A DNA stretch of 61,396 nt, counting the filler. It is 7 parts of 7 records of this genome, joined end to end, with 100 filler letters (N's around TTAATTAATTAA, not from the genome) between each part and the next. Parts side by side here need not be neighbours in the genome. Positions count along the whole stretch, not along the records: positions 55,388 to 61,396 come from SRR31156797_18614; 6 more parts are not named here. One strand, written 5' to 3'. The notes under the pieces were generated by a model. That model had not been told where the DNA came from, did not search any database, and saw nothing but the letters and a program-made list of their open reading frames with translations. A program made the translations under genes and the position numbers. The first letter of the stretch is position 1. Each line of letters opens with the position of its first letter. Positions 1-61,396 of the stretch are shown piece by piece.

Positions 1-1378
1 GCTCATCTGTTTCATATACATTGTCATTTAGTTTTGTTCTATATTGATTATTACTTTTTACATATCTAAAACCTGCATGTTGAAAGAAATGTTTTCTAAA
101 CGCATATCTTGCACTTCTTAAAATCTCATTTCCAAGACTTATAAAAGAACCACCCTTCATAAGTGCATGTCTGTCATCAAATGTTGGAGTTGTAAAATCA
201 TCATATGCAGGATGTGTTTTGAACCCATCAAATGGATATGTTGGAGTTATACTCCATTGCCAAACATTCCCTACAACATCATAGAAATCACCCATTTTGT
301 ATTTATCTACCGGTGTTTGGTTAAAATACTTTAATCCTATATTTGCTTCACACTCTTGAGCTTTAACATAATCATTTAGTCTATAATACTCATCTTCACT
401 AGGAAGTCTAACTTCAAAACCTAATTGCTCGCTTTTATATTTACAAAAAGCTTCTGCTTCATAAACATTAATATCAACAGGATAGTTTAAAGGTAAAGGA
501 ACTAATCTATTAATCTCTCTTAGATAATATTCTCCACCTTTTTTAACCCAAAATGTTGGATGTTTGGCTTTACTAAAATCTAACCACTTTAGTCCATCTT
601 TTGTAAAATAGTGAAGTTTTGAATATCCCCCATCTTTTACAAACTCTAAAAACTCTCCATTTGAAACTAAATACTTACTTGCTTGAAAATCATACAAGCT
701 GGCTTTATGGAAAGCAAACTCATTATCCCATCCATAAAAAACAGGCTCTTTGTAATCCTTTTCTAAAATAACATCTCCACCTTCAACATTTATAAGTTCA
801 TTTTTTGGATACTCTTTACTGTACTCATTACAGTATTCAAATATTTCATCCTCTTTTAGATGTTTTAGACTTAATTCTCGTAAAAGAACAGAAGATGTTT
901 CTATATGTATATTTTCATGTTCAATACCCATCAAGATAATCCACATAGGACTTTCCCAATTTATTGGCATAGTAAACTCAATTGTGTCTATTAGTTCTAA
1001 AACTAAAGCTTTTACTTCATCTCTATACGCTTTTGTTTCCTCATAAGTTGGCCATGTATAATTTTCTTTGTCTAAATCATCCCAGCTCATCTCATCTACG
1101 CCAATAGCAAATATAGACTCAAAGCTTTTGTTTATTCTTTTATTTATAATATTAGAAACATTTAGTTTATTCATAAAAAATGTTGCTGTATGTCCATAAT
1201 AAAAAATCAAAGGGTGTCTTAATCTGTTTGGTTGTTTATAAAGGTTTTCTTTATCTTCTAATAAATCAAAGAGTTTTTCATCTAATTCATAAGTTTGTAA
1301 AAAATATTTTTTAATCTCTTCTCTTTTTTCTTCAACAGTACCCACACTTAAATTTATAGTATCTTTAATATAATTCAT
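1..1378 (-). CDS. ovoA: 5-histidylcysteine sulfoxide synthase OvoA (ovothiol biosynthesis), 3'-truncated by window edge
   Basis: Not in the ORF track; translated by hand from ATG at 1378 (GAGGA RBS upstream): MNYIKDTINL...RLRHPLIFYYGHTATFF...GVDEMSWDDL...MGIEHENIHIETSSVL (Fe-binding HxxxH)...VGNVWQW...HPAYDDFT...FRKHFFQHAGFRY. DinB-like plus FGE-sulfatase architecture of OvoA; the methyltransferase domain would lie beyond position 1. Confidence 0.9.
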   Translation of the reverse strand, partial: MNYIKDTINLSVGTVEEKREEIKKYFLQTYELDEKLFDLLEDKENLYKQPNRLRHPLIFYYGHTATFFMNKLNVSNIINKRINKSFESIFAIGVDEMSWDDLDKENYTWPTYEETKAYRDEVKALVLELIDTIEFTMPINWESPMWIILMGIEHENIHIETSSVLLRELSLKHLKEDEIFEYCNEYSKEYPKNELINVEGGDVILEKDYKEPVFYGWDNEFAFHKASLYDFQASKYLVSNGEFLEFVKDGGYSKLHYFTKDGLKWLDFSKAKHPTFWVKKGGEYYLREINRLVPLPLNYPVDINVYEAEAFCKYKSEQLGFEVRLPSEDEYYRLNDYVKAQECEANIGLKYFNQTPVDKYKMGDFYDVVGNVWQWSITPTYPFDGFKTHPAYDDFTTPTFDDRHALMKGGSFISLGNEILRSARYAFRKHFFQHAGFRYVKSNNQYRTKLNDNVYETDE

Positions 1379-1398
1379 TCTATCCTCTCTTAATTTTC

Positions 1399-3600
1399 TT
1401 AGTTCATCCAGTTTAACTCTTTTGTTATTGAGTTTGCAGTAAAAATTTTATATATACAAGAAGCTTGTGATTTTTCATACTCGTCCATTTTTTGCCAATG
1501 TTCTTCCAATTGAGCAATTTCTAAACTATAGTCTAAATCAAGTATACTTTTTGAAATAATCAATTCAATTAAAATCATACCAAGTCTTTTTTTCGATTTG
1601 GTTTCATTTAATATTACAAATGCTGTTTGAGATAATATAATAGCCTCTTTTGCTAAACTTTTGTCCTCAAAAAATGCTAGTTTATATAATATATTTAGAG
1701 ATTGATTGTGTAATACCACTGGCATCTCATCTCTATCCCCTACAGAATCTTTTAATTTTTTACCTATATCTCCTAGATAAATTGACTCTTCTATAATCTT
1801 TTTATCTTTTTGTTCATTATCTAAAAACTTAAACCTATAAGCAATAGACATATTTACAAATGTTGCACCATACTCAAATGATCCAAGGGCAGGAACACAT
1901 AAGCACTTCATATAATTTGAAATAGCTTCATCATAGTTTTCATTCCACTCTTCATAGTTTGCTTTTATATTATAAAAATGCCATAACCATAAAGGTTCAT
2001 TAAACTCTTGGTGTGAAAACAACAATCCTTCTAAATATTTTAAAGCTTTTAAGCCCTCTTCTTTTTTGTCCTCTGCTCTTTTACTTACAACTATCCATGC
2101 TTTTCTTTGATAAAACCTAACTTCAACATCATTTGGTTTTTCTGCATTTTTGACTTTAAATTCTAAAGAGTTATATGCTTTATCAAATTCTCCCATTCTT
2201 TCATATAAAGATGAGATATCGATTGAGTATTTGTTTGGGTTTATTTCAAACAGATATTGTGCTATAAGTAAGGCTTGTTCATATTTCCCATTTCTTTCAA
2301 AAAGAAAAATAAGAGAGTTCAAAGTATCAATTGAAAGTTTTCTATAAATAGAATCACTACTTAAGATAAAACTATCAAGGTTTCTTGAATCAAACATTTC
2401 ATCTGCAATATCAAACCAATAGTTTGTTATCAAATCATATTGTTGCTTACTTTTTATAGACTCAACAAATTTTTCTAAAATAGCTACTGTTCTTTTTTCA
2501 TCTAGAACAATATCTTTTACATAATAATATAAAATCAAAAGAGACACAGGATTATCAAAATACTCTAAACACTCTTCTATATGATTTCTAAGATAAAAAG
2601 ATAATCTTCTTCTTTCCTCTTCTAAATCTTTTATATTTACATTGTCTCTAAAAAATATTTGATTTGCTTTATGTTGCTCTAATATTTTAAAATCATCAAA
2701 ACATCTATTTACAAAATTTTGGAAACCTGAAATCAGCTGATTTTTTTCACCTTTATTATCATAAAAGTTTCTACCACAATACTCAAAAAGTTCCAATGAT
2801 ATATAGATTTTTTGATCTTTTCTATTTAAAATATTTGTTGAACTTAACTGCATCAAACTATAAAGTATCTCTTCTTTGTGAGAAAGTACACCTTCATAGT
2901 TATTAAAGATTGCACTTTGTTCCTCTTTTGATAAAAGTTCTACATTCAAACAACCAATTTTTTTAAGTCTTCTTTGTATTCTTTTTTTCAAATCTCTTCT
3001 AACATAAATATTAACATTTACAAAATGATTTAGTAAAATTGGTATAAGTAGTCTCCAAATCCAATGATTTGCTTCTAGGAAATCTATATTATAAATATTA
3101 ATAACTGTTTTTTTATCTAAAGAATTAATAGCAACTTTTAGTCTTTTTAAAACTCTAATATCTTTGTTGAACCAAGCTTTCAAACTCTCTTTAAACTCTG
3201 AACCTTCACCGTCTAAGATTGAAGGCATCAAAACTAAACCAAAGAAAAATAATAAAACAAATAAAATAGAAACTGTATCGTTCACTCCCCAATCAAAGGG
3301 AGCTTCAAATATTATCTTCTTCATAATATCTTCATATAAAGAAGAAGAGATTAATGCAAAAAGTATTACAACAACAGATAATACACTTAAAATATAAGTT
3401 GAGATTTTCTTTTTTAATCTAAAAAAAGATGAAGAATTACCTGTGATTTCATTTAGATTATACTCAAAAGACTCAAGTGTATCCCCGTCATTATAAACGA
3501 TTTCAAGAAGATTCAACTCCTTTGAAATCATATTTTTGTCATCTAATTTTCTTTTATTTGTATGTAATGCTCCACTTATTATTGAACATCTTGCTTTCAT
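1399..3600 (-). CDS. Uncharacterised membrane protein, two N-terminal TM helices and C-terminal TPR-like repeats
   Basis: 733-aa ORF. Hydrophobic stretches YILSVLSVVVILFALIS and VSILFVLLFFFGLVLMP; TPR-like motifs GKYEQALLIAQY, MGEFDKAYNSL, NYDEAISNYMKCL. Start overlaps the upstream stop (3597-3600). Confidence 0.7.
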   Translation of the reverse strand: MKARCSIISGALHTNKRKLDDKNMISKELNLLEIVYNDGDTLESFEYNLNEITGNSSSFFRLKKKISTYILSVLSVVVILFALISSSLYEDIMKKIIFEAPFDWGVNDTVSILFVLLFFFGLVLMPSILDGEGSEFKESLKAWFNKDIRVLKRLKVAINSLDKKTVINIYNIDFLEANHWIWRLLIPILLNHFVNVNIYVRRDLKKRIQRRLKKIGCLNVELLSKEEQSAIFNNYEGVLSHKEEILYSLMQLSSTNILNRKDQKIYISLELFEYCGRNFYDNKGEKNQLISGFQNFVNRCFDDFKILEQHKANQIFFRDNVNIKDLEEERRRLSFYLRNHIEECLEYFDNPVSLLILYYYVKDIVLDEKRTVAILEKFVESIKSKQQYDLITNYWFDIADEMFDSRNLDSFILSSDSIYRKLSIDTLNSLIFLFERNGKYEQALLIAQYLFEINPNKYSIDISSLYERMGEFDKAYNSLEFKVKNAEKPNDVEVRFYQRKAWIVVSKRAEDKKEEGLKALKYLEGLLFSHQEFNEPLWLWHFYNIKANYEEWNENYDEAISNYMKCLCVPALGSFEYGATFVNMSIAYRFKFLDNEQKDKKIIEESIYLGDIGKKLKDSVGDRDEMPVVLHNQSLNILYKLAFFEDKSLAKEAIILSQTAFVILNETKSKKRLGMILIELIISKSILDLDYSLEIAQLEEHWQKMDEYEKSQASCIYKIFTANSITKELNWMN

Positions 3601-4163
3601 TTTGTTAAACCATCTTTTGCATATTTATTTTGTATAGGGTCAGAAAATCTATAAGTTCCATCTTTTATCTCAAAAGGAAAATCAGAATAAGATTTTTTAA
3701 ACTCCTCTTGAAACTCTTTTGAATAAGGCTTTGAACCCTCTTCCAGTAAAGAAATATATTTCTTTGGAATCACACAACCTACTTTGCCTTTAGGTGCAAT
3801 TTTTTCTTGATTTGTTGTAGTAAAAGTAAAAATATCTTCATCAGGTTCAAAACCTGTAATGTTTTCTTTTTCTAATTTTATACAAGAATAATTTTTCTCT
3901 CTTAATTTTAAAAACTCAAACTCTTCTTCTGTAATCTTTAACAAAACACCATTTGTTTGAGAAGTAGAATTATGGTCTAAATTTAAGAAAATACCTTCAT
4001 AAACTTTATCTTCACCTTCAAAGTTTATATACTCTATTGAGTTCCAAACTTTTCGTACACCTTTAACAACAACAGGAATAAAATCACTTTGTTGTAATTG
4101 TCTTTTGAAACTCTTTTGTGCACTGTTTATATTTACTAATGAACCAAAACCAAATATATACAT
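3597..4163 (-). CDS. Gamma-glutamylcyclotransferase (GGCT/ChaC-like) family protein
   Basis: N-terminal YIFGFGSLVN (GGCT xFxYGSL motif), NGVLL and LKLREKNY (catalytic Glu region). Confidence 0.75.
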   Translation of the reverse strand: MYIFGFGSLVNINSAQKSFKRQLQQSDFIPVVVKGVRKVWNSIEYINFEGEDKVYEGIFLNLDHNSTSQTNGVLLKITEEEFEFLKLREKNYSCIKLEKENITGFEPDEDIFTFTTTNQEKIAPKGKVGCVIPKKYISLLEEGSKPYSKEFQEEFKKSYSDFPFEIKDGTYRFSDPIQNKYAKDGLTK

Positions 4164-4643
4164 CTACAGTATCTCTTCTTTTGATAAAATAATTCCATCA
4201 GGGTCAGCATAAACAAAATCTCCCTCACAAAACTTAACTCCACCAAAAGATAGTTCCACTCCTCGTTCAGCTTCTGTTAAAGGGATATACTTTCTTGGAC
4301 AAATACCTTTTGCAAATAACGCTACGGGAATATCTTTTATTTGTACAGTGTCTCTAACATATCCATTTATAATGATACCTTCATAGTTATTTTGATGTGC
4401 AAACTTCATAAGGTTTTCACCTACTACAGCGAAGTATTCATCCTCTACATCAACAACAACAATTTTTCCAGTGCCATCTTCATCTCTTAATAACTTAATA
4501 AGTTCAAAGTTGTTTTTGTCTAATTTTATTGTAGTAACAGTACCCCTTATTTTCTCTTTCGCACCATAATTTTTAAATCCATAATCTAAAACATAAACTT
4601 TATCAGGATGTTCATCACATATATCAGCTGTAAAAAATTCCAA
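4164..4643 (-). CDS. rraA: RraA family protein (RNase E regulator / HMG aldolase-like)
   Basis: TADICD, VVVD, AVVGE, GIIINGYVRD, GDFVYADPDGI motifs; TTG start with AAGGA RBS. Confidence 0.85.
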   Translation of the reverse strand: MEFFTADICDEHPDKVYVLDYGFKNYGAKEKIRGTVTTIKLDKNNFELIKLLRDEDGTGKIVVVDVEDEYFAVVGENLMKFAHQNNYEGIIINGYVRDTVQIKDIPVALFAKGICPRKYIPLTEAERGVELSFGGVKFCEGDFVYADPDGIILSKEEIL

Positions 4644-4756
4644 AATTTATCCTTTTTTTTCAAATAATTCAATTATCTCAAAATATATTTAATCTATACT
4701 TATTATCACATTTTTTCTACAAATTTGTTTTAAAATAATTAAAAAAGGGATAAAAG

Positions 4757-5737
4757 ATGAAAAATCTTGTTTTTTTATGTTTAGTTGTTTTTTTTGCAGG
4801 GTGTGCAAATAAAAGTGTCACGGTAACTACATTACAACCTTCTAAAGTAAGTAATCAAAATATACATTATGTCTCTTTACAACAGTTTGTAAACGATGAT
4901 ATTAATCAAACTCAATATATGGAAGATGCTTTATCAAATGCATCAATAGCAAATAACAAACTGTTTACTATAAAACCTGGTATTAGTAATATTGATGCAA
5001 CTATTACTGGTGATATTTTAGAATCGTCATTAAAAAGCGATATTTATTATAAAAAATATGATGATGAATATATATGTATAAAGTATGATTACAAATACAA
5101 AAAAAGAACTTGTATCAAAAAAATAAAAAGAAAATACCCTTGTGAAAAAAGAGACTATACAGTAAAAACCCAAGTGAAAATTTTCAACCCACAAAATGAT
5201 ATTATATTTTCTAAAATCTACAAAAAAACAAAACATGAAGATGATTGCTACAAACAAAGTATGCACCTTCCGAACTATCCATATAGAAACTCTTATTTAT
5301 ATGATGAAAAAATTAGGGTAAATACTCAATTAGCCAAACAAATAGCTCAAGATGTTATTGAAGATATAACTCCACACTATGAAAAACAAGCAATCTTGTT
5401 AATAGATGAGTTAGAAGAAGATAAATATTCACAAAAAACAAATGAAGAGTTTGAATATGCAATAGAGTTACTTGATGAAAAGCAACTTGATTTAGCAGAA
5501 AATAACTTTCTAAAACTAAATGAAGAATTAAACTCTAAAAGTTATGAGATACTTTATAACTTAGGGGTTATAAATGAGTTAAAACATAGATTACCAAGGG
5601 GTTTATATTTTTATAATAAAGCAAAAGCTTTATGTGAAGATATAGACAATCTTAAAATTATTAATTCATCTATTTCTAGACTAAAAGAAAATATGCTTAA
5701 TGAAGAAAAAGCAAAAACACAATTGATTTATAAATAA
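4757..5737 (+). CDS. Lipoprotein with C-terminal TPR-like repeat
   Basis: Lipobox FFAG-C; ILYNLGVINE TPR-like helix; Cys-rich basic insert. Confidence 0.7.
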   Translation: MKNLVFLCLVVFFAGCANKSVTVTTLQPSKVSNQNIHYVSLQQFVNDDINQTQYMEDALSNASIANNKLFTIKPGISNIDATITGDILESSLKSDIYYKKYDDEYICIKYDYKYKKRTCIKKIKRKYPCEKRDYTVKTQVKIFNPQNDIIFSKIYKKTKHEDDCYKQSMHLPNYPYRNSYLYDEKIRVNTQLAKQIAQDVIEDITPHYEKQAILLIDELEEDKYSQKTNEEFEYAIELLDEKQLDLAENNFLKLNEELNSKSYEILYNLGVINELKHRLPRGLYFYNKAKALCEDIDNLKIINSSISRLKENMLNEEKAKTQLIYK

Positions 5738-5746
5738 AGGATTTGT

Positions 5747-7021
5747 TTGAAAACAAAATTTTACTTTCTTATAGTTGTAATATTAATATTTACAACAGGA
5801 TGTTCACAAAAAAATGTAAAAATAAAAGATGTAGAAAACTACTCTCAAAACCCTAAATATTATTTAAAAAACTATAAAAAAGTAAACCTTGATAAAAAAC
5901 AATTACAAAAAGAGTATAAGGAAAGACTTTTTAAACCTTGGCATTTAGAAAAACTTTCTATATCTAAAAATGAAGCAAATTGGGGGACAGTATATAAAAC
6001 TAAAACTGTATATTCTGAAAACCATATAAAAATAGAAAAACAGTGGTTTGAAAAACAAGAAAAAAATGCAAATTTCAAAAACTACAATAAGGTTCTACAA
6101 AAAGCTATTATTACAAAAAACAGTGATGTAAGAGTTTTCCCTACAAATGGTGTTATTTTTTACAATCCACATGTTGCTGGAGAAGGTTTTCCATTTGATT
6201 ATAATCAAAACTCAAGAATAAAAGTAAATACTCCAGTTTTAATCTCACACTACTCTAAAGATAAAGCTTGGGCATTTATTGAATCACCATCTGTTTTTGG
6301 TTGGGTTAATGTAAACAACATAATGTTTGTCAATCAAAAACAAATAGATAGATTTGAAAAAAATGATTTATATGTAATAGTAAAAGAAGGCTTTGAAAGT
6401 TTTGATTCTAATCTTGCAGAAGATTTAAAAATTGCAACATTTTTTCCTAAAGAGAAAAACCACTTTTTACTTGCTACAAATGCAGGATTTAAAAAAGTAA
6501 AAATATCTGCAGAAAAAATCCAAGCATTTCCTCTAGATTTTGATGAAACAAATATAGGATTACTTTTAAAAGAGTTTATTGATGAGCCATATGGTTGGGG
6601 TGGATTAAACAACCATAGAGATTGTTCAAGTTTCACTCAAGACTTTCTTGCACCTTTTGGTATTTATGTAAAAAGAAATTCAAAAGCACAAACTACACTT
6701 CACGAATATATAGACTTAGAAAATGTAAAAGATAAAAAATCTTATATATTAAAAAATGGCATACCTTTTTTAACTCTTGTATATTTAAAAGGTCATATTA
6801 TGCTTTATATAGGTGAGCAGAACAAAGAACCAATGGTTATGCATAATATGTGGGGTGTTAAAACTTGGAAAACACTATTCTCTCATGGAAGAAATATAGT
6901 TGGAAAAACAGCTATCACTACACTTCAACCAGGAATTGAACTTTATAATGCCGATAAAACTTCAACAATTTTAAAAAGAGTTAAAGGTATTGTTCTCCTA
7001 AACAAAAAACTTGATAAATAA
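5747..7021 (+). CDS. SH3-domain NlpC/P60 (C40) peptidoglycan peptidase lipoprotein
   Basis: Lipobox FTTG-C; PYGWGG..RDCSS catalytic Cys; GHIMLYIG catalytic His; GEGFPFDYNQNS. Confidence 0.88.
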   Translation: MKTKFYFLIVVILIFTTGCSQKNVKIKDVENYSQNPKYYLKNYKKVNLDKKQLQKEYKERLFKPWHLEKLSISKNEANWGTVYKTKTVYSENHIKIEKQWFEKQEKNANFKNYNKVLQKAIITKNSDVRVFPTNGVIFYNPHVAGEGFPFDYNQNSRIKVNTPVLISHYSKDKAWAFIESPSVFGWVNVNNIMFVNQKQIDRFEKNDLYVIVKEGFESFDSNLAEDLKIATFFPKEKNHFLLATNAGFKKVKISAEKIQAFPLDFDETNIGLLLKEFIDEPYGWGGLNNHRDCSSFTQDFLAPFGIYVKRNSKAQTTLHEYIDLENVKDKKSYILKNGIPFLTLVYLKGHIMLYIGEQNKEPMVMHNMWGVKTWKTLFSHGRNIVGKTAITTLQPGIELYNADKTSTILKRVKGIVLLNKKLDK

Positions 7022-7022
7022 T

Positions 7023-7052
7023 ATAGAAACATCCTATTAGTTTCTATTTTTT
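7023..7052 (+). terminator. Probable intrinsic terminator
   Basis: ATAGAAAC-N9-GTTTCTAT followed by a T-run, just after the NlpC/P60 stop. Confidence 0.5.
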
Positions 7053-7085
7053 GATGTTAAAATAAAAGAAAATAAAGGAAGCACC

Positions 7086-8516
7086 ATGAAAGTTCTACTG
7101 ACAGGTTCTTCAGGATATATAGGAAGAAGACTAAAACAAAAACTTATTGAAAACGAAGATGTTAACCTTAGATTGTTTGTTAGAAACAAAAAAACTATAT
7201 CTTCAAATCTAGACAAAAGTATAGAAGTTGTTGAGGGTGATACTTTCGATATAAAAGCTCTTGAAAAAGCTTTAAAAGGTGTTGATACTGCATACTATCT
7301 AATCCATTCATTAAGTAGTAAAGAGTATAAGGACTTAGATAAAATATCTGCTAAAAACTTTATTGAAACTGCAAAAAAATGTAAAGTAAAAAGAGTTATA
7401 TATTTAGGTGGATTGGGTGTTAAAAATGAAAATACAAGTGAGCATCTTCTAAGTAGAATAGAAACAGGCGAAATTCTAAGTTCTTGTGAAGAGGTTCAAA
7501 CTTTATGGTTTAGAGCGGGTGTTATTATAGGCTCTGGAAGTACAAGCTTTGAGATTATAAGAAACCTTGTAGAGAAACTTCCAATTATGACAACACCAAA
7601 ATGGGTAAACACAAAAGCACAGCCAATTGCAGTTGAAGATGTTATTAGATATCTTCAAGAAGCAATCTACCTAGAAGAGAAAAAAAATCTTACAATTGAT
7701 ATTGGCTCAGAGCAACTAAAATACAAAGAGATGATGCTTCAAACAGCAGAAGCTTTGGGTTTAAAAAGAGTTTTGATACCTTTGCCTTTTTTATCTATAA
7801 ACCTTTCATCTTATTGGTTAAACTTATTTACTCCTGTACCTTTTACTGTTGCAAAAGCTTTAATTGAAGGATTAAAATCAGAAGTCATAATTCAAAATGA
7901 TAATGCAAAAAAATACTTCCCAAATATAAAACCAATTGATTTTATATCTAGTGTAAAACGAGCTGTTGTTGAGATTGCAACAAACCAAGTTATAAGTAGA
8001 TGGAGTGACCATGCAGGAAGTATTTGGGAAAAAGACCATACAAAAGGGATTGCAGATGCAGTTTTTGTAGATAGAAGAGTTGTTGATATAAAGCACCTAA
8101 ACAAACAAAGGGTTTACAACACTTTTATGAGTATAGGTGGGCAAAATGGTTGGTTTGATTTTGACTTTTTATGGAAACTAAGAGGTTTTATAGATAAATT
8201 ACTTGGTGGAGTTGGACTAAGAAGAGGAAGAAGAGACCCAAATAAACTTAGAATTGGTGAGAGTTTAGACTTTTGGAGAGTTGTGGATATAAAAAAAGAT
8301 GAAAGATTACTTTTATATGCGCAAATGAAAATACCAGGAATTGCATGGTTGGAGTTTAGAATAAAAGATGATAAACTAGTTCAATCTGCATACTTTTATC
8401 CAAAAGGAGTATTTGGAAGGTTGTATTGGTATGCTTTAGTTCCTATACACTATTTTGTGTTTAATAATATGATAGACAGTATTATAAAAAAAGCTTCCAG
8501 TGATGAGAATATTTAG
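7086..8516 (+). CDS. NAD(P)-binding SDR-type oxidoreductase with DUF2867-like C-terminus (YbjT-like)
   Basis: LTGSSGYIG Rossmann motif, YYLIHS, RAGVIIGSGS, IGGQNGW, LDFWRV, GRLYWY. Confidence 0.85.
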   Translation: MKVLLTGSSGYIGRRLKQKLIENEDVNLRLFVRNKKTISSNLDKSIEVVEGDTFDIKALEKALKGVDTAYYLIHSLSSKEYKDLDKISAKNFIETAKKCKVKRVIYLGGLGVKNENTSEHLLSRIETGEILSSCEEVQTLWFRAGVIIGSGSTSFEIIRNLVEKLPIMTTPKWVNTKAQPIAVEDVIRYLQEAIYLEEKKNLTIDIGSEQLKYKEMMLQTAEALGLKRVLIPLPFLSINLSSYWLNLFTPVPFTVAKALIEGLKSEVIIQNDNAKKYFPNIKPIDFISSVKRAVVEIATNQVISRWSDHAGSIWEKDHTKGIADAVFVDRRVVDIKHLNKQRVYNTFMSIGGQNGWFDFDFLWKLRGFIDKLLGGVGLRRGRRDPNKLRIGESLDFWRVVDIKKDERLLLYAQMKIPGIAWLEFRIKDDKLVQSAYFYPKGVFGRLYWYALVPIHYFVFNNMIDSIIKKASSDENI

Positions 8517-9225
8517 ATTCAAAGCTTTGTAGTTTTGGCATAAAAAAATTATAAATGTTCTCTTGCTTACAAATAAAAAAATAAACTCTTGGTGAGTATG
8601 GCTTATGTTTTATGGCCAGTACTTTTTTAAAATCCTTTTGAAGTTTTTTTAAAAGTACTTGGATTTGTTCATCGTGAGAGAAACATCTATTTAGATGATG
8701 ATATACAACAATAGCTTCACTACTTTGATATAAATGTTTTATCTCATCGAAAAAAATATATTTTCCACTTTTGTCTTTTTTTTCTAAATCTTCATAACTT
8801 TGAATTATTATATCTTTACTGTCTCTAAAGCTTTTGGTTGCAATTCCATTATCAGAATCCGTTAAAACAATTTGAAACTCTTTACTAAAACTCAAAGCTT
8901 TTTCGAACCAAGACTTACGAAACTCTAGTTTTTTGTCTTTTTGCAAAATATCGTTAAAATATACAATGTTTGTCAAAAGATTTGCCTCTTCTAAGGCTTT
9001 TACATCTCTTCTAGTTTGAATTATATTTTTAAAACTATTTTCAAGTATCAAGTCTGTGTTTTCAACTTTTTTGAAATAATCAATATACATTCCATCATTG
9101 TTGTGGGTTTCATTTGGATACATAAACCAAAGTTGACAAAGAGTATAATGTGTATCTAAAAAAAGATATCGAAGAAGTTTGAACTTTCCAAAATCTCCAA
9201 TATCAGCAGCATATCTATCTTGCAA
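8482..9225 (-). CDS. Conserved hypothetical protein, possibly methyltransferase-fold
   Basis: 247-aa ORF, TTG start abutting the RND stop; motifs QDRYAADIGDFGK, IVLTDSDNGI, VVYHH. Confidence 0.65.
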   Translation of the reverse strand: MQDRYAADIGDFGKFKLLRYLFLDTHYTLCQLWFMYPNETHNNDGMYIDYFKKVENTDLILENSFKNIIQTRRDVKALEEANLLTNIVYFNDILQKDKKLEFRKSWFEKALSFSKEFQIVLTDSDNGIATKSFRDSKDIIIQSYEDLEKKDKSGKYIFFDEIKHLYQSSEAIVVYHHLNRCFSHDEQIQVLLKKLQKDFKKVLAIKHKPYSPRVYFFICKQENIYNFFMPKLQSFESKYSHHWKLFL

Positions 9226-10033
9226 TTATTTATCCACTTTTCTTAAATATACTATTCTATAAAGCATAGGCACATAATAAAGATTTAAAATAGTTGCCCA
9301 AAGAATCCCATACCCTAATGCAAGAGCCATAGGTTGTAAAATAAGTGCTTGTCCTGAAGGGAAAAATATAAGTGTACTTAGTCCTAAAACTGTTGTAAGA
9401 GAAGTTAATAAAATAGGTCTTAGTCTTAATAGTGCATATTCTTTTAACTCTTCAAGATTTTTTGCTTTTTTAATGAAATCCATCATAATAATTCCATCAT
9501 TTACAATAACTCCAGCTAATCCAATCATACCTATTAAACTTGGCATAGTTATATTTACACCCATAATAAAGTGTCCAAAATAAACACCTAAAATAGATAA
9601 AGGAATAGTACTTATGATAATCAAGGGTTTAACCATAGAATCAAACATCCAAACAAGAGCTATAAATATAAGAATAATAGCCATCAATGCAGCTTCTCCC
9701 ATCTCTTTTTGAACTTTTTCGTTTTCCTCTTGCTCCCCTTTTATATCAATAAAAACTTTTGATTTTAATTCCTCTAAAGTTGGTTTTAGGTTTTCAAACA
9801 CTTCACTTGAAGTTACTTTTGAAATTGATGCAGTTACACTTGTGATTCTTTTGTTATTTTCTTTAAATATTTGTGAATAAGCTGGGACTTTTACAAACTC
9901 AACAACATCTCTTAATAAAACTTTTTGAGAACTATTTGGAAGGTTTACTTCAAAACTATTTAAAGAGCTTAAAATATCTTTATTTGTGCTTTCAAAAACA
10001 ATATCAACAATACCTTTATCATCAAACATTTTT
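9226..10033 (-). CDS. RND efflux transporter permease (AcrB/AcrD/AcrF family), C-terminal part
   Basis: PLIIISTIPLSILG, GMIGLAGVIVNDGII, RLRPILLTSLTT; truncated by the linker. Confidence 0.9.
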
Positions 10034-10133
10034 NNNNNNNNNNNNNNNNNNNNNNNNNNNNNNNNNNNNNNNNNNNNTTAATTAATTAANNNNNNNNNNN
10101 NNNNNNNNNNNNNNNNNNNNNNNNNNNNNNNNN
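10034..10133. other. Artificial contig linker
   Basis: 44 N + TTAATTAATTAA (stops in all six frames) + 44 N; identical at six sites. Confidence 0.97.
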
Positions 10134-10765
10134 ATATTGCTCACCAATGGAGACAACCTCTTACTCATCTTAGTTTTATAAATATGAATTTACAAATGGC
10201 TTCATATGATGAGAAACTTTCAAAAGAGTATTTAGATGAGAAAATTGAAGAGTCAAATAAACAGTTGGAGTTTATGTCAAGTACAATAGATAGTTTTCGA
10301 GATTTTTATAAGCCACAAAAAGAGAAAGAAAACTTTTATTTATCAAAAGCTGTAAAACAAGCAGTTGATATTATGGCTGTTTTATTAGAAAAAGATAATA
10401 TAGACTTAGAGCTTGATATTAGAAAGGATAAAAAGATTTATGCCTATGAAAATGAGTATTCTCAAGTGGTTTTAAACCTAATCACAAATGCAAAAGATGT
10501 ATTAGTTCAAAGGCAAATAGAGGGTGCGAAAATAAAAATCACAATAGATAGCTATTTTGATAAGTCTTTCACTACAGTTTGTGATAATGCAGGTGGAATA
10601 AAAAAAACCGATTTAAATAAGATTTTTGAGCCATATTTTACTACAAAAGACAGTGGAAGTGGAATAGGGCTTTATATGTCTAAAACAATAATCAACTCTC
10701 ACTTTAAAGGGAAACTAAGAGTTGAAAATAAAAAAGAAGGTGCCTGCTTTACGATAGAGGTTTAA
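10134..10765 (+). CDS. Sensor histidine kinase, C-terminal part
   Basis: Frame open from the contig edge: IAHQWRQPL (H-box), NLITNAKD, DNAGGI, FEPYFTTK, GSGIGL. Confidence 0.9.
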
Positions 10766-11586
10766 TCCTCTCTACCATAAAGTTCTGAAGCTTCTTGAAT
10801 AACTAAAAAAGCATCTTTGTCATGTTTTTTAGTAATACTTTTTAGAAGTTGCAATTTTGAAATATCTACAACTACAAGAATTAAAGTTTTGCTTTTTTCT
10901 TGTTTTAGATTGTATCCATTTATTATTGTTCCATGTTCTCCAAGTTTTGCATCTATGTCTTTACTTAATTCTCTTATATTATTTGAAACTATTGTTACAG
11001 ACTTTTGAGCTGGTTTTCCTGATATTAAAATATCAATTATTCTAGAAGTTATATATATTCCAATCACAGAAAATAAAGCTTTTTCAAGGTCGTTATAAAC
11101 AAATATAGACCAAAACATAATAAGACCATCAATCACTAAAAGAATTTGTGAAGTTTTAAATCTACTTTTTTGGGCTATAACTTCAGCAAGAATAGTTGTT
11201 CCTCCTGTAGAAGCTTTAGCTAAAAGTATAAGTCCAACTCCTAAACCTATTAATAATCCTCCAAAAATAGCTGCTAAAATTGTTTCATTTGTAGCTGGTT
11301 GTATTTTTAGAACTTCCCTTAAAAGATCAGTAAATAAAGAGATAAGAGAGATAGAAACTAAAGTTTTGAATACAAAGTTCTTTCCAAAATATTTCATTCC
11401 AATTAAAATTAAAGGTACACTAACAATAGCTATCCATACACCAAGTGTAAATAGAGGAAATATCTCATGTAGAAGTTGGGCTAATCCTACTCCTCCTCCT
11501 GTTACAATACTATTTGGATTTAAAAAAGCCGTTGCAGCGTAAGCAATAATAAATGAACCAATAATTAAATATAAAATCTTTTTCAT
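10762..11586 (-). CDS. YitT family membrane protein
   Basis: PNSIVTGGGVGLA, ASTGGT, multiple TM helices, C-terminal DKDAFLVI..ASELYG. Confidence 0.85.
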   Translation of the reverse strand: MKKILYLIIGSFIIAYAATAFLNPNSIVTGGGVGLAQLLHEIFPLFTLGVWIAIVSVPLILIGMKYFGKNFVFKTLVSISLISLFTDLLREVLKIQPATNETILAAIFGGLLIGLGVGLILLAKASTGGTTILAEVIAQKSRFKTSQILLVIDGLIMFWSIFVYNDLEKALFSVIGIYITSRIIDILISGKPAQKSVTIVSNNIRELSKDIDAKLGEHGTIINGYNLKQEKSKTLILVVVDISKLQLLKSITKKHDKDAFLVIQEASELYGRED

Positions 11587-11674
11587 ATCTATTTTAAAAT
11601 TCCTTTTTTGCTTGAATTATAGATAAAAATAAAATTTTATTCTTTACTATTATTGATTAAAAAGTTTACTATTC

Positions 11675-11704
11675 TTGCTTAAAATAATTTTATTAAGTTA
11701 TAAT
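11675..11704 (+). promoter_or_regulatory. Sigma70-type promoter, probably leaderless, for the AraC gene
   Basis: TTGCTT (11675-80), N18, TATAAT (11699-704); ATG follows 6 nt later with no Shine-Dalgarno. Confidence 0.5.
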
Positions 11705-11710
11705 AATTCT

Positions 11711-12550
11711 ATGAAAAAAGATACTCAAAAAAGACATAGTCAAATTGCAAATGATGTTATGCACTATATTTATAGATATATTAGTACTGATATCAATCTT
11801 GATGAATTAAGTATAAATCTAAATATCAGCAAGTTTCATATGCATAGAGTGTTTAAAGAAGAGTTCGGACAAAATATTTATGAAACAATAAAAGCAATCA
11901 GACTTCAAAAAGCTGCAAGTTTACTTTTAACAAATAAAAGTTCAACTATCTCAAATGTTGCAAGAAATTGTGGTTATACTTCCCAAGCAGCTTTTATTCG
12001 AGTATTTAAAGAGATGTTTAAAACTACACCAAAGCGTTGGAGAAATGGAGAATATAAAGAGCTGTTTCTTAGAAAAAGCCTTAAAAAGTTTCAAATAAAA
12101 CCAGAAATATTTAGGTTTAAATCACGAAAAGCATATTATATAAGACATACAGGAACTAAACAAGAGTTTGATAATTCTTGGGAGAAGTTAAATACTTGGG
12201 CTTTGATAAAAGGCTACAAAAATTTTAATAAAATCAATTTTTTTCATGATAATCTAGTTTTAAAAGAGTTTGAAAAAAGTCGTTTTGTTTCTGCTCTTAC
12301 TTTTGATAAAGAGTTAGTAGATGATAGTTTTCCTTATCTTACTATGCCGGAACAAATTTGTGCAAAGTTTAGTTTTAAAGGTAGTAAAAAAGAGTTTGTT
12401 GATTTTATTTTCTGGGTTTATTTTGATTGGTTGATAAATAGTGGATATGAAGCAAATACTGAGCCTTCATTTGTTATATATAAAAATGATTTTTATCTAA
12501 CAAATGATAAGACTCTTGATTTAGATTTTTATTTATCTATCTCAATGTAA
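11711..12550 (+). CDS. AraC family regulator with GyrI-like effector domain
   Basis: SKFHMHRVFK..G, RLQKAASLL, CGYTSQAAFIRVFK..TPKRWR; C-terminal DWLINSGY. ATG 11711 preferred over TTG 11675. Confidence 0.85.
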   Translation: MKKDTQKRHSQIANDVMHYIYRYISTDINLDELSINLNISKFHMHRVFKEEFGQNIYETIKAIRLQKAASLLLTNKSSTISNVARNCGYTSQAAFIRVFKEMFKTTPKRWRNGEYKELFLRKSLKKFQIKPEIFRFKSRKAYYIRHTGTKQEFDNSWEKLNTWALIKGYKNFNKINFFHDNLVLKEFEKSRFVSALTFDKELVDDSFPYLTMPEQICAKFSFKGSKKEFVDFIFWVYFDWLINSGYEANTEPSFVIYKNDFYLTNDKTLDLDFYLSISM

Positions 12551-12553
12551 GTT

Positions 12554-13039
12554 TTATTTTTTTAGTTGAGCAGTTAATATTTTTGTATTTCTTGCACTAA
12601 AATATAAAGTAAGAGCAAGAAGAACAAAGGCTATTGAAAATAGTACAATAACAGAAGTGCTAATTAATGCACCATGTTGATTTTGAGAAAGTTTTTTACT
12701 TGAAGTTTCCATTGATGTTTTTTTAGTAAAACCTTCAAGGGGAGCAAAACCTTCTTTTACAACAGTATGTCCAGGTCCTCCATCAAGAACTACTTGGTAC
12801 TGCTCTTTTGGAATCTCAATTGTAAGTTCACTCTCATCTGGAAGTCTTTTTTGATATAACACTTCTCCTGAAATTAGTGACTCAAGTTTAACTAAAGCAC
12901 CAACAGTTTTCTCTCCTGTACTAAAAGCTCCAACTACTGTTATTGTATTGTCTTCATTATCAATAACATCCATAAGTAAAGTATGAGCACTTAGGTTTAA
13001 GCTTAATAGTAAAAAAACAAGTATTGATTTTATTTTCAT
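12554..13039 (-). CDS. Exported, membrane-anchored protein of a putative iron-release module
   Basis: Signal peptide ending LSA-H, then GAFSTG and VLDGGPGH; C-terminal TM helix. Confidence 0.6.
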   Translation of the reverse strand: MKIKSILVFLLLSLNLSAHTLLMDVIDNEDNTITVVGAFSTGEKTVGALVKLESLISGEVLYQKRLPDESELTIEIPKEQYQVVLDGGPGHTVVKEGFAPLEGFTKKTSMETSSKKLSQNQHGALISTSVIVLFSIAFVLLALTLYFSARNTKILTAQLKK

Positions 13040-14604
13040 TATTTATCCTTTTTTTTAGAAAATAGAAGTTTAAATTCTTCTCTATCTTTTGGTATTTTAA
13101 ATCCTATAAATAGAAGTAAAAGTCCAAAAATAAATAGAGCAATATCAACATTTAAGATGATAAACATATTGTTTGTAAATAGTTCAATAGGAGAAAACCC
13201 AGATACATAAAAATGAACAAGTGGTGTTATCATAAATAAAATTGCACCTAAAACTAAAAACTCTTTAGCCGCTTTAAAAGAACAGATTCTATAAAAAGCC
13301 CAAGTTAAAGTACTAAGCCATGCAATAAAAAATAGTCCTTTTTGCCAAAACATTCTATCTTGCATATCAAATGGTAAAAGCCATTGAAGTAAAAAGATAA
13401 ATCCAGTTGCTGGTATAACTCCAATCATAACTGTTAGAGATAGTTTTCCAAACCAATGATAAAAGGGAATTTTATTATCAAACTTTTTAGCTTTTTTCTC
13501 CAAAAAAAGCATCACTCCAAAACCAATTGCAACTCCACAAATAGCCATGATAATAGCAATGATTGTTCTTACAAAAATATCAACTCCAAAAAGCAAGTGT
13601 AAGAAATATAAAGTATCTGCAAACATACTTGTCCAGTTTCCATCTAATACTTTTTTGTACTCAATCAAACTTCCATCAACTCCACTTAAAACAACAACTG
13701 GGTTATTAAATACTCCATTTAGAAATGGAAAGTTTGGATTATATCCCGTAAGTTCAACTTGGGCAGAACTATCTTTCCAGTTGATAAGTTTTATTTTGTC
13801 AAAGTTGATACTTGGATTTACATCTTCAGCTTTTCCAATAAGTTCACTAATTGGAAGCATAGAAGCTTGTTCGTTGTTTTTTTCTACTAAAGCTCTTTGA
13901 GGCTTTAGTACTGGACCAACTGCTTGCCAAGTATTTGAGATTTCACCTTTTGAAGAGATATATGTCATTAAAGTTGAGCCTGAATATCCAATATTCATAT
14001 AAGCCCCTGTAAGAGTAACTATTACAAAAGGAGCAAATAACCACATAAAAACTTTTCTATGGTATTTTGAAAATTTTCCTTGATGATTTTTAGGGTTATT
14101 GTTATATTTTAAATAATAAACTTGAATAAGTCCACCAATAATTAAAAGCATAACAGAAACAGCAACAAGACCAAATACAAAATATCCAACACTCATAAAA
14201 GGTCTTCCATAGTGCATATGATTTAAAAATCTTGCTAACTGAGAGTTGTCACCTTCATCATTTACTTTTTCCATAGTTTTTGGATTAAAAACAACTGGTT
14301 CTACAAACATATGATTTACTTTTAAAGCTGGGTCATTAAAGTATCCAGGAAGTTCAATAATAATATTGTTTGTAGGAAAGTTTGGGTCACTAATAACTGG
14401 GTCAATCATCTTTGAGTAGTTTATCTCTTTGATATTTGCAGCTTCAAAATGTCTTGAAGGTTTTTCCCATGTTTGAATATAGGGTAAAAAGATTGCAAAA
14501 ATACCAAAGAAAACACATAAATACATAAATAATGAGGCACTAATTCCTACACTTACATGTATTCTTTGAAGTCTTTGTTTAAATAGTTTACTTGCATTTT
14601 CCAT
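13039..14604 (-). CDS. PepSY-associated TM helix protein (putative ferri-siderophore reductase)
   Basis: Conserved His in RIHVSVG, LNHMHY, SKYHRK, YFLHL; about 10 TM helices. Confidence 0.85.
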   Translation of the reverse strand: MENASKLFKQRLQRIHVSVGISASLFMYLCVFFGIFAIFLPYIQTWEKPSRHFEAANIKEINYSKMIDPVISDPNFPTNNIIIELPGYFNDPALKVNHMFVEPVVFNPKTMEKVNDEGDNSQLARFLNHMHYGRPFMSVGYFVFGLVAVSVMLLIIGGLIQVYYLKYNNNPKNHQGKFSKYHRKVFMWLFAPFVIVTLTGAYMNIGYSGSTLMTYISSKGEISNTWQAVGPVLKPQRALVEKNNEQASMLPISELIGKAEDVNPSINFDKIKLINWKDSSAQVELTGYNPNFPFLNGVFNNPVVVLSGVDGSLIEYKKVLDGNWTSMFADTLYFLHLLFGVDIFVRTIIAIIMAICGVAIGFGVMLFLEKKAKKFDNKIPFYHWFGKLSLTVMIGVIPATGFIFLLQWLLPFDMQDRMFWQKGLFFIAWLSTLTWAFYRICSFKAAKEFLVLGAILFMITPLVHFYVSGFSPIELFTNNMFIILNVDIALFIFGLLLLFIGFKIPKDREEFKLLFSKKKDK

Positions 14605-14607
14605 AGA

Positions 14608-14931
14608 TTAAGTTCCTAAAATAAAAAATAAAATTCCAACAGCACATATTAAACTAGGAATAAAAACCCTTTTAAGTGCAATTAGTTTTGTGTGAGATAG
14701 GGCTATCCAAAAAGAGAAAATTGCCCATAATAAAGTATAAAGGTATATAGGAATAACAAGGGACTCTCCTAAGGGAACAGGTGTTAAGAAACTTAATAAA
14801 GTCATAAATAAATAAGAGACTAATAGTCCACCAAAGATAGAACACAAAGTTCTAAATAAGCCAATCTTTTTTCCGCTATTTTCAGGTGTTGAGAGATTTT
14901 TATATATAGTTTTAAAATTTGAATTCAACAA
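14608..14931 (-). CDS. Small three-TM membrane protein preceding the PepSY gene
   Basis: RTLCSIFGGLLVSY and three hydrophobic segments; 3 nt from the PepSY start. Confidence 0.65.
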   Translation of the reverse strand: MLNSNFKTIYKNLSTPENSGKKIGLFRTLCSIFGGLLVSYLFMTLLSFLTPVPLGESLVIPIYLYTLLWAIFSFWIALSHTKLIALKRVFIPSLICAVGILFFILGT

Positions 14932-14950
14932 TAATACCTTTATTTAATTT

Positions 14951-14965
14951 TGAGAATTATAATCA
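14951..14965 (-). promoter_or_regulatory. Fur box
   Basis: TGAGAATTATAATCA, 12/14 match to 7-1-7 TGATAATnATTATCA, about 20 bp upstream of the PepSY operon. Confidence 0.7.
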
Positions 14966-15023
14966 TTTAACTTAAATTAATACTTAATACTAAAGCTATC
15001 ATGATAAGTAGTTTTAGAAGTAA

Positions 15024-15057
15024 TTAGTTGAGTACTACAAGGTGTAGACTCAACTAA
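15024..15057 (-). terminator. Hairpin downstream of the TonB receptor
   Basis: TTAGTTGAGT-a-CTACA-AGG-TGTAG-ACTCAACTAA. Confidence 0.55.
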
Positions 15058-15062
15058 AAATT

Positions 15063-17357
15063 TTAAAAGTTAATTTGTGCAGAAACTATGAAAGTTCTTC
15101 CTTGTCCTGCTACTCTACCAATTGGACTTACATCAACACCTCTAAAGTAATAGTCTTCATCAAAGATATTGTTAACTCCAAAGCTAAGATCTGCTGTAAA
15201 GTCACTGTTTAATTTAACTTCCCTTGAAACTTTTGCATTCCATAGAGTATATGAAGGAACTTCTCCATATTGCCCATTTGCTGATTCTTCTTTTGTATTA
15301 GCACTATCAGAAAATGCTTTACTAATATAAAGACCTGTTAGGTTGAATTTATTTTTATTGTATTCATAATCAGATGAGATACTAAATTGATGTTTAGCTA
15401 CCCAAGGAAGTTGATTTCCTCTATTATCACCTGTTAATTGTTCTGTATCAAGATATGTATATCCTAGTGCAAACTGTGTATTATCACTTGGTTTAAAATT
15501 GATTTGAGTTTCAATACCTTGGTGTCTAGTTTCTCCAAGATTTTTAAAAGATTGTGTACTAGCTACATACTCAATTTGGTCTTCATAATCAATTCTATAA
15601 AGTGTACTTCCAATACTAAACTTACTATTTGGTTCATATCTAAATCCAACTTCATAGTTCCACGCAAGTTCAGCTGCTAAATCACCATCTTTTCTTACTT
15701 GTGCTACTTGTGGAGATTTAAGAGATCTTTGTGCATTTGTAAATAAAAACAGGTCATTTGTTGCTTGATAACCAATACTTAAACCTGGAAGCCAAGACCT
15801 CATATCTTTTCTTTTATCTGCAAGTGGGTCATTACTTAGGTTATCACCAAAATCAGTATCAATTTTTTCGTATCTAATACCTGGAGTAACTTTTAATCTT
15901 CCATCCATTAAAGAGATAGTATCACTTAAATAAGCTGCTACTGCATCTGTTTTAATCTTCCAATCTCTAATAGTACCTTGCACTCCATCGCTAAATTTTG
16001 TTTGGTGTAATAAGTAATCAACATCTTCTTTTACATATCTTGTTCCGAAAGTAACTTTGTGATTAGCTTTTTCAAAAGTAAATCTAGGTTCAGTTCCAAA
16101 AACATCAATTTCTCTGTCGGCAACTCTTACAGAATCAGCTGTTCCTGGAGTAAATGAAGAACCTGATGTATTCCAACCCCAATCAAATCTTCTTTCACTT
16201 TTTTGTGCATAGTTCATCCAGTAAAACTCTGTATCTTCTGTAGGATTAAGTTTATATGTTACAGAAGCTCTTTTAGTTTTTCCATGAAATTCATCATGTG
16301 GTCTTTGTGAAGAGCTTTTATCATCTTTATAATCTTCTGGCAGTTGTGCACCTGGTAAATTAGCATCAGCTTTGTAGTATTGGATATTTGATTTGATTTC
16401 ACTATTATCTGTTGGGAAATACTCTAAATCAAAGATATAGTTATTTACATTTGTATCAGAATGGTCTCTAAATGATTCTCCATTTATATTATTGTATTGA
16501 AGTTGTAATCCTAAATTGTCATTTATAAAACCACCTGTTCTAAAATAAGTATCAGTTAAAATATTTCCATTATCAGCTGAGTGTACTGTTCCTTTTATTG
16601 TAGAAGAAGGTTTTGTTGAAATAGGTTTTGTAACAAAGTTTACAACTCCACCAACATTATTTGGACCATAATGAACTGCTGCTCCACCTCTTACAATATC
16701 AATTGTTTCTAAAGTTTCCATTGTAATTGGAAATAATGAAAAACTAGAGTGACTATAAGGAGCGATTGCTGCAGGAATTCCATTTACCATTGCATTTAAG
16801 TTTGCACTTCTTCCTGGTTTTAATCCTCTTAATGAGATATTTGGTAGAACACCAGTTCCTGTTTCATCTTGAATTTGAATACCTGGTACAACTCTTAAAG
16901 CATCTTCAATATTTTTTGCAGCTGTTTTATTTAATGTCGCAGAATCAATAATTGTTCTTGCTCCACTGTAAGTTTTTACATCTTCAAAACTTGAATTACC
17001 AATCCAATCTCCTTGAACTTCCACTTGTCCTAAGTTGTTTGAAGCACTATTTTCTTTTTCATGTACTCTTTTTTTTCTAATTAAAATAGTCTCATCTTCT
17101 ATAACTGCTTCAAGATTTGTATCTTTTAGTAGTTCTTTAAAAGCTTTTTCAATGCCTTCTATATTTTTAAAGTTTGATGCTTTTTGATTTTTTAATAGTT
17201 TTGCATCAACCATATATGACATGTTTGAGTCTTTTGATAATTGTTCAATCGCTTTTTGTAAAGATAGATTTTCAACTGAATATTGTTTTGCGTATAAGCT
17301 TGTTGATAAAGCAAGAGCTAACATTGGTGCAATCAATGTTGATTTCTTTTTAATCAT
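15063..17357 (-). CDS. fecA: TonB-dependent siderophore/ferric citrate receptor with N-terminal signalling (STN) domain, FecA-like
   Basis: STN domain (SLQKAIEQLSK...LLKDTNL), plug (DALRVVPGI, IDIVRGGAAVHYGPNNVGGVVNF), GVNNIFDEDY, C-terminal Phe. Confidence 0.85.
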   Translation of the reverse strand: MIKKKSTLIAPMLALALSTSLYAKQYSVENLSLQKAIEQLSKDSNMSYMVDAKLLKNQKASNFKNIEGIEKAFKELLKDTNLEAVIEDETILIRKKRVHEKENSASNNLGQVEVQGDWIGNSSFEDVKTYSGARTIIDSATLNKTAAKNIEDALRVVPGIQIQDETGTGVLPNISLRGLKPGRSANLNAMVNGIPAAIAPYSHSSFSLFPITMETLETIDIVRGGAAVHYGPNNVGGVVNFVTKPISTKPSSTIKGTVHSADNGNILTDTYFRTGGFINDNLGLQLQYNNINGESFRDHSDTNVNNYIFDLEYFPTDNSEIKSNIQYYKADANLPGAQLPEDYKDDKSSSQRPHDEFHGKTKRASVTYKLNPTEDTEFYWMNYAQKSERRFDWGWNTSGSSFTPGTADSVRVADREIDVFGTEPRFTFEKANHKVTFGTRYVKEDVDYLLHQTKFSDGVQGTIRDWKIKTDAVAAYLSDTISLMDGRLKVTPGIRYEKIDTDFGDNLSNDPLADKRKDMRSWLPGLSIGYQATNDLFLFTNAQRSLKSPQVAQVRKDGDLAAELAWNYEVGFRYEPNSKFSIGSTLYRIDYEDQIEYVASTQSFKNLGETRHQGIETQINFKPSDNTQFALGYTYLDTEQLTGDNRGNQLPWVAKHQFSISSDYEYNKNKFNLTGLYISKAFSDSANTKEESANGQYGEVPSYTLWNAKVSREVKLNSDFTADLSFGVNNIFDEDYYFRGVDVSPIGRVAGQGRTFIVSAQINF

Positions 17358-17384
17358 TTGTGTCCTTTAATTTCTTTTTAGTAT

Positions 17385-17399
17385 TAAGAATGATTATTA
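17385..17399 (-). promoter_or_regulatory. Fur box (weaker)
   Basis: TAAGAATGATTATTA, 11/14 match to the 7-1-7 consensus, upstream of the receptor. Confidence 0.5.
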
Positions 17400-17418
17400 A
17401 AATTATTCTTTCGATAAT

Positions 17419-17446
17419 AAGACGGATGAATAAAAAAAATCAGACA
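17419..17446 (-). promoter_or_regulatory. Candidate ECF sigma promoter of the receptor
   Basis: Minus strand TGTCTG-ATTTTTTTTATTCATC-CGTCTT; CGTC is a common ECF -10 element. Confidence 0.4.
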
Positions 17447-18409
17447 TCAATTTTCAAAAAATTTTATTTTTTTGTTTTTCTTTTCTACTTTAAGTGCATA
17501 AATTTTTGGTAAAGCTTTAATAAAAGAATCAAATTCATTTAGTTGGAACTTCCCTGTTATAGCAGTTTGTGAAATATCATAATTTTCAAAGATAGCTTCG
17601 ATTTTATTGTATCTTGAAAATTGTTTAATAGCCTCTTGTAAAGGAGTGTTATTAAATAAAATATATCCTTCTTCCCAGTTTGCTATTTTATTTATTTGAA
17701 TTTTATTTAAAGATAATATATTTGAATTCTCATCTAATAAAAGAGAATCCTCTTTTTTTAATAAAGCTATTGTTTCATACTTATTATTGTTTTCCTTTGA
17801 TATTTTTACAAGCCCCTCTTTTACTTTTATAGAAATCTTTTTATCAAATTTATCAACTTCAAAAGCTGTACCTAAAACTTTTATTTGAGTATCGTTTACC
17901 TTTATAGTAAAGACTTTTGTTTTATCTTTTGCAACATAAAACATTGCTCGGCCTTCATTAAACTTTATTTCTCTTTTGTTTTTAAAATAGTTAACTTCTA
18001 TATCAGAGTTTTTATCTAAAACTATTTTTGTATTATCAGGTAAAAGAATATTCTTATTAATACTATTTTGTGAAACTAAATGATTTGAATAAGTAGTAGA
18101 AACAAACTCATTGTATTTGAAACTTCCAAAACCAAGGGCTAAAATAAATATTGCAGCTGCTGCTAAGGGTTTTATTTTTTCAATTATCTTTGTTTTTCTT
18201 GCTCCTTTTTTTGCTTTACAGGCCAATTCATCTTTTAATTGAGAAGGAAGAGATTTAAATGCCTTTCTAATAGATTTATTTTCTTCGTATATTTTTTTAT
18301 GATTTTCATTTGAGTTTAACCAAAAGTTTAATTCACTTTTTTCTTTTTCATTTAAACCTTCTTCTTCTCTTATAAGCCAAGATATAGCTATTTGTTGGAT
18401 ACTTTTCAT
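17447..18409 (-). CDS. fecR: FecR family anti-sigma factor
   Basis: AISWLIR..WLN..NH, one TM, LPDNTKIVL, GRAMFYVAKD, VLGTAFEV, WEEG..F.NTPL. Confidence 0.9.
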   Translation of the reverse strand: MKSIQQIAISWLIREEEGLNEKEKSELNFWLNSNENHKKIYEENKSIRKAFKSLPSQLKDELACKAKKGARKTKIIEKIKPLAAAAIFILALGFGSFKYNEFVSTTYSNHLVSQNSINKNILLPDNTKIVLDKNSDIEVNYFKNKREIKFNEGRAMFYVAKDKTKVFTIKVNDTQIKVLGTAFEVDKFDKKISIKVKEGLVKISKENNNKYETIALLKKEDSLLLDENSNILSLNKIQINKIANWEEGYILFNNTPLQEAIKQFSRYNKIEAIFENYDISQTAITGKFQLNEFDSFIKALPKIYALKVEKKNKKIKFFEN

Positions 18410-18418
18410 ATTTGGCTC

Positions 18419-18886
18419 CTAATAATTGTTCATTTTGTTTTTGATTTTTTCACTGGCTCTAAGAATATTTTTCTCAACTGCAGCCATACTTATACCCATC
18501 TTTGAAGAGATTTCTTTTCTAGAGTATCCTTCAATTACGTGTAAAATAAAGGCTTGTTGACATTTTGGTGGAAGGCTTTGAACTATTTTCATCATTTGTT
18601 CATATTGGTTTGATTGTACTACTTGTTCATGGGGTTGCTCTTCTTGAGGAATACTATGTTCCTCTTCTTCATAAAGAGTTTCAGATGAGCTTTTCTCTTT
18701 TCTTGATTGGTCTATTACAATATTTCTTGAGGTTTTGTATAAATAGGCTCTTTCATTATCAATATTTGAACTCTTGTTTACATATAATAATCTACTATAA
18801 GCTTCTTGGATAACATCCTTTGCTCTTTCTTTGTCACCTACCATTCTTTGAACATAATATACTAACTCTTGATAATATTGAAGCAC
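18419..18886 (-). CDS. fecI: ECF sigma factor, FecI-like
   Basis: AKDVIQEAY, RAYLYKTSRNIVID, LPPKCQQAFIL..EGYSRKEIS..MGIS..AVEK; GTG start. Confidence 0.88.
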   Translation of the reverse strand: MLQYYQELVYYVQRMVGDKERAKDVIQEAYSRLLYVNKSSNIDNERAYLYKTSRNIVIDQSRKEKSSSETLYEEEEHSIPQEEQPHEQVVQSNQYEQMMKIVQSLPPKCQQAFILHVIEGYSRKEISSKMGISMAAVEKNILRASEKIKNKMNNY

Positions 18887-18910
18887 GTTAAATAAAATCC
18901 TTTTTGATTT

Positions 18911-18925
18911 TGAGAAATATTATCA
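18911..18925 (-). promoter_or_regulatory. Fur box
   Basis: TGAGAAATATTATCA, 12/14 match, about 25 bp upstream of the fecI start. Confidence 0.7.
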
Positions 18926-19042
18926 TAATTAAAATTTGAAAAAAGTTAGAAATCAAAATAAATTCCTTTAATAAAAACTTGCAAAGCAACCACATAGAAA
19001 AAATTAGATATAATCACGAAAAATTAAACGCGAAAGATTAAA

Positions 19043-19543
19043 ATGATTGATGTAAGAGAACTACAAAAAGATTTTGAAACTATGGCAACTGCACTTAAAA
19101 GAAAGGGTGTAGAACAAGAGGTTTTAGATAATTTAAAAGCATTAGCGCAAGATGCAAAAGCAAAAAGACAAGAGATGGAAAATGTTACTGCTGAGCAAAA
19201 TAAATTATCTAAAGAGTTTGGTAGATACAAAAAAGAAGGTCTTGATATTGCACCTTTACAAGCTTCAATTAATGAATTAAAATCTAAAAAACAATCAATG
19301 GAAGATGAAGTAAGAGTTTTAGAAGAGAAGTTAACTTCTATTGCACTTGGTGTTCCAAATCTTCCAGATGCAAATGTTCCAGATGGTGCAGATGAAGAAG
19401 AGAATGTAGTGTTAGAAACTATTGGTGAAAAACCTCAGTTCTCTTTTGAACCAAAAGAACACTGGGATTTAGATAATGGTTGGTTAGACTTTGAAAGAGG
19501 TGTTAAATTAGCTAAATCAAGATTTTCTGCTATAAAAGGTCAA
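19043..19543 (+). CDS. serS: Serine--tRNA ligase, N-terminal part
   Basis: MID.., coiled-coil arm, VPNLPDANVPDGADEEEN, PKEHWDL, DFERGVKLAKSRF; truncated by the linker. Confidence 0.95.
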
Positions 19544-19643
19544 NNNNNNNNNNNNNNNNNNNNNNNNNNNNNNNNNNNNNNNNNNNNTTAATTAATTAAN
19601 NNNNNNNNNNNNNNNNNNNNNNNNNNNNNNNNNNNNNNNNNNN
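19544..19643. other. Artificial contig linker
   Basis: 44 N + TTAATTAATTAA + 44 N. Confidence 0.97.
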
Positions 19644-20139
19644 AAGAGCTGGATTAAATGAGATTAATCTTCCTGCAATGCAACCAGGTTCATCAATTAT
19701 GCCAGGTAAAGTAAATCCTGTTATCCCTGAAGTAGTAAATCAAGTTGCATTCCAAGTAATTGGTACAGATGTAACTATTACAATGGCAAGTGAAGGTGGA
19801 CAATTACAACTAAATGTATTTGAACCAGTTATTGCTTATAACTTATTCAACTCAATTAATATGATGAAAAATGCATTTGAAACATTAGCTGAAAAATGTA
19901 TTGATGGAATCACTGCAAATGAAGAGCATTGCAAAAATCTAGTTGTAAACTCAATTGGATTAGTAACAGCTTTAAATCCACATATTGGATATGAAAACTC
20001 AACTTCAGTTGCAAAAGAAGCATTAGAAAGTGGTCAATCTGTTTATGACATTGTTCTTAAAAGAGGACTTTTAACAGAAGAAGAATTAGAAGATATTATC
20101 AGACCAGAAAATATGATTAAACCAAGATTAATCAAATAA
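19644..20139 (+). CDS. aspA: Aspartate ammonia-lyase, C-terminal part
   Basis: [15 protein letters not shown] signature, [10 protein letters not shown]; dcu/ans context favours aspA over fumC. Confidence 0.9.
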
Positions 20140-20174
20140 CTCTCAATAAAACAAAATAAAAGGAGGAGAAGAAG

Positions 20175-22539
<2,365 letters not shown>

Positions 22540-22568
22540 AAAAAGAGAGAATTTAATTCTCTCTTTTT
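22540..22568 (+). terminator. Intrinsic terminator
   Basis: AAAAAGAGAGAAT-TTA-ATTCTCTCTTTTT immediately after ansB. Confidence 0.75.
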
Positions 22569-22611
22569 GTTATTTAAGATAAAATACGGCTCTTTTATTA
22601 AAGGCTTAAAA

Positions 22612-24825
22612 ATGAAAAAAAATATTCTTTTTGTTCTACTTTTACTTTCTATATCAAACACTTTTCTTTTTGCATTAAGCAGTAAAAATGTACTTATAAT
22701 AAATTCATACCATAGAGGTTTTCAATGGAGTGATGAAGTTATAACAGGAATTGAAGAAATTTTGTATGATACAAAAGTAAATGTAAATGTTCTATATATG
22801 GACTCAAAAAGAATAGCATCAGCAAAATACTATAAAGAGCTAAAAGAATTATATCAATTACAGTTACAAAAAGCGAAATATGATTTAGTAGTAGCTGTTG
22901 ATAAATTTGCTTATGAATTTTCACTTCAAAACTACAAAGACTTATTTGATAATGAGCCACTTTACTTTATAGGAATTGAGCAATTTTCTGTTAATGAAGT
23001 TCAAAAATATGATTTAGAAAAAAAAGTCTCAGGAATACTTGAAAGAAGAGCTATAGAAGAAACTGTTCATATTATCCGAAAAGTTATGCCCAAACTAAAA
23101 AAACTTTACATCATAAATGATGCAAGTAAAAATGGAAATGACAGTGATCCTTTTATTCAAAAAGTTATTCAAGAAAAAAACTCAAAAATTAAAATTGAAT
23201 ACATAAGAGAATCAACACTAGATGAATTAGAGAAAAAGTTTTCTAAATTTGAAAAAGATGAAGCAATATTTTTTATAAGATTTTACAACGATAAATACGG
23301 TAACTTATACAAAAATAGTGAAATTGCAAACTTCATTAATAATGCAAACATTCCTGTTTTTACAACTGATACACTTTTTATAAAAAAAGGTTCTGTTGGT
23401 GGAAAACTTGTAGATATAAATCACTTAGGTTTAAGTGCAGGAAGAGATATAATCTCTATTTTAAATAAAAATATAACTCTACCTTTTGTGAAAACAGAAA
23501 AAAAATATGAGTATATTTTTGATTATCAAAAAGCAAAAAAATTTGATCTAAACTTTAAAGTTTTAGATAAAAAGTTTACCTATGTAAATACACCAAAATC
23601 ATTTTTTGATAGATATAGAAAATTTATCGATATTGTTTTTATTATTTCTCCTTTTTTAGTCTTGCTAATCTTTGGACTTATTCACAACTTAATTCTTAGA
23701 ATACAAAGTTCAAAAATGCTACAACAAAGAGTTGCCCTTGACAAAATCCTTTTAAACGCAATAGAAACTCCAATTGTATGGCAAGACAACAAAGGAAGAA
23801 TAGTAGCTTCAAATACAAAGTTTGATGAGTTTATGAATTTCAAAACAAACAAAAATGAAAAGATTGAAGAGCTTATTAAAGCATCAACAGAAATATCTTT
23901 AAAAGAGATATTAGCACCCCAAATCAATAAAAAACTTGGTGAAAATCAACTTATTATAAATGATGATAAAAATTGTGAAAAAATCTATTTTTTTAGTCAA
24001 ACTTGTTACCTTGAAGATATATTTAAAACAAGTGGTACTGTTACAGTTTTGATGGATATAACAAAAGAAAAAGCTGCAATTAAAGAAAAAGCAAAACACC
24101 AAGAGTTTATTATCCAACAAAGTAAACTGGCTGAAATAGGTGAGATATTTTCATCTATTGCACATCAATGGAAATCTCCTTTAGTAGAGATTGCTACTAT
24201 TGCCCAAGAGCAACTCTACAATAAAGAAGGGGAAATTGATGAAGAAAATAGTGAATATGTAAATGATATTATGGTTCAAGTACGATATATGACTGAAACA
24301 ATTAACAATTTTCAAAAGTTTATTATGCCCTCAACTAAAAAATTGGTTTTTGATATCAGTGAATCTGTAAATGAGATGCTTGAGATAATAAGACATAATA
24401 TGAAATACAACTATATAAATGTAGATGTAAATGTTGAACCTGGTACCAACTTAATGATTTTAGGATACAAAAATGAGTTGATGCAAACATTATTAAATAT
24501 CGTAAACAACGCAAAAGACTCAATCATAAAAAGAAAAGCAAAAGAGAACATCTCAAAAGGCAAAATAGATATTTCAATTAAAAATATTGGAAAACTAATC
24601 CAAATAGAAATAAAAGACAACGGAGAAGGGATTCCACAAGAAAACCTAAATTTGATATTTGAACCATACTTTACAACTAAAACAAATGGTCATGGAATTG
24701 GACTTTATATGGCAAAATTGATTATTGAAGACAAAATTGGTGGAAGAATAAAAGCAGAAAATATAGAAATTGGTGCAAATTTTATTATAGAACTGGAGAC
24801 ATGTAATGAAAATATTAGTACTTGA
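22612..24825 (+). CDS. Sensor histidine kinase with periplasmic ABC-substrate-binding-like domain and PAS-like region
   Basis: VLIINSYHRGFQWS, YMDSKR, one TM, IAHQWKSPL H-box, NIVNNAKD, DNGEGI, GHGIGL. Confidence 0.88.
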   Translation: MKKNILFVLLLLSISNTFLFALSSKNVLIINSYHRGFQWSDEVITGIEEILYDTKVNVNVLYMDSKRIASAKYYKELKELYQLQLQKAKYDLVVAVDKFAYEFSLQNYKDLFDNEPLYFIGIEQFSVNEVQKYDLEKKVSGILERRAIEETVHIIRKVMPKLKKLYIINDASKNGNDSDPFIQKVIQEKNSKIKIEYIRESTLDELEKKFSKFEKDEAIFFIRFYNDKYGNLYKNSEIANFINNANIPVFTTDTLFIKKGSVGGKLVDINHLGLSAGRDIISILNKNITLPFVKTEKKYEYIFDYQKAKKFDLNFKVLDKKFTYVNTPKSFFDRYRKFIDIVFIISPFLVLLIFGLIHNLILRIQSSKMLQQRVALDKILLNAIETPIVWQDNKGRIVASNTKFDEFMNFKTNKNEKIEELIKASTEISLKEILAPQINKKLGENQLIINDDKNCEKIYFFSQTCYLEDIFKTSGTVTVLMDITKEKAAIKEKAKHQEFIIQQSKLAEIGEIFSSIAHQWKSPLVEIATIAQEQLYNKEGEIDEENSEYVNDIMVQVRYMTETINNFQKFIMPSTKKLVFDISESVNEMLEIIRHNMKYNYINVDVNVEPGTNLMILGYKNELMQTLLNIVNNAKDSIIKRKAKENISKGKIDISIKNIGKLIQIEIKDNGEGIPQENLNLIFEPYFTTKTNGHGIGLYMAKLIIEDKIGGRIKAENIEIGANFIIELETCNENIST

Positions 24826-24961
24826 AGATAATGAAAGATTATGTAAACTAATCGAAAATGCACTTACTAAAAGTGGTTATATTGTAGATATAGTATTTGA
24901 TGGAGAAGAAGCATTAGACAAAATTTCAAACGGTTATGCCTGTTTTATTTTGGATATTAAT
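24806..24961 (+). CDS. Response regulator receiver domain, N-terminal part
   Basis: MKILVLEDN...DGEEAL...ILDIN; overlaps the kinase end; truncated. Confidence 0.88.
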
Positions 24962-25061
24962 NNNNNNNNNNNNNNNNNNNNNNNNNNNNNNNNNNNNNNN
25001 NNNNNTTAATTAATTAANNNNNNNNNNNNNNNNNNNNNNNNNNNNNNNNNNNNNNNNNNNN
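24962..25061. other. Artificial contig linker
   Basis: 44 N + TTAATTAATTAA + 44 N; abrupt GC change across it. Confidence 0.97.
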
Positions 25062-25115
25062 GCCTACCGGGAGACCTACGGGGCGGATTAAGCCCCCCCG
25101 AATCAAAGGATTCAC

Positions 25116-25172
25116 AGCCTGCCGGCGCTTGAGCCGCCGGCAGGCTTCCCTGTTTTCGATTTTTCTTTTTTT
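25116..25172 (+). terminator. GC-rich hairpin, probable terminator of an upstream gene
   Basis: AGCCTGCCGGCG-N7-CGCCGGCAGGCT (12-bp stem, 25116-25146) followed by T-rich sequence. Confidence 0.6.
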
Positions 25173-25326
25173 CACCAGCCTATTACAGATAGTGACGAAT
25201 TAAAAACCAGGCCCCTTCCCTGGGGGCAAAGCCCTATGAGGCCCACAGCAATCCGGCTCAGCCGGCCTGCCTTAATTTAATTATAAAATCACTTTATTTT
25301 TCTTCGCAATTTAAGGGTTTCCCCGA

Positions 25327-25355
25327 TTGCAACACCTTTCTCCATGTAATATAAG
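25327..25355 (+). promoter_or_regulatory. Sigma70-type promoter of the WYL gene
   Basis: TTGCAA-N17-TATAAG, with AAGGAG RBS before ATG 25385. Confidence 0.55.
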
Positions 25356-25384
25356 TTAGGGGGAATAACCTAAGGAGAGCGCCA

Positions 25385-26383
25385 ATGAGAGGAAAAAACC
25401 TGGTTCAATTCATCCACACCCTGACCCTTTTATCGAAATCCCAGGGCGCGACAAAGAAAGAAATGGCATCAGAGTTGGATATCTCCGTCCGCTCGGTTTC
25501 CAGAAGCATTCAGACCATTGAAAAAATAGGCATCCCTATCTATGACGAATTGCTCCCTTTTGAAAGGGAAAAGCGTTGGCACATCGAGCCGACCTATCTA
25601 GTCCGCATGCCCAATTTAGACCTGCCAAAAATCAGTTTAACCATGCCTGAAATCATCTCCCTGTGCATGCTTGCGGGAGAATCCGCCATATTCAGGAAAA
25701 CCAAAATCCAGTCCCATATTACCAATGCCCTTGCAAAACTCATGCATTTCATTCCCGAAAAAACCCAGGAAGAGCTTGCCGGCCTGAAACGAATTTTTGT
25801 TTCAAAAACAGTTGGTTCCAAACGGTATTCCGAAAAGGAAAATATCATTGGTACGCTCACGGAATCCATACTCAACCAAACCGCCTGCCAAATCAACTAC
25901 CATGCCTTTTACAAAGACGAACTGGAAAATGTTAAAATCGGTCCCCTCCATTTTTATGAAAATTCCGGGGGCCTATATCTCTTTGCCCTGAAAATAAAAA
26001 CCCGGAAAATCAGAACCTATGCAGTAGAGCGCATCCAAGATATCCGCCCTCTCAAACAAAATGTGGACTACCCTTGTGATTTCAATCCCGAGCAGATGCT
26101 GGACTCAGCTTTCAACCTCACCCACGGAGACCCCATAAAGGTAAAAATCTGCTTTTCCAAAACCGAAGCCAAATACATCAAAGAAAAAACCTGGGCCGCC
26201 GACCAGCAGATCCAGGAACACCCGGACGGCACCCTGACCCTGTCCATGACCACCTCCGGCCGCAGGGATATAAAACGCTGGATTATGTCTTTTGGTAAGG
26301 AGGCACGGCTGCTGGAACCTGAGGATTTGAGATTGGAGATCAAAAATGAATTAAAAGAAATTCTATCCCTTCAAAAAATTTGA
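25385..26383 (+). CDS. HTH-WYL-WCX transcriptional regulator (YafY/PafBC/DriD-like)
   Basis: wHTH (EMASELDISVRSVSRSI..GIPI), WYL domain (INYH..GPLHF..GLYLFA..RTYAVERI), WCX (RWIMSFGKEARLLEPEDLR). Confidence 0.9.
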   Translation: MRGKNLVQFIHTLTLLSKSQGATKKEMASELDISVRSVSRSIQTIEKIGIPIYDELLPFEREKRWHIEPTYLVRMPNLDLPKISLTMPEIISLCMLAGESAIFRKTKIQSHITNALAKLMHFIPEKTQEELAGLKRIFVSKTVGSKRYSEKENIIGTLTESILNQTACQINYHAFYKDELENVKIGPLHFYENSGGLYLFALKIKTRKIRTYAVERIQDIRPLKQNVDYPCDFNPEQMLDSAFNLTHGDPIKVKICFSKTEAKYIKEKTWAADQQIQEHPDGTLTLSMTTSGRRDIKRWIMSFGKEARLLEPEDLRLEIKNELKEILSLQKI

Positions 26384-26387
26384 ATAA

Positions 26388-26421
26388 TAGGACCGTTTTT
26401 GTCCCGGATGAGAGATAAATA
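26388..26421 (+). promoter_or_regulatory. Candidate WYL-regulator binding site / cas3 promoter
   Basis: TAGGAC-CGTTTTT-GTCCCG: GGAC-N7-GTCC inverted repeat at 26390-26404 in the 64-bp WYL-cas3 gap. Confidence 0.55.
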
Positions 26422-26447
26422 AAAAAGGACTAAATGGAGAATTTCAT

Positions 26448-30995
<4,548 letters not shown>

Positions 30996-30996
<1 letters not shown>

Positions 30997-32030
30997 TGAG
31001 TGACACCATTAAAAACAGATATGAATTTGCCCTGCTCTATGATGTAAGAAATGGAAATCCCAACGGGGACCCTGATGCAGGAAATCTCCCTAGAATTGAC
31101 CCTGAAACAGGTAACGGGATAGTCACGGATGTCTGTATAAAAAGGAAAATACGAAATTATATTGATTTGCTTAAAAACAATGAAGCGCCTTATGAAATCC
31201 ATGTTAGAGAAGGCTCTTTTCTTTCTGAAAATCATAAACGCGCCCATTTGGCAATCGGTAAAGAAAAACTGCACATCCATGTTCCCAATGATTTACAAGG
31301 GGAATTAAAAGAGTACACAGAATACCCAGATGGTGTAGGGTTTGAGAATAAAGGGATCTTTTTGTCCCTTGATTGCGATTTAAAAAAAATCGAAAAAAAG
31401 GTCAAAAAATTAAAAGGACTTTCGGATGCAGCAACAGCAAAATTAAAGGAGCTGTTTATTGACGCCAAAGATGTCTTAGCAAAAAAATGGATGTGCAAAA
31501 ATTTTTATGATGTCAGAACATTTGGTTCTGTTATGTCAACGGGAGACAAAAAATGTGGTCAAGTAAGAGGGCCGGTTCAATTGAGTTTTGGAACGAGCAT
31601 CGATCCAATTTTGGGCTTGGATATTTCAATGTTCCGAACGGCGGCGGTAAATGTAGACAAACCAGAAGATAAGGGTTTGGGAGCTCGAAAATCCATTGTT
31701 CCATATGGGTTATACAGAACCCATGGATTCATTTCAGCCCCCCTGGCAAAACAGACGGGTTTTTCCGAGGGGGACTTGGAGTTGTTCTGGGATGCTCTGT
31801 TGAATATGTTTGACCATGATCGGTCGGCCACCCGAGGAGAGATGGCCACCAGAAAATTGATAATTTTTAAGCACAATTCAAAAATGGGCAATGCGCCAGC
31901 GCAGAACCTATTTGATTTAATCAAAATTGAGCGGGTTGGTGATAAAGCAGATCCGCCCCGTTCATTTGCCGATTATCAGGTGAGTGTTGAGAAAGGGCCT
32001 GAAAATGTTGAAATAATTGAAAAATTATAA
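30996..32030 (+). CDS. cas7c: Type I-C Cas7/Csd2 with an internal insertion
   Basis: NGNPNGDPDAGNLPRID, TDVCIKRKIRNY, FYDVRTFG, GQVRGPVQ, MFDHDRSATRGEM. Confidence 0.95.
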
Positions 32031-32102
32031 AAAAAAGATACGGACTATATATATAACAATCAACTCAGATGGACAGCTATCTAAAAAAATCAGGAATTAT
32101 AT

Positions 32103-32738
32103 ATGACAGATAGTTTGGACCTTCTCCCCCTGTCCGCCCTTCAGCATTATCTTTTCTGCAAAAGGCAGTGCGCCCTGATCCATGTGGAGCGGCAATGGTT
32201 TGAAAACAAATTCACGGCCGAAGGCAGAGTCATGCACGAACGGGTGGACAAGGGAGGAGACCGGGACAGGGGAAGGATCAGAACCGAGTACGCCCTTCAC
32301 CTTGTCTGCCGGGAACTGGGCCTGGTGGGCCAGGCTGATGTGGTGGAATTCCACCTTACAGATAAAGAAAACAGGATCTGGATCCCCTACCCCGTGGAAT
32401 ATAAACGGGGCAGGCCCAAAAAGAACAACCTAGACAAGGTACAGCTCTGCGCCCAGGCATTATGCCTTGAAGAAATGCATGACACCCGGATTGAGGACGG
32501 CGCCCTGTTTTACGGTAAAACCCGCAGACGGCTAAAAGTTCCCTTTACATCGGATCTTCGGAAGGAAACCATTGATACGGCCAGGCAACTCCAAGCCATG
32601 ATCCGGAACAGAATCACACCGGAACCGGTCTACCATGATAAATGTAGAAACTGCTCGTTTATAGACTTTTGTATGCCCCGTGTCTGTAAAGGAAAATCAG
32701 TCAAAGCATATCTGAAAAAAATGACGGAATCCAAATGA
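32103..32738 (+). CDS. cas4: CRISPR-associated Cas4
   Basis: SALQHYLFCKRQCAL, GQADVVEF, PVEYKRG, QLCAQALCLEEM, C-terminal CRNCS...C Fe-S ligands. Confidence 0.95.
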   Translation: MTDSLDLLPLSALQHYLFCKRQCALIHVERQWFENKFTAEGRVMHERVDKGGDRDRGRIRTEYALHLVCRELGLVGQADVVEFHLTDKENRIWIPYPVEYKRGRPKKNNLDKVQLCAQALCLEEMHDTRIEDGALFYGKTRRRLKVPFTSDLRKETIDTARQLQAMIRNRITPEPVYHDKCRNCSFIDFCMPRVCKGKSVKAYLKKMTESK

Positions 32739-33769
32739 AAAAGCTTTTAAACACATTGTTTGTCACCACCCAGGGCAGCTACCTGTCCAAGGAAGGGGAA
32801 ACCGTTGCCGTAAAAGTGGAAAAGGAAATTAAACTGCGCATCCCCATACACACCCTGTCGGGCATTGTCTGTTTTGGAAATGTTTCCATGAGCCCTTTCT
32901 TAATGGGGTTCTGCGCGGAAAAAAATGTGGCGGTGAGCTTTATGACACAGTACGGAAGATTCCTGGCCCGGATCAAAGGGCCGGTTTCCGGCAATGTTTT
33001 AGTCCGCCGGGAGCAATACCGACGGGCAGATAATGAAGAGATATCATCACAGATTGCCGCAGCCGTCATCTCTGCAAAAATAGCCAACTCCCGCCGGGTA
33101 CTTCAGCGATTCTTACGGGACCATAAAGACAAAACAGCAGGCGGCGGCCAAATAAAACAGGTGGTCAACCGCATGAAGCGCTCCATCAAAGAGGCATCAT
33201 CTTCCCTCAGTCTGAATCGCCTTCGGGGAATAGAGGGTGATGCTGCGGCTAATTATTTCAGCGCATTCGACCATTTAATCACAGCACAGAAAAATGAATT
33301 TTCATTCACGGGCAGAAACAGGCGGCCTCCTCTGGATAAGGTCAACTGCCTGCTCTCATTCTTATATACCCTGCTCATGCACGATATCAGATCAGCCCTT
33401 GAATGCGTCGGCCTTGATCCCGCAGTCGGCTATCTCCACAGGGACCGTCCCGGCCGCCCCGGGCTGGCCCTTGATATGATGGAAGAATTCAGACCCATCA
33501 TAGCCGACCGCCTGACCCTGACCTTAATCAACCTTTGCCAAGTCACTAAAATTGATTTTTTCAAAAAAAATTCAACTGCCGTCTACATGACGGATGAAGG
33601 CCGGAAAAAAATTTTGGTTGCCTATCAGAAAAGGAAACAGGATGAAATTTACCATCCTTTTATCGAAGAAAAAGTCATGATAGGACAATTGTTTTATATT
33701 CAGGCCCTTTTAATGAACCGATATATGCGAAATGATCTGGATGGCTATCCGCCCTTTTTCTGGAGGTAA
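32735..33769 (+). CDS. cas1: Type I-C Cas1 integrase
   Basis: MKKLLNTLFVTTQG, LRGIEGDAA, RNRRPPLD, GLDPAVGYLHRDRPGR, LALDMMEEFR, YPPFFWR. Confidence 0.96.
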   Translation: MKKLLNTLFVTTQGSYLSKEGETVAVKVEKEIKLRIPIHTLSGIVCFGNVSMSPFLMGFCAEKNVAVSFMTQYGRFLARIKGPVSGNVLVRREQYRRADNEEISSQIAAAVISAKIANSRRVLQRFLRDHKDKTAGGGQIKQVVNRMKRSIKEASSSLSLNRLRGIEGDAAANYFSAFDHLITAQKNEFSFTGRNRRPPLDKVNCLLSFLYTLLMHDIRSALECVGLDPAVGYLHRDRPGRPGLALDMMEEFRPIIADRLTLTLINLCQVTKIDFFKKNSTAVYMTDEGRKKILVAYQKRKQDEIYHPFIEEKVMIGQLFYIQALLMNRYMRNDLDGYPPFFWR

Positions 33770-33775
33770 ATCAAA

Positions 33776-34063
33776 ATGATGGTACTTGTCAGTTACGATG
33801 TTTCAATAAATGAAAACGGACAGAAACGACTGCGAAGAGTGGCCAAAGCCTGTAAAGATTATGGGCAGAGAGTTCAGTTCTCCGTATTTGAATGCAATGT
33901 GGATCCTGCCCAATGGACAATACTTAAACAGAGGTTGACCGATGAAATTAATTCTGACACTGACAGCCTCCGATTTTATTTCCTCGGCTCAAATTGGAAA
34001 AAAAGAATTGAGCATATCGGGGCAAAAAAGGCCATTGACATGGAGGGACCTTTAATCGTTTAA
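33776..34063 (+). CDS. cas2: CRISPR-associated Cas2
   Basis: VLVSYDV, RLRRVAKAC..YGQRVQFSVFEC, DSLRFYFLG. Confidence 0.95.
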   Translation: MMVLVSYDVSINENGQKRLRRVAKACKDYGQRVQFSVFECNVDPAQWTILKQRLTDEINSDTDSLRFYFLGSNWKKRIEHIGAKKAIDMEGPLIV

Positions 34064-34294
34064 AACTTGCGCGGACCTGAAGCCCGCTTAAAAAATATTA
34101 GCGCCGAAAGCCCTATCAACACTCTTTTTGATCTAAAAAGAGCCTTTCAGATTCGCGACGCCCTTAACCGACTAAAAATATATAAGATTCGACCTTGTTC
34201 TTTGATAATTTGTACTCAGTTCTGCAACAAATCATATAGATTCGCATTTTGATCTTTCAAACGATTGTGATATCAAGATGTTGTATGTATGACA
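34064..34294 (+). promoter_or_regulatory. CRISPR leader with IHF consensus site
   Basis: 231-bp AT-rich non-coding stretch between cas2 and the repeat. TATCAAGATGTTG (34271-34283) fits WATCAANNNNTTR; AGATTCG occurs at 34149, 34185 and 34238. Confidence 0.75.
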
Positions 34295-34375
34295 GTCACT
34301 CCCCACGCGGGAGTGTGGATTGAAACCGGTTAAAAACTATCGTATTCTTCGTTAAGAATTAATCACTCCCCCCGC
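34295..34375 (+). CRISPR. Minimal type I-C CRISPR array: one full repeat, one 35-bp spacer, one truncated repeat
   Basis: Repeat GTCACTCCCCACGCGGGAGTGTGGATTGAAAC (34295-34326; 32 bp, hairpin, ends ATTGAAAC). Spacer CGGTTAAAAACTATCGTATTCTTCGTTAAGAATTA (34327-34361). Then ATCACTCCCCCCGC (34362-34375), a 12/14 match to the repeat 5' end. Confidence 0.85.
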
Positions 34376-35808
34376 CCAGCCCGCTTAAAACGGAACAGGC
34401 CCCGGTTAAAGTCCGTGAGAACCTGCCGGTTCCCTCTGACCTTCCGGGAGAGGATAAGGTAGAGCTTCTGCCGGACCAGGGGAAGGGGATGGTGGGTGAA
34501 GCGGGCGGCGGTTTCAGGAGGGAACAGGCGTTTGACCGTAGCGTATCCGCTTTCCAGGACCACGGGGGTATAATCCACCCTGCCCTTGAGCAATTTCAAA
34601 AAATTAAGTTCCTGGGAGGCCACGATATCAGCGGGCAGCCTGCCCGAGGCAAGGGCTGAGTCAAATTCGTCATTGTACCTTAAGCCGTTGACCGCCCCTG
34701 TGCGGAATCTCTCCAGGTCGTTTAAGGTCTTCCAGTCAAAAGGGGTGGATTTCAAATGGAAGAAAACAACCGCTACGGAGATCACAGGATCGCTGTAAAA
34801 AAAATCCGTTTCACGGTCCCGGGTCCTTCGCCAGAGAATAGAGCCGTTGGCCATACCGTTTTTGGCCTCCATAAAGGCCCGCATCCAGGGTCTGAAAAAA
34901 AACCTCGCCCGGTATCCTTCCAGGGCAAAGGCCCGGGATACGATATCAGAGGCTTTTCCGTATGAAGCAAGGTCTTCTCCGGTAAAAGGGGGCCATGATC
35001 CGGCGGTAAGGGTGATCTCCCGTTGACCGGCAAAGGACTCCCTCCTGGCCTGTTTGATCAGAAGATCGAATGTATGGTCCGCCTTCATCTCCCGCAGAAC
35101 ACGGGCAAGTTCCGGGGCCATGGCCCAATGTTTTTTATGGAGGTATGGAAAAAGGGGGAGGCGGCTCAGCTCTCCGGCCTTGGTGATAACGGTATTTCCA
35201 AACTCCTTTTCCCCGAGGGCCCCGTCGATGGTGGTCTCAGTTCCGATGAGCAGGTCTATTCGTCCGGAGGAGAGCATTCTCAGACCCTGGGCGGCATCGG
35301 TGACCTCATATAGGTTGCCGGACCGGATCCCGTGGGTTTTGAGCATTTTTTCAACAAATAGATGTCCCCGGGGATAGCCAATGGTTACGGGGTGCTCTTT
35401 GAGGCCTTCCCATCCGCTCACATGGACACCTGGGGTGTGGGAATAGGCTGTCACGGCGGTCTCCCATATGGTCTCGCCCACCAGGATCAGATTTGGATAC
35501 CTTGTTTGAATCTTTGGGGTAAACTTAAGCCTGGCGCTTTCTCCGTCCACCCGGCCGGCATTGGATTCCACAAGGGAGCGCTTAAGGGGATATAATGTAT
35601 AGGAAAATTCAAATCCCAGCCGGGCAAATGCCTCTGTATACAGCAAATCCATTACCCGTATACAAAAGGGACAGCCGCTTTGATTCACGGCAAAATGAAT
35701 TTTCTTTTCCGGCCTGCCCCCTTTGGGATCGTCCATGGAATAGAGGGGTACTGAAACTAAACTGCCCAATAGGAGGCCGATTACCAGTATTAATCTGCTT
35801 TTTTTCAT
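34363..35808 (-). CDS. Periplasmic protein with two tandem family-3 substrate-binding domains
   Basis: Signal peptide; domain 1 PLKRSL..GRVDG..MLSSGRIDL; domain 2 WPPFTGE..PWMRA..FFYSDP..KLLKGRVD..FNRGL. ATG 35808 preferred. Confidence 0.85.
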   Translation of the reverse strand: MKKSRLILVIGLLLGSLVSVPLYSMDDPKGGRPEKKIHFAVNQSGCPFCIRVMDLLYTEAFARLGFEFSYTLYPLKRSLVESNAGRVDGESARLKFTPKIQTRYPNLILVGETIWETAVTAYSHTPGVHVSGWEGLKEHPVTIGYPRGHLFVEKMLKTHGIRSGNLYEVTDAAQGLRMLSSGRIDLLIGTETTIDGALGEKEFGNTVITKAGELSRLPLFPYLHKKHWAMAPELARVLREMKADHTFDLLIKQARRESFAGQREITLTAGSWPPFTGEDLASYGKASDIVSRAFALEGYRARFFFRPWMRAFMEAKNGMANGSILWRRTRDRETDFFYSDPVISVAVVFFHLKSTPFDWKTLNDLERFRTGAVNGLRYNDEFDSALASGRLPADIVASQELNFLKLLKGRVDYTPVVLESGYATVKRLFPPETAARFTHHPLPLVRQKLYLILSRKVRGNRQVLTDFNRGLFRFKRAGRGE

Positions 35809-36006
35809 AGTCAATGCGCCTGCCGAAAGTCAGTAAGAAGGACGAAGGCCTGGGTAAGTATGGCATTTTAGGCGTAAAAGGGTCAAGAAAAACGAAGAAA
35901 ACCCCCTAATTGCCGGGACTTATTGCAAACCCGTCAAATGGGTGTTAAATTGCTGTCCAGGCAATTAAGATAAACTTAAAGGAAGATATGTGGAAACCGA
36001 CATCCC

Positions 36007-36106
36007 NNNNNNNNNNNNNNNNNNNNNNNNNNNNNNNNNNNNNNNNNNNNTTAATTAATTAANNNNNNNNNNNNNNNNNNNNNNNNNNNNNNNNNNNNNN
36101 NNNNNN
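36007..36106. other. Artificial contig linker
   Basis: 44 N + TTAATTAATTAA + 44 N. Confidence 0.97.
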
Positions 36107-36847
36107 TACTGTTGAAGCAATATACCAATCATCATAGTTCCCAGTAAACTCTCTGATTTGTTTATAATCAACATCTAAGATATGCGTACATACAGCATTT
36201 AAGAAGTGTCTATCGTGAGAGATCACAACCATTGTTCCATCATGGTGTTGTAATTGATTCTCTAACCAACCAATTGTTTTAATATCAAGGTTATTCGTAG
36301 GCTCATCCAAGAATAAGATATCTGGTTTAGGGAAAAGTACTTGTGCTAATAAAACTTTGAATTTATCCCCACCTGTAATTGAACTCATTAAATCATGATG
36401 CATCTCTGCAGGAAAACCTAAATCTTCTAAGATTTTAGTAATCTTAATATCATATTCATAAGTTGGATCTTCCTCAACACTTACGATCTCTAACTCAGCT
36501 AGTCTATTATTGATTTCATCAGTAAAGTCTTCACTCATGTAAAGCTTTTCTTTCTCTTTTATTGCATCATATAATCTTTTATTTCCTAGAAGAACAGTAT
36601 CAAAAAGTGTATAATTTTCATAAGCAAATTGGTTTTGTCCTAATGTCCCAATCTTTTTACCACTTTGAACTTGAATTTCTCCTTCTGTTGCATCTTCGAT
36701 ACCAGAAAGAATTTTTAGAAAAGTTGTTTTCCCAGCACCATTGGCACCAATTAAACCATATCTTTTCCCTGTATCTAGTTTTAAGTTTATATCTTGAAAC
36801 AGCACTCTTGGACCAAATGCTTTTTTTAAGTTAACTACTTGTAACAT
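36107..36847 (-). CDS. ABC-F family ATPase (YbiT-like), N-terminal part
   Basis: GANGAGKTT, LFLDEPTNNLD, ISHDRHFLN, GNYDDW; truncated. Confidence 0.9.
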
Positions 36848-37018
36848 TTATTATACTCCCATTCTTTATTATCCGCGGATTATATCGTAAAGAAACTATA
36901 AGTAATGTTATCTATATTCAAAAAAGTTAAAGAATTCTTTCTACTAACATTTTTTTACTACTAATTATAGCTTATGGTGTTACAATACAAATGTGACAAC
37001 AAAACACAAGGATTGATT

Positions 37019-37789
37019 ATGAAAGTTGTTTTAACTATTGCAGGAAGTGATAGTAGTGGTGGTGCTGGAATACAAGCAGATTTAAAAACTTTTGAAGCTT
37101 TTGGAGTATTTGGATGTAGTGCACTTACAGTTTTAACTGCACAAAATACTACTGGGGTAACTAATATTTCAGAAATCTCATCCTCTTTTGTAAAAGAACA
37201 AATTGAAGCTGTTTTAAAAGATTTTGATGTAAAAGCAATAAAGATTGGAATGCTTTTTTCAAATGAAATAATCGATACAGTTAGAGAAATCATTAAAGAT
37301 TTAGATATTCCCATTATTTTTGACCCTGTTTTTATATCAAAAGCAGGCTCTAAACTTTTAAATGATGATGCAGTGGAAAATCTAAAAACACTTTTTGAAT
37401 ACTCTACAATAATAACACCAAATCTTTTTGAAGCAAAAGCTTTATTTGATTACGACACTTTAAATGAAGAATCTATAAAAAAAATACAAGAATTACCTTG
37501 TAAGGTTGTAATCAAAAACGATAAAGTTACTAAAGATGAAGAGGTATTAAGTTTAGATACTCTTTTTGAAAACAAAGAAAAAAGGGTTTTCTATACAAAA
37601 CTTATTGATACAACAAATACACATGGAACTGGATGTAGTTTTTCAAGTGCAATTACTGCAAATATTGCACTTGGCAAAAGTATTGAAGAATCAATAAAAA
37701 TATCAAAAGAGTTTATATACAATGCTGTAAAAAATGCACCTAATATTGGTCATGGAATGGGACCTATTGCACATAAAAAAGGATTATAA
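37019..37789 (+). CDS. thiD: Hydroxymethylpyrimidine/phosphomethylpyrimidine kinase
   Basis: [48 protein letters not shown] 37019. Confidence 0.93.
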
Positions 37790-38410
37790 ATGTTAAATAA
37801 ATTAAATGGATTATATGTAATTACAGACAACACATTAACACCAGAAAATACAATTTTAGAACAAGTAGAAAAAGCACTAATTGGTGGTGCAAAAATAATA
37901 CAATATAGAGATAAAATAAACAAAGATGAAGATATAGAAAAACTTGTATTAACTTTACAAAGTCTTTGTAGAAGATATAGAGCACTTTTTGTTTTAAACG
38001 ACAGAATAGACTTGGCAATCAAGCTACAATGTGACGGTTTACATGTAGGGAAAAGTGATTACCATAGAATAAAGGATATTAGAGTACCTTATTTAGGATA
38101 CTTAGGAGTTTCTTGTTATGGCGATATTGAAACTGCTAAAAAAATGCAAGACTTAAGAGTTGATTATGTTGCATTTGGAGCATTTTTTGCCTCTCCTACA
38201 AAACCAAATGCCAATGTAGTAGATACAGATATTATAAAAAAAGCTAAAGAGCAACTAGATATTCCTGTATGTGCAATTGGTGGAATAACTACAAAAAATG
38301 TATCAGATTTAACAAAAAACAATATTGATATGGTTGCAGTTATAAGTGATATCTGGAATAGTGAAGATATAACAAAAAAATGTGAAGAATACAAAACATT
38401 ATTAGGTTAA
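37790..38410 (+). CDS. thiE: Thiamine phosphate synthase
   Basis: LYVITD, QYRDK, LND, DGLHVG, GVSC, DYVAFG..SPTKP, AIGGI. Confidence 0.93.
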   Translation: MLNKLNGLYVITDNTLTPENTILEQVEKALIGGAKIIQYRDKINKDEDIEKLVLTLQSLCRRYRALFVLNDRIDLAIKLQCDGLHVGKSDYHRIKDIRVPYLGYLGVSCYGDIETAKKMQDLRVDYVAFGAFFASPTKPNANVVDTDIIKKAKEQLDIPVCAIGGITTKNVSDLTKNNIDMVAVISDIWNSEDITKKCEEYKTLLG

Positions 38411-38413
38411 AAA

Positions 38414-38779
38414 ATGAATGCACTTATATTTATTGCTCATGGTAGTAGAAAAGAGTTATCAAACAACGAATTTATCTCAATGGTTGAGGATATAAAAACT
38501 AAAAACAATGATTATGATTTTATAGAAGCTTCGTTTTTAGAGTTAGCTACTCCAAGTATCGAAGAGTGTTCAAACAATCTTATAAATAAAGGTGCTACAA
38601 AAATTTATTATTACCCATTTTTCTTAAACTCAGGAAGACATGTAATAAGTGATATCCCTGAGATTGTAGAGATATTAAAAAAAGAGAATCCAAATATAGA
38701 GTTTGAGATTCTAAAACACTTTGGTAAATCAAACCATATAGAAGAGATTATTTTAAAAGATATCTCTTCTAATTTATAA
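38414..38779 (+). CDS. CbiX/SirB-type small chelatase
   Basis: IAHGSR, FLELATPSI, PFFLNSGRHVISDIP. Confidence 0.85.
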   Translation: MNALIFIAHGSRKELSNNEFISMVEDIKTKNNDYDFIEASFLELATPSIEECSNNLINKGATKIYYYPFFLNSGRHVISDIPEIVEILKKENPNIEFEILKHFGKSNHIEEIILKDISSNL

Positions 38780-38850
38780 GTTAACATTTTTTTAGTACAA
38801 AAAATCGTTTTTTAAATATAAAATCAATTATATAATAAAAAGGAGACACC

Positions 38851-39117
38851 ATGTTAAGGGAATTAATTCTTACTACAGTTGGAGCAAGTTCTTTACTAAA
38901 AGATAAAATAGAAGATGAACTAAAAGTCTTAGAAAAAAAAGGTAAAATCAAAAAATCTGATGCCAAAGATTTCTTAAAAAAGTTAGAAAAAAAAGGCAAA
39001 CTTGAAGATAAAAAAATCAAAAAAGAGCTACGAGGTCATTTAAAAGAATTAATAAATGAATTAGGGCTTGTTACAAAAAAAGATTTAAAAAAATTCAAAG
39101 AAGAACTAAATAAATAG
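38851..39117 (+). CDS. Phasin-like / PHA-granule-associated small coiled-coil protein
   Basis: 88 aa; LEKKGKIKKSDAKDF and LGLVTKKDL patterns; AGGAG RBS. Confidence 0.6.
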   Translation: MLRELILTTVGASSLLKDKIEDELKVLEKKGKIKKSDAKDFLKKLEKKGKLEDKKIKKELRGHLKELINELGLVTKKDLKKFKEELNK

Positions 39118-39130
39118 TCTGGAGAATATT

Positions 39131-39769
39131 ATGGCAGATTTGTCAAAAATGAGACAAGAATATACAACAAAAGGTTTAAATGAAGAGGATTTATTTAAAG
39201 ACCCTTTTGAACAATTTGAAAAATGGTTTAATGAAGCTTTAGAAGCTAAACTAATAGAACCAAATGCATTTACTTTAAGTACTGTTGGTAAAGATTTAAA
39301 ACCATCTCAAAGAACAGTGTTACTAAAGATGTATGATAAAAAAGGTTTTACATTTTTCTCTAACTATAATAGTAAAAAATCAAAACACATTGATGAAAAT
39401 CCATATATCTCTGCTCATTTTGCTTGGTTAGGCTTAGAAAGACAAGTTAGAATAGAAGGTGAGATTAGAAAAATACCAAAAGGTGAATCTCTAAAATACT
39501 TTTTATCTAGACCAAAAGGTAGCCAAATTGGTGCTTGGGTTTCACACCAAAGTCAAGTAGTAAACTCTAGAACTGTTTTAGAAAATAAATTTGATGCAAT
39601 GAGAAAAAAATTTGCAAATGGTGAGATTCCATTCCCGTCTTTTTGGGGAGGTTATCAAATAATCCCAAAATACTTTGAATTTTGGCAAGGTGGTCTAAAT
39701 AGGCTTCACGATAGATTTGTTTATGAACTAGTTGATGGGTCTTGGAAAATCTATAGATTAGAACCATAG
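39131..39769 (+). CDS. pdxH: Pyridoxamine 5'-phosphate oxidase
   Basis: PSQRTVLLK, FFSNYNSKK, RQVRIEG, YFLSRP, EFWQG..RLHDR. Confidence 0.94.
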   Translation: MADLSKMRQEYTTKGLNEEDLFKDPFEQFEKWFNEALEAKLIEPNAFTLSTVGKDLKPSQRTVLLKMYDKKGFTFFSNYNSKKSKHIDENPYISAHFAWLGLERQVRIEGEIRKIPKGESLKYFLSRPKGSQIGAWVSHQSQVVNSRTVLENKFDAMRKKFANGEIPFPSFWGGYQIIPKYFEFWQGGLNRLHDRFVYELVDGSWKIYRLEP

Positions 39770-39777
39770 GAGAAAAT

Positions 39778-40836
39778 ATGCCATGCAACAGATGTGGTGA
39801 TGTTTTTGAATTAAAAAACTTGCCTTCAAAAATATATTTTATAAGCCAATATGATGAACTTATGACTAAAAGTAGAGTTTTTCTAATGAAACTTGGACTT
39901 AATATCTTTAAAATCCACGACTTACATTATATAAAAGTTGAAGATACAAAAGAGTTTTTTTATGAAAATATTGATGCTATTAAACTTCATTTTAATGAAC
40001 TAGCAACACAAGATATTAAGCTTTTCATTGATTACAAAGATGAGGGGTTTTCATATAAAGTTGTTTTAAACTCAAAACCTTTTCAAAATTATATAAATCT
40101 TATTGATGATAAAGATTTTTTTGAAATTATAAAATATCAATCATTAACATCATATTTTCAGCCAATAATTGAAGCAGAAACAAACTCTATATATGGTTAT
40201 GAATCACTTATTAGAGGTGTTCATCCTGATGGAACTTTAATGTATCCTGATAAGTTATTTAAAAAATCTACTAGAAACGATATGAACTTCAATTTAGACA
40301 GACTTTGTAGAGAAAATGCACTAAAAACAGCAGCTACAAAAAAGATTGATAAAAAAGTATTTATTAACTTTATTCCAACATCAATATATGATCCTGAATA
40401 TTGTTTAAAATCAACAGTAAAATGGGCTAGACAGTTAGAGTTTGATCCATCTAATATAGTATTTGAAGTTGTTGAAACAGAAACAATAAGAGACCAAAAA
40501 CACCTAAAAAATATTTTAGAGTTTTATAGAAATGAAGGTTTTCAAATTGCATTAGATGATGTTGGTGAAGGGTATTCAAGTTTAAATAGAATCATTGACC
40601 TAAAACCAGATATTATAAAAGTTGATAGAAATATCATTGATAATATAGATAAAGATGAATTAAAATTTTCTGTATATAAAGCTCTTTATAATTTATCAAA
40701 AGAAAATGGTATCAAAATATTAGCAGAAGGTATTGAAACAGCATATGAACTTGAAACAATAAAAGGTATCGGTGTTGATTATATGCAAGGTTATTACTTT
40801 AGTAAACCTATGCCTGAACCAATTAGAAAGTTATAA
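39778..40836 (+). CDS. EAL-domain c-di-GMP phosphodiesterase
   Basis: FQPI..YESLIR, FINF, FEVVE, ALDDVGEGYSS, IKVD, AEGIET, QGYYF. Confidence 0.88.
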   Translation: MPCNRCGDVFELKNLPSKIYFISQYDELMTKSRVFLMKLGLNIFKIHDLHYIKVEDTKEFFYENIDAIKLHFNELATQDIKLFIDYKDEGFSYKVVLNSKPFQNYINLIDDKDFFEIIKYQSLTSYFQPIIEAETNSIYGYESLIRGVHPDGTLMYPDKLFKKSTRNDMNFNLDRLCRENALKTAATKKIDKKVFINFIPTSIYDPEYCLKSTVKWARQLEFDPSNIVFEVVETETIRDQKHLKNILEFYRNEGFQIALDDVGEGYSSLNRIIDLKPDIIKVDRNIIDNIDKDELKFSVYKALYNLSKENGIKILAEGIETAYELETIKGIGVDYMQGYYFSKPMPEPIRKL

Positions 40837-40846
40837 AGGATAAGTC

Positions 40847-42043
40847 ATCAAAAATTATTCACCATCTAGAATATACAAAGTATTTCTATTTTTATTGACA
40901 ATCTATATGGTAATAAAAAAAAGAGATAGATTTTTTATTTTTAAACCCTTAAAACCAAAAACTCTAAGAAAATATATTTTGGATTTGGGAGCAAGCTTCA
41001 TAAAACTTGCACAAGTATTAGCAACTCGCGCAGATTTTTTTAGTCATGAATATTTAGATGAATTAAAAACTTTACACGACCAAATTCCACCAATGAATAA
41101 AACACAATTTAATGAAGTTTTTTATTCAGCATTTGAAAATAACAATGTTTTTGAAAGTTTTGAACAAGAGCCAATTGCTTCAGCTTCAATAGGACAAGTG
41201 CATGTTGCATACTTAAAAAATGGCAAAAAAGTTGCTGTTAAACTTAGAAGATACGGTATCAAAAAACAAGTATTAGCAGATATAAAAATCATAAATTTTT
41301 TCAATGCTATTTTTAATCCCCTATTCTCTTCATATACTAAAAACTCAATTGATGCAGTTATTTCAGAGTTTTCAAAAATGATTATTCAAGAAGTTTCATT
41401 AAACCATGAACTTCAAAATCTAAAAAATTTCAAAAAAGTTTATAAAAAAGAGAAAATCAGATTTCCAAAAGCATATAAAAAATACTCTAGCGATGATGCA
41501 CTTGTTATGAGTTTTGAAGAAGGATTTAGATTTGATGACAAAGAAAATATTCTAAAACACAATATTGATTTTAAGAAGATTATTTCAAACCTAGTAAACT
41601 TCTATACAACACAGATGTTGATAAAAGGATATTTCCATGCAGACCCACACCCTGGAAATTTATTAGTTAATACAAAAGGTGAGTTAATACTTTTAGATTT
41701 TGGGATGGTTAAAACTGTACCAAATGATAAAAGAGTTGCAATAATCGAACTAATAAAAGCTGCAAATGAAAAAGATTATGAAACATATATTAGTGCAAGC
41801 AAAAGATTAGGAACTATTGCTTATGAGGCTCCAACAGGAGAATTAGCAGAGTTTACTTCTAAAATGTTTGATATCTTTTCAAATGACAATCTAGATAGTC
41901 AGTCTATGCAAACTTTAGCTTTCAATGTTTTGGAAGGTACTAGAGATATGCCTTTTAAACTACCAAGTGATGCAATATATATTTTAAGAGTGAGTGCTAT
42001 TATAGAAGGACTGGGAACAACATATATTGAAAACTTCAATGGT
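40847..42043 (+). CDS. AarF/UbiB (ABC1) family kinase, 3'-truncated
   Basis: LGASFIKLAQ, PIASASIGQVH, VAVK, FHADPHPGN, LDFGMV. Start uncertain: ATC 40847 after AAGGA, or TTG 40895. Confidence 0.85.
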
Positions 42044-42143
42044 NNNNNNNNNNNNNNNNNNNNNNNNNNNNNNNNNNNNNNNNNNNNTTAATTAATTAAN
42101 NNNNNNNNNNNNNNNNNNNNNNNNNNNNNNNNNNNNNNNNNNN
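42044..42143. other. Artificial contig linker
   Basis: 44 N + TTAATTAATTAA + 44 N. Confidence 0.97.
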
Positions 42144-42573
42144 GGGATTTCTGGCTTTATGGGCAGGTGTTGCGACCCCTGAACAGGCCGAACGGATTGT
42201 TAATGAGCATTATAAAGATCCTCGCACATTTAATTCCCCATCAGGGGTAAGAACCCTTTCGAAGATGGAAAAAATGTATAGTCTGCGAGCGAGTGCAAAT
42301 CCTTCAAACTGGCGTGGTCCTATTTGGGGCGTGTCAAATTATATGGTTTTTAAAGGGCTGGCCGATTATGGTTATGAAGAAGAAGCAAAGGAACTGGCTA
42401 CAAAAACGGTTCAATTGTTTGGGAAAGACTTTCAGAAAAATAGTGCATTACACGAATATTACGAACCCGAAACAGGAGAACCCTTGCTAAACAAGGGATT
42501 TCAGAATTGGAATTACCTGGTAATAAACATGATTGCCTGGTTGGAAGGAAGAACTGTTGTAAATGAATTCTAA
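42144..42573 (+). CDS. (alpha/alpha)6 glycoside hydrolase (trehalase/MGH1-like), C-terminal part
   Basis: Frame open from the edge: FLALWAGVAT..SGVRTLSK..NWRGPIW..GLADYGY..LHEYYEPETG..FQNWN. Confidence 0.75.
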
Positions 42574-42627
42574 GGTTATTTCGGAGAAATAGCTTTTTAT
42601 TCTACAACTAATTTAAAAAACCTGACT

Positions 42628-44622
42628 ATGATTCTAAACAAGATTATAATTCGTTTAATTGGAGTATCCCTGTTTTTTGTTTTATGGCAAAACAGTGCCG
42701 GACAAAACTTCGATGCCTTGCCGTGGAAGATGAATACGGCTTATTTCAATTACCTGATGCGCAACGTTCATCAACAATATGAGGAAAGGGAAAGCCGGAT
42801 TGAGGAAGCATTTGAAACAAAGGAATCGATGGAGGCATACCGGGATGATTGTTTACGACGCTATAAAAGTATTTATGGGACAATACCTGCAAAAGAGGAT
42901 TTGAGTGCCCAAATGCTTGGCAAAACGGTTTCTGATGGATTTGTTGTTGAAAAAATAATTTACCAAAGTATCCCAAAACGGTACGTTACCGCAAACCTGT
43001 ACCTTCCTGTTGGAGAAGGGCCGTTTCCTGCGGCAGTTCAACTTTGCGGCCATGGTTTGGGCGGTAAAATACCTGCCTCAGCCGCTGCGGTATTAATGGC
43101 CAAAAACGGAATAGCTACATTAGTGGTTGACCCGGTGGGGCAAGGTGAGCGTATTCAGTTTATCGATGAAAATTCAAAAACGAAAACCCGGGGAGCCACT
43201 ACAGGGCATACTTTATTAAATGCCGGGGCAAATTTGCTGGGAACAAGTGTTGCTGCATACGAAATGTGGGATAACCACCGGGCAATCGATTATTTAATAA
43301 GCCGTAGTGATATTGATTCTTCCCGAATAGGCGTATTTGGTAGTTCAGGTGGCGGAACACAAACTTCTTACCTGCTGGGTTTCGATTCGAGAATAAAAGT
43401 TGCTTCTATTTGCAGTTATTTTTCAAAACGAGAAAGAACTTTTGAGCTCTATGGGGCGTCAGATGGCTGCCAACATATGCCGTACGAAGGCAAAGAACAA
43501 CTTGAAATTGCAGACTTTGTATTAACGATGGCTCCACGCCCGGTATTAATTATGTCGGGAAAATATGACTTTGTTGATTATTGGGGGGCTTGCGCAGGTT
43601 TTGAGGAGTTAAAAAAAGCTTATTTTGTTTTAGGAAAACCAGAACAGGTTGAAATGTTCTCTATTGAAGGGGGACATGGAATGCCAAAAGCTAAGCGAGA
43701 GGCATTGGTAAGCTGGTTTAAGCGATGGTTGCTAAACGATACCATACCGGTTAAAGAAGGGCAACTTTCAGCAATAGATCCTATCGATCTGCAATGTACG
43801 GAAACTGGTCAGGTAATTTCTTCCATTTCAGATAATCAATCTTTTCCTGAGTATCATTTACAAAAAGCTCATGCTTTGCAAGTTCAGCGGAATAAATTTT
43901 TAAAGCAGGAAGCAAATGAAGTTAAAAAACAGGTGCTCGAACTTTTGGGAATAAATCCACCAACAGAGCCTGTAAAAGTACACGAAAGAGGAGTAATTCA
44001 GAAAAGGACTTATAACATAAAAAAATACCAGATTGCTCGACAAGGGCAAATGCCCGTGGCAGTTGCTTTGGTTGAACCTGAGACCGTAAATCCCGAACTA
44101 CCCATTCTGATTTACCTGGATGAAAATGGGAAAAATGGATTTTTGAATCAGGCAACAACAATTGAGGGGTATGCAAACAAGGGACAAGTTGTAATTGCAG
44201 CCGACTTGAGAGGATTTGGTGAAACAATGGATCCTCCTGAGTTGAATGATACCAAATACTGGAATTGGGAATACCGAAATGCAATGATAAGCATGCACAT
44301 TGGTAAACCAATTATTGGGCAACGTGTAATCGATATTTTTAGCCTGTTGGATTTTATCAGATCATCGAAAAAATTGGATGGTCAACCAATTAAGGTAATT
44401 GCCACAGGAAAATATGGACCGGCTGCCGTTCATGCAGCTTATTTGGATAAACGAATTGCAAAACTGGAAGTAAACCGTTCGATTAAGTCCTATTTTGAAT
44501 ATTTGGAAAATCCCTTACAGCGAGATGTTTACAGTAATGTAATATATAGTGTGCTAGCCTATTACGATTTGAAAGATTTGGTACAACTCGCAGGAGTTGA
44601 TAGAGTAAAATTTGTTGATTAA
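42628..44622 (+). CDS. Secreted two-domain alpha/beta-hydrolase (acetyl xylan esterase-like carbohydrate esterase)
   Basis: Signal peptide, ANLYLP, CGH, DPVGQGER, GVFGSSGGG (GxSxG), APRP, GGHG; second domain DLRGFGE lacks an obvious nucleophile. Confidence 0.75.
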   Translation: MILNKIIIRLIGVSLFFVLWQNSAGQNFDALPWKMNTAYFNYLMRNVHQQYEERESRIEEAFETKESMEAYRDDCLRRYKSIYGTIPAKEDLSAQMLGKTVSDGFVVEKIIYQSIPKRYVTANLYLPVGEGPFPAAVQLCGHGLGGKIPASAAAVLMAKNGIATLVVDPVGQGERIQFIDENSKTKTRGATTGHTLLNAGANLLGTSVAAYEMWDNHRAIDYLISRSDIDSSRIGVFGSSGGGTQTSYLLGFDSRIKVASICSYFSKRERTFELYGASDGCQHMPYEGKEQLEIADFVLTMAPRPVLIMSGKYDFVDYWGACAGFEELKKAYFVLGKPEQVEMFSIEGGHGMPKAKREALVSWFKRWLLNDTIPVKEGQLSAIDPIDLQCTETGQVISSISDNQSFPEYHLQKAHALQVQRNKFLKQEANEVKKQVLELLGINPPTEPVKVHERGVIQKRTYNIKKYQIARQGQMPVAVALVEPETVNPELPILIYLDENGKNGFLNQATTIEGYANKGQVVIAADLRGFGETMDPPELNDTKYWNWEYRNAMISMHIGKPIIGQRVIDIFSLLDFIRSSKKLDGQPIKVIATGKYGPAAVHAAYLDKRIAKLEVNRSIKSYFEYLENPLQRDVYSNVIYSVLAYYDLKDLVQLAGVDRVKFVD

Positions 44623-44633
44623 ATAACTAAAAA

Positions 44634-46181
44634 ATGATAAAAAAAAACACAGGCCGATATGGCTTGCCGATGTCGAGATTAGCAATTGTTCTTGTGCTAA
44701 TTGTTCTTTATTCAGCATGCACAAAACCTACGCAAAACAAGCAGAGTACCGACCTGGGAACTTATGAAAATCCGGTTTTAGGAGGGGATTACCCGGACCC
44801 TTCAATTTTAAGGGTAGGGAAGGACTACTATTTAACCCACTCCTCATTTGAGTATTATCCGGGATTACTGATTTGGCACTCAACTGATTTAATAAACTGG
44901 AAAAGGGTAGCTCATGCGTTAAAAACAAATGTGGGATCGGTTTGGGCACCCGATTTAATCAAACATGAAGATACCTATTATATTTATTTTCCGGCGGGAG
45001 GAACCAATTGGGTGGTTACTGCAAAGAGCCCTGAAGGTCCTTGGGCGGAACCAATAGATTTAAAGCTAAATGGTTTTATTGACCCCGGGCATGTTGTGGA
45101 TAAAGATGGAAATCGGTATTTATACCTGTCGAAAGGATACATGATAAAGCTTGCTGCTGATGGTTTGTCTACGGTTGGCGAACCCGTGTTTAATTATGGG
45201 GGCTGGGAGTTCCCAAAAGAGTGGAGTACCGAGTGTTATTGTCTCGAATCACCCAAATCTACTGTTCGGAATGGTTATCATCATATAATTGTAGCTGAAG
45301 GCGGTACAGCCGGGCCGGCAACTTCTCACATGGTTGTGGCTGCCCGTTCAAAATCTCCTTACGGACCATTTGAAAATTCGCCTTACAATCCGATTGTACA
45401 TACCAATAACCGCGCAGAACGCTGGTGGAGCCAGGGGCACGGAACACTTGTTGATGATGTTGATGGTAACTGGTGGATCATGTATCATGGTTATGAGAAG
45501 GGATTTCATACTTTAGGGCGGCAAATGTTAATGTTACCAATTGAATGGACTGAAGATGATTGGTTTCGGGTTCCGGAAGGAGTAACAAGCATGGATAAGA
45601 TTGGTTTGCCAGCCGGAAAAAAGGCGGATAACAATACAGGTTTGTCTGATAACTTTTCAGGAGATAAACTTGGGCTGCAGTGGCAGTTTTTAAAACAATA
45701 TGCACCCGAAAGGGTAAGTCTTCAGGAAGGAGAAATGGTACTAAGTGCCAATGGAAACTCGTTTAACGAGAGCTCGCCTTTGCTGGTAAATTCAAGTGAT
45801 CGAAAATATGAAGTAACCGTGAAGTTTACAATCGACGAAAGCGTAAAGGCTGGTTTATGTGTTTATTATAACGAAATTGGCAATGCGCGTATTGAAGTTG
45901 ATTCGGCTAATTTTACCGTTTATGTTCAGAAAAAAGCAAAAATTAGAAAAGAAAATACGGTAGGAAATACGGGTTATTTGCGCATATTAAATGATGAGAA
46001 TGAAGTAAGCTTTTATTTTAGTGGCGATGGTGAAAACTGGAATCGCGTTGAACGCACCATTGATGCTACCGGCTATAACCATAATGTTTTTGCTGAATTT
46101 TTAAGCTTAAGAGCCGGTATATATGTTTTTGGAGAAGACGGAGAAGTTCGTTTTGATGACTTTACTTATAACAAACTGTAA
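44634..46181 (+). CDS. GH43 beta-xylosidase/arabinofuranosidase with C-terminal beta-sandwich
   Basis: NPVLGGDYPDPSI, WHSTDLINW, WAPD, IDP, ESP, AEGGT, GHGTLV. Confidence 0.9.
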   Translation: MIKKNTGRYGLPMSRLAIVLVLIVLYSACTKPTQNKQSTDLGTYENPVLGGDYPDPSILRVGKDYYLTHSSFEYYPGLLIWHSTDLINWKRVAHALKTNVGSVWAPDLIKHEDTYYIYFPAGGTNWVVTAKSPEGPWAEPIDLKLNGFIDPGHVVDKDGNRYLYLSKGYMIKLAADGLSTVGEPVFNYGGWEFPKEWSTECYCLESPKSTVRNGYHHIIVAEGGTAGPATSHMVVAARSKSPYGPFENSPYNPIVHTNNRAERWWSQGHGTLVDDVDGNWWIMYHGYEKGFHTLGRQMLMLPIEWTEDDWFRVPEGVTSMDKIGLPAGKKADNNTGLSDNFSGDKLGLQWQFLKQYAPERVSLQEGEMVLSANGNSFNESSPLLVNSSDRKYEVTVKFTIDESVKAGLCVYYNEIGNARIEVDSANFTVYVQKKAKIRKENTVGNTGYLRILNDENEVSFYFSGDGENWNRVERTIDATGYNHNVFAEFLSLRAGIYVFGEDGEVRFDDFTYNKL

Positions 46182-46225
46182 TTACGAAAATAAAGATTGT
46201 ATTCAATATAAAAGAAAAGAAAGTT

Positions 46226-46582
46226 ATGGCTAGTGAAAGATTACTAAAAGGAAGTGCTGAATGGGAAGACCTTGGAGCAGGAGTATCTCGTCAGATTATG
46301 GGGTGGGATAACCAGATTATGATGGTAAAAGTAAAATTTGAAAAAGGTGCTGTTGGTTCACCACATACGCATTTTCATACCCAAACAACGTATTGCGCAA
46401 GCGGAAAATTTGAGTTTACCATTGATGGTGAAAAAATAATTCTCGAGGAAGGTGATGGTGCTTATATTGCCCCAAATCTTTTGCACGGTGCTGTGTGTTT
46501 AGAAGCCGGTGTATTGTTGGATGTATTTAGCCCCGTTCGTGAAGATTTTCTTGCCGGAGATGTTTCGTATTTTGGCAAATAG
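46226..46582 (+). CDS. kdgF: Cupin protein, KdgF-like (pectin degradation)
   Basis: GVSRQIMG..IMMVKVKFEKGAVG..HTHFHTQ..HGAVCLE..LDVFSPVREDF. Confidence 0.8.
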   Translation: MASERLLKGSAEWEDLGAGVSRQIMGWDNQIMMVKVKFEKGAVGSPHTHFHTQTTYCASGKFEFTIDGEKIILEEGDGAYIAPNLLHGAVCLEAGVLLDVFSPVREDFLAGDVSYFGK

Positions 46583-46611
46583 AACAAATGTATAACACAT
46601 CGTTTAGCAAC

Positions 46612-46645
46612 AAAAAACGGCCGTCTCAATCAAGATGGCCGTTTT
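46612..46645. terminator. Bidirectional intrinsic terminator
   Basis: AAAACGGCCGTCT-N6-AGATGGCCGTTTT between convergent cupin and GH51 genes. Confidence 0.8.
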
Positions 46646-46664
46646 AGTCTAATTATACTAAAAT

Positions 46665-48200
46665 CTATTTCAGCTGTACTAAAACAACCGATTTCGATGG
46701 TAGCTCAACGGTAAGTTTTCCATTTTTAGGTTTTGCTACTTCAAATTCTTTTATCGATACCTTTTCCTCTTTCCCAAAATCATTAAAGTCTGTCATGTTT
46801 TCCGAAGTAACAATTGTTGCTCCTGTAACTTTTAAATCAGCACCCAAAGTGCAATCTACTGTTATTGCTTTATTTGGATTTGCATTGGTTAAGGTAATAC
46901 TAACCAATCCACCTTTTTTAGAAGCCGATGCAGTTACTGCCGGAATTGATTTTCCGTCAAATTCGTATTTTTCGGTTTCAATTTCCATCGGAACAAGTGT
47001 GGCATCCTGATGAACATTGTACATTTTAAAAACATGGTAGGTAGGTGTTTTAATCATTTGAGCACCTTTTGTCATAATTACAGATTGTAACACGTTAACA
47101 ATCTGGGCAATGTTTGCCATGCTTATACGATCGGCATGCTTATTAAAAATATTCAGGTTAATACCGGCAACTAAAGCATCACGTAAAGTATTTTGTTGCT
47201 GAAGAAAACCATCTTTAGTACCCGGTAGCTTGTCGTACCATGTTCCCCATTCGTCAACAATCAGTTTCACTTTCCCTTCCGGATCATATTTGTCCATAAT
47301 TTTCAGGTGATCCTCGATATAATCCTCAATAAACATGGTGTTGTATATGGTTTTAAACCACATTTCTTCGTTAAAATCAACCGACGATCCTTTGTCACTC
47401 CAGTTACCTGTAGGTAAGGTATAGTAGTGTAACGATACACCCTGAGTTAAATGCGTTTTACCTTTTAACCCGGCCATAATTTTTTCGGTCCAGTTTGTAT
47501 CGTCTCCTGAGGGACCACAAATTACACGTTGCAAATCGTTGCCTTTTACAAAACAGGCATAGTTTCGATAAACATTTGCATAGTATTCAGGTGTCATTTC
47601 ACCACCACATCCCCAGTTTTCGTTTCCAATTCCCCAGAATTTTACATCCCAGGGATCTTCACGACCATTTTCTTTTCTTAATTCTGTCATTGGGCTTTCG
47701 TTACTCGAAGTTACGTATTCCACCCATTCGGCTGCCTCTTGCACAGTGCCCGAACCTACATTGATACTCAAATAGGGTTGGGTGCCGATCAACTCACAAA
47801 AATTTAAAAATTCGTGTGTCCCAAAACTATTATCTTCTGTTACACCACCCCAGTGCACATTTACAATGGAGGGACGATCTTCTTTCGGACCAATACCATC
47901 TTTCCAGTGGTAAGTGTCGGCAAAACATCCGCCAGGCCAACGCAATACAGGAACTTTTAGTTCTTTAAAGGCTTCAACCACATCGGTACGGTATCCATCG
48001 ACGTTCGGAATCTCAGATTCTTCACCAACATAAATACCTTCGTAAATACAAGTTCCAAGATGTTCGGAAAAATGACCATAAATCTCTTTGCTGATTTTAG
48101 ATTTGGCCTGATTGGTGTGTAAAGTGATAGTACTTTGACCGAAAGATGCAAAATATGCGACGCTGAATAACGAAGCAACGATTAGTTTTATTTTTAGCAT
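46665..48200 (-). CDS. GH51 alpha-L-arabinofuranosidase
   Basis: [51 protein letters not shown]. Confidence 0.93.
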
Positions 48201-48275
48201 GATTATATAGAAATTAAAAGTTATGTATACTCTTTATCAATTATTACGACGTTTAATTGTTGAATTAAGGCAATG

Positions 48276-48283
48276 CAAAGTTA
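48276..48283 (-). promoter_or_regulatory. Bacteroidota sigma-A -7 promoter element
   Basis: Minus strand TAACTTTG fits TAnnTTTG, about 75 bp upstream of GH51. Confidence 0.6.
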
Positions 48284-48460
48284 TAAAATGTAGATTTTAT
48301 ATTGTTTGTTGAGAGAAAAAAAAGTTTTGATCTTTAGTTAGTTCTTAATAATTATTGATATTATGATTGTAAGAATTAATATAAAAGTGAAATTTACTTT
48401 TATGTTTTCTCTATTGTCTAATTGACTTTTCTATCTTAGCATTACTAAACTAACAGCTAA

Positions 48461-48784
48461 GTGGAAGAACTAAATTTATGGAGAAGAATTAACGCAAGAG
48501 ACGTAATTGCTCTTCAAAAACTTCAGAGAAGGCATTTTCAAATTATAAATTCATTTGCTTTAAAGTCTGTCCAAGACAGGGTTTATGTGGAAAATCTGGT
48601 TTCACGTTGTTTTATAAAACTATCAGAAAACCTTGTAAATATCAAAATCATTGTCTTTGTAAGATCATATTTCTACCAGATGTGGAGAAATTGGATTATT
48701 GATAATAATTATCGCAATAAATACAGTAAAAGCTCAAAAGTGCAGTGTTGGCTGTGTTCAAATCGAATTGTTGAAATCACATAA
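48461..48784 (+). pseudogene. Decayed Bacteroidota ECF sigma factor (region 2 only)
   Basis: LWRRINARDVIALQKL..SFALKSVQD..VENLVSRCFIKLSEN..VRSYFYQMWRNWIID resembles ECF region 2 with key residues eroded; no region 4. Confidence 0.6.
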
Positions 48785-48829
48785 TTTTTATTTTTTCGGG
48801 TTGATTAAATAAACAAAAAAATTAATGAC

Positions 48830-49891
48830 ATGGTAAAGTATATTATATTTTCGATTTTATTGGTTTTTCTATATGCTTGTACACATCAGAATCCAATGAA
48901 AGTTCCCTCTGAAAAAGACATGAAAGCCTACCTCCTGGTGTATTTTAAAGACAGTGATCATAGTTTGCACATGGCGTTAAGCAACGATGGTTATGCTTTT
49001 ACCGATGTTAATAAGGGACTTCCTGTAATTTCGGGCGATACAATTGCAAGCCAAAAAGGAATTCGCGATCCACACATTATGCGTGGAGCCGATAATATGT
49101 TTTACATCGCTATGACCGATCTTCATATTTATGCCCAACAAGCCGGGTACAGAAAAACTGAATGGGAGCGTCCGCGTAAAGAATATGGTTGGGGAAATAA
49201 TAAAGGTTTTGTTTTGATGAAGTCTCCGGACCTTATAAATTGGACACATACAACGGTTGCCATCGACCAGTTTTTTGAAGGTTACGACAGTATTGGCTGT
49301 GCCTGGGCTCCTCAAACCATTTGGGATGAAAAAGTGGGGAAACCCATGATTTATTATTCAATGCGATTTAAAAATGGTAAAACTAGGTTGTACTACAACT
49401 ATACAAATGTTGAGTTTACCCAACCTGAAAGCAAACCCGAGTTGTTGTTTCAATATCCGGTTGATAGCTCGTATATTGATGCTGATATCACAAAAATCGG
49501 AGATAAATTTCATATGTTTTATGTGGCCCACGATGAAACACCAGGAATAAAACAAGCTGTTTCTGAACAAATTAATAAAGGTTACGAATACGATCCTTTA
49601 TGGTACGACTCCGAAAAAGTAAAATGTGAGGCACCTAATGTGTGGAAACGAATTGGGGAGGACAAGTGGGTGTTGATGTACGATATTTATGGTATCCAGC
49701 CGCACAACTTTGGTTTTCGGGAAACCACGAATTTTAACAATTTTACCGATCTGGGCCGGTTTAACGAAGGGCCAATGAAAGCGACTAATTTTACCATTCC
49801 CAAACACGGTGCGGTAATTCATCTTACCCAAAAGGAGGCAGAAAAGCTTAGTACACATTGGGGAATGGAAATGGAGTTTGACAAATTGTAA
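48830..49891 (+). CDS. GH43 family glycoside hydrolase lipoprotein
   Basis: Lipobox LYAC; YLLVYF, GIRDPHI, SPDLINW, AWAPQ, YIDAD, CEAP, PKHG. Confidence 0.85.
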   Translation: MVKYIIFSILLVFLYACTHQNPMKVPSEKDMKAYLLVYFKDSDHSLHMALSNDGYAFTDVNKGLPVISGDTIASQKGIRDPHIMRGADNMFYIAMTDLHIYAQQAGYRKTEWERPRKEYGWGNNKGFVLMKSPDLINWTHTTVAIDQFFEGYDSIGCAWAPQTIWDEKVGKPMIYYSMRFKNGKTRLYYNYTNVEFTQPESKPELLFQYPVDSSYIDADITKIGDKFHMFYVAHDETPGIKQAVSEQINKGYEYDPLWYDSEKVKCEAPNVWKRIGEDKWVLMYDIYGIQPHNFGFRETTNFNNFTDLGRFNEGPMKATNFTIPKHGAVIHLTQKEAEKLSTHWGMEMEFDKL

Positions 49892-49937
49892 TTCAGAAAT
49901 TAGTTAGAGAAAATATCATTCTATTATTAATATTATC

Positions 49938-51554
49938 ATGTATAAATCAACTTTACTTTTACTAATTGTTTTGGGCTTATTGTCGTGTGGGCAGCCCAAA
50001 AAAGAAAAAATGCAAACCGGACAATTCGAGCCAACATGGGAATCGTTAAAACAGTACGAAATACCCGAGTGGTTTAACGATGCCAAATTCGGAATATGGG
50101 CACACTGGGGGCCACAATGTCAGCCCGAGGCAGGAGACTGGTATGCAAGGCATATGTACAACCAGGAGCACTGGCAGTACAAACACCATGTTGCAAATTA
50201 TGGTCATCCTTCCGAGTTTGGTTTTAAAGATGTGATAAACGACTGGAAAGCAGAAAAGTGGGATCCTGAAAAACTGGTGGCGCTTTACAAACGCGCAGGT
50301 GCCAAATACTTTTTTGCCATGGGGAACCACCACGATAACCTTGATATGTGGAACAGCAAATACCAGGAATGGAACTCGGTAGATGTTGGGCCTAAAAAAG
50401 ACATTCTTGCCGGTTGGGCAAAGGCTGCCAAAAATAACGACTTACCTTTTGGTATTAGCATTCACTCGGCTCATGCCTGGCGCTGGTACGAAACATCTCA
50501 AATGTCGGATAAAGAAGGCGATAATGCAGGTATACCTTACGATGGGAAATTAACCAAAGCTGACGGAAAAGGAAAATGGTGGGAAGGTCTGGATCCGCAA
50601 AAACTGTATGTTCAGAACCATCTACTTAGTAAAGAGAGTGAAACATTGCATTCAATTCATGGTCAATGGGGATGGGAAAATGGAGCTGTTACACCTTCAG
50701 AAGAATATTGTTCAAATTTCTATAACCGGACGGTAGATATGATCAACCAATTCAATCCGGATTTGATTTATTTTGATGATACTGCCTTGCCCTTATGGCC
50801 AATAAGCAGTGTAGGATTAGACATTGCAGCCCATTATTACAATACAAACATGCAACACCACAATGGTAACTTGGAAGCCGTTCTGTTTGGAAAAATTCTT
50901 AGCGATGAACAAAAAGAATGTTTGGTTTGGGATGTTGAGCGTGGTGCACCGGATAAAATACAGGAGAAACCATGGCAGTCGTGCACCTGTATTGGTGGGT
51001 GGCATTACGACAGAGGCGTATATAACAGAGATGGTTATAAATCCGCAAAAACGGTAATTCAGATTTTGGTAGATATTGTGAGTAAAAATGGCAACCTGCT
51101 TCTTAACGTACCTGTACGCGGCGATGGATCAATTGATGAAAAAGAACTAAAAGTAGTTGAAGAGATTACGAAATGGATGGACGTGAACAGTGAGTGCATT
51201 TACGAAACCCGCCCGTGGAAAATCTATGGTGAAGGACCTAAAGCCGAGAGTGCCAATCCGATTAATGCACAGGGATTTAATGAGGGGAAAGGCGATCCGT
51301 ATTCTTCTAAAGATATTCGATTTACAAAAAAAGGTGATGTCGTTTATGCTGTTGTAATGGATTGGGCTGATAAGGATAAAGAATTAACCATCAAAGCATT
51401 GGCCGAAGGATCAGCATACACAAATAAAAATATTACCAATATCGAACTTTTAGGCTATGGCAAAATTGAATATCAGCGAAACAGTGACGGAGTTTTTATT
51501 ACTTTACCCGAAGATGTTGATAAAGGAATGCCGGTGGTATTGAAAGTGAGTTAA
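49938..51554 (+). CDS. GH29 alpha-L-fucosidase lipoprotein
   Basis: PTWESL..PEWFNDAKFGIWAHWG, HHDN, IYFD, DIVSKNGNLLLN, IYETRPW. Confidence 0.9.
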   Translation: MYKSTLLLLIVLGLLSCGQPKKEKMQTGQFEPTWESLKQYEIPEWFNDAKFGIWAHWGPQCQPEAGDWYARHMYNQEHWQYKHHVANYGHPSEFGFKDVINDWKAEKWDPEKLVALYKRAGAKYFFAMGNHHDNLDMWNSKYQEWNSVDVGPKKDILAGWAKAAKNNDLPFGISIHSAHAWRWYETSQMSDKEGDNAGIPYDGKLTKADGKGKWWEGLDPQKLYVQNHLLSKESETLHSIHGQWGWENGAVTPSEEYCSNFYNRTVDMINQFNPDLIYFDDTALPLWPISSVGLDIAAHYYNTNMQHHNGNLEAVLFGKILSDEQKECLVWDVERGAPDKIQEKPWQSCTCIGGWHYDRGVYNRDGYKSAKTVIQILVDIVSKNGNLLLNVPVRGDGSIDEKELKVVEEITKWMDVNSECIYETRPWKIYGEGPKAESANPINAQGFNEGKGDPYSSKDIRFTKKGDVVYAVVMDWADKDKELTIKALAEGSAYTNKNITNIELLGYGKIEYQRNSDGVFITLPEDVDKGMPVVLKVS

Positions 51555-51575
51555 AATACAATGATAACTATTTAA

Positions 51576-51607
51576 CCCTCCTGATTTACTTTACAGGGGG
51601 GATTTTT
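51576..51607 (+). terminator. Probable intrinsic terminator
   Basis: CCCTCCTG-N10-CAGGGGGG followed by ATTTTT after GH29. Confidence 0.55.
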
Positions 51608-51669
51608 CATAGTAATTTGTCCATAAAATAAGTAAAATTGTGTCTTCTTAAAAAAGTAAAGCCTAAAAT

Positions 51670-53994
51670 ATGAACGTAACGAGATATGGGAAAATATTGT
51701 TTTTAGCTTTTTGTTTAATGTGTTGTTTGTCATGTCGCAAAAATTCTCCTCAATCCAATTCATATTCTTTTTCTGAACTTGTAGAACCTACTGTTGATGC
51801 TGTAAACTCTCGCTGGTTTTTCTTCTCATCGGCCTGCCGGCCCTTTGGTATGGTAAGCCTAAGTCCTGATACAGAAACAAACGGAGCATGGGGGAGCGGA
51901 TATCGCTACAATACAGATACGGTCCGTGGTTTTAACCATGTGCACGCCTGGCAACTTTCGGGACCATCAGTAATGCCCGTAGTTAATGAGTCAGGCATAA
52001 ACATTTTTACCGATTTTGATTCCCCTTTTAGTCATAAATCCGAAATTATTACTCCCGGCTATCACAAACTTACACTTGAGCGATACAACATTGTAAGCGA
52101 GTTGACCTCAACCAAAAGAGTTGGTTTCCATCGATACACTTTTTTTGAAAATAAAGGCACAGCTGTACTTTTTAACCTGAATGGCAAGCAGGGGCCAAGT
52201 AAGATGAAAGATGGATTAATTCATCAAATTAACGATTACGAAATATCGGGAAAAGTCGTTAATCACCCAACCATCAGAAGACCTAAAGACTGTACCATAT
52301 TTTTTTCGGTACTATTCGACTCGCCAATTAAAGAAGTGTTGGAAGATAAAAACACCGGCAACTATCTGGTTTCTTTTGAAGAACTTAAAAGCAAGCAGCT
52401 AAAAATGAAATTAGCTATCTCTTATACTTCAATTGAAAATGCAAAATTGAACCTTGAATCGGAATTACCCAGCTGGGATTTTGATAATGTAATAAATAAT
52501 TCAAAAGAAGAATGGAATTCGATGCTTTCGCGGATTGAAATTAAAGGAGGAACTGAAGAGCAACAAAAAAGATTTTATACCGACCTGTGGCATGCTTTAC
52601 AGGGGCGAAGAACCATAAGTGATATAAATGGGGCTTATCCCGATAATACTGGAGAAGAGTTCAGGATCGGGCAATTGCCTGTTGATGAGAACAACAAATC
52701 CCTTTTCAATCATTATAATTCCGATGCGTTTTGGGGAGCCCAATGGACAATCAATACGCTTTGGGGATTGGTTTATCCTGAATTAATGGAAGAGTTTGTT
52801 TACTCGTTGATGCAATATTATAAAGACGGTGGTCTGATTCCTCGTGGGCCATCAGGCGGTAATTATACCTATGTGATGACTGGTGCTTCGGCTACCCCAT
52901 TTATTGTTAGTGCCATTCAGAAAGGAATTGTAAAAGATAATTTAGAGGAAATTTATCAGGCACTTAAAAAGAACCATTTACCGGGAGGTATAATGGAAAA
53001 GGCTGGCTACGAGCATAAAACAAACCTGGGAGGTGGATTTAAATATTATTTGGAACAAGGATATGTTCCTTATCCCATTCCTGAAGGAAAATTTGGATAC
53101 CATCAGGATGGCGCCAGTCTTACTATGGAGTACGCTTATCAGGACTGGACACTGGCACAACTTGCCGAAAAGTTAGGGCATAAGGAGGATGCAAAATATT
53201 TTGCTGAAAGAAGTAATAATTATGCGAATACTTTTGATGAGAAAAGCGGTTGGATGAGACCGAAAGATGCTGATGGCAAATGGAAGAGTGATTTTGATCC
53301 CTACCAGTTGGAGCATGGTTTTAATGAATCAAATGGAGCTCAATCGACCTGGTTTGTACCACATGATTTAGAAGGCCTGGCAAAACTTATGGGAGGCAAA
53401 AATAGAGCTGCAGAAAAGTTAAACCAGTCGTTTGAAAAGGCACAGGAAATGGGATTTACAGCAGGTACCTCGCACGACCGGGAGTTACATCCTGAGTTTA
53501 GTCGAATTCCCATAAATTATGGTAACCAACCTTCCATTCAAACCGCATATATTTTTAATTATTTCGATAGACCATGGCTAACACAACTTTGGTCGCGAAA
53601 AGTAACAGAATCTGTTTACAAGGGTTTAAGTACCGATAGAGGATACAATGGCGATGAGGATCAGGGCTTGATGGGATCCCTGGCCATTTTAATGAAAATG
53701 GGATTGTTTTCAATGAAAGGGGGGTGTAGTATAAATCCGGTATTGGAACTCGGTAGTCCGCTTTTCGATCAAGTAACAATTCATTTAAATCCGGAATATT
53801 ACAAAGGGAAATCAATAATTATTAAGGCAGAAGGGAATTCATCAGAGAACCGTTATATTCAATCAGCAACGTTAAATGGCAATTCATTAAATAGCTGGAA
53901 GATAGAACAAAGTGAGTTAACTCAGGGAGCAGAATTAAAATTATCAATGGGGAGAAATCCAAATAAGAAATGGGGTAATAATGAGAGCAAATAA
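51670..53994 (+). CDS. GH92 glycoside hydrolase (alpha-mannosidase family)
   Basis: PFGMVSLSPDT, SGYRY, RVGFHRYTF, FYTDLWH, TMEYAYQDW, NESN, YGNQP, GDEDQG. Confidence 0.9.
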   Translation: MNVTRYGKILFLAFCLMCCLSCRKNSPQSNSYSFSELVEPTVDAVNSRWFFFSSACRPFGMVSLSPDTETNGAWGSGYRYNTDTVRGFNHVHAWQLSGPSVMPVVNESGINIFTDFDSPFSHKSEIITPGYHKLTLERYNIVSELTSTKRVGFHRYTFFENKGTAVLFNLNGKQGPSKMKDGLIHQINDYEISGKVVNHPTIRRPKDCTIFFSVLFDSPIKEVLEDKNTGNYLVSFEELKSKQLKMKLAISYTSIENAKLNLESELPSWDFDNVINNSKEEWNSMLSRIEIKGGTEEQQKRFYTDLWHALQGRRTISDINGAYPDNTGEEFRIGQLPVDENNKSLFNHYNSDAFWGAQWTINTLWGLVYPELMEEFVYSLMQYYKDGGLIPRGPSGGNYTYVMTGASATPFIVSAIQKGIVKDNLEEIYQALKKNHLPGGIMEKAGYEHKTNLGGGFKYYLEQGYVPYPIPEGKFGYHQDGASLTMEYAYQDWTLAQLAEKLGHKEDAKYFAERSNNYANTFDEKSGWMRPKDADGKWKSDFDPYQLEHGFNESNGAQSTWFVPHDLEGLAKLMGGKNRAAEKLNQSFEKAQEMGFTAGTSHDRELHPEFSRIPINYGNQPSIQTAYIFNYFDRPWLTQLWSRKVTESVYKGLSTDRGYNGDEDQGLMGSLAILMKMGLFSMKGGCSINPVLELGSPLFDQVTIHLNPEYYKGKSIIIKAEGNSSENRYIQSATLNGNSLNSWKIEQSELTQGAELKLSMGRNPNKKWGNNESK

Positions 53995-53995
53995 G

Positions 53996-54250
53996 GTGCC
54001 AGAAGATCTTTTAGCCGTCAGGTATCTGTTTGTTCTGGCCAATTCTGATTGTGGTCATTCTGATGGATTTCAGTACGACATTGTTGATGTTAGCTAACAG
54101 GTGCTGGCAAACTATGCTTTGCCGGTTCAACAACAAATGGCAATGGATTACCAATCAAAAGGATTTTCCTGTTGAATCGAGGCTGCATTCAATCAAAATT
54201 GATGCTGAACTTTATCTATGATACCGAAAACGGATTGAGCCTTTAACTAA
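53996..54250 (+). pseudogene. Relic of a GH89 alpha-N-acetylglucosaminidase
   Basis: Hand translation: PEDLLAVRYLFV..SDGFQYDIVDVS*QVLANYALPVQQQM (TAA at 54095-97 inside the YDLVDVxRQVLAN motif). A second frame gives QKDFPVES..SIKIDAELYL*YRKRI, which resembles the extreme C-terminus. Confidence 0.65.
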
Positions 54251-54282
54251 AACTTTACCCGTAATTGATTACAACTACTAAT

Positions 54283-55287
54283 ATGGAAGAACGAATCAGA
54301 AAAAAGCCGGAACGCTTTCTTTCGCTTGATGTTTTTAGAGGATTGACAATCGTGTTGATGATTGTTGTGAATACCCCTGGAACCGGAGCTAAGATTTACG
54401 ATTATTTGATACATGCACAATGGTTTGGATTTACCCTGGCCGACCTGGTTTTTCCATCCTTTCTTTTTGCTGTTGGTAATTCCCTGAGCTTTTCAATGAG
54501 GAAATTAAGACAAGCACCAGCAGCCGATGTTTGGAAAAAAATAGTAAAACGAACCATAATCATCTTTTTATTGGGTTACCTTATGTATTGGTTTCCGTTT
54601 TTTAAAATTGTTGATGGTTCGTTACTACTAAAACCGATTGCAGAGACCAGAATCATGGGGGTATTGCAACGTATTGCGCTTTGCTACTTCTTTGCATCCA
54701 TTATACTTTACTACCTCAATGAAAAGGCAGCGATCATTATTTCAGCAGCATTATTGTTGGGTTACTGGGGAGTTTTATATGTTTTTGGCGAGCCTGGTGC
54801 CTGGCTGGAAATGGCCACCAATGCAGCGTCAAAGTTTGATTTGGCGGTATTGGGATACGGCCACATTTATAAAAAAGATGCGATACCATTCGATCCTGAG
54901 GGTTTGTTGAGTACACTCCCGGCTATCGTTAATGTAATTGGTGGTTACCTTGCAGGTACCTTTATTCAGAAAAAAGGGAAGTCTTTTGAGGGTATATCAA
55001 AGTTGTTAATTGCCGGTTTCGTTTTGGTTTCATTGGCATTATGGTGGGATTTAATTTTCCCCATTTCAAAGAAACTCTGGACAAGCCCTTTTGTGCTTTA
55101 CACCGTTGGTTTGGATCTTTCAATAATGGCCATTCTTATTTATATTATTGAATTAAAAAAGATAAACTATGGTGTTAAGTTTTTCGATGTTTTCGGAAAG
55201 AATCCTTTGTTTATCTATCTCTTTTCTGAGCTCTTTTTTATAAGCCTTCGTTTAATTCCTGTGGGGGGTGGACTTGATGCCTGGGAA
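54283..55287 (+). CDS. Heparan-alpha-glucosaminide N-acetyltransferase-like (HGSNAT/NagX) membrane protein, 3'-truncated
   Basis: RFLSLDVFRGLTI..MIVVN, HAQWFGFTLADLVFPSFLF, GVLQRIAL, FDPEGLLS, PISKKLWT. Confidence 0.88.
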
Positions 55288-55387
55288 NNNNNNNNNNNNN
55301 NNNNNNNNNNNNNNNNNNNNNNNNNNNNNNNTTAATTAATTAANNNNNNNNNNNNNNNNNNNNNNNNNNNNNNNNNNNNNNNNNNNN
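55288..55387. other. Artificial contig linker
   Basis: 44 N + TTAATTAATTAA + 44 N. Confidence 0.97.
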
Positions 55388-55641
55388 TGCGCAAACTGGG
55401 TTTTCAGGCATTGCTTCCCGACGAACTTCATTCGCCAATTATTACAACCTTTATTTCCCCGGACCATCCTGAATATAACTTTAACCGGTTTTACAAGGAA
55501 TTAAAATCTCGGGAATTTGTAATATATCCGGGAAAAGTGACCAACTACCAATGCTTCCGGATTGGCAATATTGGCGAGGTTTACCCCGAAGATATAGAAA
55601 AGCTGCTTAAAGCTATCGATGAATCAAAGTATTGGCTTTAA
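55388..55641 (+). CDS. phnW: 2-aminoethylphosphonate--pyruvate transaminase, C-terminal part
   Basis: [39 protein letters not shown], characteristic of the PhnW C-terminus. Confidence 0.88.
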
Positions 55642-55652
55642 ATTTTAAAAAC

Positions 55653-57002
55653 ATGTCAATCAATTTCAGAACGGAAGGAGATATTAATTTTTCACCTGAA
55701 CGGGAAAAATGGAATCAATCAATTTGTGATGAACAAACAATTCAACTTCTGAATGAAGACTCCAAATACTTCTTCCACCAATATATGTCAACTCCATGTT
55801 TAGACGTGCTGAAAGAATGTGAGGGTAGCAAAATTACTACAATAACCGGGAAAAAGATCCTCGATTTTCATGGCAATAGCGTACACCAGGTTGGATTTAG
55901 CAATCCATTTGTTATTAACCAAATTAAAAAGCAACTTGAAAGCTTATCTTTTTCTACCCGCCGATTTACCAATGCTCCGGCAATAGAACTGGCGAAAAAG
56001 TTAATTAGTAAAATGCCCAACGAAAACTACCGGGTACTTTTTGCTCCCGGAGGTACCTCAGCTGTAGGAATGGCATTAAAACTGGCTCGTGCTGTAACCG
56101 GGAACCACAAAGTTGTTTCACTTTGGGATTCATTTCATGGTGCTTCACTTGACTCCATATCGGCCGGTGGAGAAGCCAGTTTCCGTCAACATATGGGACC
56201 TATGATGCCTGGTGTTTTACACATTCCTCCGCCAACCACTTATCGCGGTATTTTTGGAGATACCGATGAAGACCACCTAAAATACGCCAACTACCTTGAG
56301 TACATTATTGAGAAAGAAGGAGGTGTAGGTGCCTTCATTTCAGAAACAATTAGAAATACCGATGTACAAGTACCTACAAAAGCCTATTGGAAGAGAATTC
56401 GTGAAATTTGCAATAAACATAATATTATTCTTATCCTGGATGAAATATCTATTGGAATGGGACGACCAGGTAAACAATTTGCTTTTGAGCATTACGGTAT
56501 CGAACCAGACATAGTTTGTCTTGGCAAAGGTCTGGGGGGTGGAATTTTTCCAATGGCTGCAATGATTGGCCGCTCGGAATTTAATATTGCACCCGAAATT
56601 TCATTAGGACATTACACCCACGAAAAAAATCCGGTTGGATGCACAGCAGCACTGGCAACTATCGAATACATCGAAAAAAGAAGATTACTTGAAAAAGTAC
56701 AGAAAGACAGCCTCTTTATTCAAGCCAGACTCAACGAGTTTAAACAAAAATATAATCTGATTGGACATGTTCGTGGAATTGGTTTTTTATGGGGCATTGA
56801 ACTGGTTAAAGACAGAACCACCAAAGCAAAAGCCAATGATATTGCAGAAAAAATCATGTACGAATGCCTGCAAAACAGATTAAGCTTTAAGGTTTCGCAA
56901 GGAAATGTACTAATGCTTGCCCCTGCTTTAACCATAACTGAAACCGAACTAGAAGAAGCATTAGACGTGCTTGAGAATGCCATACAGAAGTTTAATCTAT
57001 AA
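55653..57002 (+). CDS. pbfA: Class III aminotransferase-fold enzyme, PbfA-like (R)-1-hydroxy-2-aminoethylphosphonate ammonia-lyase
   Basis: RTEGDIN..HQYMSTPCLD, DFHGNSVHQVG, WDSFHGASLD, LILDEI, LGKGLGGG (PLP Lys), GHYTHEKNP, LSFKVSQGN; directly after phnW. Confidence 0.75.
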   Translation: MSINFRTEGDINFSPEREKWNQSICDEQTIQLLNEDSKYFFHQYMSTPCLDVLKECEGSKITTITGKKILDFHGNSVHQVGFSNPFVINQIKKQLESLSFSTRRFTNAPAIELAKKLISKMPNENYRVLFAPGGTSAVGMALKLARAVTGNHKVVSLWDSFHGASLDSISAGGEASFRQHMGPMMPGVLHIPPPTTYRGIFGDTDEDHLKYANYLEYIIEKEGGVGAFISETIRNTDVQVPTKAYWKRIREICNKHNIILILDEISIGMGRPGKQFAFEHYGIEPDIVCLGKGLGGGIFPMAAMIGRSEFNIAPEISLGHYTHEKNPVGCTAALATIEYIEKRRLLEKVQKDSLFIQARLNEFKQKYNLIGHVRGIGFLWGIELVKDRTTKAKANDIAEKIMYECLQNRLSFKVSQGNVLMLAPALTITETELEEALDVLENAIQKFNL

Positions 57003-57086
57003 ATCACTTTTTGGCATGTTATATAAAACTCAGGAAACATTTAGTTTACATAAGCAGTGCATCTTTCGGTTATAAAATTAAGGGAA

Positions 57087-58019
57087 ATGAAACGAAGAAC
57101 ATTTTTAGGAACAACACTCGCTACAGGGTTATCTCTCAACTCCATATGGTCTTTTGCAAGTACATCTTCACCAAAAGAAAAACTTTTTAGAATTGTGCAC
57201 ATTACCGACATGCACATTTCTGAAAATCCAAAGATTGAAAAAGGCATTAGCACAATGTTAAGCAAAATAAAATCCTTAAAAGAACAACCAGATTTTATAC
57301 TTAATACCGGAGACAATATTGGTGATGCTTTAAAACACACCAAAGAAGAAGTAGAAAGCCAATGGCAAGCCTGGCAAAAATACTTCAAACAGGACCTGGG
57401 ATATCCTTTACGCTCGTGTATTGGAAACCATGATGTTTGGGGCTGGGGAATCAATGATAAAGAACTGGTTAAAGATCCGCAATATGGGAAAAACTGGGCT
57501 CTGTCGATGTTAAACCTGGAGCATCGGTATTATTCATTCGAACACAAAGGCTGGAAATTTATTTGCCTCGATAGCCCAATGTTTGCAGGAGTAAAAAAAG
57601 CATATACTGCCCAACTCGATGATGAACAATACAAATGGCTGGAAAATGAACTTAAAAAAACCAATCCGGAAATACCTGTTTGTATTGTTTCGCATATACC
57701 AATTTTATCTGCTTCCGTATTTTACGATGGAGACAACGCAAAAGATGGAGACTGGAAGATACCAGGAGCCTGGATGCATATCGACTCAAAAAAAATAAAA
57801 TCACTTTTTTACAAACATAAAAACGTAAAAGCTGCACTTAGCGGCCACGTCCATTTAGCTGATAAAACAGAATATCTTGGTGTCCACTATCATTGCAACG
57901 GTGCAGCTTGTGGTGGTTGGTGGAAAGGAAATTACCAGGAATTTGGCCCGGCTTACGCAATAGTTGACTTTTTCTCCGACGGAACTGTAAACACCGAGCT
58001 TGTACCCTATAAATTCTAG
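57087..58019 (+). CDS. Tat-exported calcineurin-like metallophosphoesterase
   Basis: MKRRTFLG Tat signal; TDMH, TGD, GNHD, SHIP, SGHVH. Confidence 0.88.
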   Translation: MKRRTFLGTTLATGLSLNSIWSFASTSSPKEKLFRIVHITDMHISENPKIEKGISTMLSKIKSLKEQPDFILNTGDNIGDALKHTKEEVESQWQAWQKYFKQDLGYPLRSCIGNHDVWGWGINDKELVKDPQYGKNWALSMLNLEHRYYSFEHKGWKFICLDSPMFAGVKKAYTAQLDDEQYKWLENELKKTNPEIPVCIVSHIPILSASVFYDGDNAKDGDWKIPGAWMHIDSKKIKSLFYKHKNVKAALSGHVHLADKTEYLGVHYHCNGAACGGWWKGNYQEFGPAYAIVDFFSDGTVNTELVPYKF

Positions 58020-58218
58020 TTTATCTAAAATTTAAGACAGTATGTGCAAAACATAATCTTCACCATCTCCATTTTTTTTGGGGCATTGTAATTAAAAATC
58101 ATAACCCACTGATTCAGTAATGATTGACTTTCAGCGAAAGCCAAAACAGGAATAATATGTACTAAAAACAGGTATTTGAAAACTTTAATAATAGTTCTTA
58201 ATCAAAATTAATTCATTC

Positions 58219-61200
58219 ATGAAACACTTTATTTTTACAATTGGATTTTTACTTTTGGGCACATTCCTTTTTGCCCAGAAAATTGAAATCACCGGTAAAG
58301 TCTCTGAAAAAAACGGAGCCTACTTACCAGGTGTAACCATTATGGAAAAAGGAACATCAAATGGAACAGTATCCGATTCGGAAGGACATTTTCGTATTGA
58401 GGTAAATGAGAATGCAACCTTACATTTCTCATTTATTGGCTATGCAGCAAAAGAAGTTGCTATTGGTGATAAACAGCAAATTAATGTAATGCTTGAAGAA
58501 GATCTTCAGGAAATTGACGAAGTTATTGTAACTGCATTGGGTATTAGCCAGGAGAAAAAGGCACTAGGTTATGCCACCCAGGAAGTTAGCTCAGAGAAAA
58601 TAACCAGTGTAAATGCACCCAACATGGGAAACATGTTAAGCGGGCAGGTTGCTGGCTTAACAGTTAACACCCGAACAGGGATTTTTCAAAGTCCTGAGTT
58701 TGAACTTCGTGGGAAAGAACCGCTTATTGTTGTTGACGAGATTCCGGTTGAAACCGACTTTTTTGATGTTTCATCTGCCGATATCGAGAATATTGTGGTG
58801 TTAAAAGGGCCAACTGCTTCTTCGCTTTATGGTTCACGCGGAAGAAATGGTGCGATATTAATAACGACAAAAAAAGCCAAAAAGGATGGACTGAGCATCT
58901 CTGTCTCAAACAGCACTATGGTATCAGCGGGTTACACGGTTTTTCCGGAAACTCAAACAGAATACGGTAACGGATCAAACGGATTATATGAATTCTGGGA
59001 TGGAAAAGACGGTGGTATCTCTGACGGTGATATGATTTGGGGTCCAAAATTTTCTGACAACCTGGAGATTGCCCAGTGGAACAGTCCTATACTCGACAAT
59101 GTAACCGGAGAAACCATTGAATGGTGGGGAGATGTTTCAGGAACACAATACGACAACAAAGCTCGCTATTCGAGGGTTCCTATTGCCTGGGAATATCACA
59201 ATAACCTAAAAGATTTTATGCAAACTGCGGTTATTTCAACCACAAATTTTTCAGTTGCCAGTAAAAACAAAAAATCGTCGACACGTTTTTCCGGCTTCTA
59301 CCAGTCTGAAAAAGGTAGGGTTCCAAATACAAAGTTAAAAACCGGGGGATTAACATTTAATGGTTTATATAATTTAACCGACAACCTTACCCTGGACGCT
59401 AAATTGTCGTACAACAAAGTTTATTCGCCAAACTATCCGCGCTACGGTTATGGCCCCAAAAACCACATGTACACAATACTCGTTTGGATGGGTGATGATG
59501 TTAATGGTAAAGACCTTAAAGAACACATGTATGTTCCGGGCCAAGAAGGCTACCGCCAGGCAAACTTCAACTACGCCTGGTATAACAACGTTTATTTTGC
59601 CGCTTACGAGTTAAATCAGAAATACGACCAAAATACCACAAACGGACAGGTAAAACTTAAATGGGATATTACCAACGATTTAAGTATTCAGGGAAGGGCT
59701 TCAGCTGTTTTAAAACACACCTTTAAAGATATGGAAAGTCCTAAATCGTACATGAATTACAGCGATTCGAGAGAAGGTGATTATAAAACATGGAATGTTG
59801 ATCAGATTAATATCGACAACGATATCTTGTTGTCGTATAAAAAAGATTTTTCTGAAAAATTTGGTTTAAGTGCCAATATGGGGGCATCAATGTTTTACAA
59901 AAAATACCAAACCGAATACAGTGCCACAGACGGTCTTGTGGTTCCATGGGTTTACAACCTTAGTAACTCATCGGGAAATGTAACTGCATCAAACGGATTA
60001 ACAGAAAAAGAAACCCGGAGTGTTTTCGGCACCCTTTCGGTGGATTTTATAGATGCTTTTTTCCTTACACTAACTGGCCGTAACGATTGGTCATCGGCTT
60101 TGCCCGAATCAAATAACTCCTATTTCTACCCTTCTGTTTCGTTAAGTACGCTTGTTTCTAACCTTGTACAACTCCCAAAAGCGTTCGATTACCTGAAAGT
60201 TTACGGTTCATGGGCAGAAGTATCAAGCGACCTTTCCGCTTATCAAATATCATCGTATTACCAAAATGAAGGGATGTACAACGGAAATTCAAAGGTTAGT
60301 TATCCTGAAGTTATTGTCAATCCGAATATAAAACCTGAAAAATCAACATCTTTTGAATTAGGAATTTCTTCCGTATTCCTTAAAAACAGACTTGGAGTTG
60401 ATCTTACATATTACAATATTGTTGATGAAAATCAAATTATTAACCTGGATATCTCTGAGGCCAGTGGTTTTGAATCGAGAAAAGTAAATGGAAACGAATA
60501 TACCACCAATGGTTTTGAGATAATGTTAAAGGCCAATCCCGTTCGTAAAAATAATTTCAAATGGGACCTTGGTTTAAACTGGACTACCAGTGTTAAAAAG
60601 ATTACAAAAATATATGGTGGGGCCGACAAATACGATTACCATTCGCTTAACGAACGAACAGACAATTACTATGCAACAGTATGGCAGAAAAGTGCAGATG
60701 GTAGACTAATAGTTGATGAAAACGGAATGCCTATAAAAGACGCCTATAAACGAAATGTTGGGCATAAGGATCCGGATTGGAGGTTTGGCTTACAAAACAG
60801 TTTTAAAATTAACAACCTTACCATCGGGCTTGATTTCGACGGCGTAGTTGGCGGGTTAATGTGGTCGAAAACAGTACAAAAAATGTGGTGGGGCGGCAAA
60901 CATCCCAACTCTACCGAATACAGGGATGCAGAATATGCTGCAGGAGCTCCAGTTTATGTTCCCGATGCAGTTACTGTTGTAAGTGGCGATGTATCGTATG
61001 ATACCGACGGGAATATAATTTCTGACACACGCGAATACGCAGAAAACACAACAAAGGTGAGCTGGCAAACATGGTGTCAGAACTATCCTTATCGCGCTGT
61101 TGTTACCCAAGACGAAAATGAAAAATTTGCCAATATATTTGACCGAAGTTATATAAAACTACGAAAGCTATCGTTTAACTACGACCTTACCGACCTCATT

Positions 61201-61359
61201 AAAATAAATGCGTTTAAAAAAGTTGAAGCTACAGCCTACGGTTATAACCTGTTAATTCTGAAAAAGGCAGATATTATTGACCCTGATTTTGGGAACGATG
61301 ATGACTTGCAAGATCCGTCAACAAGATGGATTGGCCTGGGCTTAAATGTAACTTTCTAA
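58219..61359 (+). CDS. susC: SusC/RagA family TonB-dependent outer-membrane transporter
   Basis: N-terminal CarboxypepD-like domain (LPGVTI..GTSNGTVSD), IENIVVLKGPTASSLYGSRGRNGAILITTK, RNDWSS, FYPSVS, IKPEKS, C-terminal Phe. An ATG at 61390 probably begins the partner susD. Confidence 0.93.
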   Translation: MKHFIFTIGFLLLGTFLFAQKIEITGKVSEKNGAYLPGVTIMEKGTSNGTVSDSEGHFRIEVNENATLHFSFIGYAAKEVAIGDKQQINVMLEEDLQEIDEVIVTALGISQEKKALGYATQEVSSEKITSVNAPNMGNMLSGQVAGLTVNTRTGIFQSPEFELRGKEPLIVVDEIPVETDFFDVSSADIENIVVLKGPTASSLYGSRGRNGAILITTKKAKKDGLSISVSNSTMVSAGYTVFPETQTEYGNGSNGLYEFWDGKDGGISDGDMIWGPKFSDNLEIAQWNSPILDNVTGETIEWWGDVSGTQYDNKARYSRVPIAWEYHNNLKDFMQTAVISTTNFSVASKNKKSSTRFSGFYQSEKGRVPNTKLKTGGLTFNGLYNLTDNLTLDAKLSYNKVYSPNYPRYGYGPKNHMYTILVWMGDDVNGKDLKEHMYVPGQEGYRQANFNYAWYNNVYFAAYELNQKYDQNTTNGQVKLKWDITNDLSIQGRASAVLKHTFKDMESPKSYMNYSDSREGDYKTWNVDQINIDNDILLSYKKDFSEKFGLSANMGASMFYKKYQTEYSATDGLVVPWVYNLSNSSGNVTASNGLTEKETRSVFGTLSVDFIDAFFLTLTGRNDWSSALPESNNSYFYPSVSLSTLVSNLVQLPKAFDYLKVYGSWAEVSSDLSAYQISSYYQNEGMYNGNSKVSYPEVIVNPNIKPEKSTSFELGISSVFLKNRLGVDLTYYNIVDENQIINLDISEASGFESRKVNGNEYTTNGFEIMLKANPVRKNNFKWDLGLNWTTSVKKITKIYGGADKYDYHSLNERTDNYYATVWQKSADGRLIVDENGMPIKDAYKRNVGHKDPDWRFGLQNSFKINNLTIGLDFDGVVGGLMWSKTVQKMWWGGKHPNSTEYRDAEYAAGAPVYVPDAVTVVSGDVSYDTDGNIISDTREYAENTTKVSWQTWCQNYPYRAVVTQDENEKFANIFDRSYIKLRKLSFNYDLTDLIKINAFKKVEATAYGYNLLILKKADIIDPDFGNDDDLQDPSTRWIGLGLNVTF

Positions 61360-61396
61360 TAGTTGTTGAATTAATAAAGATTACAAAAAATGAAAA

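Follow-up and report, generated by a model that had tools for sequence, protein, structure and literature searches.

To judge from the accessible portions of the two sources, the Pus loci found in Flavobacterium johnsoniae and in further plant-associated Bacteroidota place a SusCD-like pair beside exported phosphodiesterases instead of CAZymes, and PusCD-like pairs of this kind also occur together with genes for the degradation of phosphonates (aminophosphonates) (Lidbury et al. 2021, PMC8115612; Connolly et al. 2026 preprint, 10.64898/2026.09.03.749221, Discussion). The SusCD-phosphonate gene association is, as far as these portions go, already in print for Flavobacterium, from genome comparisons. 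The available part of the preprint (bioRxiv 10.64898/2026.09.03.749221) further states that growth on glycerophosphoinositol and phosphatidylinositol depends on PusCD1/2, and that pus1 contains a calcineurin-like phosphodiesterase. A second related system is the PhnW-PhnX phosphonatase pathway with PbfA, for which the available text gives phnW and pbfA as adjacent, as they are in the locus described here (Zangelmi et al. 2021, PMC8154272; FEBS J 2025, PMC12366243). Classical polysaccharide utilisation loci share the SusC/SusD outer-membrane import core.

The window, by which we mean the whole stretch of DNA that was analysed (61,396 nucleotides, filler included), reads as seven contigs joined by six identical linkers. 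The last contig, 6,009 bp at 55388-61396 and cut at both ends, carries the locus, and its source is probably a Prolixibacteraceae genome of marine Bacteroidota. All locus genes lie on the + strand, and the features are as follows.

55288..55387, no strand: contig-joining linker (N44, TTAATTAATTAA, N44), read directly.
55390..55641, + strand: last 83 codons and TAA stop of phnW, cut by the contig start (TIGR02326).
55632/55653-57002, + strand: pbfA, a class-III PLP enzyme (NF049939, PRK06082, PF00202).
57057/57087-58019, + strand: calcineurin-type metallophosphoesterase (MPE), predicted to be exported (PF00149).
58020..58218, + strand: MPE-SusC intergenic region, 199 nt (hairpin and alignment of orthologous loci).
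58219..61359, + strand: SusC/RagA-type TonB-dependent transporter, 1046 aa (TIGR04056, TIGR04057, Pfam).
61390..61396, + strand: opening ATGAAAA (two codons and one base) of the following gene, predicted susD (synteny; the window ends here).

The gaps between phnW, pbfA, MPE, SusC and the susD start measure, in this order, 11, 84, 199 and 30 nt. A tblastn search of the whole window returned no further phn genes, and no phosphatase, phnX or inner-membrane transporter, including a DUF5690 candidate, is visible on the 6,009-bp contig; a literature search on DUF5690 found nothing related. GH51, GH29, GH92 and NagX genes upstream in the window (GH genes at 46665-53994) belong to a separate contig, and a tie to this glycosidase cluster was rejected, as the different contig leaves its neighbourhood to the locus without proof.

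The product of phnW is 2-aminoethylphosphonate:pyruvate transaminase. The fragment covers the C-terminal 83 residues alone and matches positions 281-362 of the 363 in TIGR02326 (115.7 bits, E 2.5e-33), a score far under the 400.8 cut-off because the gene is truncated; the PLP-lysine region and the N-terminus are absent from the contig. It is 75% identical to the full-length PhnW of locus L001 and 78% to that of L011, and its full-length relatives reach 584-590 bits against the same model. The earliest pbfA start is TTG 55632, and the likely one is ATG 55653, 11 nt past the phnW stop, giving 449 aa as in the L001 and L011 orthologues. The protein scores 705 bits over residues 14-453 against NF049939, the NCBI model for PbfA as R-HAEP ammonia-lyase (cut-off 525), slightly more against the generic PRK06082 (727.5 bits) and 271 bits against PF00202. 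It shares 81% identity with PbfA of L001 and 80% with that of L011, and its N-terminus has no hydrophobic signal-like stretch. A PhnX-like gene (TIGR03351) lies a few genes from phnW in L001, L011 and L002. The accessible part of PMC8154272 names no signature that tells lyase from transaminase, and the specificity of PbfA paralogues may differ, since some relatives carry two with a mutual identity of 44-46%.

The MPE likely starts at ATG 57087, comprises 310 aa and scores 57.4 bits against PF00149 (cut-off 21.5). Calcineurin-like enzymes bind their metals through the motifs DxH, GD, GNH[D/E], H and GHxH; across 44 homologues, D41, H43, D76, N114, H115, H203, H254 and H256 do not vary, and all metal ligands are kept here. 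Tat signals follow the consensus S/T-R-R-x-F-L-K, then a hydrophobic stretch and a cleavage site. The N-terminus of the MPE, MKRRTFLGTTLATGLSLNSIWSFA, is Tat-signal-like: among the 44 homologues, R3 and F6 of its RRxF motif never vary and R4 shows a conservation of at least 90%, and by motif reading the twin arginine and hydrophobic stretch predict export. Two other identities were considered and rejected, namely a lipoprotein esterase, as the signal has no lipobox cysteine, and CpdA/Icc (NF008359), a name some sources give to homologues, as the score is 39 versus 225 bits and CpdA is cytoplasmic whereas the MPE has a twin-arginine signal. The MPE lies far under every NCBIfam equivalog cut-off, and the PDB yielded no sequence match at E<=0.01. 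When its AF2 model (pLDDT 82.6, with two lower-confidence stretches at about residues 205-232 and 255-290) was compared by Foldseek, the top folds were the diesterases Rv0805 (E 1e-15, TMt 0.79) and GpdQ (E 4e-15, TMt 0.71), which suggests a periplasmic phosphodiesterase. The glycerophosphodiesterase GpdQ of Enterobacter aerogenes and the class III phosphodiesterase Rv0805 of Mycobacterium tuberculosis share the binuclear fold with the MPE (TMt 0.70-0.79) at an identity of just 17-20%, and unlike them the MPE has a Tat signal and a SusCD context.

Between the MPE and SusC genes, a terminator-like hairpin is located at 58067-58083. Aligned with 5 orthologous loci, the spacer shows a mean column identity of 72%, with conserved blocks and both hairpin arms kept, features that may mark a separate transcription unit. 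A sigma-70 scan, whose model does not cover Bacteroidota promoters, gave 11 sites versus 17.5 expected. SusC itself is complete, consisting of a signal peptide, a CarboxypepD_reg-like domain, plug and barrel, without an STN domain, and exceeds the cut-offs of both TIGR04056 (520.8 versus 368.25 bits) and TIGR04057 (49.4 versus 46.2 bits). It is 74-81% identical to the SusC of 7 MPE-SusC-SusD loci, and in 7/7 of these orthologous loci SusD and a PHP hydrolase follow downstream. ATG 61390 aligns with the ATGAAAAAA susD start, 30-35 nt past the SusC stop, in L067, L068 and L073. L067 has a SusD of the PF12771 type, and all four orthologous MPE loci checked have PF12771/PF12741 types; three nearby ECF-linked SusDs are of the PF07980/PF14322 type. 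The sequence-only reading had listed a co-oriented phnW, a PbfA-like PLP enzyme, a Tat phosphoesterase, a full SusC and the start of a next gene. We recover this list with the phosphoesterase export as a prediction from the conserved RRxF signal beside the intact metal site, and with two corrections, that phnW is just a 3' fragment and that the glycosidase genes upstream lie on another contig; the susD it expected downstream is what the aligned ATG points to, and the phnX or phnY/phnA it expected upstream are not visible on this contig.

The relatives of the two halves of the contig occupy one place in the chromosome. In L001 (Draconibacterium), a TonB-dependent receptor (TBDR) gene is followed by ADH, PhnX-like, HTH, PhnW and PbfA genes and then by an endoIII-like gene, a gene for 187 aa and a second TBDR gene. 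In L067, the TBDR gene is followed by MPE, SusC, SusD and PHP genes and then by the endoIII-like gene, a gene for 158 aa and the second TBDR gene. The flanks of L067 are 63% (TBDR), 70% (endoIII-like), 46% (158 aa protein) and 62% (second TBDR) identical to those of L001, and LeuRS beside the slot is 90% identical. The two modules occupy the same chromosomal slot, and the window contig is the junction of both. The closest relatives of its one half and of its other half come from different genomes, and an inspection of 55 loci (35 PbfA and 20 MPE loci) did not turn up the order phnW-pbfA-MPE-SusC. No MPE orthologue was found by tblastn (E<=1e-5) in the 35 PbfA loci, including the closest phnW-pbfA loci L001 and L011; searching the five genomes with the closest PbfA for the MPE gave just paralogues of 27-32% identity, in G001 alone.

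From the observed gene identities, export signals, intact metal site, synteny and clade relationships, we judge it reasonably probable that the locus is a Pus-type module for import and hydrolysis of organophosphorus esters, coupled to catabolism of 2-aminoethylphosphonate (AEP) and (R)-1-hydroxy-AEP (HAEP). The window contig would then be the middle of a composite phosphorus-scavenging locus. In the first module, the Pus-type MPE-SusC-SusD with a Sec-exported PHP-domain hydrolase predicted downstream, SusCD would carry small phospho(no)esters, for instance head groups of lipids or oligosaccharides decorated with esters, across the outer membrane, and the periplasmic step, cleavage of the P-O ester bond, would fall to the Tat-exported binuclear, GpdQ/Rv0805-like MPE. 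Past a putative inner-membrane importer, the second module, phnW-pbfA, would convert freed AEP (by PhnW) and HAEP (by PbfA) in the cytoplasm to phosphonoacetaldehyde for C-P cleavage; an HTH-cupin regulator, a PhnX-like hydrolase and an alcohol dehydrogenase are predicted upstream. We postulate that the ester-import module is general and operates without phosphonate genes in close relatives, and that its joining to phn genes, possibly under shared regulation, would allow the cell to use the phosphonate products of ester cleavage as well. The general architecture proposed earlier, with SusCD in the outer membrane, an exported esterase and PhnW/PbfA in the cytoplasm, is consistent with the sequence features and the synteny.

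It is possible, though we think it unlikely, that the two modules are neighbours and nothing more. MPE-SusCD(-PHP) would then serve generic phosphodiester (Pus) scavenging, for example of glycerophosphodiesters or nucleic-acid fragments, and phnW-pbfA would be a separate operon supplied with free AEP/HAEP by another route, with at most phosphate-starvation control in common. Such an arrangement is compatible with the occurrence of each module alone in the same slot of close relatives, with the hairpin and conserved putative regulatory region between MPE and SusC, and with the phosphate esters on which the characterised PusCD1/2 work, according to the available text. The nearest MPE-SusCD orthologues also occur in genomes without a detected phosphonate pathway: no phn genes lie within 10 kb of the 7 closest MPE-SusC-SusD loci, and five of these relatives are without PbfA, PhnW, PhnX, PhnX-like and PhnJ genome-wide, in searches whose queries found their targets in 5/5 positive-control genomes. 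In view of these five relatives, the two modules could adjoin in the window by an accident of neighbourhood, or through shared regulation alone.

Against mere proximity stand the gap of just 84 nt between pbfA and the MPE gene on the same strand and the wider distribution of the MPE. Among 335 genomes of the family, 23 carry the MPE, 42 PbfA and 13 both (odds ratio 12.7, Fisher p 1.4e-7, with relatedness of the genomes ignored). In 11 of these 23 genomes, the MPE has phn genes no more than about 10 kb away (eight seen in the 19 family loci fetched, three from coordinates), in three gene orders, with the MPE directly between phnW and SusC or beside pbfA. A non-STN SusC adjoins the MPE in 15/20 fetched loci, with SusD beside it in 14; the L077 contig stops within SusC. 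In an order-level sample, the MPE is present in just 5/301 genomes. A metagenome scan with the MPE gave 19 loci, mostly short or distant, of which L099, L105 and L107 alone added context; L099, a contig from another lineage, has the order TBDR, MPE (49% identity), HAD, MFS and PhnX-like, then an opposite-strand FAD (DAO) oxidoreductase gene. The sequence-only reading had called for a survey of pbfA-susC linkage in Bacteroidota, and we observed SusC-SusD within 10 kb of PbfA in 12/31 Bacteroidota loci versus 0/4 gammaproteobacterial loci. It had also made its proposal depend on linkage of the SusC clade to phn genes elsewhere, which was found: in four of four genomes tested, each carrying a phn-linked SusC, that SusC is the best match to the window SusC among 78-144 SusC-like candidates, and in the tree 9 phn-linked SusCs form the sister clade of the window's SusC clade (SH-aLRT 90).

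The specific proposal of that reading, a locus dedicated to phosphonate esters, with a SusCD pair restricted to head groups of phosphonolipids or fragments of phosphonoglycans and an MPE specialised as an AEP/HAEP esterase, appears improbable. It would explain the same synteny, GpdQ-type enzymes take phosphonate monoesters, and phn-SusCD loci hold several other exported esterases, namely an MPE of 554-568 aa, a PHP protein, an NPP-type enzyme and a GDPD-like protein. The sister clades of the window MPE and of the window SusC both lie within phn clusters. Outside the window, the members of its MPE and SusC clades come without phn genes: within the MPE clade, the window alone among 10 genomes has phn genes beside the MPE (read from tree topology alone, with small and large loci of the same genomes as duplicate rows). 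As five of the genomes with the closest orthologues contain no PhnW, PbfA, PhnX or PhnJ, the MPE-SusCD module is not phosphonate-dedicated, and a strictly phosphonate-specific module would be useless there as a source of phosphorus.

That the pbfA-MPE junction is a chimeric join in a fragmented metagenome-assembled genome is hardly credible, even with a contig of just 6 kb, a gene order found in no other locus and halves related to different genomes, because the join is what synteny predicts from two modules holding the same slot, analogous joins occur in other genera, and an 11,561-bp Logan contig of run X1, which reaches 2,994 bp before 55389 and 2,559 bp beyond 61396, covers 55389-61396 with 0 differences and has an even depth of 11.3, although this match indicates a consistent assembly and not independent support, as X1 may be the window's own sample. 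Run X2, a marine sediment metagenome, contained only a 422-bp piece (58118-58539, 3 differences).

Natural AEP is mostly esterified, in lipids and glycans. To our knowledge, phosphonate ABC importers are largely absent from Bacteroidota, the known AEP catabolic routes start from free AEP, and release and uptake of esterified phosphonates are little studied. For Bacteroidota, an answer is suggested by phn clusters that are linked to SusCD and accompanied by exported esterases. Beyond our preferred reading of a general import module coupled to phosphonate catabolism, we tentatively raise a joint reading that we consider a real possibility but would not favour: the MPE family would be a periplasmic phosphonate-monoester hydrolase and a dedicated SusCD branch would import its substrates, AEP and 1-hydroxy-AEP being freed from imported phosphonolipid head groups or phosphonoglycan fragments. 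The locus in the window would represent the ancestral complete form, of which the sequenced relatives would each keep half. Bacteroidota would, if this is true, have access to natural phosphonates in the esterified form that makes up their bulk. With phn genes in one relative, the esterase-SusCD module in another and both in the window, a single slot offers natural controls on the handling of phosphonate esters by the esterase and SusD. The gain is a testable example and an enzyme family, and not a new principle, as the concept has been raised for Flavobacterium Pus loci in the available parts of that literature.

In comparison with the known systems, the locus has the composition that defines Pus loci, a SusCD-like pair with phosphoesterase or phosphonate genes and no CAZymes, here represented by the MPE, SusC and the susD start. 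In pus1, too, a calcineurin-like phosphodiesterase is present, a likeness by family name to the predicted phosphodiesterase of the locus. The organism differs from the Pus hosts in order and habitat, its relatives being marine-sediment Prolixibacteraceae; no ECF sigma/anti-sigma pair of the Pus kind was seen at the locus, and the relatives have an HTH-cupin regulator instead. The Pus ligands characterised in the available text are inositol phosphates. Relative to the PhnW-PhnX/PbfA clusters, the linked uptake is a SusCD pair with an exported esterase and phnX is not visible on the contig; the words TonB and SusC are absent from the main text of PMC8154272 and PMC12366243. Classical polysaccharide utilisation loci differ in having glycoside hydrolases, and no CAZyme occurs on the window contig or in the 7 orthologous loci. 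A search for literature joining phnW and TonB-dependent transport in Bacteroidetes gave nothing on topic, judged by title. The earlier statement that no characterised example of this combination is known stands for characterised systems only, as the co-localisation is in print in the accessible portions of PMC8115612 and 10.64898/2026.09.03.749221. As a whole, the locus is an uncharacterised example of a phosphorus-scavenging locus type that has been described from genome comparisons.

The phosphonate (phn) genes lie on the last of seven contigs of a fragmented assembly. The contigs are joined by six identical linkers, each made of 44 N, TTAATTAATTAA and 44 N (10034-10133, 19544-19643, 24962-25061, 36007-36106, 42044-42143 and 55288-55387), so gene neighbourhoods across those points are not real. 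The last contig (55388-61396, 6,009 bp) follows the linker ending at 55387, is cut at both ends, and carries every gene on the + strand:

55390-55641, +, last 83 codons of phnW, AEP:pyruvate transaminase (TIGR02326 positions 281-362 of 363, 115.7 bits)
55653-57002, +, pbfA-family gene, likely ATG 55653, earliest start TTG 55632 (NF049939, 705 bits, cut-off 525)
57087-58019, +, exported metallophosphoesterase (MPE), likely ATG 57087 (PF00149, 57 bits)
58219-61359, +, complete susC (TIGR04056, 521 bits; TIGR04057 signature present; no STN domain)
61390, +, predicted susD start, ATGAAAA (aligned with susD starts at three orthologous loci)

The likely pbfA start lies 11 nt past the phnW stop, and the whole window holds no further phn genes elsewhere. 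The sequence-only reading had described co-oriented genes for PhnW, a PbfA-like PLP enzyme, an exported phosphoesterase, a full SusC and the start of a further gene. Its observation is partly confirmed: the genes are real and co-oriented, and the PLP enzyme, the phosphoesterase, SusC and the predicted susD start hold, but phnW is a contig-cut remnant. An 11,561-bp Logan contig from sequencing run X1 spans 55389-61396 with 0 differences and continues past both ends, which speaks against a chimeric join, although X1 may be the source sample and thus not independent. In X2, a marine sediment metagenome run, a 422-bp contig matches 58118-58539 with 3 differences, hinting at a close relative in marine sediment. 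The contig upstream (46665-55287) holds a glycan-degrading cluster of a GH51-like arabinofuranosidase, a GH32/GH43-like protein, a GH29 fucosidase, a GH92 mannosidase and a NagX-like acetyltransferase, whose gene is cut by the contig end. As these genes are on another contig, they cannot be counted as neighbours of the phn-SusC genes.

The N-terminus of the MPE, MKRRTFLGTTLATGLSLNSIWSFA, contains a twin-arginine motif and is devoid of cysteine. In an alignment with 43 homologues (44-66% identity), R3 and F6 are invariant, R4 is nearly so, and the metal ligands D41, H43, D76, N114, H115, H203, H254 and H256 are invariant, in agreement with the Tat phosphoesterase proposed earlier. No NCBIfam equivalog came near its cut-off (CpdA, 39 bits vs 225), and a PDB sequence search returned no match at E≤0.01. 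The AlphaFold model (pLDDT 82.6) is closest in fold to Rv0805 (E 1e-15, TMt 0.79) and then to the glycerophosphodiesterase GpdQ (E 4e-15 to 8e-15, TMt 0.70-0.72), followed by purple acid phosphatases and sphingomyelinase-like phosphodiesterases. GpdQ-type enzymes also take phosphonate monoesters. At E≤1e-5 the family has 1,229 members, the best of them 66-67% identical, and their source names are only 'metallophosphoesterase' or 'CpdA/Icc'. From its sequence and model, we take the MPE to be an active phosphodiesterase that is soluble, periplasmic and exported by Tat.

Two relatives place the halves of the locus in one chromosomal slot. In L001 (Draconibacterium sp.), the order is LeuRS, TBDR-798 (a TonB-dependent receptor), [ADH, PhnX-like, HTH, PhnW, PbfA], endonuclease-III-like, 187-aa protein, TBDR-872. 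In the phn-less locus L067, it is LeuRS, three other genes, TBDR-813, [MPE, SusC, SusD, PHP], endonuclease-III-like, 158-aa protein, TBDR. The flanks correspond, with identities of 90% for LeuRS, 63% for TBDR-813, 70% for the endonuclease-III-like protein, 46% for the 158-aa protein and 62% for the last TBDR. Read against this gene order, PhnW-PbfA-MPE-SusC-(SusD) on the window contig is where the two bracketed modules meet. A common ancestor may have had the composite, with one half then lost in L001 and the other in L067; alternatively, the two halves were brought together in the lineage of the window. The modules are separable under both histories. Preceding MPE-SusCD in the phn-less relatives (coordinates from L067) are also a second metallophosphoesterase of 283 aa that lacks a signal peptide (6056-6907) and the 813-aa receptor (6961-9402), which is kept beside the phn module of L001.

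Among the 335 genomes of the closest genome's family, 23 have an MPE orthologue at E≤1e-60; in an even sample of the order, 5/301 genomes have one. We fetched the surroundings (20 kb, or less at contig ends) of 19 of the 23 family loci and of one from the order sample. Seven loci have MPE (64-66% identity)-SusC (74-81%)-SusD-PHP, with phn genes absent out to 10 kb. In eight, an MPE (53-57%) is embedded in a phn cluster, and the gene order takes three forms: phnW-MPE-small protein-SusC-SusD; MPE-pbfA-small protein-SusC-SusD-phnX; and the latter with PHP between MPE and pbfA. The other five show neither arrangement. Among the four unfetched genomes, coordinates place pbfA directly beside MPE in three and on a separate contig in the fourth. 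Overall, phn genes lie about 10 kb or nearer to MPE in 11/23 genomes. PbfA (E≤1e-100) occurs in 42/335 genomes, 13 of which also have MPE (odds ratio 12.7, Fisher p 1.4e-7, a value that overstates the association because the genomes are related). A metagenome contig of another lineage reads TBDR-MPE (49%)-HAD-MFS-PhnX-like, followed by an FAD oxidoreductase gene on the opposite strand.

The sequence-only reading proposed a PUL-style locus that imports phosphonate esters, an interpretation that is partly supported. Synteny and SusC relationships link it to phn genes, but five genomes that carry the nearest orthologues of MPE-SusC-SusD contain no PbfA, PhnW, PhnX-like, PhnX or PhnJ; identical queries found their targets in 5/5 genomes known to carry them. 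The module therefore cannot serve phosphonate use there, and its basic substrate would have to be phosphate esters. The MPE tree, read for topology only, groups the window with those phn-less loci (SH-aLRT 99), and phn-embedded MPEs form neighbouring clades. The window SusC has the phn-linked copy as its top match in 4/4 searched genomes that carry one (G351, G604, G528 and G003; 78-144 candidates). A tree of 41 SusCs, including 12 next-best paralogues from G604, G003, G351 and G447 (four of the five genomes searched), unites it with seven phn-less orthologues (support 100). This clade is sister to nine phn-linked SusCs at SH-aLRT 90, short of 95; nearby lies another clade of nine phn-linked SusCs, with three unlinked paralogues interleaved. 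A SusC clade with no phn linkage elsewhere would have counted against the sequence-only reading; on this point it is not refuted. SusDs of MPE/phn loci are of the PF12771/PF12741 type (4/4 checked); three ECF-linked SusDs from the same stretches are PF07980/PF14322.

On the phn side, a PbfA scan of species-representative genomes gave 35 loci (31 Bacteroidota, 4 gammaproteobacterial), none with an orthologue of the window MPE at E≤1e-5. SusC-SusD lies within 10 kb of pbfA in at least 12/31 Bacteroidota loci, a lower bound since eight of these loci span less than 7 kb, vs 0/4 gammaproteobacterial loci. The nearest relatives of the window PbfA are from Draconibacterium (81% and 76%) and Sunxiuqinia (80%). 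In the closest loci, phnW-pbfA is accompanied by an HTH-cupin regulator, a PhnX-like hydrolase (TIGR03351) and an alcohol dehydrogenase (TIGR03366). Further genes in many PbfA loci encode a DUF5690 membrane protein, an FAD oxidoreductase, an exported metallophosphoesterase of 554-568 aa and a PHP-domain hydrolase. Two proteins recur at fixed positions:

L011:7554-8888, L021:14482-15810, L075:11699-12976 (-), L080:2535-3839, DUF5690 (PF18943), 425-444 aa, directly upstream of phnW
L083:12185-12724, L075:8934-9479 (-), L021:3135-3677, L022:13825-14358, conserved protein of ~180 aa, directly before phn-linked SusC

With 10-11 hydrophobic segments in L011, L021 and L080 (crude scan), DUF5690 is a candidate inner-membrane aminophosphonate importer; a literature word search on it returned nothing pertinent. 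The ~180-aa protein belongs to no Pfam family, and both copies checked have a signal peptide; it precedes phn-linked SusC in many loci but is missing between MPE and SusC in the window. Two class-III PLP paralogues occur per locus in L011 (10001-11350 and 16316-17662 (-)), L005 and L032-L035. The second copy is ~45% identical to the window PbfA in L011 and L005 and only 28-30% in L032-L035; in L011, the sole locus checked, each of the two passes the PbfA model, and the paralogues may differ in substrate.

The following route builds on gene identities, export signals and synteny seen in the data; all of its substrates, and the coupling of one step to the next, are inferred. The SusCD pair would take in small organophosphorus esters, and the Tat-exported diesterase, acting in the periplasm, would split the ester bond. 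The PHP hydrolase, which bears a Sec signal in orthologous loci and is predicted downstream of the window's genes, may strip phosphate from monoester products. AEP and R-HAEP, not being cleavable in the periplasm, would be carried in by an inner-membrane carrier, a role that DUF5690 or an MFS protein might fill in relatives; no such carrier is visible on the window contig, cut at both ends. PhnW and PbfA would convert AEP and R-HAEP into phosphonoacetaldehyde, to be cleaved by a PhnX-type hydrolase. The 199-nt MPE-SusC spacer (58020-58218) is conserved across six loci (72% mean column identity), with a hairpin directly 3' of the MPE gene and conserved blocks, including a ATTGACTTAC-like block. 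It may be a regulatory region, and SusC may thus have its own control.

Six PusCD forms, SusCD-like pairs of phosphate utilisation systems, are induced by low phosphate in Flavobacterium (Lidbury et al. 2021, PMC8115612). Growth on phosphatidylinositol and glycerophosphoinositol requires PusCD1/2, and a calcineurin-like phosphodiesterase gene is part of pus1 (2026 preprint, 10.64898/2026.09.03.749221). The PbfA papers PMC8154272 and PMC12366243 note pbfA with phnX outside Proteobacteria; the words TonB and SusC are absent from their main texts. The sequence-only reading knew of no characterised example. Loci of the SusCD-phn kind are in fact already known from comparative genomics, where their phosphonate role is a prediction. 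To these, the window adds a member from a probable Prolixibacteraceae genome, an esterase family with ties to phn genes that is so far unstudied, and naturally occurring full and half versions of the locus.
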